A model generated the notes under the pieces. That model had not been told where the DNA came from and made no database searches. It was given only the letters and a program-made list of their open reading frames with translations. 64,000 nt of DNA from Rhodospirillales bacterium (GTDB lineage: Bacteria > Pseudomonadota > Alphaproteobacteria > Rhodospirillales > JASLQF01): contig JASLQF010000008.1 in NCBI GenBank assembly GCA_030744625.1, positions 5,168-69,167 on the forward strand. The letters run 5' to 3'. The stretch's first letter is position 1, and each line of letters starts with the position of its first letter. Both the position numbers and the translations under genes were made by a program. Below are positions 1-64,000 of the stretch, piece after piece.

Positions 1-1247
1 ATGGCGATCAGGAACCACGGGTGTTGGAACTGAAGGCCCCAGCCGACGGCGGCCCCCGCCGACTTGAGCGCCACCAGGGCCGTCGCCAGCACCATGAAGG
101 AAAAGACGATTCCCGCCGTGGTGGCCAGGAAACCGAGCCGCACGGTGCGCGCCTCACCCCCGCCGTGGCCGATGACGCCGAGGACCTTGATGGAGAGGAC
201 GGGCAGGACGCAGGGCATGAGATTGAGGATGAGCCCGCCAAGAAGGGCGAGGCCGAGAATCAGCACCAGTTCCGTTCCACCGGCCTCCGACCCGGCGGCC
301 TCGGCGCGCGCCGCGCCGCCATCGCCACTACCGCCAAGGCCACCAAGGCCACCATTTGTAGCAGCCGCCACCGTCAGGGTGCGTTCGGCGGCGCGCGCGC
401 CGTCGGTCAGGGTCAGGGTGAGCGCCGCCCCGGCCAGCGGGCGTCCGAAATCGGCGATGCCTTCAACCGATACCTCGATGACCGCCTTCCCGCCGCCTTC
501 GCCGAGACGGACCCGGGGCGGCGAGAACCAGAGCTCGGCGGGGCCCTCGACGAAAAGATCGGGCTCGCGCAGCGGTATCGCCGAGGCGGCGGTGACCCGA
601 AGCACGGTGCCGTTGCCGACTTGGCCGGCCTCGGCGCTCTCGATGGCCATGCCGTGACCCTCGCCGGAACCCGGAATGCGGACGGAGAAGCGGTTGATCA
701 GGTGGGCCTCGGCACTGGGCCGTGCCGCCCCGGCCGGCAGGTCGAGGGCGAGGTCCGCCTCATAGGGGATGCAGATGTTGCTGCACGCCAGGTACTCGAC
801 GCGGGCGCGCAAGGAGAGGGGGGAACCGGGCTCGCGCACCTCCGCCGTGACCGGCAGCACCACCTCGCCGGTGTAGCCCAGGGTCTCGAAGCCGAGGATG
901 GAAAAGCGCTCGGGAATAGGCCAGCCGACGCTGGCCGAGGCCAGATTGTCCGACCCGGACCAATCGGCGCGCGGCGGTAATCCGGCGTCACCGGGCGAAC
1001 GCCAGTACACCTTCCAACCCTTCTTCAGGCGGAAGTGCAGGCCGAGGACGACGGTGTCGCCATCGCCGACGGCTTGGCTGGCGGAAACCAGGCGCAGCGC
1101 CGTTTGTTCGGTCTCGGCCCAGGGCGAGGCGGCGGCCCGAACCCCGTCCGGCCACAATCCCGCCAACAGCGCCAGCGCCACGAACAGGGCCGATGGCGCT
1201 TGCGCGCGCCGCTGCCAACGCCCCATGTCCGGCTTCGTCAAACGCAT
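1..1247 (-). CDS. DsbD/ScsB-family thiol:disulfide interchange protein, N-terminal part only (gene runs off the left edge)
   Basis: Absent from the ORF track because no stop lies in the window. My reverse-strand translation from ATG 1247 (alt. 1226) gives a signal peptide, a DsbD N-terminal domain (YLACSNICIPYE) and the start of the membrane core (GGLILNLMPCVLPVLSIKVLG). Confidence 0.8.
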   Translation of the reverse strand, partial: MRLTKPDMGRWQRRAQAPSALFVALALLAGLWPDGVRAAASPWAETEQTALRLVSASQAVGDGDTVVLGLHFRLKKGWKVYWRSPGDAGLPPRADWSGSDNLASASVGWPIPERFSILGFETLGYTGEVVLPVTAEVREPGSPLSLRARVEYLACSNICIPYEADLALDLPAGAARPSAEAHLINRFSVRIPGSGEGHGMAIESAEAGQVGNGTVLRVTAASAIPLREPDLFVEGPAELWFSPPRVRLGEGGGKAVIEVSVEGIADFGRPLAGAALTLTLTDGARAAERTLTVAAATNGGLGGLGGSGDGGAARAEAAGSEAGGTELVLILGLALLGGLILNLMPCVLPVLSIKVLGVIGHGGGEARTVRLGFLATTAGIVFSFMVLATALVALKSAGAAVGWGLQFQHPWFLIA

Positions 1248-1458
1248 GCGATTTCCAAATTGTGCCGTGGTGGCCGTAACCGCCGAATGCGGCGGATCAT
1301 AGCGTCCTTTCGCCGGCGATTCGCCAAAAGTTGAGGCGCCTCACGAACACTTTACCTTTTGCCGGTTACCTCCATGTGCCAGAATGGATAGGTTATGGAC
1401 AGGTTCGCGAACCGCCCCGGCCATCCATAGGGCCGGCGGCAAGTTAAATGTGTCTGGC

Positions 1459-2043
1459 ATGACCGATGTTCAAGATTTTGACGGCGCGGAAGCGTACCTG
1501 ACAGGGCATATGCTGATCGCCATGCCGGGCATGCAGGACCCGCGCTTCGACAAGTCGTTGATCTACATGTGCGCCCATAGCCCCGAGGGAGCGATGGGGC
1601 TGGTCGTCAATCGGGCGTTGGAGTCGCTCACCTTCCCCGATCTCCTCGAGCAGCTCGAAATCGATTGCACCGCCGGCGACGAGCGCATCAACGTGCATTT
1701 CGGCGGGCCCGTCGAATCGGGGCGCGGATTCGTCCTCCATTCGGCGGACTACGTGCAGGAAGCCACCCTGGTGGTGGACAGCGAAGTCGCGCTCACCGCG
1801 ACCCTGGACATCCTCAGGGCGATGGCCGCCGGAGACGGCCCGCGCCAGAGCCTGCTGGCGCTCGGCTACGCGGGCTGGGGGCCGGGCCAACTGGATAGCG
1901 AGATCAAGGCCAATGGCTGGTTGCACGTGGCGCCCGATACCGACCTTCTTTTCGGTGCCGATCTCGACGGCAAATGGGAGCGTGCCATCCGCAAGATCGG
2001 CATCGACCCGAGGATGCTGTCCGAGGACGCCGGCCACGCGTGA
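1459..2043 (+). CDS. YqgE/AlgH family protein (UPF0301)
   Basis: ORF 1384..2043; family-typical GHMLIAMPGMQDPRFDKSLIYMCAHSPEGAMGLVVNR. ATG at 1459 is the more likely start. Confidence 0.88.
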   Translation: MTDVQDFDGAEAYLTGHMLIAMPGMQDPRFDKSLIYMCAHSPEGAMGLVVNRALESLTFPDLLEQLEIDCTAGDERINVHFGGPVESGRGFVLHSADYVQEATLVVDSEVALTATLDILRAMAAGDGPRQSLLALGYAGWGPGQLDSEIKANGWLHVAPDTDLLFGADLDGKWERAIRKIGIDPRMLSEDAGHA

Positions 2044-2050
2044 GAAGAAG

Positions 2051-2078
2051 CGGTGAGCGGTCAGCGGTCAGCGGTCAG
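2051..2078. repeat. Tandem heptamer CGGT(G/C)AG x4 in the convergent intergenic spacer
   Basis: Read directly: cggtgag cggtcag cggtcag cggtcag, just after the yqgE-like stop. Confidence 0.9.
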
Positions 2079-2117
2079 CGTAGATAAAGGCTTGCTGGCT
2101 GATAGCTGAACGCTCTC

Positions 2118-3401
2118 TTATCCCACCCGCGCCGCGAAGGAATCGAAACCCTCCACCCCGGCGATGGGGCCCAGGGCGGCGAGGACGGGCTTGCCGGCGG
2201 TCATGCGCCGCGCCGTCGCGGCGACGGCGGCGGCGTCAACGGCCTCGATCTTGGCGACGGTTTCGGCCACCGGGATGGGCCGGCCAAAGACCATCATCTG
2301 GCGGGCCAACTGCTCGCAGCGCGCCGACGTGCTTTCCAGGGACATCAGAATCGACGACTTGATCTGGGCGCGGGCGCGCGCCAGCTCGTCCTCGCCGACG
2401 CCGTCCCTGACCTTGAGGATCTCGTCGGCGACCACGGGGATGAGCTCGTCGGTCTCCCGCTCGCCGGTGCCCGCGTAGATGCCGAACAGTCCGCCGTCCC
2501 GGTAACACGAGAGGAAGGAATAGACGCTGTAGGCGAGGCCCCGTTTCTCGCGCACCTCCTGGAACAGGCGCGACGACATGCCGCCGCCCAAAATGGTCGA
2601 CAGCACCGAGGCGGCATGGAAATCTGAGTCCTCGTAAGACACCCCCTCGAAGCCCAGGACAACGTGGGCCTGTTCGAGGTCGCGGTTCTCGCGAAAATCT
2701 CCACCTGCGTAGCGGGTGGGCTCGGCCGCCGGCGCGGCGCCGGACGAAAGCCCCGAGAAGGCGTCGGCGGCGAGGGCGGCGAGGGTCTCGTGCTCGATGC
2801 GCCCGGCGCCGACCAGGATCATGCTGCCGGCGCCATAGTGCCGGCCCATGTAGTCGATGATCACGTCGCGTTCCATGGCGCCGACCAGCTCGGCGGTGCC
2901 GAGAACGGGGCGGCCCATGGGCTGGTCGGGATAGGCGGTTTCCTGGAAGTGGTCGAAGACGACGTCGTCGGGGGTGTCGAGGGCCTGGTTGATTTCCTGG
3001 ATGATCACCGAGCGCTCGCGTTCCAGCTCCTCGGCTTCCATCACCGAGTCCTGGAGGATGTCGGCGATGATGTCGACGGCAAGTGCCGTGTCCTCTTTCA
3101 GGACCTTGGCAAAATAGGCGGTGCTCTCGCGCGACGTGTAGGCGTTGAGATGGCCGCCCACGTCCTCGATCTCGGCGGCGATTTCGAGGGCGCTGCGCCG
3201 CCCGGTGCCCTTGAAGGCCATGTGCTCCAACAGATGCGAGACGCCGTTGATCTCGGGGTGCTCGTGGCGGGTCCCCGCTTCCACCCAGACGCCGACCGAT
3301 ACCGTCTCCACCGTCGCCATGGGGTCGGAGACCACCCTCAAGCCGTTGTCCAGGGTCGATACCCGTACATTGCGCCCATTGTCACCGTCGCCGCCGTTCA
3401 C
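2118..3401 (-). CDS. M16 family zinc peptidase (pitrilysin/processing-peptidase-like)
   Basis: 427 aa with the inverted zinc motif HLLEHMAFKGT; 4-bp overlap with upstream thrC. Confidence 0.9.
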   Translation of the reverse strand: MNGGDGDNGRNVRVSTLDNGLRVVSDPMATVETVSVGVWVEAGTRHEHPEINGVSHLLEHMAFKGTGRRSALEIAAEIEDVGGHLNAYTSRESTAYFAKVLKEDTALAVDIIADILQDSVMEAEELERERSVIIQEINQALDTPDDVVFDHFQETAYPDQPMGRPVLGTAELVGAMERDVIIDYMGRHYGAGSMILVGAGRIEHETLAALAADAFSGLSSGAAPAAEPTRYAGGDFRENRDLEQAHVVLGFEGVSYEDSDFHAASVLSTILGGGMSSRLFQEVREKRGLAYSVYSFLSCYRDGGLFGIYAGTGERETDELIPVVADEILKVRDGVGEDELARARAQIKSSILMSLESTSARCEQLARQMMVFGRPIPVAETVAKIEAVDAAAVAATARRMTAGKPVLAALGPIAGVEGFDSFAARVG

Positions 3402-4813
3402 GCCGCCCTCCTTTCAGCCATGCGCCGCGCCACGAAGTCGCCGACGGCGCCGAGGTCGTTGGGCAGCACCTCGCACCGTTCAGGGCGCCCTTGCAGGTCG
3501 GCCAGGCGCGGCGGCAGGGCGGGGCGGGCGCCGGTTGCCGCCTCCACGGCGTCGGGAAACTTCGCCGGGTGCGCGGTGGCGATGCACACCAGCGCCGCGC
3601 CGCCAAAGCCTTCGTCGCCGCGGCAGGCCTCGCCGGCGGCGATGCCGACGGCGGTATGGGGATCGACGACAACGCCCGTCGTCTCGTGAATTCGGCGCAT
3701 GGCGGCCGTGGTGCCCGCGTCGTCGAGGCGGTGGCCGGCGAAGACCTTGCGGATGCGCCGCCAGCGCGCCTTGCCGAAATCGGCGCGGCCGTCGCAGCGC
3801 AAGCGCTCCATAGCCCTGACGAGGGCGGCGCCCTTGCCCCCGTAAACGTCGAAGAGCAGGCGTTCGAAGTTGCTGGCGATCTGGATGTCCATGGCCGGGC
3901 TCAGGGTCGCCGCCACCGGCCGCGTCTCCATGGCGCCGCTTTCCATGAAACGCGTCAGGATGTCGTTGGCGTTGGAGCCGATGGCGAGGCGCCTCACGCC
4001 CAACCCCATCTTGCGCGCCGCGTAAGCCGCGTAGACGTTGCCGAAGTTGCCGGTGGGCACGGCGAAGGCAAGACGCCGGTCGGGCGCGCCGAGGGCCACG
4101 GCGGCGGCGAAGTAATAGACCGTTTGCGCCATGATGCGCGCCCAGTTGATGGAATTCACCGCCGAGAAGTTGTAACGGCGGCTGAGGGCGGCGTCGTTGA
4201 ACATGGCCTTGGCCAGGTCCTGGCAGTCGTCGAAGGTGCCCTCGATGGCGGCGTTGTGGACGTTATCCGAGAGCACGGTGGTCATCTGGCGGCGCTGCAC
4301 CTCGGAGATGCGGTCCTTGGGGTGCAGCATGAAGATGTCGATGGCCTCGCGGTCGCGGCAGGCCTCGATGGCCGCCGAGCCGGTGTCGCCGGAGGTGGCG
4401 CCGATGATGGTCACGCGCTGGCCGCGGCGCGCCAGCACGTGATCGAAGAGGCGCCCGACGAGCTGCAGGGCGTAGTCCTTGAACGACAGGGTCGGCCCCT
4501 GGAAGAGCTCGAGCAGCCAGGTGTCGGCGCCGAGCTGGACGAGCGGCGCCACCGCCGGATGGTCGAAGGCGGCGTAGGCATCATCGACCATGGTCGCGAA
4601 ATCGTCGTCACCCACGCACCCGCCGAGGAAAGGGGTCATGACGCGCCGCGCCAGCTCGGCGTAGGGGAGCCCGCGCAAGCCCCGGATGTCGGCGCGCGAG
4701 AAGCGCGGCCACGCCTCTGGCACGTAGAGGCCGCCGTCGGAGGCCAGGCCGGCGAGCAGCGCCTCGTCGAAGGGCAGTGCCGGTGCCTGGCCGCGGGTGC
4801 TGACGTAGTTCAC
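3398..4813 (-). CDS. thrC: Threonine synthase
   Basis: 471 aa; N-terminus MNYVSTRGQAPALPFDEALLAGLASDGGLYVPE and the PLP-lysine context SFKDYALQ. Confidence 0.95.
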   Translation of the reverse strand: MNYVSTRGQAPALPFDEALLAGLASDGGLYVPEAWPRFSRADIRGLRGLPYAELARRVMTPFLGGCVGDDDFATMVDDAYAAFDHPAVAPLVQLGADTWLLELFQGPTLSFKDYALQLVGRLFDHVLARRGQRVTIIGATSGDTGSAAIEACRDREAIDIFMLHPKDRISEVQRRQMTTVLSDNVHNAAIEGTFDDCQDLAKAMFNDAALSRRYNFSAVNSINWARIMAQTVYYFAAAVALGAPDRRLAFAVPTGNFGNVYAAYAARKMGLGVRRLAIGSNANDILTRFMESGAMETRPVAATLSPAMDIQIASNFERLLFDVYGGKGAALVRAMERLRCDGRADFGKARWRRIRKVFAGHRLDDAGTTAAMRRIHETTGVVVDPHTAVGIAAGEACRGDEGFGGAALVCIATAHPAKFPDAVEAATGARPALPPRLADLQGRPERCEVLPNDLGAVGDFVARRMAERRAA

Positions 4814-6024
4814 GGAATCATGTCCACTGACAGTCGGAAGGGCGGTAACCTATCACGACATCGCCGGCACGCAAGCGGACCATGATCAGGGGCGCCACGG
4901 AACTTTTAACGATGAGACGAAACGCGAGGCCGCACAACACGATGAAGGTCCCCGCCAAAGGAGGATCGGCTTGACTTTGTCGCGAAGCCGACGGCGCCGC
5001 CTCGTACTTTATGGCGTCCTCATTGTTTGCACCGAGCTGGCGGCACTGTTCTACGTGCGGCTCGCCGCCGGCTCCCCGGTGCCGCACCCGCCGCTTTATT
5101 CCCACGGTGCGTTCGCCGGCTTCGTGCTCGGGGTCCTGGTGTGGGGGTTCGAGCTGTACTTCCTGCGGAGCCGGTGGGGCGCACCCATCCGCCGCGCCCA
5201 CTTCCTGGTCGCCATGGTGGTCAAGGTGGTGATCCTGAGCGGCGTGGTCTTCGTCACGGTGCTCGTCGAACAGCAGGTGCTGCACGGCGGAGTGGGGGAG
5301 TTCCTGGCCCTGGATCAACCGTTCCTCAGGCTGTATCGCCTGTTTGGCTACGTTTTGTTCGTCGTCGTCGTGTTCAGCGCCGTCGTTTCGGTGGTGCGCA
5401 TCATCGGCGCTCGCGTTCTCGGCAACTTTATCCTCGGGCGCTATCACCGGCCGGTCAGTGAGGGGCGAATCTTCATGTTCCTCGACCTGGTGGGCTCGAC
5501 GGCGCTGACCGAGCGCCTCGGCGACATCGGCGTGCAGACCATGATCACCCGGTTCTTCTTCGATATCACCGAGCCAATTCTGGAATGGGGCGGCGAGATC
5601 CACCGTTACGTGGGCGACCAGGTGGTCGTCACCTGGCCCTTGCGTGACGGTGCTCCGAACGCGCAAAGCGTGCAATGCTATTTCGCCATCCTCGATCGCG
5701 TGCGCGAACGCGCCGCCGCCTACGCACGGGACTTCGGCACCACGCCCGAGTTCCGCGTCGGTCTACACGGCGGGCCGGTGGTGGTCAGCGAATGCGGCGA
5801 CGCCAAGCAGGAGATCGTCTACTTCGGGGACACCGTTAACACCGCTGCGCGCATCGAGCAGGAATGCAAGCGCCTGGACCGGCCTTTCCTGGTCTCCGGC
5901 CCGCTTCTCGAACGCATGTCCCTGCCGCCCGAGTACGCGGTAGAGAGCCTGGGCGCCATCCGGCTCAGGGGCCGCGGACAAGACATTGAATTGTTCGCCA
6001 TAGAGCGCCCGGGCGCGGTGCCGC

Positions 6025-7521
<1,497 letters not shown>

Positions 7522-7571
7522 GGGGTGTTGGGGCCAACCCTGCTCGATGGCGACCGTCGGGCCGCGGTGCC

Positions 7572-8489
7572 TCAGGCGTAGGATGGGAGGGCGGCGTCGA
7601 GGAGCAGGGCGGCGAACAGCAGGAACAGATAAAGGATGGAATACAGGAACATGCGCTTGGCCGTGGCCTCGGCATCGCCCTCGTCGCGCCACACGCGGAC
7701 GGCATGGAACACGAGCCCGGCGCCGAGTGCAACGGCGACGGCGCCGTAGGCCCATCCGGCATGGCCCAGAGCCAGTGGCGCCAGGCTCGCCGGCATCAGC
7801 AGCGCGGTGTAGATCAGCATCTGGCGCTTGGTGGCGGGCGCCCCGGCCACCACCGGCAGCATGGGTACCCCGGCCGCCTCGTAGTCGCCGCGGCGGAACA
7901 GCGCCAGGGCCCACGAATGGGGCGGCGTCCACAGGAAGATGATGGCGAAAAGGGCCACGCTTCCGGCGTCGATGCCGCCGGTCACCGCCGCCCACCCGAT
8001 CATCGGCGGAAAGGCCCCGGCGGCGCCGCCGATGACGATGTTCTGCGACGTGCGCCGTTTCAGCCACACCGTGTAGACGAACACGTAATAGAGGATGGTC
8101 ACGGCGAGGAGGGCGGCCGCCGCGACGTTCACCAGTGCCACCATGCACGCCACCGAGCCCACCGACAGCACCGTGCCGAAAATCAGGGCGGCGCGCGGTT
8201 GCAGGCGCCCCGCCGGCAGCGGCCGGTTGCGGGTGCGCGCCATCCACGCATCGATGTCGCGGTCGTACCACATGTTGATGGCACCCGACGCCCCCGCCCC
8301 TACCGCGATGAACAGCACGGCGAGCGTGGCGCGCCAGACCTCGATGGTGCCGGGCGCCACCGTCAGGCCGACGAAGGCGGTGAACACCACCAGCGACATT
8401 ACCCGCGGCTTCAAAAGCACCGCGTAGTCGGCCAGCCGGAAACGGGGCTCCCGCGCCTCGTCTGCCGTCAGGTCGACCGATTGTTCCAT
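7572..8489 (-). CDS. ctaB: Protoheme IX farnesyltransferase (heme O synthase)
   Basis: ORF 7572..8561; UbiA-type polytopic protein ([38 protein letters not shown]). Start at 8489 (MEQSVD) preferred. Confidence 0.9.
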
Positions 8490-8595
8490 TTCCGGGGTCC
8501 GTGAAGTCACTCTCGCCAAACCTCGCCGCTCCCGTTGGTGCGCCAATTGCGCGCCGATCATACCGCCGACATGCTACACGCAAAGCCGGCGCCGT

Positions 8596-10038
8596 TCAGG
8601 CCTTTTCTTTTCCGGCCTCGCTTGTCTGTGGTTCCTGTGGTTCCTGTGGTTTGCGCAGGAGCGCCGCCGCCACCGTCCAGATGAACAGGACGCCGCCGAG
8701 CACGGCTAAGAGGGCGCCGACGCCGTTCAGGGCCATGCCGGCGATGGCGCCCACGTCGTCGAGCCCCTGGGCGGCGCCGGCGGTCTTGCGCGGCGCGCCG
8801 TATCCGCCCGCCCAAAAGAGGCCGAGAGCGGCGACGGTCTGCCCGCCGGCGAACAGCCAGACTTGTGCGTAAAGCAATTTCCCGCGCCGTGGCGGCCGCC
8901 CCAGAAGCGGCAGGAAGACCACGAAGAACAGACCCATGAACGCCAGATTGATGCCGGCGATGACGCCGTGGTAGTGGGCCGGCGTGCGGGTGTCGGCGCC
9001 ATCGACGAAAAGTCCCAGCACGCCACCCGTGGCGAATACCGCGAACGACAGAGCCAGGCACAGGAAAGCCGGGTCCTTCCAGGACGGCGCCGCGCCGGCC
9101 CGCCATCTCCGCGCGGCGCCGAGTCCGATGACCGCCGCCACCACCGCCGCCGGCGGGGCGAGGGCGTACTGAAGGTCCGTGAAGGCCTCGGCCTGGACGC
9201 CGGAAAAGGGCTCCAGGGTGAAGTACAGGAACGGCCCCGGCAGGGCGAAGAGCGCGATCCACGCCGCCGCCCCCGTGAGCGGCCATTCCCTCGCCGCCCT
9301 GCCGCCCGGGGCGGCGGCGAGGACCCACCAGGCCGCCACGAGGAGCCCCACGTTGACGAACTGCAGCACGTGGCCGCCGCCCCAGAACAAGTCCTCGTTG
9401 AAGGCGTGGGAGGGCGGGTCGTCGGCGAGCCGCCAATAGGCCAGCCCGAAACAGAGCAGCGCCACCAGATAGGCGAAGCCGCTTGCCGCGATGGCGTGGA
9501 CAAAGGGGTCCCAGGCGGCGCGGCGCCCCGCCAGGTTGACCAGGAGGCGCAGGACGGCCAGTGCCAGGGCCCCGGCCAGCGCCACCAGTCCGGCGTAATA
9601 GAGCGGGTCGACGATGGCCGGCACGTAGTCGTTGAGGGTGGGCTCGCCGCGGTCCAGGAAGGCCGGCGCGAACAACAGCACCGACGCCCCCACCGCCATC
9701 CAGACGGCGAGGATGCCCAAAGGCGCGAGACGCGGCGCGCCCCCGGCCAGGCGCGCCGTGGCGAGGTGCAGGAGCGCCCCGAACACGGCGAGGAACCAGA
9801 CGACGAAGGAAAACACAACGTGGATGACCAGGCCCTTGTGGAAGAAGGCGGCCGGCCATGAAACAACCTCGCCCAGTCCCGGCGTGCGCGACAGCGCCAG
9901 CAGGAGCGCGAAGACGCCGGCCACCGCCAGTGACGATATGGCCAGGGCCGACCATCCCCAAAGCTCCCGCCGGGCGGCGGCGGTGGAGACGGCGTCGGCG
10001 AAACCCGGTGGCGGCGGGGAGGGGTGCGTTTCAGGCAT
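8596..10038 (-). CDS. Divergent heme-copper-oxidase subunit I-like polytopic membrane protein (function unknown)
   Basis: 480 aa, about 12 hydrophobic segments. DLFWGGGHVLQF resembles the helix [13 protein letters not shown] motif and TPAHYHGVIAG resembles the helix X HxH motif. Start overlaps the DUF420 stop by 8 bp. Confidence 0.6.
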   Translation of the reverse strand: MPETHPSPPPPGFADAVSTAAARRELWGWSALAISSLAVAGVFALLLALSRTPGLGEVVSWPAAFFHKGLVIHVVFSFVVWFLAVFGALLHLATARLAGGAPRLAPLGILAVWMAVGASVLLFAPAFLDRGEPTLNDYVPAIVDPLYYAGLVALAGALALAVLRLLVNLAGRRAAWDPFVHAIAASGFAYLVALLCFGLAYWRLADDPPSHAFNEDLFWGGGHVLQFVNVGLLVAAWWVLAAAPGGRAAREWPLTGAAAWIALFALPGPFLYFTLEPFSGVQAEAFTDLQYALAPPAAVVAAVIGLGAARRWRAGAAPSWKDPAFLCLALSFAVFATGGVLGLFVDGADTRTPAHYHGVIAGINLAFMGLFFVVFLPLLGRPPRRGKLLYAQVWLFAGGQTVAALGLFWAGGYGAPRKTAGAAQGLDDVGAIAGMALNGVGALLAVLGGVLFIWTVAAALLRKPQEPQEPQTSEAGKEKA

Positions 10039-10456
10039 GGGGATAAATATGCACCGCCATTACGTAGACGACGACGCCGGAGACGCCCACGTAAACCCAC
10101 AGCGGCCACGTCCACCTGGCGATGCTCCGGTGGTGCGCAAGCCGCCCCTTGAACGCCCGCAAGACGGTGAGTGGGACCAGCGGCACGATGGCGATGGCGC
10201 CCAGGATGTGGAGGATGAGAATGGAGAAATAAACGGGGCGAACCAGTCCCTCGCCGCCGAACTTGGCGAAGCCCGAGTTGGCCTTATAGATCAGATAGAC
10301 GACGAGGAAGGCGGCGGAGACCGCCAGCGCGGCGATCATGCACGCCCGATGGTGGCGCCATCGGCCCTGGCGGATGAAATGGTAGCCGGCGCCGAGAAGG
10401 ACGACGCTGAGGCTGTTGAACGCCGCGATGACGTGTGGCAGGTCGTTGATTTCCAT
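10031..10456 (-). CDS. DUF420 (CtaM-like) membrane protein
   Basis: Last 141 aa of ORF 10031..10681, from MEINDLPHVIAAFN; four hydrophobic segments and an HHR motif typical of DUF420. Confidence 0.8.
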   Translation of the reverse strand: MEINDLPHVIAAFNSLSVVLLGAGYHFIRQGRWRHHRACMIAALAVSAAFLVVYLIYKANSGFAKFGGEGLVRPVYFSILILHILGAIAIVPLVPLTVLRAFKGRLAHHRSIARWTWPLWVYVGVSGVVVYVMAVHIYPHA

Positions 10457-10473
10457 CGTTCGGCAATGAGGTG

Positions 10474-10557
10474 CTAGCCCGACATCTTGAGAAAGATGGC
10501 GGCGTACATGAAGAGGGCGAAGCACGCGAGAATAAGCGCCAGTACCCAGTTTTTCAT
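10474..10557 (-). CDS. Possible 27-aa single-TM micropeptide
   Basis: MKNWVLALILACFALFMYAAIFLKMSG, at the end of ORF 10474..10722 and 17 bp upstream of DUF420. No convincing RBS. Confidence 0.3.
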   Translation of the reverse strand: MKNWVLALILACFALFMYAAIFLKMSG

Positions 10558-10858
10558 CGATGGGGTTCCGGAATTGCGCCGCGCGGCAAGGAAACCGCGA
10601 CCCTCGTCCGCCGGCGAAAGGTGGCCGGCGGTGGGCCGCATCATCGCCATCGGCGCGCCGAAAATCAAGACTCGGCCCCACGGTGCCGGGCGGCGGTGTC
10701 CGGGAAGAACATTACAAATCATTGATTTTCAGTCGCAATTACCCAAATAAAACTTTGAAAGCACCTTATTCTCATGTTAGCAAGCGCGGGCCGGCATCGC
10801 CATCGCGCCGGGGAGAGCTTTCGGGGAGAGTTTTGGCGCATTTACTTTTCGAACAGCA

Positions 10859-11710
10859 TTGGATGGATCCATGTTGAAGAGACTTATGGTCTTGGCGCCG
10901 CTCGCGGCGCTGGGGGTCGTCACCGTGGGCGGAAGCGTTGTGGCGGGAATCGCGCGGCCTTGGCAGTTAGGCTTGCAGGAGCCCATGTCGCCGGTCATGG
11001 AAAAGGTGGACGGGTTCCACGACTTCCTGTTGGTGATCATCACGCTGATCGCGCTTTTCGTTCTGGCGCTGGTGCTTTACGTCGCCGTTCGCTTCAACGA
11101 GAAAGCGAACCCTGTTCCCTCGAAGACCACCCACAACTCGTTGCTCGAGGTGCTGTGGACGGTGATCCCGGTGATCATCCTGGTGGTCATCGCGGTGCCC
11201 TCGTTCAAGCTGCTCTATTACCAGGACCGCGTCGAGGAAGCGGACATGACGCTGAAGGTGATCGGCCACCAGTGGTACTGGTCCTACGAGTATCCGGACC
11301 ACGGGAACTTCGGCTTCGACAGCATCATGGTGCCCGACGACGAGCTGGAGGAAGGGCAGCCGCGGCTGCTGGCGACCGACAACAAGGTGGTGTTGCCCGT
11401 CGATACCAACATCCGCATTCTCTACACGTCGGAGGACGTCATCCACGCCTGGGCGATTCCGGCTCTGATCCAGAAGATGGACACGGTGCCCGGCCGCACC
11501 AACGAGAACTGGATGCGCATCAACAAGGAAGGCACGTACTACGGCCAGTGCTCCGAGCTGTGCGGCGTCAACCACGGTTTCATGCCCATCGTCGTCGAGG
11601 CGGTCTCCAAGGAAGCTTTCGCTGGATGGGTGAAGAAGGCGAAAGAGGAATTCGCGTCCTCCGAGGTGGAGCCGCTGAACATGGCGCACGCCGCCGGCGC
11701 CGCCCAATAA
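10859..11710 (+). CDS. ctaC: Cytochrome c oxidase subunit II (aa3 type)
   Basis: 283 aa; HQWYWSYEYPD and the CuA site CSELCGVNHGFMP. Confidence 0.95.
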   Translation: MDGSMLKRLMVLAPLAALGVVTVGGSVVAGIARPWQLGLQEPMSPVMEKVDGFHDFLLVIITLIALFVLALVLYVAVRFNEKANPVPSKTTHNSLLEVLWTVIPVIILVVIAVPSFKLLYYQDRVEEADMTLKVIGHQWYWSYEYPDHGNFGFDSIMVPDDELEEGQPRLLATDNKVVLPVDTNIRILYTSEDVIHAWAIPALIQKMDTVPGRTNENWMRINKEGTYYGQCSELCGVNHGFMPIVVEAVSKEAFAGWVKKAKEEFASSEVEPLNMAHAAGAAQ

Positions 11711-13351
<1,641 letters not shown>

Positions 13352-13379
13352 CCGGCGCGCTTTCCGGGAAAGGCGCCCC

Positions 13380-13955
13380 ATGGCCAAGCATCGCCGCAAC
13401 AACGGAGCCACCGCCGCCGTTCTCTTCTCGGTGGCGGCGGGCATGGTCGGCCTGGCCTTCGCCTCGGTGCCCTTGTACCGGATATTCTGCGAGGTCACCG
13501 GCTATGGCGGGGCGCCCAAGGTAGGGGTAAGGGCGGCGTCGGGCGGGACTTCGGAGCGCCTCGTCACGGTGCGCCTCGATGCCAACGTCAATTCGAAGCT
13601 GCCCTGGAAATTCGCGCCGGAGCGGCGCCAGATCACGGTGCGCGCCGGCGAGGAGGTGCTCGTCCATTACACGGCGACCAACCTGTCGTCGGTGCCCATG
13701 ACCGGAACGGCGACCTTCAACGTGACCCCCTACAAGGCGGCGTCTTACTTCGGCAAGGTGGACTGCTTCTGTTTCACCGAGCAGACCTTGAAGCCCGGCG
13801 AGGAGGCCTCGATGGCGGTGTCCTTCTACGTCGACCCCGAAATCTTCGTGGACCCGGACACCCGGGACGTGAGCACGATCTCGCTTTCTTACACATTCTT
13901 CCGCGCCAAGGACAGGACGGCGGCGGCGCCGACGCGGTCGCAAGACAACGGCTAG
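13380..13955 (+). CDS. ctaG: Cytochrome c oxidase assembly protein CtaG/Cox11
   Basis: 191 aa; FASVPLYRIFCEVTGYGG and the CFCF copper motif. Confidence 0.93.
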   Translation: MAKHRRNNGATAAVLFSVAAGMVGLAFASVPLYRIFCEVTGYGGAPKVGVRAASGGTSERLVTVRLDANVNSKLPWKFAPERRQITVRAGEEVLVHYTATNLSSVPMTGTATFNVTPYKAASYFGKVDCFCFTEQTLKPGEEASMAVSFYVDPEIFVDPDTRDVSTISLSYTFFRAKDRTAAAPTRSQDNG

Positions 13956-13994
13956 CGCGGCACGGCGCGGCAGCCCGCGAATGGAGAGGCAGCA

Positions 13995-14807
13995 ATGGCA
14001 AGCGATATAACCAAGAAACACCCCTGGCACCTGGTCGACCCGAGCCCGTGGCCGATCGTCGGCACGGTGGGAGCGCTAACCATGGCGCTCGGCGGCATCT
14101 GGTTCATGAAGGACGGGCCGCTGTGGGGATTCCTGGCCGGCGTCGCCATCGTGCTCTACTGCATGTACGGGTGGTGGCGCGACGTGGTGCGCGAGGCGGA
14201 AAGCGGCGCCGACCATACGTCGCCCGTGCGGCACGGCCTGCGCGTCGGCATGCTGCTGTTCATCGTTTCGGAGGTGATGTTCTTCTTCGCCTTCTTCTGG
14301 GCGTACTTCAATTCCAGCATGCCGATTCTCAGCTTCGCGGCCCACGAGACGTGGCCGCCCGAGGGGATCGAGCCGCTCTATACGTGGAGTATCCCGTTCC
14401 TCAACACCCTCATCCTGCTCACCTCGGGGGGCACGGTGACGTGGGCCCACCACGCCGTACGGGCCGGGGATCGCAAGGCCCTGCTCATCGCCCTGGCGCT
14501 GACCATTGTCCTTGGCGTCATTTTCCTCGGCTTCCAGGCCTACGAATATGCGCACGCGGCTTTCGGGCTGACCGACGGCATCTACCCGTCGACCTTCTTC
14601 ATCGCCACCGGCTTCCACGGCTTTCACGTGTTCGTCGGGGCGTGCTTTTTGACCGTGTGCTTCTTCCGGGCGCGGGCCGGACACTTCTCGGAAACCCAGC
14701 ACGTGGGCTTCGAGGCGGCGGCTTGGTACTGGCATTTCGTCGACGTGGTGTGGCTGTTCCTGTTCACCTGGGTCTACTGGTGGGGCAGCTACGGCTACCA
14801 GTGGTAG
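13995..14807 (+). CDS. ctaE: Cytochrome c oxidase subunit III
   Basis: 270 aa; HPWHLVDPSPWP N-terminus and a GFHGFHV motif. Confidence 0.95.
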   Translation: MASDITKKHPWHLVDPSPWPIVGTVGALTMALGGIWFMKDGPLWGFLAGVAIVLYCMYGWWRDVVREAESGADHTSPVRHGLRVGMLLFIVSEVMFFFAFFWAYFNSSMPILSFAAHETWPPEGIEPLYTWSIPFLNTLILLTSGGTVTWAHHAVRAGDRKALLIALALTIVLGVIFLGFQAYEYAHAAFGLTDGIYPSTFFIATGFHGFHVFVGACFLTVCFFRARAGHFSETQHVGFEAAAWYWHFVDVVWLFLFTWVYWWGSYGYQW

Positions 14808-14823
14808 GAGAGCCGCCCGCGGC

Positions 14824-15210
14824 ATGGGGGGGCTTGGCGCCCCTGCGACCGTCGACGTCATCGGGCGCGGACTGCGCTGCCGTTGTCCCCGTTGCGGACG
14901 CGCTAATCTATTCGACGGCTTCCTCAAGGTAACCGAGCGTTGCGCCGCCTGCGGGCTCGGCTTCGGCGGGCACGACGCCGGCGACGGGCCGGCGGTGTTC
15001 ATCGTCCTCGTGGTTGGCGCGGTGGTTACCGGGCTGGCGCTGCTTACCGAGATCGCCCTGGCGCCACCGCTGTGGGTGCACGCGCTCCTGTGGACGCCCC
15101 TGATCGTCGCCTTTTCGTTGGCCGGCTTGCGGCCTCTCAAAGGGGTGACGGTGGCCCTGCAATACAAGTTCCGCTCGGTAGAGGAACCCGCCGAGCCGGG
15201 CGGGCAGTGA
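14824..15210 (+). CDS. DUF983 domain protein
   Basis: 128 aa; zinc-ribbon CPRCGRANLFDGFLKVTERCAACG followed by two TM segments. This is the usual position after coxC in alphaproteobacteria. Confidence 0.8.
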   Translation: MGGLGAPATVDVIGRGLRCRCPRCGRANLFDGFLKVTERCAACGLGFGGHDAGDGPAVFIVLVVGAVVTGLALLTEIALAPPLWVHALLWTPLIVAFSLAGLRPLKGVTVALQYKFRSVEEPAEPGGQ

Positions 15211-15243
15211 CGGCCCAAGGTCGCCGCCCGGCGCGCGCGCCCC

Positions 15244-15858
15244 TCACGCCTGCGTCTTCAATATCAGCAGCTTGATGATGTCCTGGTACAGGAAGCGCCG
15301 TTCGACGAGTCTCAGCCCGGCACCGGGAACGTAGCGCTCGGTTTCGCGGTCGAACGCGGCGCCGTAGATTGCCCGCACCCAGGGCGCCCACAGGCGCATG
15401 ACGAGGCGGCGGACGGGGTTTCGGGAGTACGCGTACTCGATGATCCTGATCTCTCCATCGGGCTTGCACAGGCGCGACAATTCCTTCAACGCCGGAAGCT
15501 GCTGGTTCTCGTCCAGGACGCAGAACAGGAAGGTTGCGACGACCGCGTCAAAGTGGTTGTCGGGGAAGGTGGTCCGGCACACGTCCATCTCCAATAGCTC
15601 GACCCTGAGGCCGAGCCTGGCGCGCCGCTTGGCGGCCCTGTCGAGCATGCTCGGGCTGAGGTCGATGCCGGTTACGCTGCATTCTTGGGGATAGAACTCC
15701 ATGTTGCGGCCCGTTCCGACCCCGGCGTCGAGGATGTGGCCGGAAAGCCCGGAGAACAGATGCGCACGGAGAGGCCTGTAGCGGCCAAGCTCGAAGGGAA
15801 GATCGAGGATGTCGTACAGGCGAGCGGTGAGCCCATAGACTCTTTTCCTGGTCATCAT
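15244..15858 (-). CDS. Class I SAM-dependent methyltransferase
   Basis: C-terminal 204 aa of ORF 15244..16029, from MMTRKRVYG; SAM motif ILDAGVGTGRN. Confidence 0.8.
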   Translation of the reverse strand: MMTRKRVYGLTARLYDILDLPFELGRYRPLRAHLFSGLSGHILDAGVGTGRNMEFYPQECSVTGIDLSPSMLDRAAKRRARLGLRVELLEMDVCRTTFPDNHFDAVVATFLFCVLDENQQLPALKELSRLCKPDGEIRIIEYAYSRNPVRRLVMRLWAPWVRAIYGAAFDRETERYVPGAGLRLVERRFLYQDIIKLLILKTQA

Positions 15859-15988
15859 TCGACACTCCTCGCTCGAAGCGGCACGACTTGGGAACCGCTC
15901 ATTCGGAGTTGCCGTGCCGGCCCTCTTGAACCGCGCCGCCGGCAAGGATACGCCTTCGATCTTGAAGAGGGCGGCACGGGGCGCCGCG

Positions 15989-16660
15989 TCATTGCGGACC
16001 ATCAATGAATCGTTCGATGTCCTCCGCAATTTCTTCGGCCGCCATGCCGTTGGGGTAGCGGCTTAGCCCACCGCCGTCCGGCCCCACGAGGTAGATCGAG
16101 GCACCGTGATCCACGACGTACCGCAAGTTGTCCTGGTTCGCCCCAATTTGGCTTTCATCGGCGTCATCGAGTTCCAAGGGGAAGAATTTCATGCGGCGCA
16201 CGCGATAGCGCTTGGCTGCCGCAGCGACATGTTCACGCGCGCCCGTGAGACCGATTAACCGTGGGTCGAAACGTCGAACATAAGCGGCCATCACCTCGAC
16301 CGTGTCACGCTCGGGATCGACGGTGATCAAGATCGGCTGCACTTTCTCACCTTTCTCGCCCAGAATTTGAATCGCCTCGATCATGACCCGAAGGTCAATG
16401 GGGCACAGGTCGGGGCAGTGGGTATAGCCGAAATAGACAAGCATGAATTTCCCGAGGAAGTCCTTGTCGGTGACATCGTACCCCCTGTGGTCGACCAACG
16501 AAAACGGACCGCGATTGGCCGACTGTGAAACCGGACCGCTCTGACCCGCCTCGTGCGCCCAGGCGGGCGTGGAATAGAGACCACCCAGCGGGAACACTGC
16601 CAAAACGATGACCAGTGCAACGAATGCGGTCGGGAAACGACCTTCGTTCATGTCCACCAC
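15989..16660 (-). CDS. SCO1/SenC family copper chaperone
   Basis: 223 aa; TM anchor, FGYTHCPDLCP (CxxxC) and a conserved His in VVDHGASIYLV. Confidence 0.9.
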   Translation of the reverse strand: MVDMNEGRFPTAFVALVIVLAVFPLGGLYSTPAWAHEAGQSGPVSQSANRGPFSLVDHRGYDVTDKDFLGKFMLVYFGYTHCPDLCPIDLRVMIEAIQILGEKGEKVQPILITVDPERDTVEVMAAYVRRFDPRLIGLTGAREHVAAAAKRYRVRRMKFFPLELDDADESQIGANQDNLRYVVDHGASIYLVGPDGGGLSRYPNGMAAEEIAEDIERFIDGPQ

Positions 16661-16664
16661 CTAG

Positions 16665-17468
16665 CTAAAATGACTTCGGACCAGTCATAGCCTCGTACAT
16701 CGTTGATGACATTGATTTGACGTACGTTAGTGCGAGAGGCGAGCCGACCTCGTACTGTCCGCGGGTATGCAGCGGGAAGCCGTTCCACGCAGCCATGCGG
16801 GACAAATCCTCGCCCAAAATCTCCATGGTGTCCGTGATGGTGGTCAGGGCGTTGATGTGCACGACCATGTTGACCGGGTCGAACTTCGGTCCGTGGTAGC
16901 GGGCCCTCAGGTTTCCGCTTTTGTCGATCAGGTGCGTGACCAGGCCGTGCATCTGAAAGCCGTCCTTCGTGGGGCTGAATTATAGGCCGTAACGTTCCGC
17001 CAGCTCTTGCGTCGCCTTCGGTTTTTCGGGACCGCTGGTGAAAAACGTCCAGTTGGCCGGGTCGAGACCGTGTGCCGTGCCGTGCTTTTGTAATACTTGC
17101 GGCGTGTCCCGCTCGGGGTCGGTGGTGATGGCGATGAACCTGACAAGCTCTTTCATCGGGGTATCGTTCACCATTTCCTGGATCTCCGCGATCCTTTCGC
17201 TGTGCAGGGGACATACGTCGGGACAGCTCGCGTAGATAAACCACAACACCACGATCTTGCCGCGCAGGCCGGAAAGACTTCGGGTCCGTCCCTCGGCGTC
17301 CCGCAGCGCAAAATCCGGGGCCGGCCGCTGGACGATCTCCACGTATCTCTCCCTTTCGCGAAGCTGGTCCTCCAGGTGCTTGAGGGAGTGCGCCGCGACC
17401 GGTGCCGCCCCCGCCCCCGCAAGCAGGGCAGCGAGGGCGAGCGCGGCGCACGACCTTTTGGTCATCAT
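16665..17468 (-). pseudogene. Second SCO1/SenC family gene interrupted by an in-frame TAA (complement 16980..16982)
   Basis: ORFs 16980..17468 and 16665..16952 are in the same frame. Read-through gives ...AERYGL*FSPTKDGFQMHGLVTHLIDKSGNLR. CPDVCP lies before the stop and the Cu-ligand His after it. Confidence 0.75.
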
Positions 17469-17475
17469 CGGTTTC

Positions 17476-18183
17476 TTAGCCGCATTTGCGGCGGATGAAG
17501 GGACTGATCTCGTCAGGCGTGGAAAAAATCACGGAGGCCCGATCCCCCCGCATGCCTGCCGGTATGAGCACCGGGTCCCCCTTGGCCGGACCGTTGTCGC
17601 TGGAATCGGACTTGAAGCGTAGGTTGAATTCCCAGAACTGGTGGGTGTCTCCCGTCCCCGTCGTCACGTCGTAAGTGTCCGCGCAGTAGGTGATGGACGT
17701 GACCTGGTTGTTGGCTCCAAGCTCCTTCAGGTTCAGCGGGCGCCCACCCATCATGCCGCCCATCATTCCGCCCGTTCCCTGGGCAGACCCGGTTTCCGCT
17801 CGCGAGGATTCCTTCAGGAAGGCGATCAGGTCTTGACGCATTCCCGGAACGTCGATTCCGCGGAATACCATTCGGTTTCCCGGAATCATCGTTTTTGGGT
17901 TCTGGAGCCATGCATCCAGGGATACCCCGTGCCAAATGACGTTTGATTCCCTAAGGGCTTTCGAATAGCGCCTGAACCCCTCGATCGTGCCGGCCTTGCG
18001 GTTCCAGATGCCGGCGAGGCTGGGTCCCGTGCGATGGTCTCCCGGCTCCATGGAATGGCACGCCGCACACTGCCTGAACGCGCGTGCTCCGCGTTCGACA
18101 TTGCCATCGCCTGCCGCCGGAACTGCTTGCGCGGCCAACAAGCCGGCCAGGGCGAGGGAGAAAAGAGCAGTCAATTTCAACAT
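17476..18183 (-). CDS. Secreted c-type cytochrome (c2-like domain) fused to a Met-rich linker and an uncharacterized C-terminal domain
   Basis: 235 aa; signal peptide, heme site CAACHS, distal Met context MIPGNRMVF, then GGMMGGMMGG and about 95 further residues with two Cys. Confidence 0.8.
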   Translation of the reverse strand: MLKLTALFSLALAGLLAAQAVPAAGDGNVERGARAFRQCAACHSMEPGDHRTGPSLAGIWNRKAGTIEGFRRYSKALRESNVIWHGVSLDAWLQNPKTMIPGNRMVFRGIDVPGMRQDLIAFLKESSRAETGSAQGTGGMMGGMMGGRPLNLKELGANNQVTSITYCADTYDVTTGTGDTHQFWEFNLRFKSDSSDNGPAKGDPVLIPAGMRGDRASVIFSTPDEISPFIRRKCG

Positions 18184-18357
18184 GGTTCTATCACCTATTA
18201 TCGACCCCTCGGACCGGCTGTCATTTCGTGGCTCCGGAAGTCGGTTTCCAACGTATGCTTTATTTGTTCGGCACGCCGGACGCGCTCGATCAAGTCGCGA
18301 AAAGCGGTCGGACCGGCGGCCCGTTCATTTGACAGGCCACCGGTCCAACCTAGTCCG

Positions 18358-18597
18358 TCAGTCCTTGTTCTCCGGCCCTTGATCGTGCTTCGGGAGCTTA
18401 TCTCGATGATGCCGCATCATGCCCTGCATCATCTGGTTGCAGGTAGCCATCATCTGACTCATCTGCCCCATCATGCCACCCTGGCCCATCATAGAGCCTT
18501 GCGAACCGTCGGACTGGTGAGCGTAAAGGGCTGTTCCACTAAGCATGGCGACGGCCAGGGCCGAGGCCACGATGACTGTTTTCAGGTTCTTGCGCAT
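18358..18597 (-). CDS. Small secreted Met/His-rich protein (putative Cu(I) binder)
   Basis: Last 79 aa of ORF 18358..18633, from MRKNLKTVIVASALAVAML. The predicted mature part has 11 Met in 53 residues (SMMGQGGMMGQMSQMMATCNQMMQGMMRHH). Confidence 0.55.
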   Translation of the reverse strand: MRKNLKTVIVASALAVAMLSGTALYAHQSDGSQGSMMGQGGMMGQMSQMMATCNQMMQGMMRHHRDKLPKHDQGPENKD

Positions 18598-18741
18598 GTT
18601 TCTTTCTTTCCTTCGAGGATAGGGTTGATGCATATCTCCGGCGGCGGGTTAATCCACCCAGCCGGATCATGCTCAAGACCGAGACGCCCGGTGTGGAAAC
18701 GGAAGTCACACCGTGCCAACCGCCCGGGCTGACGCCCGGGG

Positions 18742-19086
18742 CTATGCGCGGGATAGAAGTTTGGGAGGGGGAGATTCGGTTTCCGCCGACCACAATCGCG
18801 CGCCGGGGAGGAGCCGGTCGGAGGCCGTGAAATACCAGGGTAGCGGAACGGCCTCGTAAATCGCCGACAAGGCGGCAAAGGCCGCACATTGGGGGGCGCA
18901 GGCGTCGATGGAGATATCCTCCTCTCCGCATTCACTGCAACACCCCTCGGCGGACATTTGGGCGCCCGCGCAAATGCCCAGGGGGACTTCCGTCGTGACC
19001 GGGAAATCGAACCGGACCGGCGTCCCCGCGACCAGCGCCAGGACGATCAGGGTGGAAAAAATTCGTTGAGCCGCCAAAAAACTCAT
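18742..19086 (-). CDS. Hypothetical Cys-rich exported/membrane protein
   Basis: Last 114 aa of ORF 18742..19146, from MSFLAAQRIFSTLIVLALVAG; Cys cluster CAGAQMSAEGCCSECGEEDISIDACAPQC. No family recognised. Confidence 0.4.
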   Translation of the reverse strand: MSFLAAQRIFSTLIVLALVAGTPVRFDFPVTTEVPLGICAGAQMSAEGCCSECGEEDISIDACAPQCAAFAALSAIYEAVPLPWYFTASDRLLPGARLWSAETESPPPKLLSRA

Positions 19087-19165
19087 AAAATTTTTGTTCT
19101 GTTTTCCAGAATCGAAACCTAAACGTTCCCGTCGATGGAATGTCAAATTAAACTTGCTCTTCGCC

Positions 19166-19495
19166 CTAGGCGCCTGCCCTGGGACCGAGCAGGATGATCG
19201 CCGCGCCGACTAGGCAGACGGCACTTCCCGTCACGTCCCAGCGGTCGGGGCGCGTGCCCTCGACGGCCCACAGCCACACCAGCGAGGCGGCGATGTAGAC
19301 CCCGCCATAGGCGGCAAAGGCGCGGCCCGCGAAGGCGGCGTCGATGCGCGTCAGCAGGAGGGCGAAGACGGCAAGCGCCGCCACTCCTGGCAGCGTCCAC
19401 AGGGCGCCGTGGCCAAGCCTGAGCCACGCCCAGAACGCAAAGCATCCGGCGATCTCGGCAACGGCGGCGGCGGCGTAGATGGCGAACGATGTCAT
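19166..19495 (-). CDS. ynfA: YnfA family (UPF0060) small membrane protein
   Basis: 109 aa; [19 protein letters not shown] is typical of UPF0060. Confidence 0.85.
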
Positions 19496-19865
19496 CCGCC
19501 CATTATAGGCTCATCGAGATGTCAGGCGCAGCCGCCCAACGCGCCTACAGGCGCAGTGGCCAGGCCGCCCGCTCACCTGGACCGATCACCCCACAAATCC
19601 GTGCGTTGATCGACGGTGCCGGCAAGTCGAGGGGGCCTCTTTTTTCCGCGCGGCAGAAAACCGAAAGAGGGGGGGGTACCCCCCCACGGCGCCGGCGACC
19701 CCCCACCCCCTTCCTGTCGGCCTGAGGATTGTCAGAATTTTCTCGGTATTGCGCGATCTCGGAAACTCTCCCTTCCAGGACTGGGGTTGGGGGTGTGTAT
19801 CCGCTCACCTAGCGCCTCGAGATGGCGGGAGCAGGCATCGACCATCGCCGGGTTACCTAACAGAT

Positions 19866-19936
19866 GTCCGCTTTCAGCCTAAAAGCGGACGGAAATCAGC
19901 CGCCCTTCAAACGTCTGCTCCTCGCCAAAAGCGGAC
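19866..19936 (+). repeat. REP-like hairpin repeat cluster A (2 modules)
   Basis: Modules 19866-19890 gtccgctttcagcctaaaagcggac and 19913-19936 gtctgctcctcgccaaaagcggac, starts 47 bp apart. Confidence 0.75.
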
Positions 19937-20165
19937 ATCAAGGCAGGTGTAAGAAGTCCAAAAATTTCCAGTTGATCTATATCAAGGAGGGCGCGCGGCT
20001 TGTAACTTAGCCTCGTACGGGCTGCGGAGATCGTCGTGATGCGGGGCCGCGTTGTATGTCCCTTCGGGGCCCAGCATTCCTGAAGTACAACTTTGGCGGC
20101 CCTTCTGGGTCGCTGCCTTTTTTTCCGAGGGCTCGCCGGGGCAATTAGGTGGACGGGGTCGGGTG

Positions 20166-20321
20166 ATGTCGAGTGTCACGAAACCAAAGCAGGACCAACA
20201 GTTCCGTTCCGAGCCGAAGCTCCGCAAATGCCTCAAATGCGGCAAGGAGTTCACCTCGAATCATCGCGGCGAGCGTATCTGTCCGAGGTGCAAGGCGAGC
20301 CAAGAATGGAAGATGTCATAA
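20166..20321 (+). CDS. Small zinc-ribbon-like protein (hypothetical, 51 aa)
   Basis: End of ORF 20052..20321, from MSSVTKPK; paired CxxC motifs (CLKCGKEF...CPRCKAS). Confidence 0.45.
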   Translation: MSSVTKPKQDQQFRSEPKLRKCLKCGKEFTSNHRGERICPRCKASQEWKMS

Positions 20322-20471
20322 TGACGGGCCATTCGGACAGCCCATAGCTGTCAAGGGCCCGCACCCGCCTTGACTCGAATTCGGGCGCGCCGCACCATCA
20401 TCGGGCACAGTTTGAGGGGTCATTTGGGGAATGTTGGATAAGAACGGCAGACGCGGCGGGGGGAACAAGAA

Positions 20472-21071
20472 ATGAGCAAAATGCTCCTCGCCATCATCGT
20501 CATCATCGTCTTCATGGTTCTCGGCATCATGATAAGAGTTTCACTTAAAAAGAAAGATACAGAACGATCCCGAGCGGCATCAGAGGCTAATAAGAGAAAG
20601 GAAAAAAGGGCTGCGCTATCAAAGTCGGTAAAGAAAATTCAATGGGAGGATCGGTTTGTCGTCGATGAGGGAGTTATCGATCGGGACCACAAATTCTTGT
20701 TCAACCTAATCAACGCTTTCAACGAGAACCTTTCCAAGTACCATTCGGCCGATCAGATGGCGCCTATTCTGGAGTCTTTGACAAAATATACTCAAACGCA
20801 TTTTCGGCGTGAGGAAAAGCTTCAACAGATTTCGGGCTTTTCCTTTCATGAATACCATAAGAAAGAACACATTGCTCTGATTGAGAAATTTAACAGCATG
20901 GTAAGGAAAGCTGAAAAGGCGAACGAAGACAATGTGACCGATGTTGCCATTGAAATCGGATCGTTTTTGCAGGAATGGCTAATTGAGCATGTGATAGATA
21001 ATGATCTTCTTATGAAGCCCTATGTGGACCGGATGCGCGAACACGCAGCGGGTATGGACAACCTGTCCTAA
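20472..21071 (+). CDS. Membrane-anchored hemerythrin-like metal-binding protein
   Basis: 199 aa; N-terminal TM, Lys-rich linker, hemerythrin ligand pattern (DRDHKFLF, HFRREE, HKKEH, WLIEHVIDND). Codon usage is AT-rich. Confidence 0.8.
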   Translation: MSKMLLAIIVIIVFMVLGIMIRVSLKKKDTERSRAASEANKRKEKRAALSKSVKKIQWEDRFVVDEGVIDRDHKFLFNLINAFNENLSKYHSADQMAPILESLTKYTQTHFRREEKLQQISGFSFHEYHKKEHIALIEKFNSMVRKAEKANEDNVTDVAIEIGSFLQEWLIEHVIDNDLLMKPYVDRMREHAAGMDNLS

Positions 21072-21168
21072 TGACCTGCCCTCACAAACGATACCACCTT
21101 TTTTTTGAGTTAGACTGAACACCGCTGGAGGGATGTGCCGACACGGCTGTAACTTCCATGTAGCGGAG

Positions 21169-21325
21169 GTCCGAATTTGATCAAAAGCGGTCGTCGATTA
21201 TCTGACAGCGAATGGTCCGCTATAGCCCCAGGAGCGAACATCGGTTTCGGACATGTCTGCTTTCAGGGGCAAAGCGGACGGAGATCAACGACCTTCAGAA
21301 CGTCCGCAGATAGCCAAGAACGGAC
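21169..21325 (+). repeat. REP-like hairpin repeat cluster B (4 modules)
   Basis: Modules start at 21169, 21215, 21255 and 21302 (spacing 46/40/47 bp). Each is GTC(C/T)G..N..(A/G)CGG(A/T)C-like. The last two match cluster A and C modules in order and orientation. Confidence 0.7.
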
Positions 21326-21452
21326 CTTCTCAAAGACGCCTATCCAATCTTACAACCATCAAGGCGGTTCGCGGTTCCCCGCTTCAGTGTTTGCGGCTAC
21401 TATTTAATCTGATCAATGGTCGACTATTTTTCTAGTCGATAAGGAACGATCA

Positions 21453-22874
21453 ATGCTGTCCTCTGGTAAGATCAGGCCTCTGGCTCTTGCCGTCATCGTA
21501 CTTGTCCTCGGCAGCATCATCGGATTGAGCACCATCGGGTTTCAAACGATAGGCTTACTGGGGATCGGCCACGAGCGTTGGGAGTCCTTCCAGAAAACGG
21601 CCGAGAGCAAGATTATTCTAATCTCAGAACTTCGCGGGGCGCTGGGCTACGGCGGCTTCATCCACAATTTCAAGAATCTGGTCCTGCGTAAGGACCCAAG
21701 CCGCATCCCCCTTGTCGAGGAAAACCTATTGCAGGCCTTTCAGGCCATCAGGACCTATAAACAGCTCGATCTTGTGCCGGGAGAAGCCGCGCCACTGGCC
21801 GTAATCAGTGAGACCCTGGAAACCTATCAGCACAACTTTATCCGCGTGAAGGGCCTCGTCAGTTTACAGGACATCACTCCGGACGCTATCGACGAAGTTG
21901 CGCAGGTAAGCGACGCCAAAGCCATTGCTGCCCTCGACGAACTCAATCGCCTGTGGATTGAGGAGGCGCGACGCAAGCGCATGGCGCTCTCGGAAAGCTT
22001 GGACAAAGGCACCCAGTTGATCACGGTCGGAGTCTTTGTGCTACCAGTCCTGTTCATCCTTGGTGGCGGCCTAATCTGGTTCATCTTCCGCTTAGTCAAG
22101 GAAATCACCCTGCGTGAGAAGCAAAGTCTCGAACTGGCTGCCTTGGCCGAGGATTTGCACATAGCACATGTCGAATTAGAGGCTATCATGAGTCAAAAGG
22201 ACAAAATGTTTTCGGTGATCGGCCACGACCTCCGGGGGCCTTTCACGCCGCTTCTCGGCTTTTCAAAAATGCTTGCCTCGGCGCCCGACAAGTTCCCCCC
22301 TGACAAGGTCGCCGAATACGCCGATGCCATCTACCGCAACGGCAAGCGTGTCCTTGACCTGCTCAACAACCTGCTCGAATGGGCCAGCTTGCAGACGGAT
22401 CGTATCCTTTTCGAGCCTGAGGACTTCGGCATGCGGGCCCTAGTAGGGGAAACCGTCGACCTACTGAACCCTGTGGCCGAGGAAAAGGGTATCGAAATTC
22501 TCAACGAGGTTCAGGAAATAAGCTTCCACGCCGACCGCAAAATGATCGACACGGTAATCCGCAATTTGGTCAACAATGCCCTCAAGTTCACCGCTGATGG
22601 CGGCCAAGTGACCATCTCCGCGGAAACGGTGGACGAACACGCTGTCCTGAGTATCGCCGATTCCGGTGTTGGTATTCCGCCCGACCGGCTGGAGACCCTG
22701 TTCAACATGAATGATGTTGATTCGACAGACGGCACTAGTGGCGAGAAAGGAACGGGTCTTGGCCTGCTGATCTGCAAGGAACTGGTCGAACGAAATGGTG
22801 GTTTAATTTCTGTCGAGAGCAAGCCCGGTGCCGGAACGGCGTTTCACATTACCCTGCCTAAGGCAACCAGCTAA
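21453..22874 (+). CDS. Orphan sensor histidine kinase
   Basis: 473 aa; two TM segments flanking a sensor region (LGYGGFIHNFKNLVLRKD), H-box FSVIGHDLRGPF, N-box NLVNNALKFT, G-boxes DSGVGIP and GTGLGL. No adjacent response regulator. Confidence 0.9.
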   Translation: MLSSGKIRPLALAVIVLVLGSIIGLSTIGFQTIGLLGIGHERWESFQKTAESKIILISELRGALGYGGFIHNFKNLVLRKDPSRIPLVEENLLQAFQAIRTYKQLDLVPGEAAPLAVISETLETYQHNFIRVKGLVSLQDITPDAIDEVAQVSDAKAIAALDELNRLWIEEARRKRMALSESLDKGTQLITVGVFVLPVLFILGGGLIWFIFRLVKEITLREKQSLELAALAEDLHIAHVELEAIMSQKDKMFSVIGHDLRGPFTPLLGFSKMLASAPDKFPPDKVAEYADAIYRNGKRVLDLLNNLLEWASLQTDRILFEPEDFGMRALVGETVDLLNPVAEEKGIEILNEVQEISFHADRKMIDTVIRNLVNNALKFTADGGQVTISAETVDEHAVLSIADSGVGIPPDRLETLFNMNDVDSTDGTSGEKGTGLGLLICKELVERNGGLISVESKPGAGTAFHITLPKATS

Positions 22875-22988
22875 TCACTTCTCAAAAGGGTCATGTGTGG
22901 ACGGCTCCCATTTGGCAAGGGTTGTTTTGACGTTGATGCAAAGTGGTCGGGTGCAGTCATGTGTCCGGCCTGTTGATGCGGTGCTCAT

Positions 22989-23103
22989 GACCGCTGGCCC
23001 TGGAGCAGACATAATTGTCAGCCCTGAAAAATGTCCGCTTTTGGGGGCAAAGCAGACGTAATTCAGGATGTGGCTGAAGGTCCGCTCCTAGCCAAAAGCG
23101 GAC
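22989..23103 (+). repeat. REP-like hairpin repeat cluster C (3 modules)
   Basis: Modules 22989-23010, 23033-23056 (gtccgcttttgggggcaaagcagac) and 23080-23103 (gtccgctcctagccaaaagcggac); start spacing 44/47 bp. Confidence 0.75.
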
Positions 23104-23286
23104 CAAGTCCGAGAAAGCCCACGGCAAGGTGCAAAAGGCAGGAGGTGCTTGATGCCCACACGTGGCGGGCTCTGCAAACCGCTTTGCAAACCAACGATCC
23201 CGGATTAAGCCGGGTCATAACGAATAGAGGCTGCGAGTCCGATATCAAGAACCCAACGAACTCGGGCGATCACGGACAATAAGGTA

Positions 23287-23508
23287 TCAAGGCGGATCGC
23301 AGATCCCGACCACCTGGACCGGCGGGCACGGCACGGAGCCGAAGGAGCAGAAGACGCAGCAGTCTCCCTCGTTGGGTTTGAGCAGGGAGCCGCATTCCTC
23401 GCATTCATAGAAGTAGATGCAGGCATCGAGCGGCATGGTTTCCGTCTTGCCGTGCCCGCACCGGGGACAGGTGATCTCGGAAAAACGATCGGCCTCGGCG
23501 AGTTCCAT
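23287..23508 (-). CDS. GDCCVxC domain protein (mer-locus associated small Cys-rich protein)
   Basis: Last 73 aa of ORF 23287..23610, from MELAEADRF; CPRCGH, CEECG and the signature GDCCVFCSFGSVPCPP. Confidence 0.8.
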   Translation of the reverse strand: MELAEADRFSEITCPRCGHGKTETMPLDACIYFYECEECGSLLKPNEGDCCVFCSFGSVPCPPVQVVGICDPP

Positions 23509-23510
23509 GG

Positions 23511-23771
23511 TCAGGCCCCGCGGCGCGAGCGGCGCACCATTGCGTAGCCGGTGATTGCCAGGAAGACCGCCAAGGCCGGAAGCAGCACGCAATCGAGCCA
23601 GCCCAGCCACGCCGAGAGGCCAACGGCGCCGAGCCCGATCACCAGGGCCGGCGTGAAACAGCAGATGCCGGTTATCGCCACGCCGATGATGCCGGTCTTG
23701 AGCAGCCCATCCGATTTCGCCGCGTCCTTTGCCGCGGTTGGCTCGCCTGTCGATTCCATCATGTCGGCCAT
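23511..23771 (-). CDS. merF: MerF-type mercury transport membrane protein
   Basis: ORF 23511..23804. ITGICCFTPALVIGLGAVGLSAWLGWLDCVLLPALAVF matches the MerF pattern including the vicinal CC. Start at 23771 fits the predicted promoter. Confidence 0.78.
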   Translation of the reverse strand: MADMMESTGEPTAAKDAAKSDGLLKTGIIGVAITGICCFTPALVIGLGAVGLSAWLGWLDCVLLPALAVFLAITGYAMVRRSRRGA

Positions 23772-23806
23772 GGGCTTACTTCCCCTTCCAAGAAGCGATA
23801 GCATCC

Positions 23807-23837
23807 ATCCTAAGACCTGTAGTAACTATAGGTTCAA
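23807..23837 (-). promoter_or_regulatory. MerR-type promoter/operator for merF: TTGAAC - 19 bp - TAGGAT with a 19-bp dyad in the spacer
   Basis: Minus strand: -35 at 23832-23837, -10 at 23807-23812. Dyad ACCTGTAGTAACTATAGGT at 23815-23833 has 16 of 18 arm positions symmetric. Confidence 0.6.
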
Positions 23838-23870
23838 GGGTTGTTTTTCACGTTGCCGCGAGGAAGCGAC

Positions 23871-24314
23871 ATGACCGATACGGTCCCATACTTGGCCATC
23901 GGCGCCCTGGCCAAGGCCACCGGCTGCAAGGTCGAGACCATCCGCTACTATGAGCGCATCGGCCTTCTGGCGCCGCCGGCGCGCAGCAGCGGCGGCCATC
24001 GCCACTACGGTGACGAGGCGTTGAAGCGCCTCAACTTCATCCGTCGGGCGCGTCGCCTCGGCTTCTCCCTGGACGTGGTGCGCGCGCTCCTGGCCATGGC
24101 CGACGGCGAGGAGCGGAATTGCTCCAAGGTCGAAAGGATCGCGGCGGCGCACCTGGACGACGTACACGCCAAGATCGCCGATCTGGAGCGCATGGAATCG
24201 GTCCTTGCCGCCATGGTCGCCGAGTGCGCGGGGGGCACCACGCCTGAGTGCCCGGTCATCGAGGCCCTTTACGACAGCGGGCCGGCCGGGGCCGGGCGCC
24301 ATGCCGACGCCTAG
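23871..24314 (+). CDS. MerR family metal-responsive transcriptional regulator
   Basis: ORF 23841..24314; HTH IGALAKATGCKVETIRYYERIGLL; Cys in NCSKV and in AECAGGTTPEC. Divergent from merF. Confidence 0.85.
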   Translation: MTDTVPYLAIGALAKATGCKVETIRYYERIGLLAPPARSSGGHRHYGDEALKRLNFIRRARRLGFSLDVVRALLAMADGEERNCSKVERIAAAHLDDVHAKIADLERMESVLAAMVAECAGGTTPECPVIEALYDSGPAGAGRHADA

Positions 24315-25521
24315 CCCGCGCACCCGCTGGGGAGTCGTCCTCCTCGGCCTCGCCGCCGGGGTCACCGCCGCCGCCTACATCGGCAAGATGCCGCCGGCCC
24401 TGCCCCTGATACGCCCCGAGCTCGGTCTCGGCCTGGTGGGGGCGGGATGGGTGGTGTCCATCTTCAACGCCATGGCCATGGCCACGGGAATGGTGGCCGG
24501 GCTGTTCGCCGATGGGCTCGGCCATCGCCGCGTCGTCATCGCCGGGCTGGCGCTCCTGGCCCTCGGCGGCGCGTTGGGGAGCGCCGCCGAGACTTCCGGC
24601 GTGCTGCTGGCGACGCGGTTCCTGGAGGGCATCGGCTTCGTATCCATCATGGCGGCGGCGCCCTCCCTGATCGCCCGGGCGGCGGCGCCCGGCGACCGCG
24701 GGCTGGCGCTCGGCATCTGGAGCACCTTTATGCCGGTCGGCATCGCCGGCATGCTGGTGACGTCGCCGCCGGTGCTGGAGAGCTTCGGGTGGCGCGGGCT
24801 ATGGCTCGCCGGGGCCGCGCTCGCCCTGGTTCTGGTGGCGGCCGGACTGGTCAAGGCGGGGCGCCCCGCCGGGGACCGGGCGCCAGCTGCCGCCTCGCCA
24901 TGGCACAACATACGCGTCACCGTCACCCGCCAGGGGCCGTGGCTTCTGGTCGCCACGTTCTTCTGTTTTTCCCTTCCCTGGAGCGCCGTCATGGTGTGGC
25001 TTCCGACCTTTCTCGTGGAGCAGCGCGGCGCCTCCATCCCCGAGGCCGCCATGTTGACGGCCCTGGTCGTCATCTCCAACGTGCCCTCCAACGTCGTCGG
25101 CGGCTGGTTGATCAACCGGGGCGTGCCGAGTTGGACGCTGATCGCGTTGCCCAGCGCCATCATGGGCCTTTCGGCCTTGGGGATGTTTTCGGACGCCGTG
25201 CCCGACGCCGTCCGTTTCGGCCTGTGCATGCTGTTTTCCGCCGTCAGCGGGTTCGTTCCGGGGACGTTGTTCGCCATCGTCCCCGTGCATGCGGCCTCGC
25301 CGCAACAGTTGGGCACCATGAACGGTTTCATCCTGCAAGGCGCCAATATGGGTCAGTTCGTGGGGGCGCCCGCCATCGCCTTCGTGGTCGCGGCGACCGG
25401 CCAATGGCATGCGGTTCAGTGGATATTGCTGGGCGCCGGTGGCCTCAGCGTCGTCTTCTCCTTGGCCATCCGCGCCGTCGGGCGTCGGAGCTCCGGGGAG
25501 GGGTTAACGACGGCCCCTTGA
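24301..25521 (+). CDS. MFS transporter
   Basis: ORF 24205..25521, from ATG 24301 (MPTPSPRTRWGVVLLGLAAG); about 12 hydrophobic segments; overlaps the regulator stop by 14 bp. Confidence 0.8.
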   Translation: MPTPSPRTRWGVVLLGLAAGVTAAAYIGKMPPALPLIRPELGLGLVGAGWVVSIFNAMAMATGMVAGLFADGLGHRRVVIAGLALLALGGALGSAAETSGVLLATRFLEGIGFVSIMAAAPSLIARAAAPGDRGLALGIWSTFMPVGIAGMLVTSPPVLESFGWRGLWLAGAALALVLVAAGLVKAGRPAGDRAPAAASPWHNIRVTVTRQGPWLLVATFFCFSLPWSAVMVWLPTFLVEQRGASIPEAAMLTALVVISNVPSNVVGGWLINRGVPSWTLIALPSAIMGLSALGMFSDAVPDAVRFGLCMLFSAVSGFVPGTLFAIVPVHAASPQQLGTMNGFILQGANMGQFVGAPAIAFVVAATGQWHAVQWILLGAGGLSVVFSLAIRAVGRRSSGEGLTTAP

Positions 25522-25549
25522 CTCCGTATCATGGTACGGAGCGCAGAAT
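25518..25549 (+). promoter_or_regulatory. merO-like promoter: TTGACT, dyad CTCCGTA-N6-TACGGAG, CAGAAT
   Basis: cttgactccgtatcatggtacggagcgcagaat closely parallels the Tn501/Tn21 operator TTGACTCCGTACATGAGTACGGAAGTAAGGT. The -35/-10 spacer is 19-20 bp. Confidence 0.7.
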
Positions 25550-25570
25550 ATGCGCATGGAGGAAGGGGCC

Positions 25571-26020
25571 ATGCACCGAACGACCATCGCCAAGGCGGCC
25601 CGCCAAGCCGACGTCGGCGTCGAGACCATCCGCTTTTACGAGCGCAAGGCCCTGATCGAGCGCCCGCCGCGGCCGGCCTTCGGCGGCTATCGCGAGTATC
25701 CGGCGGCGACCATCGAGCGCGTCCGCTTCATCCGCCAGGCGCAGAAGCTCGGTTTCTCGCTCGGCGAAATCGGCGATCTCCTGTCCCTCAGCGCCGATCC
25801 CTCGGCGGATTGCGCCGACGTGCGCGAGCGCGCCCGGGTCAAGCTCGGCGAGGTCGAGGACAAGATCAGCCGGTTGATCGAAATCCGTCACGCCCTCGAC
25901 GAACTGATCGACGCCTGTCCCGGGAGCGGCGCGCTCGGGGCGTGCTCGATCATGGAATCGCTTATGGGGCAGGGAACGCAATCGGCGGGCACGCGCCCGG
26001 GAAAGGAGAAGAGACCATGA
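25571..26020 (+). CDS. merR: MerR, Hg(II)-type regulator
   Basis: ORF 25550..26020; HTH IAKAARQADVGVETIRFYERKALI. Three Cys placed as MerR C82/C117/C126 (ADCADV, DACPGSGALGAC with 9-residue spacing). RBS GGAGGAAGG before ATG 25571. Confidence 0.85.
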   Translation: MHRTTIAKAARQADVGVETIRFYERKALIERPPRPAFGGYREYPAATIERVRFIRQAQKLGFSLGEIGDLLSLSADPSADCADVRERARVKLGEVEDKISRLIEIRHALDELIDACPGSGALGACSIMESLMGQGTQSAGTRPGKEKRP

Positions 26021-26286
26021 CTTCCAAGCGCAAGATAGAGGTTTTTAGCGCCGGCTGTCCGGTTTGCGAGGACGTCGTGGCGCGCGTCAACGAACTGGCG
26101 TGCCCGTCCTGCGAGGTGAGCGTGCTCGACATGAAGGAGCCTGGCGTGGCGGCGCGCGCCCGCGCCCTCGGTATCGGCTCGGTGCCCGCCGTGGCCATCG
26201 ACGGCAAGCTCGCCGAGTGTTGCGCCGGGCGCGGCCCCGACGAGGACACCCTGCGCGCCGCCGGCCTCGGCCAGCCCTTGGGCTGA
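26017..26286 (+). CDS. Thioredoxin/glutaredoxin-fold small protein (CPVC)
   Basis: Last 89 aa of ORF 25531..26286, from MTSKRKIEVFSAGCPVCEDV; ATGA overlap with the merR stop. Confidence 0.75.
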   Translation: MTSKRKIEVFSAGCPVCEDVVARVNELACPSCEVSVLDMKEPGVAARARALGIGSVPAVAIDGKLAECCAGRGPDEDTLRAAGLGQPLG

Positions 26287-26377
26287 GGCGGAACCGCCGG
26301 CGCCGCGCGCTGGCGCCTTCCACGCGGCCCCCGAAGTGACCTAATATTGGGTCGTTCCGAGCTGAACGGAGCGCGGT

Positions 26378-28207
26378 ATGGCCGAGCGACCCACATTCAA
26401 GCCCCCAAGTGCGGCCGATGCGGCCGAGGCGGCCCGCGTCATGGCCAGCCTGGCCGGGCGCGGCTGGCGCGTCGCCCAGGCGCTACAGACGCGCCGCGGC
26501 GGCGATGACGGCTTTCAGGTTTCCGACCCTTCCGTGGTGGGCAAGGCCTTTCTCAGGCTGGGCGCCCGCGTCATGGCGGATCCGCTCAAACTGGCCGGAT
26601 CCCTGGCCGAGCTCATGCGCGACTTTGCGGCGCTGCGGCGGGCGGCGGCGCGGCGCTTGGCGGGGGCCGAGGCGGCGCCGGTGGCGGTGCCGGCCAAGGA
26701 CGATCGGCGCTTCCAGGACGACGCGTGGACCGACGAGGTGGTGTTCGACGTCATCAAGCAGGCGTACCTCCTGGTGGCGGGCTGGATGGAAGAAACGGTG
26801 CAGGGCGCCGACGGCCTGGACAAGGAGACCGCCGGCAAGGCGAATTTCTACACCCGCCAGTTGGTTGACGCCGTGGCGCCGTCGAACTTCGCCATCACCA
26901 ACCCCAAGGTGCTGGGCGCCACCCTGGAAAGCGGCGGCATGAACCTGCTCAAGGGACTCGACAACCTGCTCGCCGACGTGGAGCGCGGCGGCGGCCGGCT
27001 CAGCATATCGATGACCGATGCCGACGCCTTCACCCTCGGCGAGAACGTCGCCGCGACGCCCGGCAAGGTGGTCTACCAGAACGATCTCATGCAGCTCATC
27101 CAGTACGCGCCGTCCACCGAAACCGTTCATGCGCGGCCGCTTCTCATCATGCCGCCGTGGATCAACAAGTACTACGTGCTCGATCTGCAGCCGCGCAACT
27201 CCTTCATCAAGTGGGCGGTGGACCAGGGCCTGACGGTGTTCGTCATGTCCTGGGTCAACCCGGACGAACGCCTCGCCGACAAGGGCTTCGACGACTACAT
27301 GATGGAGGGGCCGCTGGCCGCCCTCGAGGCCATCGAGCGGGCGACCGGACAACGCCAGGTCAACGTCATCGGCTATTGCATCGGCGGCACGCTTCTGGCC
27401 TGCACGCTGGCCTACATGGCGGCTAAAGGGGGGCGCAAGTGGAAGGGGCGCGTCAAGTCCGCCACCTATTTCACCGCCATGGTCGATTTCGAAGAGGCCG
27501 GCGAGCTCTCGGTGTTCGTCGACGAGGATCAGCTCGCCCGTCTCGAGGCGCACATGAACAAGAAGGGCTACCTCGAAGGCCACCACATGGCCACCGTCTT
27601 CAACATGATGCGCGACAAGGACCTGATCTGGTCGTTCGTCATCAACAACTACCTCTTGGGCCGCGCCCCGGCGCCCTTCGACCTGCTCTACTGGAACTCG
27701 GATTCGACGCGCATGCCGGCCATGATGCACGGCTTCTATCTGCGCAAGATGTATCTCGAGAACAAGCTCGTCGAGCCCGGCGCCATCAGCCTCGACGGCG
27801 TGCCCATCGACCTCGGCAGGATCGAGGCGCCGACCTACATCCTGGCCACCCGCGAGGACCATATCGCGCCCTGGAAATCGGTCTATGCGGCGACCGGGCT
27901 CTACGCGGGGCCGGTCAGGTTCGTGCTCTCCGCCTCGGGCCACATCGCCGGCGTCGTCAACCCGCCGGCTGCCAACAAGTACGGCTATTGGACGAACACC
28001 AGGAAACCCAAGGACGCCGATGCCTGGCTCAAGGGCGCCAAGCGCCACGACGGCTCGTGGTGGCGCGACTGGGGCCGCTGGGTGGCGCGCCACGCCGGGC
28101 CCAGGACAACGCCGGCGCGCTGGCCCGGCGGCGGCAGGCTCAAGGTCATCGAGGACGCGCCGGGGACCTATGTGAAGGTCAGGGCCGGCGTCGAGGCGTT
28201 GAGTTGA
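26378..28207 (+). CDS. phaC: Class I poly(R)-hydroxyalkanoate synthase
   Basis: 609 aa; lipase-box GYCIGGT and typical PhaC N-terminal and alpha/beta regions. Confidence 0.93.
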   Translation: MAERPTFKPPSAADAAEAARVMASLAGRGWRVAQALQTRRGGDDGFQVSDPSVVGKAFLRLGARVMADPLKLAGSLAELMRDFAALRRAAARRLAGAEAAPVAVPAKDDRRFQDDAWTDEVVFDVIKQAYLLVAGWMEETVQGADGLDKETAGKANFYTRQLVDAVAPSNFAITNPKVLGATLESGGMNLLKGLDNLLADVERGGGRLSISMTDADAFTLGENVAATPGKVVYQNDLMQLIQYAPSTETVHARPLLIMPPWINKYYVLDLQPRNSFIKWAVDQGLTVFVMSWVNPDERLADKGFDDYMMEGPLAALEAIERATGQRQVNVIGYCIGGTLLACTLAYMAAKGGRKWKGRVKSATYFTAMVDFEEAGELSVFVDEDQLARLEAHMNKKGYLEGHHMATVFNMMRDKDLIWSFVINNYLLGRAPAPFDLLYWNSDSTRMPAMMHGFYLRKMYLENKLVEPGAISLDGVPIDLGRIEAPTYILATREDHIAPWKSVYAATGLYAGPVRFVLSASGHIAGVVNPPAANKYGYWTNTRKPKDADAWLKGAKRHDGSWWRDWGRWVARHAGPRTTPARWPGGGRLKVIEDAPGTYVKVRAGVEALS

Positions 28208-28345
28208 TGAGCGGATGGGAGAAAGGGTGACGCGCCCATCCATGGCCCGAAAGGACTGTAAGACTACCGACGAGCGGCGGTTCACCTACTCCGTTCCCTG
28301 CACGCGACCAGACGCCGGACAAACCTCGAGACAGGGAGTACGCTC

Positions 28346-28864
28346 GTGACAGATCGATCAAAGGGACGCCAAGAGCGCGCGGAAAATGGTGACGTCGGCC
28401 GGCGCGCCCTGATGACGCGGCTTGTCGGGCCGTTTGCATTGGCAATTCCCTTTTCAATCCTGGCAATGCGCCGCCCCGCTGCCGACGACGCGACAACAAT
28501 CAAATTAAACCCATCGGGAGGGACGCCAGCCGCCTTCATGGAGCAGGCCCGGCGCATGCGAAACCTGGCTCTCGAAACAGGCGACCAGGGGTATGGCGCG
28601 GTAATCGTCAAGGACGGGCGCATCGTCGGACAGGCGCCGAGCCGCGTTGTCGTTAATCGTGATCCTACCGCGCATGCGGAAATAGAAGCTATCCGCGATG
28701 CGGCGCGCAACTTGGGAACACGCGACCTCAGCGGCTGCGTGATGTATGGCACGTCGAGGGCCTGCCCGATGTGCGAGGCGGCGGCCTATTGGGCCAACCT
28801 CACGGGTATGCGTTTCGGATCATCTGTCTCCGACGCTGGAGAACCAAGATTGCGCCGTTGTTGA
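28346..28864 (+). CDS. CMP/dCMP-type zinc deaminase family protein with a Tat-like signal
   Basis: 172 aa; HAEIEAI and PCPMCEAA zinc motifs; N-terminus GRRALMTRLVGPFALAIPFSILA; GTG start. Confidence 0.82.
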   Translation: MTDRSKGRQERAENGDVGRRALMTRLVGPFALAIPFSILAMRRPAADDATTIKLNPSGGTPAAFMEQARRMRNLALETGDQGYGAVIVKDGRIVGQAPSRVVVNRDPTAHAEIEAIRDAARNLGTRDLSGCVMYGTSRACPMCEAAAYWANLTGMRFGSSVSDAGEPRLRRC

Positions 28865-28939
28865 GGCGATTGTCCGCCGCCGGGCCGATGCCGCCGTCCG
28901 TTGATTGCCCGTATCGCGATTTCCGGGCATCATCCTGCA

Positions 28940-30226
28940 ATGGCTGAACGCAAATCCGTGGAGTCCCTGCTGGCGGCGGGTGGAGGCAACATCTCCGACC
29001 ACCTGCGGCTGCTCGCCGATCTCGGCCACGACTTCGCCGCTTCCCTCGACATCGAGGAGACCCTGAGAAGCGCCATCGAGCGCATCACCACGTACCTGGA
29101 TGCCGCCGGCGGGGCGCTGTTCATGCTCGAGGAAGGGGGCTCCACGCTGTGCTGCCACGCCTGCCATGGCGCCACCGAGATCACCGGGCTTACCTTGAGC
29201 AGCGACCAGGGCATCATCGGGCGCTGCGTGCAGACCGATTCGGGCGCCATCGTTCGCGACGCCGCCGATGATCCCGATTTCGACACCACCACCGACGAGC
29301 AGACCGGGTTCACCACCCTTTCCATCCTGTGCGCGCCCCTGAGCGTGCACGGCGAGAGGATCGGCGCCATCGAGCTGGTCAACAAGCTGAGCGAAGACGG
29401 GCAGTTCACCGAGGCCGACCTCGCCGTCCTCCAGGCCCTGAGTTCGGCGGCGGCGCTGGCCATCATCAACGCCCGCATGGCGGCCGAGCTGATGGAGCAG
29501 GAGCGCGTGCGCCGCGAACTCGAACTGGCCGCCGAGATCCAGCGCAGCCTCCTGCCCGAGGACCGCGGCGACGGCTTTCCCGTGCACGGGATCAACCGGC
29601 CGGCGCGCACGGTCTCGGGCGACTTCTACGACTATTTTGGGCTCGACGACGGGCGCATCTGCTTCAATCTCGGCGACGTGTCGGGCAAGGGCATGAACGC
29701 CGCCCTGCTCATGGCCAAGACGGCGAGCCTGTATCGCTGCCTCGGCAAGACCATTCATGAGCCGGGGCTCCTGTTGAGCAAGGTCAACGCGGAAATCTGC
29801 GAGACCGCGACGCGCGGCATGTTCGTCACCATGGTGGGCGGCATCTACGACCCGGCGGCGGGTGTCGTGCGCCTCGCCAACGCCGGACACGAGCCGCCGC
29901 TGCATCGCGCCCCGGACGGTTCTTTCGCGGCGCTCCAGGCCGAGGCGCCGCCGCTGGGCATCGTGCCGCCGGTGATGCCGGACGACGCCTATCCCGAAAC
30001 CGAACTGCACCTTGACGGGGGCGCCCTCTACGTTTTCACTGACGGGGTGACCGAAGGGTACCTGGACGATGGCACGACCCTCGAGGTGGAGGGCCTCAAG
30101 GCGCTGCTCGACGAGGTCCGGGACCGCGGCCTGAGGGAGCGCTTGGCGGCCGTCGTCTCCCGGCTCGACCCGGGAGACGCGCCCTTGCGCGACGACGTGA
30201 CGATATTGGCCATAGACGATGCATGA
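28940..30226 (+). CDS. GAF domain-containing PP2C (SpoIIE/RsbU-type) serine phosphatase
   Basis: ORF 28901..30226; N-terminal GAF region, C-terminal PP2C motifs (VSGDFYDYF, GDVSGKGMNAAL, TDGVTE). Confidence 0.85.
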   Translation: MAERKSVESLLAAGGGNISDHLRLLADLGHDFAASLDIEETLRSAIERITTYLDAAGGALFMLEEGGSTLCCHACHGATEITGLTLSSDQGIIGRCVQTDSGAIVRDAADDPDFDTTTDEQTGFTTLSILCAPLSVHGERIGAIELVNKLSEDGQFTEADLAVLQALSSAAALAIINARMAAELMEQERVRRELELAAEIQRSLLPEDRGDGFPVHGINRPARTVSGDFYDYFGLDDGRICFNLGDVSGKGMNAALLMAKTASLYRCLGKTIHEPGLLLSKVNAEICETATRGMFVTMVGGIYDPAAGVVRLANAGHEPPLHRAPDGSFAALQAEAPPLGIVPPVMPDDAYPETELHLDGGALYVFTDGVTEGYLDDGTTLEVEGLKALLDEVRDRGLRERLAAVVSRLDPGDAPLRDDVTILAIDDA

Positions 30227-30680
30227 GGCGCGCCCGCAATTGAAAACACAGCACCCCGATGAAGCCGACGGAGAGGTCCTGGTGGCCTTGCGCGGCCCGG
30301 CCCGGGCGGAGCGCTTGAAGGACATCCGCGCCGCCGTCGGCGAAGCGGCCTTGAGGTGCGGCTGCGCGGAAGAAGTGGCCCAGGACATCGTCCTCGCCGT
30401 CGACGAGGCCTGCCAGAACGTCATCCGCCACGCCTATGGCGGGGCACCCGGAGGAGAAATGATCGTCCAGGTGCGGCGCACCGGCGACGGCATGGAAGTG
30501 TCGCTGACGGATTTCGCCGAGACCGTCGATCCCGCCACCATCAAGCCGCGTTCCCTGGACGACGTGCGCCCGGGCGGGCTGGGCACTCATTTCATCAACC
30601 AGATCATGGACGAGGTGCAATATCTGGTGCCCCCCGGGGGACGCGGCAACCAGCTCAGAATGGTCAAACGGATTGCGTGA
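30219..30680 (+). CDS. RsbW-like anti-sigma-type serine kinase (HATPase_c_2)
   Basis: 153 aa; EACQNVIRHAY N-box and GGLGTHFINQIMDEV G-box; 8-bp overlap with the phosphatase gene. Confidence 0.8.
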   Translation: MHEARPQLKTQHPDEADGEVLVALRGPARAERLKDIRAAVGEAALRCGCAEEVAQDIVLAVDEACQNVIRHAYGGAPGGEMIVQVRRTGDGMEVSLTDFAETVDPATIKPRSLDDVRPGGLGTHFINQIMDEVQYLVPPGGRGNQLRMVKRIA

Positions 30681-30689
30681 GATATTCCC

Positions 30690-31022
30690 ATGAACCATGA
30701 AGTCACCGAAGAAGGAAAGGCGATCGTCGTCGCTCTCGAGGGGGACGTGGACCTCTCCAGCTCGCCGGACGCGCGCAAGATCCTTCTCGAATGCGTGCGC
30801 AAGGGCCGTCCCGTCATCGTCGACATGGCGGGCGTCTCCTACATCGACAGTTCCGGCGTCGCCTCCCTGGTCGAGTCCTTGCAGGGCGCGCGCAAGGCGG
30901 GCTGTGAATTCGCCCTCGCCGCGATCAGCGAACCGGCCCTTCGGGTGCTGCATCTGGCCAGGCTGGATACGGTCTTCACCATCCATGAGAGCCGCGAGGC
31001 CGCCCTCGCCGAACTGGGCTGA
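30690..31022 (+). CDS. STAS domain protein (anti-sigma-factor-antagonist fold)
   Basis: 110 aa; phospho-serine context VSYIDSSGVASLV. Confidence 0.85.
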   Translation: MNHEVTEEGKAIVVALEGDVDLSSSPDARKILLECVRKGRPVIVDMAGVSYIDSSGVASLVESLQGARKAGCEFALAAISEPALRVLHLARLDTVFTIHESREAALAELG

Positions 31023-31033
31023 CGGGGAGCCCC

Positions 31034-31849
31034 ATGGCATCGACGCAATCCGGCAACGCCGCCGCCCACTTCGCCGAACGGGTGGGCCGCGCCTGGCTGG
31101 CGGGGCTGGCGGGGCTCGGCTATTGCGGGAGCCTGGTGGTCGAGAGCCTGTACTGGCTTTTCCTCGGGCCTCGCGTCAAGCAGACCGTGCGCGTCGGTGC
31201 CGTCTTCGCGCAGATGATGGAGATCGGCATCGGCGCCATTCCCATCGTGGCGCTGCTGGGCGCCGCCATCGGCGCCATGCTGGCCATCCAGGGTATCTAC
31301 AGCCTCAGCATCTTCGGTGCCGAATCGCGGGTCGTCTTCGGCATCGCGCTATCCATGACGCGCGAGTTCGCGCCCCTGATCACCGGCATCCTGGTGGCCG
31401 GCCGCTCGGGCTCGGCCCTGGCGGCACGGCTCGGCATCATGACCATCAACCAGGAGATCGACGCCCTCACCGTCATGGGCATCAACCCGGTGCGCTACCT
31501 GGTGGTGCCGGCCTTCATCGCCCTCGTCGTCATGGTGCCGGCCCTGACCTTCCTCAGCAACGTCGTCGGACTGTGGGCCGGCGGCCTTTACGTCGGGATC
31601 GAGCTCGACATGAGCATGGCCGCCTATGTCGATCAGACCATCGAAACGTTGTCCGTGGACGACCTCATGCACGGCATTTGGAAGAGCCTGATCTTTGCCG
31701 TCCTCATCACGGTCATCGGGGTCGCCAACGGCGCCTCGGTCACCGGCGGCGCCGAGGGGGTGGGCCGGGTGACGACGCGGGCGGTGGTGCAGTCGATCAT
31801 GGCGATCGTGGTCACCGACATGATCTTTGCCTTCGTGGCGACGCGCTGA
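31034..31849 (+). CDS. mlaE: MlaE family ABC transporter permease
   Basis: 271 aa; typical MlaE/Ttg2B pattern (REFAPLITGILVAGRSGSALAA, INPVRYLVVP). Confidence 0.9.
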   Translation: MASTQSGNAAAHFAERVGRAWLAGLAGLGYCGSLVVESLYWLFLGPRVKQTVRVGAVFAQMMEIGIGAIPIVALLGAAIGAMLAIQGIYSLSIFGAESRVVFGIALSMTREFAPLITGILVAGRSGSALAARLGIMTINQEIDALTVMGINPVRYLVVPAFIALVVMVPALTFLSNVVGLWAGGLYVGIELDMSMAAYVDQTIETLSVDDLMHGIWKSLIFAVLITVIGVANGASVTGGAEGVGRVTTRAVVQSIMAIVVTDMIFAFVATR

Positions 31850-31851
31850 CC

Positions 31852-32688
31852 ATGGATACATCCCCGGAACCCGCTGAAAGCGTCAAGGTGCTCGAGGTCG
31901 AGAACCTGGTCGCCCAATACGGCGAACGCATCATCCTCGATGGCGTCAGCCTCGACGTCCACGAGGGCGAGATCATGATCATCATGGGGGGCAGCGGGTC
32001 GGGCAAGAGCACGCTTTTGCGCCACCTCATGGGCCTCGAGCGGCGCGCATCCGGTACCATCAGGATGCTGGGCCAGGACACGGCCGCCTTGACCGGCCAA
32101 GAGAAGCTGGAACTGCACAAAAGGATCGGCGTCGCCTTCCAGGGCGGCGCGCTGTTCTCCTCGATGACGGTGGGCGAGAACATCATGCTGCCGCTCCAAG
32201 AGCACACCGACCTCGACCTGCGGACCATGGAGATCATGGCCCGCATGAAGCTCGAGGTGGTGGACCTCGCCGGTTTCGAGGACCTCATGCCGTCCGAGCT
32301 CTCGGGTGGCATGATCAAGCGCGCCGCCTTTGCCCGCGCCATCGTCATGGACCCCAAGATCCTGTTCTGCGACGAGCCCTCGGCCGGTTTGGACCCGGTC
32401 GTCGCTTCGGCGCTCGACGACCTCATCCTGCGCATGCGCGACGCGCTCGGCATGAGCATCGTCGTGGTCACCCACGAGCTCGACAGCGCCTTCAAGATCG
32501 CCGACCGCATGACCGTGCTCGACGCGGGTAGGATCCTGTTCATCGGCACGCCGGACGAACTGCGCGCCGAGCAAAGCGAGCGCATTCAGAACCTGCTCCA
32601 CCGACGCACCGAGGAAGAGACCGGCGATCCGGAAGAGTACCTGCGCCGCCTGTTGGGCGAGAGGCTGGATAAGGAAGGGCACCCATGA
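31852..32688 (+). CDS. mlaF: MlaF-like ABC transporter ATP-binding protein
   Basis: C-terminal 278 aa of ORF 30697..32688, from MDTSPEPAES; Walker A GGSGSGKST, signature LSGGMIKR, Walker B ILFCDEP. Confidence 0.9.
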   Translation: MDTSPEPAESVKVLEVENLVAQYGERIILDGVSLDVHEGEIMIIMGGSGSGKSTLLRHLMGLERRASGTIRMLGQDTAALTGQEKLELHKRIGVAFQGGALFSSMTVGENIMLPLQEHTDLDLRTMEIMARMKLEVVDLAGFEDLMPSELSGGMIKRAAFARAIVMDPKILFCDEPSAGLDPVVASALDDLILRMRDALGMSIVVVTHELDSAFKIADRMTVLDAGRILFIGTPDELRAEQSERIQNLLHRRTEEETGDPEEYLRRLLGERLDKEGHP

Positions 32689-33680
32689 AAAGCAGCCGCG
32701 TCAACTACGTCGTCGTCGGCGCCTTCGTCCTCGCCGTCCTCGTCGGTCTGGTGGTGTCCGTGGCGTTGCTCACGGGCAGGACGGGGACCACCGATTCCTA
32801 CTACGCCACCTACCGGAACGTCACCGGCGTCAAGTTCGGCAGCCAGGTGCTCTACGAGGGCTTTCCCATCGGCCAGGTGGAGGAAGTGACGCCCGAACCC
32901 TGGAAGGGCGGCATGCGCTTCCGAGTCGATTTCAGCGTCGTCGAGGGCTGGCGCATTCCCGCCGACAGCGTTGCCGAGATCGCCGCCCCCGGATTGCTCG
33001 CCGCCATCACCATCAGCATCCGCGCCGGCGCGAGCGCCGCCGCCCTGGCCCCGGGCAACGAGTTGAAGGCGCGCGAGGCGTCCAACGTCTTCGCGGTCCT
33101 GTCCTCGGTGGCGAGCGACGTCACCGAACTTACCGAGGGCAGCCTCAAGCCACTCCTGACGAACCTCAACGAGACCGTCGGCACCATCGGCGGAATGATG
33201 GACGACGAGATCAAGACGTTGCTCGGACAAATCACCGAAATCGCCGCCGACGTCGCCGAGCGCACGCCGCGCATCGCCGACAAGATAGAGGCGGTGGCCG
33301 GCAAGCTGGACCGCTCGAGCGAGGAGATCGCGGAGCTCCTGAAGCCCGAAAACCGAAGGAAGCTCGAGACGTTTCTCGCCAACATGGACGAGACGGCGGG
33401 CAATTTTGCCAAGCTCACCGCCGACCTCGAGGAAACCCGTCTCAAATTGGACTCGCTGATCGCCTCGGTTGACGACATGATCATCGAGAACAAGGAAAGC
33501 CTTGGGAAGTCGCTCGACGACTTCGGCTACATAGCCGATTCGACGGCCCGCCATATAGACGCCGTCAACCAGAACCTGGAAGGGGCGGCCCGGAACATGT
33601 ATGAGTTCACGCGCCAGATCAGGCAGAACCCGGGCCTCCTGCTCGGGGGGCAGCCGCCGGCCGGCGAAGCGGCCCGCTAG
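32685..33680 (+). CDS. mlaD: MlaD/MCE family substrate-binding protein
   Basis: 331 aa; N-terminal TM, MCE domain (VTGVKFGSQVLYEGFPIGQV), long helical C-terminus; ATGA overlap with mlaF. Confidence 0.85.
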   Translation: MKSSRVNYVVVGAFVLAVLVGLVVSVALLTGRTGTTDSYYATYRNVTGVKFGSQVLYEGFPIGQVEEVTPEPWKGGMRFRVDFSVVEGWRIPADSVAEIAAPGLLAAITISIRAGASAAALAPGNELKAREASNVFAVLSSVASDVTELTEGSLKPLLTNLNETVGTIGGMMDDEIKTLLGQITEIAADVAERTPRIADKIEAVAGKLDRSSEEIAELLKPENRRKLETFLANMDETAGNFAKLTADLEETRLKLDSLIASVDDMIIENKESLGKSLDDFGYIADSTARHIDAVNQNLEGAARNMYEFTRQIRQNPGLLLGGQPPAGEAAR

Positions 33681-34312
33681 TGATGCGATCGGCCGGAGGA
33701 ATGCTGTTGAGAAAAGCGTCTTGGTCGTTGTTCCTGTTGCTGGTCCCGGCTCTCGGCGCGTGCGCGCAGCCGCCGGTGCCCCAGGACACGTTCTACCGGC
33801 TCGAGGTGGGGGCGCCGGAAAAGGTGCTCTCCGTCCCCCACCTCCAAGGGACGCTCGAGATCGAGCGCCTCTCAGCCGATGGCCTGACCGCCGGACGCCC
33901 CATCGTCTACAGCAGAAGCGACCGTCCCCGGGAGTTGCAGGAATACCATTACCACTTCTGGACCGAACCGCCGCCGGTCATGCTGCGCGATCAGCTGGTC
34001 GCCTACCTGCGCCGCGCCAAGGTGGCGTCCGCCATCGTTACACCGGAGATGCGCGTTGCCGTGGACTATGCGCTAACCGGAAAGATCAAGCGCCTGGAAA
34101 GGGTGATCGGCGCTTCGTCCGGGGCCGCGAAAGCCATCGTCGAGTTGGAACTGGGGGTGAGGCAGACGGCCGGCGAGCGGCTCCTGTTCCTCGACACCTA
34201 TCGTGTCGAGACGGCGGCCGCGGCCGATACCGTGAGCGCCGCGGTCGACGCCCTAAACGAGGGACTGAACCGCGTGTTCGCTCTTTTCGTGGCCGACTTG
34301 TCGAAGAATTGA
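33680..34312 (+). CDS. ABC-type transport auxiliary lipoprotein (PqiC/DUF330-like)
   Basis: 210 aa; lipobox LGAC; LTGKIKRLERV-type pattern of the ABC_trans_aux family. Confidence 0.72.
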   Translation: MMRSAGGMLLRKASWSLFLLLVPALGACAQPPVPQDTFYRLEVGAPEKVLSVPHLQGTLEIERLSADGLTAGRPIVYSRSDRPRELQEYHYHFWTEPPPVMLRDQLVAYLRRAKVASAIVTPEMRVAVDYALTGKIKRLERVIGASSGAAKAIVELELGVRQTAGERLLFLDTYRVETAAAADTVSAAVDALNEGLNRVFALFVADLSKN

Positions 34313-34402
34313 CGCCGTCCGCCGCCCACCCCGACGATGCGTGTGGACGAAAGACGCAAAACGGGCCAACCTGTGAACAGTAGCAAGGCCGGTGGCTGAT
34401 CG

Positions 34403-35038
34403 ATGACCGTCAAATCGACCAATATCACGCGCGTCCAGCATCGGATGGCGCGGGAATCCCGGTGGGCCGCCAACAGCCACAGCGGCGGGGTCCTCTGGTT
34501 GACCGGCCTTTCGGGGTCGGGAAAGTCGACCCTGGCCTTCGAGGTGGAAAAGCGGATGTTCGAAGAGGGGTATCAGGTTTACGTCCTCGACGGCGACAAC
34601 ATCCGCCACGGGTTGAGTTCCGATCTCGGCTTCTCGCCGGAGGACCGGGTGGAAAACATCCGCCGCGTCGGCGAGATCGCCGCCCTCTTCGCCGATGCCG
34701 GCTCCGTCGTCGTCACGGCCTTCATTTCCCCCTACCGCCGCGACCGCGAGCTGGCCCGACAAGCGGCGTCCGACCAGTTTCACGAGGTCTACCTGTCGGC
34801 CGGCCTCGATGTCTGCGAGGGGCGCGACCCCAAGGGTCTCTACAGGAAGGCGCGGCGCGGCGAAATCCCAGAGTTCACCGGCGTGTCGGCGCCCTACGAG
34901 GCGCCGGAGCACCCGGAACTGACCATCGACACCGGGGAGCTGACGGTCGAGGAAAGCATGCAGGTCCTGCTCGAGTACGTGGGCCGCGCCTTCGCCGGAC
35001 CAGGCCGGACGAAGGCGAGAGGTGCCCTCGGCGGCTAA
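34403..35038 (+). CDS. cysC: Adenylyl-sulfate (APS) kinase
   Basis: 211 aa; GLSGSGKSTLA P-loop, LDGDNIRHGL, FISPYR. Confidence 0.9.
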   Translation: MTVKSTNITRVQHRMARESRWAANSHSGGVLWLTGLSGSGKSTLAFEVEKRMFEEGYQVYVLDGDNIRHGLSSDLGFSPEDRVENIRRVGEIAALFADAGSVVVTAFISPYRRDRELARQAASDQFHEVYLSAGLDVCEGRDPKGLYRKARRGEIPEFTGVSAPYEAPEHPELTIDTGELTVEESMQVLLEYVGRAFAGPGRTKARGALGG

Positions 35039-35048
35039 GGTTAGCGGA

Positions 35049-35291
35049 CTACAGGTCGAGGACCCGTTTGTAGAGGTCCAGAAGTTCCTCCCGCTGGCGG
35101 CGTTCGGCATTGTCCATTTTGCGGAGCCTGACGACCTGACGCACGACGGCGGCATCGAAGCCGGCCCCCTTGGCTTCGGAGTAGACTTCTCGAATATCGG
35201 CGGCCAGCGCCGCTTTCTCTTCCTCCAGCCGCTCTATCCTTTCGACCACGGAGCGTAGGCGCTCCGTCGCGAAACCGCCAATATCCGCCAT
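35049..35291 (-). CDS. DUF2312/UPF0335 protein (GapR-like)
   Basis: Last 80 aa of ORF 35049..35381, from MADIGGF; LRSVVERIERLEEEKAALAADIREVYSEAKGAGFD. Confidence 0.85.
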   Translation of the reverse strand: MADIGGFATERLRSVVERIERLEEEKAALAADIREVYSEAKGAGFDAAVVRQVVRLRKMDNAERRQREELLDLYKRVLDL

Positions 35292-35444
35292 CATCGTCAC
35301 CTCTTGCCGCCGCCTTCGGCACGATCCGGGAAGGGCGCGCCGCGAGGGCCGAACATAGTCGGCGCGGGCGCCGGCGCGCAAGCCGTTGCAGGTTCTTGAT
35401 GTGGAAAGGCTGAGAAACTACCCTCTCTCCGAAAGGGGGGTGCC

Positions 35445-36509
35445 TTGGCGATCTATGATTTCGAACGCTGCAGCGTCTATCTGGTCGAAGACAATGCGTA
35501 TATCCGCAAGGTTGTCGAAAGCCTGCTGCATGGCATCAAGTTCGGCCGCGTATCGAGCGCACCGGACGGGGCGGAGGCCATAGAATTCTTCAAGACCCTG
35601 CACGCGGGCGCGCGGCTGGGCGGCGGCCCGGCGTTCGACGTGGTCATCTCCGACCTGGTGATGGCGCCCATCAATGGCCTCCTGTTCCTACGCTGGCTGC
35701 GCACCGCCAAGGAGTCGCCCAACCGCTTCATTCCCTTCATCATGCTTTCTGGTGCCGCCGACACCAAATACGTCAACGCGGCGCGCGACCTGGGCGTGAC
35801 GGAATTCCTGAGCAAGCCGTTCTCGGTCACGTCGGTCTACAAGAAGATACTCGAGGTGATCGACTATCCACGGCAATTCGTCGCCACCCAGAGCTATTTC
35901 GGACCCGACCGCGGGCGCCAGGAGAAGGGCCCACCGGACGAGGACCGGCGCAAGATGAAGTCCGACGACATCACCATCGTCTATTCCGCCGACAAGGTGG
36001 TAAAGCCGAAGGATGGATCGGACGTCTGGTATTTCCGCCTGTCCAACCATCTGAAGGAAAAGGTCGGCGGCATGGGGTCCGGCGAGCCGGGGGAGATACC
36101 GACGGCGCTCCTCGATGAGGCCGAGGAGGAATTGGAGCGTGCCGCCCTGGACTTTACCGATTGGGCCGCCGACTACCTGGCCAAGTTGTCCAAGCTGTGT
36201 GACCGGGCGCTTGAGAAGGAGGGCACGCGGAGCGCCGAGTTCGAGGAGATCAATCTGCTGGCCCACGAGCTGAGGGGCCAAGGTGGCACCTTCGGCTATC
36301 CTCTGATCACCGTCTTCGGCAAGATGCTTTTCGACGTGACCGGCGAGGGCTGCGTCGAGGACGACAACGCGGTGGAGATCGTCAAGGCGCACATCGACGC
36401 CATGCGCGCCGTGATCCGCGAAAAGGTGGCTGGCGACGGCGGCAAGGTGGGCCGCGCGCTTCTGAAGTCGCTCGAGGTGGCGATCGAAAGGCAGACCAAA
36501 GTGACGTGA
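35445..36509 (+). CDS. Response regulator receiver protein with a C-terminal Hpt-like domain
   Basis: 354 aa; REC motifs (VYLVEDN, VISDLVMAPINGL, SKPF); C-terminal HELRGQGGTFGY fits HxLKGxxxxxG; TTG start. Confidence 0.78.
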   Translation: MAIYDFERCSVYLVEDNAYIRKVVESLLHGIKFGRVSSAPDGAEAIEFFKTLHAGARLGGGPAFDVVISDLVMAPINGLLFLRWLRTAKESPNRFIPFIMLSGAADTKYVNAARDLGVTEFLSKPFSVTSVYKKILEVIDYPRQFVATQSYFGPDRGRQEKGPPDEDRRKMKSDDITIVYSADKVVKPKDGSDVWYFRLSNHLKEKVGGMGSGEPGEIPTALLDEAEEELERAALDFTDWAADYLAKLSKLCDRALEKEGTRSAEFEEINLLAHELRGQGGTFGYPLITVFGKMLFDVTGEGCVEDDNAVEIVKAHIDAMRAVIREKVAGDGGKVGRALLKSLEVAIERQTKVT

Positions 36510-36518
36510 GCGGGCCGC

Positions 36519-37655
36519 TCAGAGGCCCTTGACCGTTTCCTCTATGAGCATGTCGACGACGGTCGCGAAGGCTTCCTCGCGGCTGGCGCCGGCCGCTTCG
36601 GCGGCGGCGAAGGCCTCGAGTTGGCGGTGGGCGCAGGTGCCCCCCTTGACGATCTCGCCGATGTGATTCAGTTCATCGGTGCACCCCAGGGCCTCGGCGT
36701 CCTCGCTGGTAAGGGCGATCAGCTCTTCGATCAGGTCGGCGCAGGGCACGATCTCCCCCTTTCCGAAATCGACAAGGCCGTCGTCGAGGCCGTAGCGTTG
36801 GGCCCGCCAGCGGTTCTCGTTTATCAGCATGGGCGCGTAAGTGCGCCAACGCTGATTGTCGCGGCGCAGCCGATAAAGCATGCGCACGATACACATGAAC
36901 AGCGCCGCGATGGCGGCGGCGTCGTCGAGCCGTGTACAGACGTCGGTAATGCGCATTTCGACGGTCGGGAAACGATGGCTTAGCCGTACGTCCCACCACA
37001 GCATGGAGGCGTCCTCGATCAGTCCGGCGTTGGTCAGGACCTCGATGTGGCGCTGGTATTCCCCATAGGAATCGAAGCGCTCGGGAAGGCCGGTTCGCGG
37101 CAACTCGTCGAAGACGCTGAGCCGATAGGATTTCAGCCCCGTGTTTTGGCCCTGCCAGAAAGGCGAAGACGTGCTCAGCGCCAACAGGTGGGGCAGGAAA
37201 TAGGCGATCTGATTGACCAGGTCGATGCGCAACTCGTCGTCGTCGATGCCGACGTGCACGTGCATGCCGCAGATCAAGAGCCGCCGCGCCACCGCCTGCA
37301 TGTCGCGCGCCAGGACGTGGTAGCGCTCCTTGTCGGTGTGCTTCTGCTCCGTCCACGACGAAAAGGGATGGGTGGAGGCGGCGATCGGGGCGAGCCCGTA
37401 CTTGTCCGCCGTCTCGGCCACGGTGCGGCGCAGCCATGCCAGATCGGCGCGCGCCTCGCGCACGTTCTTGCACACGGGGGTGGCGATCTCGATCTGGGAT
37501 TTCAGGAACTCCGGCTTGACCAGGTCTTTGATGCGGGCCTCGCATTCCTCGAGCATGGCGGCGGGCGGCTCGCTGGCGACATGGCGGGTGGCGCGGTCGA
37601 CCAGCAGGTACTCCTCCTCGATACCGATGGTTAAGGGGAGATCGGCATAGGTCAT
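36519..37655 (-). CDS. YbdK-type carboxylate-amine ligase (GCS2 family)
   Basis: Last 378 aa of ORF 36519..37793, from MTYADLPLTIGIEEEYLLVD; GMHVHVG motif. Confidence 0.85.
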   Translation of the reverse strand: MTYADLPLTIGIEEEYLLVDRATRHVASEPPAAMLEECEARIKDLVKPEFLKSQIEIATPVCKNVREARADLAWLRRTVAETADKYGLAPIAASTHPFSSWTEQKHTDKERYHVLARDMQAVARRLLICGMHVHVGIDDDELRIDLVNQIAYFLPHLLALSTSSPFWQGQNTGLKSYRLSVFDELPRTGLPERFDSYGEYQRHIEVLTNAGLIEDASMLWWDVRLSHRFPTVEMRITDVCTRLDDAAAIAALFMCIVRMLYRLRRDNQRWRTYAPMLINENRWRAQRYGLDDGLVDFGKGEIVPCADLIEELIALTSEDAEALGCTDELNHIGEIVKGGTCAHRQLEAFAAAEAAGASREEAFATVVDMLIEETVKGL

Positions 37656-37656
37656 G

Positions 37657-38472
37657 CTAAAAATGCTCCACTCGGAAGATATCCTCCTTGGCGAGAATGT
37701 TTTGCAGTGCATCGGCCAGGATATCAACCCAGCTTTCGACACCGGCCGCGTCCTCGAGCAGGTCCTGGCGGATTTCCACGGCGCAATTGGCAAGGCCCGC
37801 GGCGCCGGCGTGCCGGTCGATGGTGTAGGCGAGGTCGACGCCCGAGTAAGGTTCGTTGTCGCCCACGTGCAGGTAGTCGTGGGCCCGCAGCTCGCCGATC
37901 AGCGGCTTGGCCAGGCGCGGATCACGGTTCCACAGGACGCCGATATGCCAGTAGCGGTCTTCGCCCTTGAAGGACGGCGTGAAGCTGTGGACGGAGAAAA
38001 GGAGCGGCGGCGCGCCCCGCCGCCAGAGATGGGCGAGGGTGTTGTTCACGGCGTGGTGGTAGGGCCAGAAAAAGGTGTCCACGCGTTCCGTCTCATCCGC
38101 CTCGCCGAGACCGCGGTTGCCGGGGATCCGCACACCGTCGCTTTGATGGGGAATCGATTCGGGGTCCCCGGGCTGCCGGTTGAGGTCGATGACAAGCCGC
38201 GAGTAGCCGGCCAGGACCGCCGCCGCGTCGAGACGGTGCGACAGGCCGCGGGTGACGTCGCCGGCGCCGATGTCCCACGCCACATGCTGGCGCAGGCGAG
38301 CCTCGTCGACGCCGAGGCCGTCGAACGTCGCGGGTATTGTCCGGCTCGCGTGATCGCAGGTCAACAGCAGCGGCGCCGCGCCCTCGTGGTTGATGATCTC
38401 GCAGACCGGGGGGTCGCCCGGACCGAGCATGAGAGAATCGTGAAATACGAGTTCGGGCGCACTGTCGTTCAT
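37657..38472 (-). CDS. N-formylglutamate amidohydrolase family protein
   Basis: ORF 37657..38490, from MNDSAPELV; LLLTCDHASRTIP and VHSFTP motifs. Its stop is 1 bp from the ligase start. Confidence 0.8.
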   Translation of the reverse strand: MNDSAPELVFHDSLMLGPGDPPVCEIINHEGAAPLLLTCDHASRTIPATFDGLGVDEARLRQHVAWDIGAGDVTRGLSHRLDAAAVLAGYSRLVIDLNRQPGDPESIPHQSDGVRIPGNRGLGEADETERVDTFFWPYHHAVNNTLAHLWRRGAPPLLFSVHSFTPSFKGEDRYWHIGVLWNRDPRLAKPLIGELRAHDYLHVGDNEPYSGVDLAYTIDRHAGAAGLANCAVEIRQDLLEDAAGVESWVDILADALQNILAKEDIFRVEHF

Positions 38473-38731
38473 GCCCGGACTATAACCCAAATATTCCGGC
38501 GATTAAGGCCAAACACGGAGGTTCGCCGGTCGCCGCCGTCGCGCCGGGTTCTCCGTTTCGGCTTGATTCGTGTCAAGGTTCGCCCTTTGCGGGTGGACAT
38601 AGTGTGCGGTTCGGTATGATCGGCGCGCGGTGGGCCGCCTGGCGGGATGCGCCGTGGGAGAGAACCAGCATGGGGGCCTGCGCGTGAGGCGAGAATTTTT
38701 CTATTCGACGACCGCTCCCCGCGCCGTCGAG

Positions 38732-39997
38732 ATGAACGAGATGGCTCGCGACGCGAAGCCCTGGTTCATCTGGATGCTGTGCGCCAATTTCTACCTCTAC
38801 GCCTTTTTTCAACGAGTCGCGCCGAGCGTCATGATCACCGAGCTGATGCGGGATTTCGGCGTCACCGCGGTGGTCCTGGGCAATCTGTCGGCTTTCTATT
38901 ACTACGCCTACGCCGCGATCCAAATGCCCGTCGGCGTAATGCTCGACCGCTTCGGCCCCAGGCGCGTATTGTCCGCCGCCCTATTGTTGAGTGGCCTGGG
39001 AAGCCTGCTCTTCGCCACCGCCGAGACCTTGCCGCAGGCCTATTTCGGACGCCTGCTGATTGGCGCGGGGGTCGGTTTCGCCCTGGTCGGCACGCTCAAG
39101 GTGGCGGCGGTGTGGTTTCCGCCGAAGCGTTTCGCCCTGGTCACCGGGCTCACCTTCATGCTGGCCATGGTGGGGGCGGTCATCGGCCAGGCGCCCTTGG
39201 CCCTCGTCGTCGACGCGGTAGGCTGGCGCGGCACCATGATGGGCGCCGCCGCCGTGGCTCTCCTCGGCGTGCCGCTCATCTGGCTCGCCGTGCGCGAGGG
39301 GCCGGAGCCCGAAGCGAGGATGACCCCGGTCCCCCATAGCGGTCTGCTGCGCAGCCTGCGCCTGATAGCGACGACGCCGCAGACTTGGGTGTGCTCCATC
39401 TACTCGACCACGAATTTCGCGACGATGCTGGCCTTTGTCGGGCTGTGGGGCGTGCCCTACATGATGGAGGCGCATGGCCTGAGCCGTCCGGCGGCGGCCC
39501 TGTCGACGTCGTTGGTGTTGATCGGCTTCGGCATCGGCGGCCCCTTGTTCGGCTGGTTCAGCGACTACGTGGGCCGGCGCAGGATTCCCATGCGGGTCAG
39601 TTCCGTCGGCGTGCTCGTCACATTCTCGCTCATCATCTACGGGCCCGGATTGCCGCTGTCGGCCATCGATGTCCTGCTTTTCACGTGCGGCGTTTTCCAG
39701 GGCGGCGCCGTGCTCGGCTTCGTTACGGCCCGCGAGCACAATCTGCCGGGTGCCGATGGCGCGACGCTCGGTTTCATCAACACCATCAGCGTATCCTCGG
39801 GCGCCATCCTCCAGCCCCTCATCGGTTGGCTGCTGGACCTCCATTGGGATGGCCGCATGGAAGGCGGGGCCCAGGTCTTTTCGGTCGGAGCCTACCGGAC
39901 AGCGTTCCTTTCCCTGCTCGTCGCCTGTGGCATCGCGGTTGTGACCGCCTTTCTCGTTCGCGAGACTTTTTGCCGGCAGGTCCGCAGGGAAGCCTAG
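38732..39997 (+). CDS. MFS transporter
   Basis: ORF 38630..39997, from MNEMARDAKPW; MLDRFGPRR loop motif; about 12 hydrophobic segments. Confidence 0.8.
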   Translation: MNEMARDAKPWFIWMLCANFYLYAFFQRVAPSVMITELMRDFGVTAVVLGNLSAFYYYAYAAIQMPVGVMLDRFGPRRVLSAALLLSGLGSLLFATAETLPQAYFGRLLIGAGVGFALVGTLKVAAVWFPPKRFALVTGLTFMLAMVGAVIGQAPLALVVDAVGWRGTMMGAAAVALLGVPLIWLAVREGPEPEARMTPVPHSGLLRSLRLIATTPQTWVCSIYSTTNFATMLAFVGLWGVPYMMEAHGLSRPAAALSTSLVLIGFGIGGPLFGWFSDYVGRRRIPMRVSSVGVLVTFSLIIYGPGLPLSAIDVLLFTCGVFQGGAVLGFVTAREHNLPGADGATLGFINTISVSSGAILQPLIGWLLDLHWDGRMEGGAQVFSVGAYRTAFLSLLVACGIAVVTAFLVRETFCRQVRREA

Positions 39998-40100
39998 CGC
40001 CGCCCGCCGCTTGGACGGCGGCCGCCGATGCGTATAATCAGGAACAGCGCGGGAGGATCCGGCAATCGCGGCCGGCGCGCCGGAAGAGGGGGAGGCCATC

Positions 40101-40370
40101 ATGGCAGACGAGGCGAGCGAAGAGCAGGGACTTTACCTGGTCCGCGAGGTCGCGACCGCGGAAGGCTGGTACGTGCGGGAATTCAAGCGGGTTCTGTTCA
40201 CCAAGTTCGAGGGCGCGTGGTCCCATCGCATCGCCAATTCGCAGTGGCGGCCGCGAGGCCGGACGCTTCCGTGGAGCGACAAGACCCTGGAAGAGGCCAA
40301 GCGACGGCTGTTGGACTCCCTTGAAGAGCCCGCCTATTACGAGGAACCGGGCGGCTCCCTTCCAAAATAG
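40101..40370 (+). CDS. Hypothetical protein (89 aa)
   Basis: ATG preceded by GGGGGAGG; host-like codon usage; no family recognised. Confidence 0.4.
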   Translation: MADEASEEQGLYLVREVATAEGWYVREFKRVLFTKFEGAWSHRIANSQWRPRGRTLPWSDKTLEEAKRRLLDSLEEPAYYEEPGGSLPK

Positions 40371-40550
40371 GCGGTGGCGGAAAAAGGCCAATCCGGCCGG
40401 CAGGGAAATCCCAATTGTCTTTGACTTCGCCTTACTTCGCGCGTTAAAATAAAACACGTAACATGAAACACGCGGGGCCGCAAAGCCGGCGCCGGAAAAG
40501 CCTTGCGCGGGAGGTTTCCGGCCGTCACCGCGCCGGAGGAGGAGACTATC

Positions 40551-42794
40551 GTGAACAGCGACACAGAAGTATCGCCGGGCGACAGCTCGGCCACGGGCGG
40601 GGTGGCCAGCGCCTTTAAGGTCGTTTGCCGCATGTGTCACGGGGGTTGCGGGACCATCGTCGAAATGGTCGGCGGCACCGTCAGTCGGGTCTTTGGCGAC
40701 AAGGAAAACCCCATCAACCGGGGCGCGCTCTGTTCCAAGGCGGGCGTCCCCAGTATCGAGCAGCTCTACCATCCCGACCGGCTTGACTACCCCTTGATGC
40801 GGACCGGCGAGCGCGGCGCCGGCAAGTGGCGCCGGGCGAGTTGGGACGAGGCCCTGGATTTCATCGCCGAGAAGATGCTGGCCATCCGCGACCAACACGG
40901 CGCCGAGGGAGTGGCCTTCGGCCGCGGCACGGGCGTCAACAACACCCACATCGTCAGCCGCCTGGCCAACCTCTTCGGCACTCCCAACGTCACCGCCATC
41001 GCCTACTTCTGTTACGGGCCCAGGGTCGCCGTCGCCAAGGTCACGGCCAGCGGCAATTACTCGCAAAGAGGCTGGGACACGACGCCGATCTCCGACGTCT
41101 ACGGGAAACCCCGTTGCGTGGTCCAGTGGGGCTCCCAGAAGCGCACCAGCAACGATCACGGCCTCATCGGCCATATCCCGGTGACCGACGCGCTCCGCGA
41201 GAACCCGGTCAACATCGTCGTCGATCCGCGCAAGCCCAACGCCGCCGGCCCGGCCGACATCTGGCTGCCGCTACGTCCCGGCACCGACGCCGCGATGGCC
41301 CTGGGGTGGATGCGCGTAATCATCGACGAGGGACTCTACGACAAGGAATTCGTGGAAAGGTACTGCCACGGCTTCGACGAACTCGCCGAAAGGGTCAAGG
41401 ACTACCCGCTCGACAAGGTCGCCGAGATCACCTGGTGTCAGCCTGAGGAAATCGCCAGGGCGGCGCGCACCTACGCGACCACGGCGCCGGGCTGCATCAT
41501 CTGGGGCAACGGCACGGACCAGCTCGGCAACAACACGTTCCAGGCAACCCGTGCGCTACTCATCCTGATGGGCATAACCGGTAATCTCGACGTGCCCGGC
41601 GGCAACGTCTTTTACCCGGCGCCCAAGCTCGAATACCCGGAGCTGTGGGACAAGCTGTCGCCCGAGCAGGAGGCCAAGCGCATCGGCGGCGACCGTTTCA
41701 AGGCGCTCAACCTGACGCCCTATGCCTACGCCCACCCGCCCAGCCTCTATCACACGATGATCACCGACAAGCCCTATCCGGTAAAGGCCTACATCGTCAC
41801 CGGCAACAACACGGTGACATGCTTCCCCAACACGGGGCGCATCATCGAGGCGATGAAGAAGCTCGACCTGCTGGTGGTGATGGACATGTTCATGACGCCG
41901 ACCGCCGAACTCGCCGACGTGGTGCTGCCGGCGGCGGGGAACCTGGAGCGCGACGAGCCGCGCCTGCACCTGCACACCAAGGGCCCCCAAGCGACCTTCA
42001 TGGACACGGTGTCCCAGAAGCTGGTGGAGATCGGCGAGCGGCGCTCGGACTGGGAGTTCATCATCGGGCTCGGCCGCAAGCTCGGCTATGGCGAGCATTT
42101 TCCTTCCCTCGAGGAATTCGCCGAGAAATCCCTCAAGCCCATGGGCACGACGTGGGACAAGCTCAAGAAGATGGACCACGGCATCGAGTTGCCGGTCCAG
42201 TACCGCAAGTATGAGAAGGAAGGCTTCGGCACGCCGACCGGCAAGTTCGAAATCTATTCGACGATCATGGAGGAGTGGGGGTACGACCCCCTGCCGGCCC
42301 ATGTGGAGCCGGCGGAAGGCCCGGTCTCCACGCCCGAGCGGTTCGAGGAATATCCGCTCATTCTCAATACCGGCGCCAAGCAGCCCATGTTCTGGCATTC
42401 CCAGGGGCGCCAACTCAAGTCCTTGCGCAAACTGAACGCCGAGCCCCTGGTCGAGATCAACGCCAAGACGGCCGAGGCATATGGAATCAAGAAAGGCGAT
42501 TACGTGTGGATCGAAACCGTTCGCGGGCGCCTGCGCATGAGGGCCCATCTCCACGACCAGATCCACGAGAAGGTCGTTTCCATTCCGCACGGGTGGTGGC
42601 TGCCCGAGGAGCCGGGGCCGGACCGCGGGGTCTTCGAGGTGTGCTCGAACGTGCTCGTCGACGACGATCCCGATAACTGCGACGTGGTGCTCGGCTCGAG
42701 CCCGCTCAAGGGGCTCCTGTGCCGCATTTCCAAGGCGGAGGCGCCGGCCCGCACCATATCGCAACGCTGGAAGGAGGCGATGGCCGCCGAGTAG
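40551..42794 (+). CDS. Cytoplasmic molybdopterin oxidoreductase (DMSO-reductase superfamily)
   Basis: ORF 40503..42794. GTG 40551 follows GGAGGAGGAG. N-terminal Fe-S motif CRMCHGGCG, no Tat signal; molybdopterin and C-terminal dinucleotide-binding regions. Confidence 0.85.
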   Translation: MNSDTEVSPGDSSATGGVASAFKVVCRMCHGGCGTIVEMVGGTVSRVFGDKENPINRGALCSKAGVPSIEQLYHPDRLDYPLMRTGERGAGKWRRASWDEALDFIAEKMLAIRDQHGAEGVAFGRGTGVNNTHIVSRLANLFGTPNVTAIAYFCYGPRVAVAKVTASGNYSQRGWDTTPISDVYGKPRCVVQWGSQKRTSNDHGLIGHIPVTDALRENPVNIVVDPRKPNAAGPADIWLPLRPGTDAAMALGWMRVIIDEGLYDKEFVERYCHGFDELAERVKDYPLDKVAEITWCQPEEIARAARTYATTAPGCIIWGNGTDQLGNNTFQATRALLILMGITGNLDVPGGNVFYPAPKLEYPELWDKLSPEQEAKRIGGDRFKALNLTPYAYAHPPSLYHTMITDKPYPVKAYIVTGNNTVTCFPNTGRIIEAMKKLDLLVVMDMFMTPTAELADVVLPAAGNLERDEPRLHLHTKGPQATFMDTVSQKLVEIGERRSDWEFIIGLGRKLGYGEHFPSLEEFAEKSLKPMGTTWDKLKKMDHGIELPVQYRKYEKEGFGTPTGKFEIYSTIMEEWGYDPLPAHVEPAEGPVSTPERFEEYPLILNTGAKQPMFWHSQGRQLKSLRKLNAEPLVEINAKTAEAYGIKKGDYVWIETVRGRLRMRAHLHDQIHEKVVSIPHGWWLPEEPGPDRGVFEVCSNVLVDDDPDNCDVVLGSSPLKGLLCRISKAEAPARTISQRWKEAMAAE

Positions 42795-42885
42795 GCGCCA
42801 AGGCGCCGCCGACGCGCTTTCGGGCGCCGAGTTGAGGCGCCGTCGGGCAATTGCTAGAATTGTGGAGGCCGAACGGAGCAAGACC

Positions 42886-43923
42886 ATGAGCACGCAATCG
42901 CAAACCGCGGAATCGCCGGCCAACGAGCCCAACAGGGATCCCGTCCTGGTCGACGACTGGCACGTGGTGGCGCGCGCCAAGGACGTGTGGGAAGGGAAGA
43001 TCATGAAGGTGCGGCTGCTCGGCGAGGACCTCGTCGTGTGGCGCCACGAAGGCCGGGTGATGGCCTGGAAGGACCTGTGCATCCACCGCGGCGCGCGGCT
43101 TTCCATGGGATGGGTGGAGAACGGCGAGGTTGTCTGCCCCTATCACGGCTGGCGCTACAATTGCGAGGGGGCGTGCACGCTGATGCCGGCCCATCCCGAT
43201 CAGACGCCGTCCAAGAAGGCCCACGCAATCGTCCATCGCGTCGAGGAGAAATACGATTGGATCTGGGTGTCGCTGGGCGATCCGCAACACGACGTGCCGC
43301 CGTTTTGGCAGTGGGACGACCCCGCGTTCCGCAAGTTCCAGGCGGGGCCGTACTATTATCGCGCCAACGGATTTAGGACCATCGAGAACTTCGTCGACGC
43401 CTCTCACTTCCCCTATGTCCACGCCGGCCTCAACGGCGTTCAGGCCAACCCCGACGTCATCAAGCCCTACAAGGTCTACCGCGGGGAGCACGGCCTCTAC
43501 ACCGACGAAATTCATGTATTCCAGCCGTTCGGTGATCACCGTGGACGGCCGGTCAACTCGGGTTACACCTATCACTGCTTCCGCCCGCTCACGGCTTACT
43601 TCTCCAAGCACACGGTGCTCGCCGACGGAACGGGCGGCGACGACGACAGGTTCTGCACCTTCACCACGGTGCAGCCGGTCGAGGAGAACGAGAGCGTCGT
43701 GTGGCTTGGCATCGCCATCAACTTCGGTCCCGAACTCACCGAGAAGGACATCCTCGAGCGCCAGGACCAGGTCTTCGAGCAGGACCGCGAGATCGTCGAG
43801 AGCCAGCGCCCCGAGAAAATTCCCCTCGATCTCCGCGAGGAACTGCACGTGCGTTGCGACAGGCTCGCCGTCGAGTACCGGAAATGGCTCAAGGAACAGG
43901 GCCTGACCTTCGGGGCAGCCTAG
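42886..43923 (+). CDS. Rieske (2Fe-2S) non-heme iron oxygenase, PaO/VanA-like
   Basis: ORF 42832..43923, from MSTQSQ; CIHRGARL...CPYHGWRY; iron site NFVDASHFPYVH. Confidence 0.87.
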   Translation: MSTQSQTAESPANEPNRDPVLVDDWHVVARAKDVWEGKIMKVRLLGEDLVVWRHEGRVMAWKDLCIHRGARLSMGWVENGEVVCPYHGWRYNCEGACTLMPAHPDQTPSKKAHAIVHRVEEKYDWIWVSLGDPQHDVPPFWQWDDPAFRKFQAGPYYYRANGFRTIENFVDASHFPYVHAGLNGVQANPDVIKPYKVYRGEHGLYTDEIHVFQPFGDHRGRPVNSGYTYHCFRPLTAYFSKHTVLADGTGGDDDRFCTFTTVQPVEENESVVWLGIAINFGPELTEKDILERQDQVFEQDREIVESQRPEKIPLDLREELHVRCDRLAVEYRKWLKEQGLTFGAA

Positions 43924-44054
43924 AAATTATTTCGCGAAGACCTTAGCCGGAACCTAGACGGCGCCGGCGCCTGCCCTCTTTGCCGTTCCATGTGACCCGG
44001 CCGGGTCAGAGTGCTAGATTGCCGCCAACCTTGCGGCGACCGCCCCTCCCCCCT

Positions 44055-44087
44055 CGGAAATTAGGCGGAAATCAGGCGGAAATCAGG
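44055..44087 (+). repeat. Three tandem 11-bp repeats CGGAAAT(T/C)AGG directly upstream of the reductase gene
   Basis: cggaaattagg cggaaatcagg cggaaatcagg, ending 8 bp before ATG 44096. Confidence 0.9.
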
Positions 44088-44095
44088 GACTGCAC

Positions 44096-45478
44096 ATGGG
44101 CACCAGGGAAGCGCTCGGCTCGGAAAGGAACCCGTTGCGGGTGGCCATCGTCGGCAGCGGACCGGGCGGATTCTATGCCGCCCAGGCCTTGTTCCGCGCC
44201 GATATTGCCGTGCGCATCGACATGCTGGACCGGCTTCCCACCCCGTTCGGCCTGGTGCGTGGCGGCGTGGCGCCCGACCATCCCAAGATCAAGGAAGCGA
44301 GCCTCGTCTACGAGGCCATCGCCGAGACGCCGGAATTCACCTTTTTCGGCAACGTCACGGTAGGCAGGGACGTCGGCGTCGAGGAGTTGCGCAACACCCA
44401 TCATGCCGTGATCTTCGCCTGCGGCGCCGAGGTCGACCGCGAACTCGGCATCCCCGGCGAGGACCTCCCCGCCAGCCACACGGCGACGGAATTCGTCGGC
44501 TGGTACAACGGCCACCCCGATTACCGCGAGCGTGTCTTCGATCTGTCGTGCGAGACCGCCGTGGTCATCGGCCAGGGCAACGTCGCCGCCGACGTCGCGC
44601 GCATCCTGGCGATGCCCGTCGACGACCTGAAGCACACCGACATCGCCGAGCACGCCCTCCTGGTCCTGGCCGAAAGCCGGCTCCGCGAAATCCACGTGGT
44701 CGGCCGCCGCGGACCGGCCCAGGCCAAGTTCACCACCGCCGAACTGAGGGAACTTGGCGAGATCGCGGAGTGCGATCCGGTGCTCGACGAGGCGGTGCTG
44801 GCGCTCAATCCCGAGAGCCGGGCGGAAGTGGAAGACAAGCGCGGCAAGGTGGCCGCCAAGAACTTCGGCCTCTTCGAGGGGTTCGCCTCGCGCCCGGCTG
44901 CCACCGGCCGCCGGCGCCTGCATTTCGATTTCCTGGAAAGCCCCACCGAGCTGGTCGGCAAGGGGCGCCTCGAGGGCGTCGTCCTGGCCAGGAACCGGCT
45001 GCGCGGCGAGCCCTTCGCGCAAGTCGCGGAGGCCACAGGCGAGAGCCGTGTCCTCCCGTGCGGGATCGTGTTCCGCAGCATCGGCTACCGGGGGGTTCCG
45101 ATCCCCGGGGTCCCCTTCGACGATCGCCGCGGCATCTTTCCCCATCGCGACGGCCGGCTGGTGGACGGCGACGACATCCTGCCCGGCTTTTACGCCGCCG
45201 GCTGGATCAAGCGTGGGCCCAGCGGCATCATCGGAACCAACAAGCCGGACGCCGGGGCCACGGTGAAGGGCCTGCTCGAGGACATTCCCCACATGGTCGG
45301 CGGCGCGCGTGCCGGCGGCGAGGGCCTGCAAAAACTGCTCGCCGAACGCGGCGTGCGCCGGGTGAGCTATGGAGACTGGCGGAAAATCGACGCCGCCGAG
45401 GTGGCGCGCGGAAAGGCCAGGGCAAAACCGCGCGAGAAATTCACCACGATCGAGGAAATGCTCGCCGTCCTCGATTGA
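44096..45478 (+). CDS. FprA/adrenodoxin-reductase-type NADPH:ferredoxin reductase
   Basis: 460 aa; [34 protein letters not shown] and [15 protein letters not shown] parallel mycobacterial FprA. Confidence 0.85.
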
Positions 45479-45617
45479 GGACCCGGCCCCCGGTCCGTGA
45501 CGAATCTTTTTGTGCCGTGACGCGGGGAGCGCTGGTATTGTCCTCGGCGGTCGCGCCAGGCGGGCGATCCCGCCGCATGGCCGGATGCTCGTGGCGGCCC
45601 GATGACAGGGGGTATCG

Positions 45618-46298
45618 GTGAAGAAGCTGCGACGCACCAACCTCAGCGGGGACGCGTACTCCTTCGTCAAGGACCTGTTGCTTTCCGGCGAACGCTACCG
45701 GCCAGGCGAAAAAATCAGCGTCGAGGAACTGAGCCGCCAGTTGGGTGTCAGCCGGACCCCGGTATGGGGTGCCATCAACCGCCTGGAAGCGGAAGGCGTC
45801 GTCGAGATCGTGCCCCGCCAGGGCGTCTACCTCATCGACTTCGAACCGGCCAAGGCGCTCGACATCTATGTGGCGCGTGAGGCGTTGGAGGGCATGGCGG
45901 CCCGGCTGGCCGCCGAAAGAGGCAGCGATCGCCAGCTCGGCGCGATGAAGGCGGCGCTGGAGAAGCAGCGCACCTGCCTGGACGCGGGCGACGAGGACGG
46001 GTACGCGGCGGCGGCCTTGGCGTTTCACGAGCACATCGTCGACGCCGCCGCCAACAAGCCCCTGGCGCGGCTCCTCGGTTCGGTGTACGCGCAGATTCAG
46101 GCCATGCGCGCCCATTCGCGGTCCAAGGACTTTCCGACGCGAATGCCGCCCGGCGTCGAAAACCACGAACGCATTCTCGACGCCATAGCGGCGCGCGACC
46201 CGGAAAGCGCCGAGCGCGAGGCGCGGACCCATATTCAGCGGCTCGGCGATGAAATCAAAGGCCGGGTGGCCGGCGCCGCCCCGCGGGCCGGCGCCTGA
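45618..46298 (+). CDS. GntR family (FadR/FCD type) transcriptional regulator
   Basis: 226 aa; HTH SVEELSRQLGVSRTPVWGAINRLEAEG; FCD-like C-terminus; GTG start. Confidence 0.87.
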   Translation: MKKLRRTNLSGDAYSFVKDLLLSGERYRPGEKISVEELSRQLGVSRTPVWGAINRLEAEGVVEIVPRQGVYLIDFEPAKALDIYVAREALEGMAARLAAERGSDRQLGAMKAALEKQRTCLDAGDEDGYAAAALAFHEHIVDAAANKPLARLLGSVYAQIQAMRAHSRSKDFPTRMPPGVENHERILDAIAARDPESAEREARTHIQRLGDEIKGRVAGAAPRAGA

Positions 46299-46316
46299 AA
46301 CGGCGGCGAGGCGCAC

Positions 46317-46637
46317 TCAAGGAGTCGATGGGCCGCCACCGGGCATGATGTCCAGATAGCGCGAGCCCTCCTCGAAGCACATGTCGAATCCGAACTGCCA
46401 CCCCTCGCCATAGTCGGCGTCCTCGGCGATGCGCTTCACGTCCTTGAAAGTGATGTCCGAGTAGTGGTCGCGCCCTGCCTCCATGTATCCGTACTCGCAG
46501 CCATCAAACTTGCCGGTCCTGTAGGCCGGCGAGGCGTCCGGCGGCGATGCGGGGAAGGGCGGGAGCGGCGTGCACGCGGCGAAGACACCGCCGACGAACA
46601 CCATGATCGCCAAGTTTTTGCCGAGATTAGGACGCAT
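46317..46637 (-). CDS. Hypothetical lipoprotein (106 aa)
   Basis: Signal peptide with lipobox VFAAC; no family recognised. Confidence 0.5.
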   Translation of the reverse strand: MRPNLGKNLAIMVFVGGVFAACTPLPPFPASPPDASPAYRTGKFDGCEYGYMEAGRDHYSDITFKDVKRIAEDADYGEGWQFGFDMCFEEGSRYLDIMPGGGPSTP

Positions 46638-47005
46638 GGCTGCAATTCCTTCTTCGGCGGGCCCCCACCGCAGTATCCACCACGATCAAGGTAACCCACC
46701 GACACGGCGATTTAAAGACGTGGCAGGGGCGGCTCACGCAGGGTTTATCGGCGACGACAAAGGCCTGACCGCGCGAGGGCGCGCCAGCATCGGCAATGCT
46801 CCGTCGGCGTCCCGGTAATTACCGTACAGCCGTGAAATCAAAAGGGTTTCAGAAGGTTGCGTGCCTTGCCATCGGCCCCGCCGAAGCCTTACTATGGCGC
46901 GGTCGGCCTTTATGACAAGGTCCGCGAAAGGCAACGGCGCGCCGAATCGTCGAATGGACGACGGCGCGGCGATCTCGAAGCAATCGACGCAAGGTGGGGA
47001 AGGAC

Positions 47006-47410
47006 ATGGCAGACATACGGCAAAAGCGGGTCGTCGACAGCGGCGCCCTCCAGAAGACCATCGACAGCTTGAACGTGCCGCTTTCGGCGGTGGTAACGGA
47101 CGGCACCTACGTTTACGTCTCGGGTTTGCCGCCTTTCGATTCGGAGACCCAGACCATCGTCGGCGGCAGCATCGAGGATCAGACCGAGCAAGTGCTCAAG
47201 AACCTAGAGTTCGCGCTGGAATCGGCCGGCTCGTCCCTCGACAAGGTTCTCAAGACCACCGTCTACATTACCAACGCCGTCTATTTCGCACGCTTCAACG
47301 ACGTTTACCGCAAGTACTTCCCGATCGATCCCCCGGCCCGCACCTTCGTCCCCATAGCGTCGTTCCCCCTGGAGTTCGACCTGGAGATCGAGTGCGTGGC
47401 GCTCCTGTGA
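47006..47410 (+). CDS. RidA/YjgF family protein
   Basis: ORF 46994..47410; ATG 47006 follows GGGGAAGGA; VYVSGLPPFD, KTTVYI and PARTFV motifs. Confidence 0.87.
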   Translation: MADIRQKRVVDSGALQKTIDSLNVPLSAVVTDGTYVYVSGLPPFDSETQTIVGGSIEDQTEQVLKNLEFALESAGSSLDKVLKTTVYITNAVYFARFNDVYRKYFPIDPPARTFVPIASFPLEFDLEIECVALL

Positions 47411-47443
47411 CACGGCGCTAGCCAGCCGCCCGGGAGGAGCGCG

Positions 47444-48301
47444 ATGGCCAAGGACAAATCGAGCGCCGCGAGTTCCGAGAACCTGGGGACGGCGCATCCC
47501 GACAAGCTCTTGCGCGTCGGGGACCCCGCCTTCCAGCGCCTTCTCGACGCCGCCGAGGCGGCGGAGCATGGGGGTGGCGCCCGCCCGCCGGCGGCGAAGG
47601 CGCAGGTGCCGGTCTCGCCACCTGCGGCCAAGGACGCCGCCGTCGAAGTCAAGCCGTGGCGCGTCGTCGGCGATTGGTTCAGCGCGTGCAGCGGTGCTCT
47701 CGGGTGCCCTTGCCTGTGGGGTGACATTCCGCCGGAGGGGTACTGCCAGCGAACCATGTGCTGGAACATCCGCGAAGGCCATTACGGTGACGTGGGGCTC
47801 GACGGCCTCGCCGTCGCCGCCGTCGGCCACCTCACCGGGAGCCCCCTGGCGATTAGCCGCAGCGTCGGCTTTCTCATCGACGAGCGCGCCGGGAAGGACC
47901 AGCGCGAGGCCCTGTACACGATTTTTTCCGGACGCGCCCGCGGCAGGTTCGCCATCGCCGCCGACCTCACGGCCGAGTGGCTCGGGGTGACGTACGTGCC
48001 GCTCTCGGTTTCCATTGCGGACGACGCCTGGAGCGCCGAGTCGCCAGGGCTTCTGAAAGCGGCCGGCGCCCCCTTCCGTGAACTCATGGTGCCCGCCGAC
48101 CAGACCTGCGAGATCATCAACCCGCCGTATCCGGAGGCCGGCCCGGGGCCGGCGACCCTGGGCCGCGCCGAGGCCCACGAGGTCGATGCCTTCGACTGCA
48201 AGTGGAACTGGTCCGGCAAGTCGTCCTTGCGCATGAGGCTGGACTTTTCCGGCCCCGGCGACTTCCGCTGGACGGCGCACCGGGCAGCGGATTATCGCTA
48301 G
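47444..48301 (+). CDS. DUF1326 protein, paralog 1, with an N-terminal extension
   Basis: 285 aa. The core from VKPWRVVGDWFSACSGALGCPC onward is DUF1326-like. It is preceded by about 70 aa containing HPDKLLRVGD and a Pro/Ala linker. Confidence 0.75.
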   Translation: MAKDKSSAASSENLGTAHPDKLLRVGDPAFQRLLDAAEAAEHGGGARPPAAKAQVPVSPPAAKDAAVEVKPWRVVGDWFSACSGALGCPCLWGDIPPEGYCQRTMCWNIREGHYGDVGLDGLAVAAVGHLTGSPLAISRSVGFLIDERAGKDQREALYTIFSGRARGRFAIAADLTAEWLGVTYVPLSVSIADDAWSAESPGLLKAAGAPFRELMVPADQTCEIINPPYPEAGPGPATLGRAEAHEVDAFDCKWNWSGKSSLRMRLDFSGPGDFRWTAHRAADYR

Positions 48302-48321
48302 GAGCTGGGGGAAGACGTCGC

Positions 48322-49242
48322 ATGGGTGATCGGAAATACGGTCTCTTCAACCTTCGCGACCTGCGCAACATGCACCCGGACAAACTGTTTCGGGCCGGGG
48401 ACGCGACCGTCCAGGACCTTATCGCCGCGGCCGGGGACGCGGTGCCGGTGGAACCGCCGCCGGCGGCCGGGCCACCGCCGGCCGTCTCGGAAGCCACGGA
48501 CGCCGGCGGCATCGACGACGAAACCCGCGTTAGGGATGTGGTCGATCCGTGGGACACCGATCCCGAGCACCCGCTCTCCGAGGTCGAGGTCAAGCCCTGG
48601 CGTATCCTCGGCGACTGGTTCGACGTCTGCAACTGTTCCTTCCTGTGTCCATGCGAGTGGGCGGAGATGCCGACCATGGGCTATTGCGAGGCGCTCATGT
48701 GCTGGCGCATCCGCGAGGGGTATTACGGCGACGTCAGGCTCGACGACATGGCCGTCGTCGGGGTCGTGCATTTCATCGGCACCGTCATGGATCAGAACCG
48801 GGAGTTCGGTTGGTGCATGCCGGAGCGCGCCACCCGCGCCCAGCGCGAGGCCCTGCGCATGATCTTCTCGGGGCGCGCCGGCGGGCGCTTCCGCCTGTGG
48901 CACGATTTCACCATCAAGACCCGCGGCGTAAAGTTCGTCCCCCTCGAGATGTCGGTGACGACGGACGAGTGGAAGGTCAAGGTCCCCGAGCTGCTGGAGG
49001 GGTTGGCCGTTCCCTTCCGCGAGCTCATGGTGCCGCGCGGCCAGGTCAGCAAGATCATCAACGTGCCGCGGCCCGAGGCGGGGCCCGGTCCGGTCATCGT
49101 CGGCCGCGCCCACAAGAACGTCTGCGACGTGTTCGGCCACAAGTGGAACTGGGATTTCAAGTCCTCCAAGATGATGCCGCTGGACTTCTCGGGGCCCGGC
49201 GACTTCTCCTGGAGGGAGCCGCACAGCGAGACCAATAGATAG
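48322..49242 (+). CDS. DUF1326 protein, paralog 2, with an N-terminal extension
   Basis: ORF 48202..49242, from MGDRKYG. Core VKPWRILGDWFDVCNCSFLCPCEW. The extension shares HPDKLFRAGD with paralog 1. Confidence 0.75.
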   Translation: MGDRKYGLFNLRDLRNMHPDKLFRAGDATVQDLIAAAGDAVPVEPPPAAGPPPAVSEATDAGGIDDETRVRDVVDPWDTDPEHPLSEVEVKPWRILGDWFDVCNCSFLCPCEWAEMPTMGYCEALMCWRIREGYYGDVRLDDMAVVGVVHFIGTVMDQNREFGWCMPERATRAQREALRMIFSGRAGGRFRLWHDFTIKTRGVKFVPLEMSVTTDEWKVKVPELLEGLAVPFRELMVPRGQVSKIINVPRPEAGPGPVIVGRAHKNVCDVFGHKWNWDFKSSKMMPLDFSGPGDFSWREPHSETNR

Positions 49243-49250
49243 GAAAGGTC

Positions 49251-50051
49251 GTGAGCGGCGGAACCATCCTCGAGGCCATGTTGAAGCGCGACCGCGTGGT
49301 CGTGTTGGCCGCCCTTGGGGTGATCGCCGGCCTGGCCTGGGCCTATATCGGATATCTGGCCTGGGACATGCAGAGCATGGACGGCGGGGGCGCGGGAGGC
49401 CTCGGCCTCGAGGCCGCGATGCCGCGTACGCAGGCGTGGACCCTGGTCGACCTGGCGACGCTGTTCGTCATGTGGTCGGTGATGATGTTGGCCATGATGC
49501 TGCCCTCGGTGTCGGACATGCTGCTCGCCTTCGCCACCATCAACCGGCGCCGCCGCGAGCGCCAGGAGCCCTATGTCGCCACCGCCGTGTTCCTGCTCGG
49601 CTACCTGGCCGTGTGGATCGGCTTCAGCGCGGTGGCCACATTGATCCAGTGGGGACTGCAGAGCGCCGCGCTGCTGTCGCCGATGATGGTCGGCACCAGC
49701 CCCGTCCTTGGCGGCGCGTTGCTCATCGCCGCCGGAATTTTCCAGTGGACTCCCTTGAAGGACGTGTGTCTCGCCCACTGCCGCTCGCCGATGGGGTTCA
49801 TCCTGTCCGATTGGCGCGAGGGCACCGGCGGCGCCGTGCTCATGGGGCTGCACCATGGCGCTTTCTGCGTCGGGTGTTGCTGGGTGCTCATGGGGTTGCT
49901 GTTCGTGGCCGGGGTGATGAACCTGCTGTGGGTCGCCGCCATTACCGTGTTCGTGGTCATCGAAAAGCTGGCGCCGCGCGGCGACATGGTGGGGCGGGTC
50001 ACGGGGGGCGCCCTGGTCGTTGCCGGCGTGGCGCTTTTGGTCCAGGCTTGA
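49251..50051 (+). CDS. DUF2182 predicted metal-binding integral membrane protein
   Basis: 266 aa; polytopic, with CLAHCRSP and HHGAFCVGCCW motifs; GTG start. Confidence 0.75.
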   Translation: MSGGTILEAMLKRDRVVVLAALGVIAGLAWAYIGYLAWDMQSMDGGGAGGLGLEAAMPRTQAWTLVDLATLFVMWSVMMLAMMLPSVSDMLLAFATINRRRRERQEPYVATAVFLLGYLAVWIGFSAVATLIQWGLQSAALLSPMMVGTSPVLGGALLIAAGIFQWTPLKDVCLAHCRSPMGFILSDWREGTGGAVLMGLHHGAFCVGCCWVLMGLLFVAGVMNLLWVAAITVFVVIEKLAPRGDMVGRVTGGALVVAGVALLVQA

Positions 50052-50377
50052 GGTGGGCGTGCAAGGGCTTTTCGGCGGGTATCGCGGCCGCTGCCATGGT
50101 GGCCGCCTCCTGCGCCACCTACGAATGGAGAAATCCCAATGTGCCGGAGCAACTTTGGCGGCGCGACGAGGCCGATTGCGTGGGCCGGGCGGCGGCCAAG
50201 GTGGAGGAGGAAGCGGCCCGCGAGGAACGCTACGGCGGCGGCGGGGCGACGGCGCGCGACGATCGCGGCACCGCCCGGGAAATCATGATGGTCCGCTTCG
50301 AGATGAAGAAACGCCAAGCCCGCCTCGTCGAGAACTGCATGAGGGCCAAGGGCTACGGCAAGGCCGAGGCCGAATGA
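50048..50377 (+). CDS. Hypothetical small lipoprotein
   Basis: End of ORF 49436..50377. A TTG at 50048 overlaps the DUF2182 stop (cTTGAgg). Lipobox VAASC. Start uncertain. Confidence 0.4.
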   Translation: MRWACKGFSAGIAAAAMVAASCATYEWRNPNVPEQLWRRDEADCVGRAAAKVEEEAAREERYGGGGATARDDRGTAREIMMVRFEMKKRQARLVENCMRAKGYGKAEAE

Positions 50378-50569
50378 GGCCGGGCGTGGTCCAAGTATTG
50401 ATAACCAGCCGGAAATCCCCAACATGGTGCCGGCGCGGCGGTGAACGCGGAAATTGTTTTAATTCGGCGCCAAATCCCCATATGAATTCCTGACATGACT
50501 TCTTGTACGTAAGGCCACCGGCCAGTTCGCGGCGGTCCTTGCAGAGTCCGGTGAGAACCGGCCGATGCC

Positions 50570-52474
50570 TTGGTGGCCGAGAGAGGATATGCGGTGAATT
50601 TGAGGCGACGATTGGAGCAGTGGTCGGTGCCGGTCGCGGTGGCCCTGGCCGGCGGAATATTGCTCTCCGACTTGTTGTTGCCTCTCGGCGTGGCGGGCGG
50701 CGTGCCTTACGTCCTGCTGGTGTTCCTGGGCTGGGTCTTTCCGGATCGCGGCGCCATTTTCGTCCTGGCGGCGGTGGCCACCATTCTCACCGCCGTCGGC
50801 TACCTGTATTCGCCGCAAGGCGGCGTCCCGTGGATGGTATTGGCCAACCGCGGGCTCGCGTTGCTGGCCATCTGGGGCACGGCCATCCCCCTCGCCCTGG
50901 TGAAGAAGATGCAGGAGGCCTTGAGGGAGAGCGGAGAGCGCTACCGCAAGTACTACCATGATACCCCGGCCATGCTGCACTCCATCGATGGCGAGGGACG
51001 GCTGGTCAGCGTCAGCGACCATTGGCTCGCCGTGATGGGTTATGAACGCGGCGAGGTGATCGGGCGCAAGACCGCGGAGTTCTTGTCCGAGGAGTCCGGC
51101 CGCCGCGCCCGCGAGTCTGTGCTGCCGGCGCTGTTGGAGATGGGCCGCGTCACCGACATTCCCTACCAGTTCGTCAAGAAGAACGGCGAGGTCATCGATA
51201 CCCTGATCTCGGCGGTCATGGAGATGGACGAAGCGGGAAAGCCGTTCCGCTCCCTCTCCGTCGTCACCGACGTCACCGAGCGCAAGCGCGCCGAGGAGGC
51301 GGTGAGCGAGAGCGAGAACCGGCTGCGCGCCGTCCTCGACAACGTCGTCGTCGGAATCATCACCATCGACCAGCGGGGCACGGTCGAATCCTTCAATCCG
51401 GTGGCCGAGCGCATGTTCGGCTATCGGGCGTCCGACGTCATCGGGCGTAACGTCAGCATGCTCATGCCCGAGCCCCATCGAAGCGAGCACGACGGCTACC
51501 TCGCCCGCTACATGAGCACCGGCGAGGCCAGGATCATCAGCCATGGCCGCGAGGTCGAAGGCCGGCGCCAGGACGGATCCACCTTTCCCCTGGAACTCGG
51601 GGTCAGCGAGGTCAACCTGAAAGGGCGGCTGATCTTCACGGGAATCGCGACCGACGTCACCGAGCGCAAGCGCGCCGAGGCGGAGCTGCGCCAGGCCCAG
51701 AGGCTCGAGGGGCTGGCCAACATGTCGGGCGGTATCGCCCACAATATCAACAATCTGCTGTTGCCCATCATCGCGCTCAGCGGCATGACCGCCAGGGAGC
51801 TTGCCGAGGGAAGCGCCGCCCGCGAGAGGATTGAAATGGTGGTCAAGGCCGGTGAAAACGCCAAGGATCTGGTGGGCCGGATCATGGCCTTCGCCCGCCA
51901 GGAGAAGCCGGGACGCGCCACCGTCGACATTTACGAGGTCGTCCACGGTGTTCTGGAGCTGCTCCCCACCATGGTGCCGCCGACGATCAATACCAAAACC
52001 CACCTCGACGAGGTGGCCGGGTCCATTCGCGCCGACGCCGCGGAAATTCAGACCGTTCTGATGAACTTGGTTTTCAACGCCGTCGATGCCATGAATGGAC
52101 AGGCCGGCGACCTCGATGTATCGCTGTCGCGTGTCTATTTAGGAGAGGAGGAAGAGGCTCCGATTCCGGGGCTCGGGACCGGCGCCTACGCGCTGATCAC
52201 AGTCGTCGATACCGGCGAGGGGATGAACGAAACCACTCTCGATCATATCTTCGAGCCGTTCTACACCACCAAGGAGGTGGGAAAGGGGACGGGGCTCGGC
52301 CTGTCCAGCGCCTACGGCATTGTCTCCGCCCACGGCGGAACCATCAGGGTCATCAGCACGCCGGGCGAAGGATCGCGGTTCTACGTCTACCTGCCGCTCG
52401 ACGATGTCAGTCTCCGACACCGCTCACGAGGTGCGCCGCCCCGCCAAGCGGCTACCACGACTACTCATTTGTGA
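50570..52474 (+). CDS. Membrane-anchored double-PAS sensor histidine kinase
   Basis: 634 aa; hydrophobic N-terminus, two PAS repeats each followed by DVTERKRAE, H-box GGIAHNINNLL, NLVFNAVDAM, DTGEGM, GTGLGLS. Start codon uncertain. Confidence 0.9.
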   Translation: MVAERGYAVNLRRRLEQWSVPVAVALAGGILLSDLLLPLGVAGGVPYVLLVFLGWVFPDRGAIFVLAAVATILTAVGYLYSPQGGVPWMVLANRGLALLAIWGTAIPLALVKKMQEALRESGERYRKYYHDTPAMLHSIDGEGRLVSVSDHWLAVMGYERGEVIGRKTAEFLSEESGRRARESVLPALLEMGRVTDIPYQFVKKNGEVIDTLISAVMEMDEAGKPFRSLSVVTDVTERKRAEEAVSESENRLRAVLDNVVVGIITIDQRGTVESFNPVAERMFGYRASDVIGRNVSMLMPEPHRSEHDGYLARYMSTGEARIISHGREVEGRRQDGSTFPLELGVSEVNLKGRLIFTGIATDVTERKRAEAELRQAQRLEGLANMSGGIAHNINNLLLPIIALSGMTARELAEGSAARERIEMVVKAGENAKDLVGRIMAFARQEKPGRATVDIYEVVHGVLELLPTMVPPTINTKTHLDEVAGSIRADAAEIQTVLMNLVFNAVDAMNGQAGDLDVSLSRVYLGEEEEAPIPGLGTGAYALITVVDTGEGMNETTLDHIFEPFYTTKEVGKGTGLGLSSAYGIVSAHGGTIRVISTPGEGSRFYVYLPLDDVSLRHRSRGAPPRQAATTTTHL

Positions 52475-52493
52475 CACATTGAGGACGACGTTC

Positions 52494-52862
52494 ATGGCAC
52501 GCATCCTGGTTATAGAAGACGAAAAAATGGCCCGTTACACGGTGCACCAGATACTCGACCGCGCCGGCCACGAGATCGAGGAAGCGGAGAACGGCGCCAT
52601 CGGGCTCGACCGGCTCGAAGCGGCGGCCTTCGACCTCGTCATCACGGATATCTTCATGCCGGTCATGGAGGGCATCGAGACCATACAGGAGATCAAGCGG
52701 CGCCACCCGGACCAGAAGATCCTCGCCATGTCGGGCGGTGGACGGACCCAGGAAATAGGCGTCCTGAGGGCGGCGCAGGCTTTTGGCGCCGTGCAGCACA
52801 TCGCCAAGCCCTTCTCGGAAGATCAATTGCTGGTCATGGTGGAGGCCAGCCTGGCGGGTTGA
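52494..52862 (+). CDS. Single-domain response regulator (CheY-like)
   Basis: Last 122 aa of ORF 52320..52862, from MARILVIEDE; DLVITDIFMPVMEG and AKPF motifs. Confidence 0.88.
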   Translation: MARILVIEDEKMARYTVHQILDRAGHEIEEAENGAIGLDRLEAAAFDLVITDIFMPVMEGIETIQEIKRRHPDQKILAMSGGGRTQEIGVLRAAQAFGAVQHIAKPFSEDQLLVMVEASLAG

Positions 52863-52889
52863 ATGAAGGGTGCGCCGCCGTGGCGTCCT

Positions 52890-53801
52890 TCAGGCGAGCA
52901 GGGCGTGGCGCACTTCCCACAGCTCGACAAACAACGGCTGGCGGATGCTTTCCGTCGCCACCTCCAGCAGGTATTCCACCCCCGACGAGCCGCCGGTGCC
53001 GGCGTCGAAGCCAATGATCCGCGACACCGTGGTCAGGTGGCGGAAGCGCCACTGGCGGAATGTGTCCTCCACGTCGACCAGCTTCTCGCCGAGTTGAAAG
53101 AGGTCCATGTGGCCCTCGGCGTCCTCGTAGACGGCCTTCCAGGCGGTGAAGACCGGCGCCGAACGCGCATAGGACTGGGAAAAGTCGCGCTGCGGCTCGA
53201 TGCCGAACTCGGGAAACCTGCTGGCCAGCAGGCTGACCGCGGCGTCATAGACGGCGGGGCCCTTCCACGCCAATTCGAGGTCTCGCGTGGCGTCCGCGTC
53301 GGCGCCGTGAATATCGAACACGTCGACCGTCGCATGGCTTCCGTCGGGCCTGAGAAAACGCCGTTGGCGCTGCTTCACGCCGAGGATGAATTCCAACATG
53401 CGGTACTGGTAGGACTGGAACCCCGAGGCGCCCTCGCGTCCGACCACGGGGCGAAACTCCTGGTATTCGTCGGGGGTGAGGGTCTGCAGGACGTCCCAGG
53501 TGTGGACCAGGGTGGTCTCGATGCGCGAGACGCGGGTCAGCATCTTGTGGGCGGCCAGGGCGTGGCCCTCGAACAGGGCGGAGGTGGCCTTGCGCAGTTC
53601 GTGGATAAGCAGCTTGAATCACAGCTCCTTGACCTGGTGTATGGTGATGAACAGAAGCTCGTCGCGTGAATCGGACTGCGGTTCCTGCGACGAAAGCAGC
53701 CGCTCCAGGCGTAGATAGCTTGCGTAGGTGTGGGGGTGCTCTGTCTCGTCGGCGGAACCGCCCATGGGCTTCTCCGGTATTCCCCGGAGAACAGGAGGCA
53801 A
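52890..53801 (-). pseudogene. kynA: Tryptophan 2,3-dioxygenase interrupted by an in-frame TGA (complement 53619..53621)
   Basis: ORFs 53619..53801 and 52890..53543 share a frame. Read-through gives YASYLRLERLLSSQ...DELLFITIHQVKEL*FKLLIHELRKA...TPDEYQEFR. The stop sits where TDOs have Trp (ELWFK). Confidence 0.8.
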
Positions 53802-53872
53802 TGGCCCGGGGAAGGTTATCGCAAGCAGTGTACCCCAACGGCGGGGCCGTCCAAAGCGGCGCGGAGACTGCC

Positions 53873-55060
53873 ATGACCATCGAAAAAGCCTTGATCCCCA
53901 AGCAGCACTTTTCCCGCTTCCTGGCCGCCCGGGAGAAAAGCGGCGCTCTGCACTTCGCCGCCCACAGCCACCACCTGTGGCCCGACGTGACGCGCGCCGC
54001 CGCCATGGCCTGTTGGGACGACGCGGCGGCGCGCCGGGACGGCAAGTGGGACCACATCTTCGGGACGGTGGTGCCCGAGGCCCAGGGCCATATCGCCCGG
54101 AGGCTTGGCTTGAGCCGGCCCGCCGACGTCGCCTTCGCCCCCAACACCCACGAGTTCGTCAACCGCCTGCTGTCCTGTATCAACGGGCCGTCTCCGCTGC
54201 GCGTGCTGAGCACGGACGGTGAGTTCCACAGCTTTCGCCGCCAGTCCCGTCGGCTCGAGGAGGCCGGGCTGATCGAGTTGATGCGCGTCCCGGTGGAGCC
54301 CTTCACGGATTTCGAGGGACGCTTCGAGGCGGCGCTGGCGGGCGGCCGGTTCGACCTCGTTTTCTTCAGTCAGGTTTTTTTCGATTCCGGGCACGCCGTC
54401 AAGGACCTGGGGCGGCTGTGCCGGGCGGCGGCCGATCCCGAGACTATGATCGTCATCGACGGCTATCACGCGTTCATGGCGCTGCCGGTCGATCTTGGCG
54501 CCATCGAGGGGCGCGCCTTTTATCTCGGCGGCGGCTACAAATACGCCATGAGCGGCGAGGGCGCGTGCTTCCTTCACGTCCCGCCGGAATGCCGCTTGCG
54601 CCCGCTCAATACCGGCTGGTACGCCGAATTCGGCGCCCTGTAAAAGACACCGGAGGATGCCGTCGCCTACGCTACCGGCGGCGCCCGCTTTTTCGGGGCG
54701 ACCTTCGATCCCTCCGGCCTTTACCGGTTGAACGCGGTGATGCGGCTTCTCGACGATCTCGGCGTCGAGGTCGCCGATATCCATGCCCACGTGATCGGCC
54801 TTCAGGAGGCCTTCCTCGACGGGCTCGGGCGGCTCGACCACCCGTTGTTCAACGCCGACAACCTTGTCGGCACGCCCGGCGAGGCTTGGCGCGGCCATTT
54901 TCTCACCTTCCGGCACGCCGACGCCGCCAAGGTGAACGAGGATCTGCGGCACCAGGGCGTGACCGCCGACGTGCGCGGCGAGCGGTTGCGGCTCGGCTTC
55001 GGGGCTTATCACGACCTCGGCGACGTGCGCGCCCTCATCCGGCACATCGCCGCGCTGTGA
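53873..55060 (+). pseudogene. kynU: Kynureninase-family PLP enzyme interrupted by an in-frame TAA (54641..54643)
   Basis: ORFs 53666..54643 (from ATG 53873) and 54728..55060 share a frame. PLP-Lys context GGGYKYAMSGEG. Read-through gives TGWYAEFGAL*KTPEDAVAYATGGARFFGATFDPSG. Confidence 0.7.
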
Positions 55061-55085
55061 GGCCTCTTCGATCCATCCAAGGCCG

Positions 55086-55118
55086 TTGACAAAATATATT
55101 TTAAACTTAAAATATATT
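55086..55118 (+). promoter_or_regulatory. Near-consensus sigma70-type promoter embedded in a pure A/T operator-like repeat
   Basis: TTGACA (55086-55091), 16 bp, TAAAAT (55108-55113). AAAATATATT occurs twice (55091-55100, 55109-55118). 12-bp palindrome AAAATATATTTT at 55091-55102. Confidence 0.55.
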
Positions 55119-55149
55119 CCGTTCCCGACGCACTAGCGAGGTTCTTGCC

Positions 55150-57438
55150 GTGAAGATCGTGTGCATCGGAGGTGGGCCGGGAGGCCTCTATTTCGCGATT
55201 TCAGCGAAACTGCGCGATCCCACCCACGACATTGTCGTGATCGAGCGCAACCGCCCCGACGACACTTTCGGCTGGGGCGTGGTGCTCTCCGACCAGACCC
55301 TGGACAACCTGCGTGCCAACGACCCGGTCAGCGCCGAGCGAATCGGCCGCGACTTCGTGCACTGGGACGACATCGACGTCCATTTCAAGGGCCGCGTCGT
55401 CACCTCGACCGGGCATGGGTTTTGCGGCATCGGCCGCCAGCGCCTGCTCAACATCCTTCAGGAGCGCGCCCGCGAGCTTGGCGTCGGGCTGCAATTCGAA
55501 ACCGAGGTGGACGGCCTGGAGCCCTATGCCGGCGCAGACCTGATCATCGCTTCCGACGGCATCAATTCCAAGGTGCGCAACGGTCACGCCGAGGTCTTCA
55601 AGCCGGATATCGACGTGCGTTCGAATAAGTTTGTCTGGCTCGGCACCCACAAGACCTTCGACGCCTTCACCTTCATCTTCGAGGAGACCGAGCACGGCTG
55701 GATCTGGGTCCACGCCTACAAGTTCGACGCCGACACCTCGACCTTCATCGTGGAGTGCACCGAGGACACTTGGCGCCGCTTTGGCTTTGACAGGCTCGAC
55801 CAGGAGGCCACGATGCGGCGCTGCGAGGAGCTGTTCGCGCGCTATCTGGACGGCCATCGGCTGATGAGCAACGCCGCCCACCCGCGTGGCTCGGCGTGGC
55901 TCAATTTCAACCGCGTGTCGTGCGAACGGTGGTTCCACGACAACGTCATTCTCTTGGGCGACGCGGCCCACACCGCGCACTTCTCCATCGGGTCGGGCAC
56001 CAAGCTCGCCTTCGAGGACGCCATTGACCTGGCCGCCGTGCTGCACTCGGGCAAGGACCGCGCCCAGGCGCTACCCGAATACCAGGAGAAGCGCCGCCTC
56101 GAGGGGTTGCGGTTGCAGAGTGCGGCGCGCAATTCTACCGAATGGTTCGAGAACCTGGACCGCTACCTGGGCCAGGAGCCGCTGCAGTTCGCTTACTCGC
56201 TGTTGACCCGCAGCCAGCGCATCAGCCACGAGGAACTGCGTCTGCGCGACAAGGCGTGGCTCGAGGGCGCCGAGGGCTGGTTCGCCGAGCGCGCCTTGGG
56301 TAGGCCGACGCAACTGCACACGCCCCCCATGTTCACACCGTTTCGGCTGCGCGGCATGGACCTCGTCAACCGCGTCGTGGTTTCGCCCATGTCCATGTAC
56401 AGCGCCCGGGACGGCACGCCGGGCGACTTCCATCTGGTGCACTACGGCAGCCGCGCCCAGGGCGGCGCCGGGCTCGTCTTCACGGAGATGACCAACGTCA
56501 GCCGCGACGGGCGCATCACGCCCGGGTGCGCCGGTATGTACAGCGAAGCGCACGTCGCGGCGTGGGCGCGCATCGTCGATTTCGTGCACGCCGGGAGCGA
56601 CGCCAAGATCGGGCTCCAGCTCGGCCACGCCGGTCCCAAGGGATCGACCCAGCCGGGTTGGGAGGAGATGGAAGCGCCGCTCGCCGAGGGCAACTGGGAA
56701 ATCGTCGGCCCCAGCCCCGTCCCCTGGTCGTCCCGCAACCAGGTACCCCGCGCCATGGACCGCGGCGACATGGATCGCGTCAAGGCCGAGTACGTGCGCG
56801 CCGCCGAGATGGCCGAGAGCTGCGGCTTCGACATGCTGGAGCTGCACTACGCCCACGGCTACCTGATGTCCTCCTTCATCACGCCCTTGATGAACAAGCG
56901 CACCGACGAATTCGGCGGCGGTCTCGAAAACCGGCTGCGCTATCCGCTCGAAGTGTTCGCCGCGGTGCGCGCCGCGTGGCCCACGGACAAGCCCATGTCG
57001 GTGCGCATCTCCTCGAACGACTGGGTCGGCGACCTCGGCATCGCGCCCCGCGACTCGGTGAAGATCGCCAGGGCCCTGAAGGAGGCCGGGGTGGACATCG
57101 TCGACGTCTCGGCGGGCCAGACCTCGGTCGACGCCCGGCCGGTCTACGGGCGCATGTTTCAGACGCCGTTCTCCGACCGCATCCGCAACGAGGTCGGCAT
57201 CCCGACCATGGCGGTCGGCAACATCTACGAGATCGACCACGTCAACTCGATCCTGATGGCCGGGCGCGCCGACCTTTGCTGTCTGGCCCGGCCCCACCTG
57301 TCGGACCCCTATTGGACGCTGCGCGCCGCCGCCGAGCAGAACTACGGCGCCGTCGACTGGCCCAGGCAGTATTTCAGCGGTAAGGAACAGCTGGAGCGGC
57401 TGGCCGGGCGCGCGCGGGAGATGGTGAACCTTGTCTGA
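55150..57438 (+). CDS. Bifunctional FAD monooxygenase / OYE-type reductase: 2-aminobenzoyl-CoA monooxygenase/reductase-like (or salicylyl-CoA hydroxylase-like)
   Basis: 762 aa; N-terminal IGGGPGGLY flavin monooxygenase half and C-terminal old-yellow-enzyme half ([15 protein letters not shown]); GTG start. Confidence 0.8.
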
Positions 57439-58210
57439 ATCTCCGGATTCCCAGCTTCTCGCCGGCCGCCACGCGGTCGTCACCGGTGGCGCCGGCGGCA
57501 TCGGCCGCGCCATCGCCGAACGTCTCGGGGGACTCGGGGCGCGGGTCAGCATCATGGGGCGCAACCAGGACCGCCTGGCCGCCGCCGCCGAGGACATGGG
57601 TGCCGCCGCCATCCCCTGCGACGTCACCTCCGAGGCCGCCGTCGAGAAGGCCTTCGCCGAGGCGGCGGAGCGCTCCGGCCAGGTGGCCATCCTGGTCAAC
57701 AACGCCGGCGCCGTGCAAAGCGCGCCCTTTACCAAAGTCAGTCTCGAACAGTTCACGGCGATGATCGAGGTCAACCTGGTGGGGGCCTTCCTGTGCTGCC
57801 GGGCGGTGCTGCCGGGGATGGTGGAGGCCGGCGAGGGGCGCATCGTCTGTGTCGCCAGCACGGCCGGCCTCAAGGGCTACCCGTACGTGGCCGGCTACTG
57901 CGCGGCCAAGCACGGGGTGATCGGCCTGACCCGCGCCCTGGCCCTCGAGGTGGCGCTCAAGGGCGTCACGGTCAACGCCGTCTGCCCGGGGTATACCGAC
58001 ACCGACTTGGTCGCCGGGGCCATCGACAACATCCGCGCCAAGACGGGGCGCAGCCGCGAGGACGTGCTCGGCGACCTGATCAAGGACAACCCGCAGGGCC
58101 GACTCATCGAGCCCGGCGAGGTGGCGTCCACCGTCGCCTGGCTGTGCGCGCCGGCCAGCGCCGCGATCACCGGCCAGGCGATCGCCGTGGCCGGCGGCGA
58201 GGTGATGTGA
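57431..58210 (+). CDS. Short-chain dehydrogenase/reductase (3-hydroxyacyl-CoA dehydrogenase-like)
   Basis: 259 aa; [12 protein letters not shown] and YCAAK (YxxxK); TTG start overlapping the upstream stop. Confidence 0.87.
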
Positions 58211-58725
58211 TGGCGGGGACCGCAAAGACCGCCGCCGCCGTCCGCGACCCGGAACGGGACCGCCTGCGCCTGTGGATCAAGCTTTTCGACACCACCCACA
58301 TGATGGAGCGCGAAGTGCGCTCGGGCCTGCGCGCCCGTTTCTCCTGCACCTTGCCGCGGTTCGACGTCATGTCGGTGTTGGTGCGCACGACGGACGGCAT
58401 CACCATGGGCGACCTGTCGCGCCGGCTCAGGGTGTCGGCCGGCAACGTCACCGGCGTCGTCGAGCGCCTGGTCAAGGACGGGGCGGTGAAGCGCTGGTCG
58501 CCGCCGGCGGACCGCCGCACGTCGCTGGTGGCGCTAACGGCGCGCGGGCGCCGCGCCTTCGAAAGGATGGCGGCGGTCCATAAGCAATGGATCGACGAGA
58601 TGCTGGGTACCCTCGGCGACGACGAAGTGGTGGCGCTGATGCGCCATCTGGACAGGGTGAACGGCTCGGTGGATACCAGTACACATAACCAGGAAGGCGA
58701 TTTCCATGAATATGAGCGAACATAA
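58210..58725 (+). CDS. MarR family transcriptional regulator
   Basis: Last 171 aa of ORF 57793..58725, from [11 protein letters not shown]; winged-helix region [26 protein letters not shown]. Confidence 0.85.
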
Positions 58726-59515
58726 GCCCCAACATTTCGAGTGGTCGTGCGAGGACGCGGTCGCCACCATCACCTTGAACCGGCCGGACAAGAAGAACCC
58801 GCTGACCTTCGAATCCTACGCCGAGCTGCGCGACACTTTCCGCGACCTCGCCTACGCCGACGACGTGCGGGCGGTGGTGATCACCGGCGCCGGGGGCAAC
58901 TTCTGTTCGGGCGGCGACGTATTCGAGATCATCGAGCCCCTCACCAAGATGGACATGAAGGGCCTGCTCGCCTTCACCCGCATGACCGGCGACTTGGTGC
59001 GCACCATGCGCAACAGCCCGCAGCCGGTCATCGCCGCCATCGACGGGGTGTGCGCTGGTGCCGGCGCCGCCATCGCCATGGCCGCCGACCTGCGCTACGC
59101 AACGCCGGAAACCAAGACGGCGTTCCTCTTCACCCGCGTCGGCCTGGCCGGATGCGACATGGGCGCCTGCGCCATGCTGCCCAGGCTCATCGGCCAGGGT
59201 CGGGCCTCGGACCTGCTGTTCAGCGGCCGCTCCATGAGCGCCGAGGAGGGCGAGCGATGGGGCTTCTTCAATCGGCTGTGTGCTACCGACGAGCTTCTTG
59301 GGGAGGCTCGGAAGTCGGCGGCGCGGCTCGTCGAAGGGCCCAACTTCGCCCACATGATGACCAAGACCATGCTCAACCGCGAATGGGACATGAGCCTCGA
59401 TTCGGCCATCGAGGCCGAGGCCCAGGCGCAGGCCCTGTGCATGCAGACGGCCGACTTCGAACGCGCCTTCAAGGCGTTCGCGGCGAAGGAAAAGCCCGTC
59501 TTCGAAGGCAACTGA
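58706..59515 (+). CDS. Enoyl-CoA hydratase/isomerase family protein
   Basis: 269 aa; [13 protein letters not shown] and [17 protein letters not shown] motifs. Confidence 0.9.
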
Positions 59516-59527
59516 GGACACGCCCCG

Positions 59528-60719
<1,192 letters not shown>

Positions 60720-60727
<8 letters not shown>

Positions 60728-62366
60728 GAAGACGGCCCACGTCGATACCTTCGCCGCCGACAATCTGCCGCCCCGCGACCAGTGGCCGGCTTTCAGCTTC
60801 GACCGCCCCGAGTTCCAGTACCCGGGGCGCATGAACTGCGCCACCGAGCTTCTTGACGATCAGGTGGCGGCGGGGTTCGGCGGCAAGGCGGTCTTTTACA
60901 CGCCCCGCGAGACCTGGACCTACGGCGAACTCCGGGAGCGCGCCAACCGCATCGCCCGCGTGCTGATCGAGGACTTCGCCATCGAGCCCGGCAACCGGGT
61001 AATGATCAGGGCCGCCAACAATCCCATGTTCGTGGCGTGCTGGTTCGCGGTGGCCAAGGCGGGCGGCGTCGTCGTCGCGGTAATGCCGCTGCTGCGCGCC
61101 GGGGAACTCGCCACCATCCTGGAGAAGGCGCAAATCGGGCTGGCGCTGTGCGACGCGCGGTTGGCCGAGGACATGGAGGAGGCGCGCCGCCGCGCCCCGG
61201 TGTGCGAGCGCATCTGTTATTTCAGCGGTTCCGGCGAAGCGGGCGCCGGCGCCGAGCTGGAGGACAGGGCCGGCGCCAAATCCGCCGACCTCGAGAACGT
61301 CGACACGGCGAGCGACGACGTCGTGCTCATCGCCTTCACCTCGGGCACCACGGGCCAGCCCAAGGGGACCACGCACTTCCATCGCGACATCATCGCCATG
61401 TGCGACGCCTTCCCGCGTTCCTGCCTCAAGGACGCGCCCGACGACATTTTCATCGGCAGTCCGCCCATCGCCTTTACCTTTGGCCTCGGCGGCCAGGTGG
61501 CGTTTCCCATGCGTGTCGGCGCCTCCACGGTGCTCCTGGAGGCGGCGCCGCCGGAGGCCCTGCTACAGGGCATCGAGGACTTCAAGGCGACCATCTGCTT
61601 TACGGCGCCGACCGCTTACCGGGCCATGTGCGCGCTCCTCGAAGGGTTCGATCTCTCGTCCCTGCGCAAGTGCGTCTCGGCCGGCGAGACCCTGCCCCTG
61701 CCCACCTTCGAGGCGTGGCGCGCCGCCACCGGGCACCGCATCATCGATGGCCTGGGCTCGACCGAGATGCTACACATCTTCATCGCGGTACCCGAGGACA
61801 AAACTCTTGCCGGCGCGACGGGGAAGCCCATTCCCGGCTACGAGGCCAGGGTCGTCGATGACGAAATGAAGACCGTGGCGCCGGGCACGGTCGGCCGCCT
61901 CGCCGTGCGCGGCCCCACCGGGTGCCGCTACCTGGCCGATGCGCGCCAGCGCGAATACGTGGTCGACGGGTGGAACCTGACCGGCGACGCCTACAAGATG
62001 GATGAGGACGGATACTTCTGGTTCCAGGCGCGCATCGACGACATGATCATCTCGTCGGGCCACAACATATCGGGGCCCGAGGTGGAAGCGGCGCTGCTGT
62101 CCCACGATGCCATCGCCGAGTGCGCGGTGGTCGCCTCGCCCGATGACGAGCGCGGCAACATCGTAAAGGTGTACGTGGTGCCGCGCTCCGGCGTCAGCGG
62201 CTCGGAGCAATTGACCAAGGAGCTGCAGGACCACGTCAAGGCCACCATCGCGCCCTACAAGTATCCGCGCGCCATCGAGTTCACCGACGCCCTGCCCAAG
62301 ACCCAGACGGGCAAGGTACAACGCTTCGTGTTGCGCCAACGCGAACAGACGAGAAGAGGAACATGA
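60720..62366 (+). CDS. AMP-forming aryl-CoA ligase (2-aminobenzoate/benzoate-CoA ligase-like)
   Basis: 548 aa; [25 protein letters not shown] and [10 protein letters not shown] motifs. Confidence 0.87.
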
Positions 62367-62770
62367 ACATGCGCATCCTTCAGCCCCCCGGATGGAAACG
62401 GCCGAGCGGCTATGCCAACGGCGTTTCGGCGAGCGGCCGCCTGGTCTTCGTCGCCGGCCAGGTCGGCTGGGACGAGAACGAGGTCATGCGCTCCGACGAT
62501 TTCGTCGACCAGGTACGCCAGGCCCTGAGCAACATCGTGGCCATTCTCGCCGAGGATGGCGCCGGCCCCGAGCACGTGACCCGCATGACGTGGTACTGCA
62601 CCGACAAGGGCGACTACCTGGACCACCTGGCGGACGTGGGCCGGACCTACCGCGAGATCATGGGCAGGAACTTCCCGGTGATGACCCTGGTCGAGATCTC
62701 GGGCCTCGTCGAGGACCGTGCCAAGGTGGAGATCGAGGTCACCGCCGTGGTGCCCGAGGGTGACGCATAG
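62363..62770 (+). CDS. RidA/YjgF family protein
   Basis: 135 aa; SGRLVFVAGQVG and MTLVEISGLV motifs; ATGA overlap with the ligase. Confidence 0.83.
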   Translation: MNMRILQPPGWKRPSGYANGVSASGRLVFVAGQVGWDENEVMRSDDFVDQVRQALSNIVAILAEDGAGPEHVTRMTWYCTDKGDYLDHLADVGRTYREIMGRNFPVMTLVEISGLVEDRAKVEIEVTAVVPEGDA

Positions 62771-62781
62771 GGGGGCCGCCG

Positions 62782-63246
62782 ATGGACGCCGACAGTTTCA
62801 AGGACCTGATCAAGCCCATCGCCGACGCCGTCGCCGGGCGGCCCGTCGAGGCGGCGCTGGGCGATACGTTGAACGAGAAGTTCCCACCCACGGGCGAGAC
62901 CTTCAAGGCCATCGAGACGGCTTGCCACGGAGCCGTCGCGGCCGGGTGGATGTGCGGGCGCGAGGCCGGTGGCATCGCTTTCGGGCGCGTCATCGAGCCC
63001 GATACGGCCCTCCACGGCTTGAGCGTCGACGTGGTGCGCATGGAGGACGTGAAAGGCCCCCATCACAGCCATCCCCTGGGCGAGATCGACATGGTGATGC
63101 CTCTCACGCCCGGTGCCGCTTTCGACGGCCAGAGGGCGGGATGGAAGGTGTACGGCCCCGGCACCGCCCACCACCCGACGGTGAGCGGCGGCGCGGCACT
63201 GGTGCTCTACCTGCTGCCCGAGGGGAAGATCGAGTTCACCAGATAG
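62782..63246 (+). CDS. DUF4863-like small protein
   Basis: 154 aa; GPHHSHPLGEIDMVMP metal-site-like motif. Family assignment is from memory only. Confidence 0.55.
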   Translation: MDADSFKDLIKPIADAVAGRPVEAALGDTLNEKFPPTGETFKAIETACHGAVAAGWMCGREAGGIAFGRVIEPDTALHGLSVDVVRMEDVKGPHHSHPLGEIDMVMPLTPGAAFDGQRAGWKVYGPGTAHHPTVSGGAALVLYLLPEGKIEFTR

Positions 63247-63335
63247 ATTCGGCACTTCGCCAACCGTCTTTCGGAGGTGGGCGGAGTGGGGTAGTATCGA
63301 TCGACGACAACCAAGAACCCTGGGAGGTTTCACTT

Positions 63336-64000
63336 ATGTACAAGCATGCAATGTGGTTGTTATCGGTCCTGGCGCTCGCGGTTTCGCCGGCGCTGGCCGC
63401 CGAGAAGGTCAAGATCGGGTTCGTCACCACCCTGACAACGCCGGCCGCCGTCATCGGCAACGACATGAAGGACGCCTTCGACCTGGCCTATGAGCACATC
63501 GGCGGCAAGATGGCCGGGCTGGACGTCGAGATCATCTACGAGGACGATGGCTTCAAGCCCGACATCGGCAAGCAGAAGACCGACAAGCTGGTGAAGCAGG
63601 ACGACGTCCACTTCGTCACCGGCTACATCTGGTCGCACGTCCTGCTGGCGTCCAGGAAGTCGGCCCTCGACGCCGGCAAGTTCCTGATCAGCGCCAACGC
63701 CGGCCCCTCGCAGCTCGCCGGCAAGCTCTGCCACAAGAACTTCTTCAACATTTCGTGGCAGAACGACCAGACGCCGATGGCTCTCGGCGAGGTGCTGAAC
63801 CAGCGCGGCGTCAAGTCGCTCTACATCATGTCGCCCAACTATGCCGCCGGCAAAAACATGGTCGCCGGCGTCGAGCGCACCTTCAAGGGCGCCATCAAGG
63901 GCAAGGACATGACCAAGTGGGGCAAGGACGCCCAATTGGACTTCTCCGCCGAGCTCGCCAAGGCCAAGGCCTCGGGCGCCGATGCCATCTTCGTCTTCTA
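63336..64000 (+). CDS. ABC transporter periplasmic substrate-binding protein (Leu/Ile/Val-binding family), N-terminal part only
   Basis: Absent from the ORF track because it runs off the right edge. My translation from ATG 63336 gives MYKHAMWLLSVLALAVSPALAAEKVKIGFVTTLTTPAAVIGND... Confidence 0.8.
   Translation, partial: MYKHAMWLLSVLALAVSPALAAEKVKIGFVTTLTTPAAVIGNDMKDAFDLAYEHIGGKMAGLDVEIIYEDDGFKPDIGKQKTDKLVKQDDVHFVTGYIWSHVLLASRKSALDAGKFLISANAGPSQLAGKLCHKNFFNISWQNDQTPMALGEVLNQRGVKSLYIMSPNYAAGKNMVAGVERTFKGAIKGKDMTKWGKDAQLDFSAELAKAKASGADAIFVF

Follow-up and report, generated by a model that had tools for sequence, protein, structure and literature searches.

We describe a cassette of seven genes, all on the + strand at positions 28940-34312 of a 64,000-nucleotide stretch of Rhodospirillales DNA (hereafter the window), that joins a partner-switching triad (a GAF-PP2C phosphatase, an RsbW-type kinase and a STAS protein) to an envelope-spanning lipid ABC transporter, best named Mpc-type after the Mla-Pqi chimeric system of Brucella (PMC12436622). 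The cassette is self-contained and likely forms a single operon; its domains, its catalytic and phospho-site motifs, its conserved linkage and the absence of a neighbouring sigma factor gene (FliA, RpoE and RpoS queries, see below) are established here. With moderate confidence, we favour the view that the STAS protein is a phospho-switchable, MlaB-like subunit through which the switch acts directly on the transporter, although binding of STAS to MlaF is inferred and not shown.

The first gene (28940-30226) encodes the sensor/input module, a GAF and SpoIIE/PP2C serine phosphatase of 428 aa (441 aa from an alternative TTG start at 28901), and is followed by genes for the HATPase_c_2 RsbW/SpoIIAB-type serine kinase (30219-30680; 153 aa) and the RsbV/SpoIIAA-type STAS protein (30690-31022; 110 aa). 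The transporter genes then encode an MlaE-family permease without N-terminal STAS domain (31034-31849; 271 aa), an MlaF-like ABC ATPase with a C-terminal extension (31852-32688; 278 aa), an MlaD/MCE protein (32685-33680; 331 aa) and a PqiC-like ABC_trans_aux lipoprotein (33680-34312; 210 aa from GTG 33680 or 203 aa from ATG 33701). By sequence reading, the phosphatase and kinase genes overlap by 8 nt (ATGCATGA, 30219-30226), the kinase-STAS, STAS-MlaE and MlaE-MlaF junctions are gaps of 9, 11 and 2 nt, respectively, and the MlaF and MCE genes share an ATGA overlap (32685-32688). The MCE and lipoprotein genes overlap (TAG/GTG, 33680) if the GTG start is used; in three public contigs identical to the stretch, gene callers placed the lipoprotein start at ATG 33701 in two and two codons beyond it in the third (201 aa). 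Because these callers choose later in-frame starts, the two genes may not overlap at all but lie 20-26 nt apart. The seven packed genes of a preliminary description, made from the sequence alone, were thus confirmed in their domains, coordinates, overlaps and gaps, the last junction being start-dependent.

Many spurious ORFs arise from high-GC DNA, and in a genome this rich in GC the cassette could in principle be a fortuitous adjacency or an annotation artefact made up of small ORFs without any relation to each other. Against this, all seven products have strong matches to curated families, GC at third codon positions stands at 0.82-0.92 in every one of the seven frames, and orthologues at 31-77% identity are arranged alike in dozens of species. 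The family matches and the conserved gene order refute this reading, which is all but excluded.

Scanning a one-genome-per-species collection with the kinase as seed returned 591 matching stretches, of which the best 80 loci were kept. The STAS, MlaE, MlaF, MCE and lipoprotein genes lie downstream in this same order in 65 of the 67 loci with enough downstream DNA, and PP2C lies upstream in 68/72 loci with enough DNA, while five gammaproteobacterial loci have no adjacent PP2C, a point against the proposed switch; median intergenic gaps range from -4 to 23 nt. Because the order holds in 65/67 related loci of different species, the grouping is not due to chance. The records are labelled Alphaproteobacteria (several orders), Gammaproteobacteria and Deltaproteobacteria/Myxococcales, and the order is kept even in a low-GC lineage in which MlaE is just 33% identical. 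The flanks vary (cox genes, cbb3 oxidase genes or PhaC), and outside the cassette no gene is shared as a neighbour by more than a third of the related loci. A neighbourhood confined to one genome, set beforehand as a point of refutation, is therefore ruled out by conservation across several classes, and none of the preset points of refutation open to analysis here went against the first interpretation.

The claim that no sigma target is encoded also held for sigma factors: tblastn with E. coli FliA, RpoE and RpoS detected no sigma factor gene in the 64-kb window, and these queries found none in 83 related loci, of which only about ±10 kb each was searched. Alternatively, the target of the triad may be encoded elsewhere and be, for example, a sigma factor at another locus, a transcription factor or a second-messenger enzyme; the transporter genes would then merely be co-transcribed with the triad in a shared envelope or stress response. 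Sigma factors are the classical targets of Rsb-type modules, the search reached only the vicinity of each locus, STAS relatives at about 40% identity occur alone without Mla genes, and two degenerate clusters retain the triad while having lost transporter parts (L058 keeps only MlaF, L062 only MlaE). However, the order is fixed across several classes with gaps of a few nucleotides and changing flanks, no sigma factor or other regulator recurs within about ±10 kb, and the STAS gene always adjoins mlaE, matching the domain order of STAS-MlaE fusions. A distant target would moreover reduce the distribution of free and fused STAS and the MlaF tail motif (both below) to coincidences, and we regard it as unlikely. 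Since many bacterial species carry this cassette, direct action of the switch on the transporter remains the most likely reading.

On the input side, the phosphatase matches Pfam SpoIIE (1.6e-39) and GAF/GAF_2 (about 1e-16), and its PPM motifs SGDFYD (226), GDVSGKG (245), TDGVTE (367) and RDDVT (417) are kept across 59 orthologues; each of residues N148, F156 and D160 is the same in at least 98% of them, and K149 in 70% or more. Among solved structures, the GAF domain comes closest to 5w10 and to chains whose names mark them as cGMP/cAMP phosphodiesterases or an adenylate cyclase, and a class III cyclase gene lies directly upstream of the cassette in 6 loci. The GAF input is probably of the cyclic-nucleotide type, the identity of the ligand being inferred. 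The kinase matches Pfam HATPase_c_2 (1.3e-31) but scores 58 bits with the NCBIfam RsbW model, under the equivalog cut-off of 145, and among solved structures it is closest to B. subtilis RsbW (6m36_A, 2e-10). In a 14-sequence alignment its N-box DEACQN (62) and G2 box PGGLG (118) are invariant, while the G1 box is non-canonical, with D98-F-A in place of DxGxG, which counts against our reading. The phosphatase and kinase, described as separate and indeed so here, are one in-frame fused protein in most relatives (51/72 loci), and a chain of fusions extends through kinase-STAS (P0281/L098) to STAS-MlaE (Brucella MpcE, PMC12436622). A PP2C-kinase fusion alone does not rule out an anti-sigma role, for which M. 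tuberculosis Rv1364c is a precedent.

The STAS protein carries the canonical serine context YIDSSGVASLV, as had been noted, with Ser54 at 30849-30851; conservation of YIDSSG across 83 orthologues is 98% or higher. In alignments, Ser54 falls on the DS[AT]G serine that TM1442 and B. subtilis RsbV carry, and also on Thr52 of E. coli MlaB. The protein matches Pfam STAS (1.3e-18) and TIGR00377 (73 bits, above the cut-off of 53), but reaches only 20 bits with the NCBIfam MlaB model versus a cut-off of 90, and phmmer retrieved TM1442 (3e-13), the P. aeruginosa STAS chain of 7ch8 (E 0.002) and E. coli and A. baumannii MlaB (E about 0.2). In an AlphaFold2 model (pLDDT 94), helix alpha2 is predicted to begin at residue 54, and a fifth strand and fourth helix, both missing from MlaB, are predicted as well; Foldseek aligned this model with TM1442 (TM 0.86), RsbV (0.84) and E. 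coli MlaB (0.62-0.65, ranks 49-50). By sequence and predicted fold the protein is thus RsbV/SpoIIAA-like and not MlaB-like, which corrects the likeness to MlaB proposed earlier and counts against the MlaB-analogue reading.

The transporter, initially labelled MlaEFD/PqiC-type, is corrected to Mpc-type. MlaE (Pfam MlaE 1.2e-68, residues 58-267) is 37-40% identical to the STAS-fused MlaE of Azospirillum and Ruegeria and 33% identical to E. coli MlaE; across loci it has a median length of 271 aa and lacks STAS. MlaE falls below its NCBIfam equivalog cut-off, as does MlaF (191 bits, cut-off 441). Among solved structures, MlaF is closest to 7d06_B, a chain labelled simply "ABC transporter ATP-binding protein", followed by MlaF of P. 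aeruginosa and of E. coli. The ATPase has conserved Walker A, signature, Walker B and H-loop motifs, and from the PPM motifs, N-box and G2 box and ABC motifs we infer that the PP2C, the kinase and the ABC ATPase are catalytically competent. The MCE protein matches Pfam MlaD (1.5e-10, residues 37-114) and TIGR00996 (101 bits over 9-303, under the cut-off of 140), with only weak matches to helical families (over 154-303) in the region of about 200 residues after the MlaD domain. The lipoprotein matches ABC_trans_aux (5.5e-12), and a signal peptide and the lipobox LGAC (Cys at 33761-33763) were read from its translation.

Indirect support for STAS as an MlaB analogue, as first proposed, comes from two sources. 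First, all six four-gene Mpc-like plasmid operons examined encode a long MlaE and neither kinase nor PP2C, and Pfam confirmed an N-terminal STAS domain in 5 of these 6 long MlaE proteins. Because kinase-less operons have STAS-fused MlaE and cassette MlaE is without STAS, each such transporter has one STAS, fused or free. The free STAS is not simply a split-off fused domain, since a STAS-MlaE fusion was not seen among the 8 multi-domain proteins that we checked out of its 150 nearest representatives at 50% identity. Second, the MlaF tail carries YLRRLL (32638-32655), and the motif Y-x3-L-[LTIVM], typically DP[DE]xYLxRL[TLM]G, is present in 71/72 cassette MlaF orthologues and absent from 5/5 MlaF proteins of the STAS-fused type. 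Its spacing is that of Y261/L265/L266 in E. coli MlaF, the "handshake" that clamps MlaB and is docked between MlaB and MlaF.

In the mechanism that we propose, unphosphorylated STAS would dock on the helical subdomain of MlaF, as E. coli MlaB does, would be retained in part by the conserved MlaF tail, and would stabilise or activate the ATPase. The kinase would phosphorylate Ser54 and the GAF-PP2C would take the phosphate off; phosphorylation at this position, the centre of the interface in MlaB, may release STAS and turn transport off, the sign of regulation being inferred. A GAF ligand, putatively a cyclic nucleotide, would set phosphatase activity and therefore the fraction of active transporter. 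In E. coli, Thr52 lies at the centre of the MlaF-MlaB interface and T52E weakens binding, and phosphoregulation of MlaB was posed as an open question, proposed but not shown (Kolich 2020, PMC7367683). The T52A variant is non-functional yet binds MlaF (same study), which complicates a simple on/off picture for Ser54.

A further possibility is that the kinase is the effector, inhibiting MlaF (or MlaE) in the manner of an anti-sigma factor until unphosphorylated STAS removes it and frees the transporter, STAS itself never contacting the transporter. Kinase and STAS are indeed closest to B. subtilis RsbW and RsbV, which were solved together as one complex (6m36), STAS shows the complete RsbV fold and not the minimal one of MlaB, and conserved linkage fits this model equally well. 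Evolutionary-rate covariation also ties STAS to the kinase (0.25) and not to MlaF (-0.13), but this is a weak test, as expected partners reach just 0.18-0.25. However, this model leaves unexplained the STAS-MlaE fusion in kinase-less sister transporters and the MlaB-clamp-like spacing of the MlaF tail, and a kinase tethered to a GAF-PP2C (about 430 aa) in 51/72 loci would be an awkward stoichiometric inhibitor of a membrane complex. In the non-sigma partner-switching-like systems known to us, moreover, the STAS-like protein is the output (SypA, HsbA, SiaC). We consider a kinase effector unlikely and retain STAS as the switchable subunit. In the literature searched we found neither a phospho-switch cassette tied to such a transporter nor a report of a partner-switching-like module controlling an ABC or MCE transporter, in line with the preliminary statement that no experimentally described Mla-type transporter is known to be so controlled.

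The triad draws on the same three families as RsbU-RsbV-RsbW-SigB and SpoIIE-SpoIIAA-SpoIIAB-SigF of B. subtilis, i.e. a PP2C phosphatase, a GHKL serine kinase and a STAS protein with a DS[ST]G serine. Unlike these switches, the cassette has the kinase gene before the STAS gene, transporter genes at the position of the sigma gene and a GAF input domain, and a sigma factor gene is missing both from the operon and from the surrounding 10 kb or so at 83 loci. The non-sigma modules V. fischeri SypE/SypA, P. aeruginosa HsbR/HsbA, SiaABCD and Anabaena HenR with a STAS-glycosyltransferase (PMC10120452, PMC8457831, PMC13555669) resemble the proposed cassette in that a phospho-STAS (or STAS-like) output acts on a non-transcriptional target, and they often combine kinase and phosphatase in one protein, as in 51/72 cassette loci; unlike the proposed cassette target, theirs are polysaccharide synthesis or diguanylate cyclases. 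E. coli MlaFEDB (Thong 2016; Kolich 2020, PMC7367683) likewise encodes a free STAS with MlaE and MlaF, and shares the Thr52/Ser54 alignment and the MlaF extension with Y-x3-L-L spacing. Its MlaB, in contrast, is a minimal STAS that has neither the fifth strand nor the fourth helix, whereas the cassette STAS has the full RsbV-type fold, and no kinase for MlaB is known to us; the cassette further differs in its long MCE protein, its PqiC-like outer-membrane partner and its lack of MlaC. In MpcEFDA of Brucella abortus (EMBO J 2025, PMC12436622), the four transporter parts match those of the cassette in kind and order (MlaE-like permease, MlaF-like ATPase, long MCE protein and PqiC-like lipoprotein), the MCE protein (MpcD) is likewise 331 aa long, and MlaC is lacking as well; MlaE and MlaF of the window are nearer to Mpc-like operons with STAS-fused permease than to E. 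coli Mla. In Mpc, however, STAS forms the N-terminal part of the permease, in a four-gene operon described without kinase or phosphatase gene, whereas the cassette encodes a separate RsbV-type STAS with a conserved serine, together with its own kinase and GAF-PP2C.

ORF calling and family scans confirmed that seven plus-strand genes occupy 28940-34312, as the preliminary description had claimed. The first (28940-30226, +; alternative TTG start at 28901) encodes a GAF+SpoIIE/PP2C phosphatase (SpoIIE 1.6e-39, GAF ~1e-16) and is followed on the same strand by a HATPase_c_2 kinase (30219-30680; Pfam HATPase_c_2 1.3e-31), a STAS protein (30690-31022; Pfam STAS 1.3e-18, with the TIGR00377 anti-sigma-factor antagonist model scoring 73 bits against a cut-off of 53), MlaE (31034-31849; Pfam MlaE 1.2e-68), an MlaF-like ABC ATPase (31852-32688; NF008809 (MlaF) as top ATPase model, 191 bits) and, both identified by family scan, an MCE/MlaD protein of 331 aa (32685-33680) and an ABC_trans_aux (PqiC-like) lipoprotein (33680-34312). 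The close packing described earlier also held when the junctions were read from the sequence: the phosphatase and kinase genes overlap by ATGCATGA at 30219-30226, gaps of 9, 11 and 2 nt separate kinase from STAS, STAS from MlaE and MlaE from MlaF, the MlaF/MCE junction is an ATGA overlap (32685-32688) and the MCE/lipoprotein junction a TAG/GTG overlap at 33680. The sole nuance concerns the lipoprotein start. On three public contigs that match this stretch exactly, gene callers place it later in the same frame, at ATG 33701 in two of them (203 aa) and two codons beyond it in the third (201 aa). Third-codon-position GC is 0.82-0.92 across all seven frames. Terminator and promoter scans yielded no signal above shuffled background and argue neither for nor against a single transcript.

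The flanks in the window are unrelated to the cassette, with PHA synthase and deaminase genes upstream and cysC downstream. The cysC gene (APS kinase; 34403-35038, +) starts 90 nt after the lipoprotein gene on the same strand, and 25 of 83 related loci have a co-oriented cysC homologue downstream of the cassette, in most of them directly after it (at ~+4.0 to +4.2 kb relative to the start of the kinase). CysC may be part of the unit, perhaps as a source of PAPS for sulfating a lipid, or its presence may reflect mere shared ancestry of related Rhodospirillales. Elsewhere in the window, GC dips to 0.52-0.58 at 20001-24000, compared to 0.60-0.71 in the rest, and beside this dip (~23.8-26.3 kb) lie genes for two MerR-type regulators, a MerF-like transporter, an MFS protein and a thioredoxin-like protein; the low-GC region and its neighbours are possibly an acquired metal-resistance islet.

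To survey the neighbourhood, an alignment of 14 kinases was run against one genome per species (GTDB), giving 591 matching stretches from which the best 80 loci were kept, and gene content was counted by tblastn with the seven window proteins. That the genes lie together by chance, or that the grouping is an annotation artefact, is all but excluded, and we consider this explanation refuted: of 67 loci whose DNA extends far enough downstream, 65 have the STAS, MlaE, MlaF, MCE and lipoprotein genes all present in this order, and PP2C lay upstream of the kinase in 68/72, so conservation of the neighbourhood beyond this genome held. Median gaps between successive cassette genes range from -4 to 23 nt. 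Contigs encoding STAS homologues of 64-68% identity keep this gene order within quite dissimilar surroundings (cox genes in one case, cbb3 oxidase genes in another), a metagenome-assembled genome (MAG) labelled Gammaproteobacteria (kinase 53% identical) has the order kinase-STAS-MlaE-MlaF-MCE-lipoprotein, and a low-GC lineage has GAF-PP2C, a kinase-STAS fusion and then an MlaE 33% identical to that of the window. An adjacent PP2C is missing in five loci, all MAGs labelled Gammaproteobacteria. The two exceptions to the full order are degenerate clusters: L058 (8693-11692) retains a PP2C-kinase fusion, STAS and MlaF before a glycogen phosphorylase gene, while L062 (8748-11518), from Magnetospirillum sp. 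UT-4, retains PP2C, kinase, STAS and MlaE, followed by what we take to be hydrogenase maturation genes, judged by eye from translations without a family scan. Record titles name Rhodospirillales, Thalassospiraceae, Hyphomicrobiales, Rhodobacterales, Sneathiellales, Acetobacterales, Magnetospirillum and Terasakiella pusilla DSM 6293 among the alphaproteobacteria, as well as Gammaproteobacteria including Arenicellales and several MAGs labelled Deltaproteobacteria or Myxococcales; the Terasakiella locus (L084) places the cassette in at least one cultured strain. When all flanking ORFs were clustered, no further neighbour was shared by more than roughly one third of the loci, and the seven genes are therefore the unit. 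A lone STAS of 40% identity to the window protein (P0381) has no Mla genes around it, indicating that the cassette-linked STAS clade ends at roughly 45-50% identity; the contig of another distant relative, P0345, is too short to show its context.

Several loci depart from the common pattern in ways of their own. L001 carries two tandem STAS genes before mlaE (8001-8688) that are 96% identical at the protein level; we rejected the second as a separate MlaB-like paralogue, and the pair is a recent duplication confined to that lineage among the loci examined. The STAS relative P0314 (259 aa) begins with ~85 residues of cassette-type STAS and continues with a sequence resembling the auxiliary lipoprotein (YHYW...), which appears to reflect a deletion or misassembly that removed mlaEFD. 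At L004, a DarT and macrodomain gene pair (625-2821), which we take to be a DarTG-like toxin-antitoxin, sits between two fixQ copies in the cbb3 oxidase cluster upstream of the cassette.

The kinase and the STAS protein are each closest to one chain of the B. subtilis RsbW-RsbV complex 6m36, RsbW (6m36_A, 2e-10) being the best solved relative of the kinase; TM1442 is a further close relative of the STAS. The kinase N-box (DEACQN) and G2 box (PGGLG) are invariant in the 14-kinase alignment, its G1 box is atypical (D-F-A) and it falls below the NCBIfam RsbW equivalog cut-off (58 vs 145 bits). The SpoIIE-domain match of the phosphatase spans profile positions 1-189 of 192, and 59 orthologues retain its four PPM aspartate motifs, SGDFYD, GDVSGKG, TDGVTE and RDDVT. 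PP2C and kinase form a single polypeptide of ~580 aa in 51 of 72 loci and are separate, often overlapping, in the window and 20 others.

By sequence and fold, the STAS protein is an RsbV and not an MlaB. Ser54, the proposed phospho-site, corresponds in alignment to the serine of the DS[AT]G motif in TM1442 and RsbV, and 83 orthologues conserve the surrounding YIDSSG to at least 98%. An AlphaFold2 model (pLDDT 94) shows a complete SpoIIAA/RsbV fold (five strands, four helices), with helix alpha2 starting from Ser54, and in Foldseek searches it matched TM1442 (TM 0.86) and RsbV (TM 0.84), with E. coli MlaB at rank 49-50 (TM 0.62-0.65). The protein scores 20 bits with the NCBIfam MlaB model NF033618, whose cut-off is 90, and E ~0.2 against E. 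coli MlaB in phmmer. The possibility that the free STAS split recently from a fused MlaE was rejected on the 150 nearest STAS representatives, none of which had a length fitting a STAS-MlaE fusion; nor was any of the eight multi-domain ones run through Pfam such a fusion. These relatives include tandem STAS proteins, one kinase-STAS fusion and transporter-STAS fusions with TLC matches. The membrane proteins P0275, P0347 and P0364 (830-844 aa) match the TLC ATP/ADP-transporter family (P0275 also weakly MFS), and their C-terminal STAS is 46-55% identical to that of the window, so the RsbV-like STAS clade has also been joined to another transporter class.

The preliminary description had further claimed that no sigma factor is encoded here, which held within the 64-kb window and ~+-10 kb of 83 loci: tblastn with E. 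coli FliA, RpoE and RpoS found no match at E <= 1e-3 in either, and no sigma domain appeared in the Pfam lists of called genes from four independent contexts. A very divergent ECF factor could escape single-sequence tblastn and genes further away were outside our view, so a sigma factor encoded elsewhere is not excluded. These searches bear on a rival explanation, in which the triad acts on an unlinked regulator and shares no more than a transcript with the transporter; we consider it unlikely.

For the input, the best solved relatives of the GAF domain are 5w10, chains named as the phosphodiesterases PDE5, PDE10A and PDE2A, and an adenylate cyclase. Across 59 orthologues, N148, F156 and D160 are invariant and conservation of K149 is at least 70%; cyclic-nucleotide GAF domains carry an NKFDE signature, of which we take these residues to be the N, K, F and D. 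Six loci (L001, at 4804-6156, L012, L013, L020, L081 and L087) have a gene for a class III adenylate/guanylate cyclase immediately upstream of GAF-PP2C; in the window, this position is occupied by the deaminase gene (28346-28864), not by a cyclase. Because of the solved relatives, the N/K/F/D residues and the upstream cyclases, a cyclic nucleotide is a reasonable guess for the ligand, which remains inferred, and no more than that.

On the transporter side, the window MlaE and MlaF score below equivalog cut-offs and are therefore family members rather than orthologues. They are 37-40% (MlaE) and 46-47% (MlaF) identical to the proteins of operons on Azospirillum and Ruegeria plasmids that resemble Mpc, the Mla-Pqi chimeric transporter of Brucella, compared to 33% and 41% with E. 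coli MlaE and MlaF. No match to E. coli MlaC was found in the window or related loci. Brucella abortus Mpc comprises MpcE, MpcF, MpcD (331 aa) and a PqiC-like MpcA, likewise without MlaC (PMC12436622), and it is by analogy with Mpc that the cassette transporter is inferred to form a stable envelope-spanning complex that would move lipids.

The N-terminal STAS domain of the Brucella permease has been equated with MlaB (PMC12436622). We compared six four-gene Mpc-like plasmid operons (Azospirillum, Ruegeria, Methylomagnum, Haematobacter, Azoarcus and Paracoccus) and found a long permease (354-391 aa) in all six, with an N-terminal STAS by Pfam in five and a D-T-x-G-A motif in every one; neither a kinase nor a PP2C lay beside any of them (0/6). 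The cassette permease, by comparison, has a median length of 271 aa and never carries a STAS, which argues for one STAS per transporter of this type. Among the Mpc-like operons and cassettes examined, STAS is thus either fused, with Thr and without a kinase, or free, with Ser and with a kinase, and the free STAS gene directly upstream of mlaE reproduces the domain order of STAS-MlaE fusions.

Ser54 also aligns with Thr52 of E. coli MlaB, which is the centre of the MlaF-MlaB interface and whose T52E substitution weakens binding; phosphoregulation of MlaB at this residue was posed as an open question, with no kinase known (Kolich et al. 2020, PMC7367683). A C-terminal extension of E. coli MlaF lodges Tyr261, Leu265 and Leu266 where MlaB meets the neighbouring MlaF (PMC7367683), and 71 of 72 cassette MlaF proteins have a tail of the form Y-x3-L-[LTIVM], typically DP[DE]xYLxRL[TLM]G, the window version being YLRRLL (residues 263-268) with spacing equal to E. 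coli; the motif is absent from the five MlaF proteins of STAS-fused operons (5/5). The E. coli residues come into register with it only if the MAFFT alignment is moved by one residue, a likeness at the level of motif, not of alignment. Counting against a simple picture, E. coli MlaB T52A is non-functional yet still binds MlaF (PMC7367683). Evolutionary-rate covariation over 59 cassettes (NJ topology, NNLS branch lengths per protein) placed STAS-MlaF (-0.13) and STAS-MlaE (-0.07) at background, the positive controls being themselves weak, as expected partners reached only 0.23 (PP2C-kinase), 0.25 (kinase-STAS), 0.18 (MlaE-MlaF) and 0.11 (MCE-lipoprotein). A rival explanation in which the kinase, not the STAS protein, binds the transporter appears unlikely to us.

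We lean, modestly, towards reading the cassette as a single functional unit whose transporter is gated directly by the phosphorylation state of STAS, STAS-MlaF binding being inferred. In this model, unphosphorylated STAS would be an MlaB-like partner of MlaF, the kinase would act on Ser54 and thereby release STAS, and GAF-PP2C, on ligand, would restore it. A bolder reading, which we consider slightly less likely than not, is that of a natural, widespread partner-switch phospho-relay on an ABC transporter, in which a cyclic-nucleotide-sensing GAF-PP2C and an RsbW-type kinase toggle Ser54, STAS docks on or leaves MlaF, and inter-membrane lipid traffic is turned on or off within seconds without new gene expression. 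If true, it would be the phosphoregulated 'MlaB' hypothesised by Kolich et al. (2020) and not found in E. coli, a new way of gating an ABC ATPase, and possibly a tie between cyclic-nucleotide signalling and envelope lipid homeostasis. One operon unites the transporter with a STAS whose invariant serine occupies the Thr52 position, and with a kinase and a ligand-sensing phosphatase dedicated to it; with these parts together, the kinase subfamily in 591 stretches and a cultured carrier, the question of STAS phosphoregulation is directly testable.

The component families, a STAS partner of MlaF and the Mpc transporter were already known; in the full-text literature searched, no kinase/phosphatase/STAS module was described in linkage with an Mla, MCE or Mpc transporter, though most subscription journals were outside coverage and a prior description is not excluded. 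With E. coli Mla, the cassette shares an MlaE permease and MlaF ATPase, whereas in place of the short single-MCE MlaD (183 aa) it has the 331-aa MCE protein, the periplasmic shuttle MlaC has no match in the window or related loci, and the outer-membrane partner encoded here is ABC_trans_aux/PqiC-like, where E. coli has MlaA. MlaB is a minimal STAS, while the window STAS model has an extra strand and helix absent from MlaB; only the Ser/Thr position is in common. The cassette has the four transporter parts of Mpc in the same order, as a four-gene unit; it differs in that the Mpc STAS is the N-terminal part of the permease, whereas the window MlaE (271 aa, MlaE domain 58-267) lacks one. From Rsb/SpoIIA partner switches, it has the RsbW/SpoIIAB-type GHKL serine kinase, inferred to phosphorylate STAS, the PP2C/PPM phosphatase with metal-binding aspartate motifs and the STAS whose helix alpha2 begins with a conserved phosphorylatable Ser/Thr, but no sigma target in the window or near the related loci, such a target as a rule lying in the operon itself. 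Non-sigma outputs are already known for phospho-STAS modules (SypE/SypA, HsbR/HsbA, SiaABCD and HenR), and direct gating, if true, would add membrane transport to the targets of partner switching, so far sigma factors and a small number of enzymes.

Follow-up and report, generated by a model that had tools for sequence, protein, structure and literature searches.

This study concerns two neighbouring DUF1326 genes, adjacent to a gene for a DUF2182 membrane protein, which both encode long N-terminal extensions that share a motif. The locus lies in a 64,000-nucleotide stretch of a Rhodospirillales bacterium contig (the window, to which all positions refer). Five genes, coding for a RidA protein, two DUF1326 paralogs, the DUF2182 protein and a 109-aa exported protein, make up a single compact operon on the + strand (Table 1). 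The intergenic spacing, in gene order, is 33, 20, 8 and −4 nt. These coordinates confirm the close one-strand arrangement noticed in an earlier sequence-only reading, and also its observation that the last start codon overlaps the DUF2182 stop, since TTG at 50048 shares the bases TTGA with it. No promoter-like site and no convincing terminator-like site was found between the five genes.

Table 1. Positions of the operon genes and of their recognisable parts in the window.
Feature	Position	Strand	Remark
Promoter-like site TTGCCA-18-TACTAT	46866..46895	+	Consensus match only; about 110 nt 5' of RidA
RidA-family enamine/imine deaminase without module, operon gene 1	47006..47410	+	PF01042
DUF1326/DmdF-like paralog 1, 285 aa	47444..48301	+	PF07040, E 1e-38
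Type-B unit, paralog 1 residues 14-39, LGTAHPDKLLRVGDPAFQRLLDAAEA	47483..47560	+	Best score against RidA-fusion unit 2
Pro/Ala-rich linker, paralog 1	47561..47674	+	Sequence and length vary among orthologs
Paralog 1 Cys cluster CSGALGCPC-x10-C-x4-C	47687..47761	+	Second Cys of CxC replaced by Gly
DUF1326/DmdF-like paralog 2, 306 aa	48322..49242	+	PF07040, E 1e-39
Type-A unit, paralog 2 residues 14-39, LRNMHPDKLFRAGDATVQDLIAAAGD	48361..48438	+	Best score against RidA-fusion unit 1
Pro/Ala-rich linker, paralog 2	48439..48507	+	pLDDT below 50
Paralog-2-specific conserved segment GIDDETRVRDVVDPWDTDPEHPLSE, directly 5' of core	48508..48582	+	Kept in P0001-P0003 and L016
Paralog 2 full Cys cluster CNCSFLCPC-x10-C	48628..48702	+	Extra Cys at position 127
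PpoB2/DUF2182 (DmdE-like) polytopic membrane protein, 266 aa	49251..50051	+	PF09948, E 2e-68
DUF2182 protein motifs			Met-rich helix, residues 74-85; CLAHC, 173-177; HHGAFCVGCC, 201-210
Small exported protein, probable lipoprotein, 109 aa	50048..50377	+	No family match

The RidA gene was taken to start at ATG 47006, with a further GTG upstream at 46994. Its product matches PF01042 with 99.3 bits (E 2e-28), scores slightly below the TIGR00004 cut-off (100.4 bits for a threshold of 106.25) and has the PAR(S/T) motif with its conserved Arg, which reads PART in the alignment. The gene is found at the matching position in relatives L001-L007, L014 and L017. As a general feature of DUF1326 loci it was rejected, the linkage being present in 1 of 80 loci and within the same genus only. 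At locus L057, a second RidA gene was seen 4 kb away on the opposite strand. The DUF2182 protein scored 230.6 bits against PF09948, and its gene, 8 nt downstream of paralog 2 on the same strand, is the sole copy in the genome. Among the 80 related DUF1326 loci, 34 have a PF09948 neighbour within 6 kb and 8 have DUF1326 copies in tandem.

For the small exported protein, TTG 50048 is the sole in-frame start that retains the conserved hydrophobic N-terminus; in relatives L007 and L014, the gene begins with a GTG located 1 nt past the DUF2182 stop. The sequence VAAS↓C is found at residues 18-22, with two more Cys in the mature part, and the corresponding sequences are LVAS↓C in L007, LAAA↓C in L014 and VTAF↓C in L001. 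The Cys after the hydrophobic stretch is thus kept in all four orthologs read, L001 having an atypical Phe at −1. A lipoprotein of about 109 aa had been proposed here; the length stands, and the protein is probably a lipoprotein. It had no match in Pfam or NCBIfam, and its role as a general third component was rejected, since it is present only in close relatives.

The N-terminal extensions comprise 78 residues in paralog 1 and 99 in paralog 2, each consisting of a unit of about 26 residues followed by a flexible Pro/Ala-rich linker. This arrangement, already described as an HPDKL motif followed by a Pro/Ala-rich linker in both DUF1326 copies, was kept in every ortholog found, and the N-termini of both paralogs are kept at the protein level in all orthologs. 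The sequence GGAGGA lies 6 nt before the ATG of paralog 1, and a Shine-Dalgarno site, GGGGGAAG, precedes that of paralog 2. GC3 in the extensions is 0.87 (paralog 1) and 0.83 (paralog 2). Since the upstream, non-coding part of the paralog 2 reading frame (48202-48321) has a GC3 of 0.55 and overlaps paralog 1, the start was placed at ATG 48322. Substitutions relative to orthologs in the paralog 2 extension fall on codon positions 1/2/3 as, for example, 7/8/27 and 21/19/50. Translation of both extensions is established, at the sequence level, by the Shine-Dalgarno sites, the GC3 and the third-position bias, and because of these same features the possibility that the true starts lie near the VKPW core, raised as a potential refutation, does not hold.

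When the HPDKL module was looked for elsewhere, the tandem of units with its linker also turned up at the N-termini of two other kinds of protein of the same lineage, one from the RidA family and the other a cupin. Two unit types can be distinguished, type A with the consensus LRxMxPD[KR]LFRxGDxT[VI]QxLxAxAG and type B with the consensus [AM]HPD[KR]LxRVGDPxFQxLLDAAE. Paralog 2 carries A, paralog 1 carries B, and the RidA fusion carries A then B in one chain. The mean identity of the paralog-2 unit was 0.58 to unit 1 of the fusion and 0.45 to unit 2, and that of the paralog-1 unit was 0.56 to unit 2 and 0.42 to unit 1. HMMs built from the paralog-2 or paralog-1 units alone correctly sorted 6/6 and 6/6 units of the RidA fusions, the margins being 10-27 bits. 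For the cupins, the A/B assignment is weakly supported (8/12 and 10/12, with small margins and closely related sequences). As all carriers come from one narrow lineage, these comparisons amount to about three protein families as independent observations, not dozens.

Among 1.84 billion representative proteins, a module profile matched 7 at E ≤ 0.001, five of them at E ≤ 1e-10, namely three DUF1326 orthologs and two double-unit cupin-type proteins. One of the latter two is a truncated fragment. The genome itself contains exactly three carriers, the two paralogs and a 215-aa protein composed of two units and a RidA domain, each with 52 bits or more, against 12 bits for the protein ranked next; no further protein in it resembles the unit, and the cupin core is absent from the assembly. 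Related metagenome contigs contain further RidA and cupin fusions; conservation of the unit in the RidA fusions equals that of the catalytic core, whereas the linker is variable. Isolated module sequences found no match in Pfam even at E ≤ 10, and LysM-like and SAP/helix-extension-helix-like readings, suggested by the motif alone, were dropped since neither obtained a score of any kind. Of 300 genomes of the order, 2 contained the module, and these belong to a single genus; the extension was present in 1 of 226 DUF1326 relatives from species-representative genomes. The Acidimicrobiia locus L027, whose match reaches query residue 26, was not recovered by the module profile. These searches establish, as far as sequence comparison goes, that the module is portable and, among the sequences searched, confined to one uncultured Rhodospirillales lineage. 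The resulting two-part N-terminal tag is new and previously undescribed.

In the AF2 model of the tandem, the A-B region is a compact strand-helix-strand-helix unit with a pLDDT of 70-85 and a helix after each of the two strands, at 22-24 and 49-51; the RidA core, modelled from the same shallow alignment, remained below 50. The single A unit of paralog 2 was modelled at 34-54 without a strand, a contrast that is weak evidence since the two models differ in alignment depth. Further along paralog 2, pLDDT climbs from 60 to 84 across the GIDDETRVRDVVDPWDTDPEHPLSE segment. Foldseek comparison of the RidA-fusion model with the PDB gave nothing significant.

The ribbon-helix-helix is a strand-paired dimerisation module, and the 2-oxoacid dehydrogenase E2 contains Pro/Ala-rich swinging-arm linkers between its domains. 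Both resemble the present case in part, as two short strand-plus-helix units seem, in the model, to pair into one small domain, and the Pro/Ala-rich tether resembles the E2 linkers. Unlike the ribbon-helix-helix, the module has no sequence match in Pfam and no structural match in the PDB, and its strand residues lack the alternating polar face of the DNA-binding members. From secondary structure and pLDDT alone, we suggest, at slightly less than even odds, that A and B come together through their short strands to form a single small strand-helix-strand-helix domain. In that case, the two DUF1326 paralogs would be tethered flexibly together as a hetero-oligomer, or a composite docking domain would be presented by both of them jointly. 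A broader version, in which A and B are halves of a split pairing or docking domain that forms a heterodimer of paralogs 1 and 2, while the intact A-B on RidA and cupin recruits damage-control enzymes to a shared site, is considered rather unlikely. If true, it would mean shell-less clustering of enzymes on long flexible tethers for peroxide, imine and metal stress. As RidA needs no metal, metal delivery is unlikely as a common role of the module.

That one module, with a long flexible linker behind it, is attached to enzymes of three unrelated folds would agree with a tag for docking to a common hub, for instance a membrane protein, a chaperone or a thioredoxin-like redox partner. Binding to this hub would require both unit types, and the paralogs need not bind each other. 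Each system has one A and one B unit, and the carrier neighbours are all related to stress or redox (a CMD/AhpD-like gene and thioredoxin next to the RidA fusion, DinB downstream of the cupin and amidohydrolase genes). However, no neighbour gene is common to the three kinds of carrier locus, no other protein of the genome resembles the unit, and AF2 folds A-B alone with fair confidence, so that its structure can be explained without a partner. This explanation is considered rather unlikely.

The same build, a short conserved N-terminal peptide and a poorly conserved linker on diverse small enzymes of one organism, is that of the cargo peptides which load enzymes into bacterial microcompartments or encapsulins, and the family of one carrier enzyme has been reported as a peroxidase. 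Encapsulation is nevertheless very improbable: the genome, 88% complete, gave no significant match to PF04454 (encapsulin family 1), PF19307 (encapsulin family 2), PF00936 (BMC-H, best E 0.23) or PF03319 (BMC-P, best E 0.21), and none of the carrier loci has a shell gene nearby. In addition, there are two unit types here, the predicted unit is a strand plus a helix rather than a single amphipathic helix, and the tandem is modelled as a small domain. Least probable of all, and largely refuted, is an origin of the extensions as start-site artefacts or neutral leftovers, with proteins beginning near the VKPW core and a functionless motif. In-frame GTG codons within both extensions and the low AF2 confidence of the single unit would agree with it, but the long starts show coding GC3, Shine-Dalgarno sites and codon-position bias, and the unit recurs on three protein families and is conserved like a catalytic core in the RidA fusions.

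The cores themselves are clear DUF1326 domains, with PF07040 scores of 133.6 and 136.6 bits (gathering cut-off 25) over residues 81-259 of paralog 1 and 102-275 of paralog 2. Orthologs of paralog 1 are P0005-P0007 and P0016. In paralog 2 numbering, C103, C109, C111 and C122 are unchanged in 50 of 50 aligned family members, and position 105 is Cys in 45 of them and Gly solely in the five paralog-1 orthologs. Paralog 2 therefore has all five Cys of the cluster C-x-C-x3-C-P-C-x10-C and paralog 1 has four, which corrects the claim that paralog 1 has lost the first Cys pair: a single residue changed (C105 to Gly). The core of paralog 2 was modelled with a pLDDT of 85-98. By sequence, neither the DUF1326 profile nor PpoB2 matched a solved structure. 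An acetoacetate-decarboxylase-like fold was the best Foldseek match of the paralog-2 model (E 6e-5), but with a TM of 0.34-0.40 and an rmsd of about 12 Å it was discarded as giving no functional lead.

That neither family has an assigned function, as assumed beforehand, is outdated. DUF2182 is named PpoB2 (copper chaperone) in Pfam, and PpoB2 of Marinomonas mediterranea (COG5486) delivers copper to the tyrosinase PpoB1 (PMC2855505). The pair has been published as DmdE/DmdF (DUF2182/DUF1326) in Ruegeria lacuscaerulensis and other Roseobacters, where, in Ruegeria, DMSP demethylation depends on it and H2O2 is consumed by purified DmdF, described as a peroxidase; pairs outside the Rhodobacterales were described as phylogenetically distinct (Fu et al., EMBO J 2026, PMC12992908). 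The documented function leaves the duplication, the RidA link and the N-terminal module unexplained. The proposal of a metal or redox system based on Cys, in which the soluble partner is duplicated and diverging, fits both reports; a portable module of two types was not foreseen in it.

As in the Roseobacters, adjacent genes in one operon encode a DUF2182 membrane protein and a DUF1326 Cys-cluster protein in a catabolic or stress context, and a DinB-family gene, present in the Roseobacter operon, here follows the module-bearing cupin. In contrast to that system, no dmdR, dmdA or acuI is linked to the operon among the genes from 35445 to 57438, and no GcvT-type demethylase was detected there by Pfam. 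The order is DUF1326-DUF1326-DUF2182, the soluble partner is doubled with one copy minus a conserved Cys, both copies carry the module and linker missing from the other DUF1326 relatives examined, and RidA and the small exported protein share the operon. With the Marinomonas protein, the DUF2182 product shares the PF09948 match (230 bits) and clusters of Met, Cys and His, but its partner is the DUF1326 pair, and the operon has no tyrosinase, recognisable copper enzyme or copper-specific gene. Likewise, no tyrosinase or multicopper oxidase domain was annotated by Pfam or NCBIfam among the operon neighbours. Pfam identified in the 35445-57438 region a Mo-oxidoreductase, a Rieske/VanA oxygenase, an FprA-like reductase, a GntR regulator, a PAS kinase, a tryptophan dioxygenase and an FAD/OYE protein.

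Taken as a whole, including the split tag, the operon is explained with a probability of roughly 60% as a lineage-specific elaboration of the DmdE/DmdF (PpoB2-DUF2182/DUF1326) cassette. By analogy, with the chances evenly balanced, the cores would act as thiol- or metal-dependent peroxide and redox scavengers of the DmdF type, an activity known from one paper on the distant Ruegeria homolog. The CxxxC and HH...CxxCC motifs on the cytoplasmic side of the PpoB2-type protein, which would serve the cores, could supply the Cys cluster with a soft metal that is probably copper, and RidA would clear reactive enamines/imines coming from the adjoining tryptophan/anthranilate and oxygenase genes.

The DUF2182/DUF1326 pair is widespread and its published roles differ, being a copper chaperone in one report and a peroxidase in another. 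Two diverged copies, each with half of a two-part tag, give a directly testable prediction of a hetero-oligomer and a handle on how the soluble partner is organised. General importance is limited by the narrow distribution of the tag. On the other hand, the tag is very small, portable and novel in sequence, occurs on three unrelated enzymes and may be useful outside the operon. Should it serve for pairing or docking, it would amount to a compact, naturally occurring connector between proteins and give a hint at how detoxifying enzymes may be co-localised in bacteria without compartments.

The closely spaced block of five plus-strand genes was confirmed, with gaps of 33, 20, 8 and -4 nt separating RidA, the two DUF1326 paralogs (P1 and P2), the DUF2182 membrane protein and the small ORF. 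RidA is preceded, at a distance of about 110 nt, by a promoter-like site, and within the block nothing promoter-like and no convincing terminator-like site was found. In addition, a second small lipoprotein-like gene without family match (46317-46637, minus strand; 106 aa, VFAA/C) is divergent from RidA and keeps this place in all related loci.

Operon genes (window coordinates) and loci carrying the module on other proteins (locus coordinates)
Feature	Position	Strand	Description
RidA	47006-47410	+	134 aa; PF01042
P1	47444-48301	+	285 aa; PF07040 at residues 81-259
P2	48322-49242	+	306 aa; PF07040 at residues 102-275
DUF2182	49251-50051	+	266 aa; PF09948, 230 bits
Small ORF	50048-50377	+	109 aa; without family match
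RidA-fusion block	L103 (same genome, G000:C42:14000-26629) 8674-10941; also L117 4990-7036	- (L103)	
Cupin loci	L111/L112/L113 8001-10813; L102 3443-5598		cupin overlaps start of TRZ/ATZ-type amidohydrolase

The N-terminal extensions of P1 and P2 are translated, and a start-site artefact is essentially excluded. Both long starts are preceded by a Shine-Dalgarno site (GGAGGA before 47444 and GGGGGAAG before 48322), and the extensions have a GC3 of 0.87 and 0.83, compared with 0.55 for the stretch of the longer P2 ORF that lies upstream. Substitutions relative to orthologs on other contigs are concentrated at codon position 3 (7/8/27 and 21/19/50 at positions 1/2/3 of the P2 extension), and the N-termini match residue for residue across every ortholog. 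In the related locus L014 (2160-2400, contig coverage 4x), the P2 ortholog is frameshifted within the Pro/Ala linker, probably by an assembly error, and because of this frameshift the gene caller placed its start 58 residues late.

As to whether the HPDKL module exists elsewhere, it was found on other enzymes, namely a RidA-domain protein and a cupin. A 47-column N-terminal profile searched against 1.84 billion representative proteins gave seven proteins at E <= 0.001, the two weakest being low-complexity, repeat-rich sequences. The other five, at E <= 1e-10, include three DUF1326 orthologs, a 251-aa protein in which two tandem units and a Pro/Ala linker precede a cupin domain, and a truncated fragment with a double unit. 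The genome of the window holds exactly three module proteins, P1, P2 and a 215-aa protein on another contig, in which a linker joins a tandem pair of units to a RidA domain; their units score at least 52 bits vs 12 bits for the next best match. The sister genome, of the same genus, has the two DUF1326 genes and the cupin, and related metagenome contigs contain 6 clusters of RidA fusions and 11 of cupin fusions. Unit conservation in the RidA fusions is on a par with that of the catalytic core, in contrast to a linker variable in sequence and length. Of 300 genomes sampled from the order, two belonging to a single genus carried the module, and a Pfam search with it returned no match even at E <= 10.

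The 26-residue units are of two types. Type A starts with LR..M, has F at position 10 and T at 16, and ends in A..AG; type B is marked by GDP at positions 13-15 and by LLDAAE at its end. In the comparison with the tandem proteins, the P2 unit shows a mean identity of 0.58 to their unit 1 vs 0.45 to unit 2, and the P1 unit 0.56 to unit 2 vs 0.42 to unit 1. HMMs trained on P2 units only or P1 units only assigned both units correctly in 6/6 RidA fusions (margins of 10-27 bits), with a weaker result for the more divergent cupin units (8/12 and 10/12, small margins). From these identities and assignments, there is therefore one A and one B per system. As judged from sequence, A and B are carried on one chain in the RidA fusion, less clearly so in the cupin, and on two chains in the DUF1326 pair.

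In the AF2 model of P2, the DUF1326 core is confident (pLDDT 85-98) and the extension, at 34-54, forms short helices only. The model of the RidA fusion, based on only six sequences, has a poor RidA core (pLDDT below 50) but reaches 70-85 over residues 8-68, where a helix comes after each of the strands 22-24 (LFR) and 49-51 (LLR). As indirect evidence, this prediction fits A and B folding together via strand pairing. Possibly, the module binds a common, as yet hypothetical hub. That it is instead a compartment-targeting tag is unlikely, since searches of the genome of the window (88% complete) yielded no shell gene, whether of encapsulin or of microcompartment type.

The carriers are all placed among oxidative-stress or reactive-intermediate genes, and no single neighbour common to the three kinds of locus was found. 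Upstream of the operon are a Mo-oxidoreductase, a Rieske/VanA-type oxygenase, an FprA-like reductase and a GntR regulator, and downstream are tryptophan/kynurenine and 2-aminobenzoyl-CoA pathway genes. In relatives of the L001 type, a set of genes for enoyl-CoA hydratase, acyl-CoA dehydrogenase, CoA ligase and RidA, located at 58706-62770 in the window, comes directly after the small gene, whereas in the related loci L007 and L014 the small gene is followed by tryptophan dioxygenase and kynureninase. The window therefore has about 8 kb of intervening DNA (50570-58210) absent from L001, with a PAS kinase, tryptophan dioxygenase, kynureninase and an FAD/OYE protein. The RidA fusion lies in a conserved block with a CMD/AhpD-like gene, thioredoxin and aspartate dehydrogenase. 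Iminoaspartate, the product of aspartate dehydrogenase, is a plausible RidA substrate. Downstream of the module cupin come an amidohydrolase gene and a DinB-family gene; dmdEF of Roseobacters is likewise accompanied by a DinB gene.

The small ORF starts at TTG 50048, overlapping the DUF2182 stop (TTGA) as the sequence-only reading had noted, and this is the only start that puts its conserved hydrophobic N-terminus in frame. The L007 and L014 orthologs start with GTG, 1 nt past the stop. In 4/4 orthologs read, the hydrophobic stretch is followed by a Cys, with an atypical Phe at -1 in one of them, which makes a lipoprotein the probable product. In L001-L004 (8624-9028), the 104-aa ORF reported by the gene caller is in an incorrect frame; the conserved small exported protein begins there, as in the window, at a TTG overlapping the stop of the DUF2182 (PpoB2) gene.

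Two statements of the same reading had to be revised. P1 was said to have lost the first Cys pair of the core motif. Across 50 aligned family sequences, C103, C109, C111 and C122 (P2 numbering) are invariant and C105 is Cys in 45/50, with Gly only in the five P1 orthologs; therefore, the loss in P1 is of a single Cys and not of a pair. P1 and P2 also have in common an additional Cys at position 127. The view that the DUF2182/DUF1326 pair has no assigned function is outdated. PF09948 is currently named "PpoB2, copper chaperone" in Pfam, after the Marinomonas mediterranea protein handing copper to tyrosinase (PMC2855505), and a 2026 EMBO J paper named the pair DmdE/DmdF (PMC12992908). Both are required for Ruegeria growth on DMSP, purified DmdF consumes H2O2, and pairs outside Rhodobacterales are phylogenetically distinct and without link to DMSP genes (PMC12992908).

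Of the loci of the 80 top-ranking DUF1326 relatives from species-representative genomes, 34 include a PpoB2 gene no more than 6 kb away and 8 have at least two DUF1326 copies, with RidA beside DUF1326 genes in the sister genome only. Five DUF1326 genes but a single PpoB2 gene, the operon copy, are present in the genome of the window (3.2 Mb, 88% complete). One orphan DUF1326 gene there (L012, G000:C34:26195-29668; 1363-2064, minus strand) is divergent from ORFs at 2487-3231 (plus strand) for a MerT-like membrane protein with CC in its first helix and for a MerP/HMA-like periplasmic protein (GMKNCPSCP), which hints again at the family handling soft metals. On a Rhodospirillaceae MAG contig (L018, 4788-6651), just the C-terminal 55 residues of a P2 ortholog (91% identical) precede PpoB2 (83%) and a third DUF1326 type (MAQEEI... 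N-terminus), an orphan in the genome of the window. Because the upstream DNA appears different in composition, either a rearrangement or a chimeric assembly may lie behind this arrangement.

The bare DUF2182/DUF1326 pair is thus already known from published work, and the operon is a real, well-supported variant of this cassette. Its interest lies in a small, sequence-novel, two-type N-terminal module, whose function we infer, split over two paralogs.
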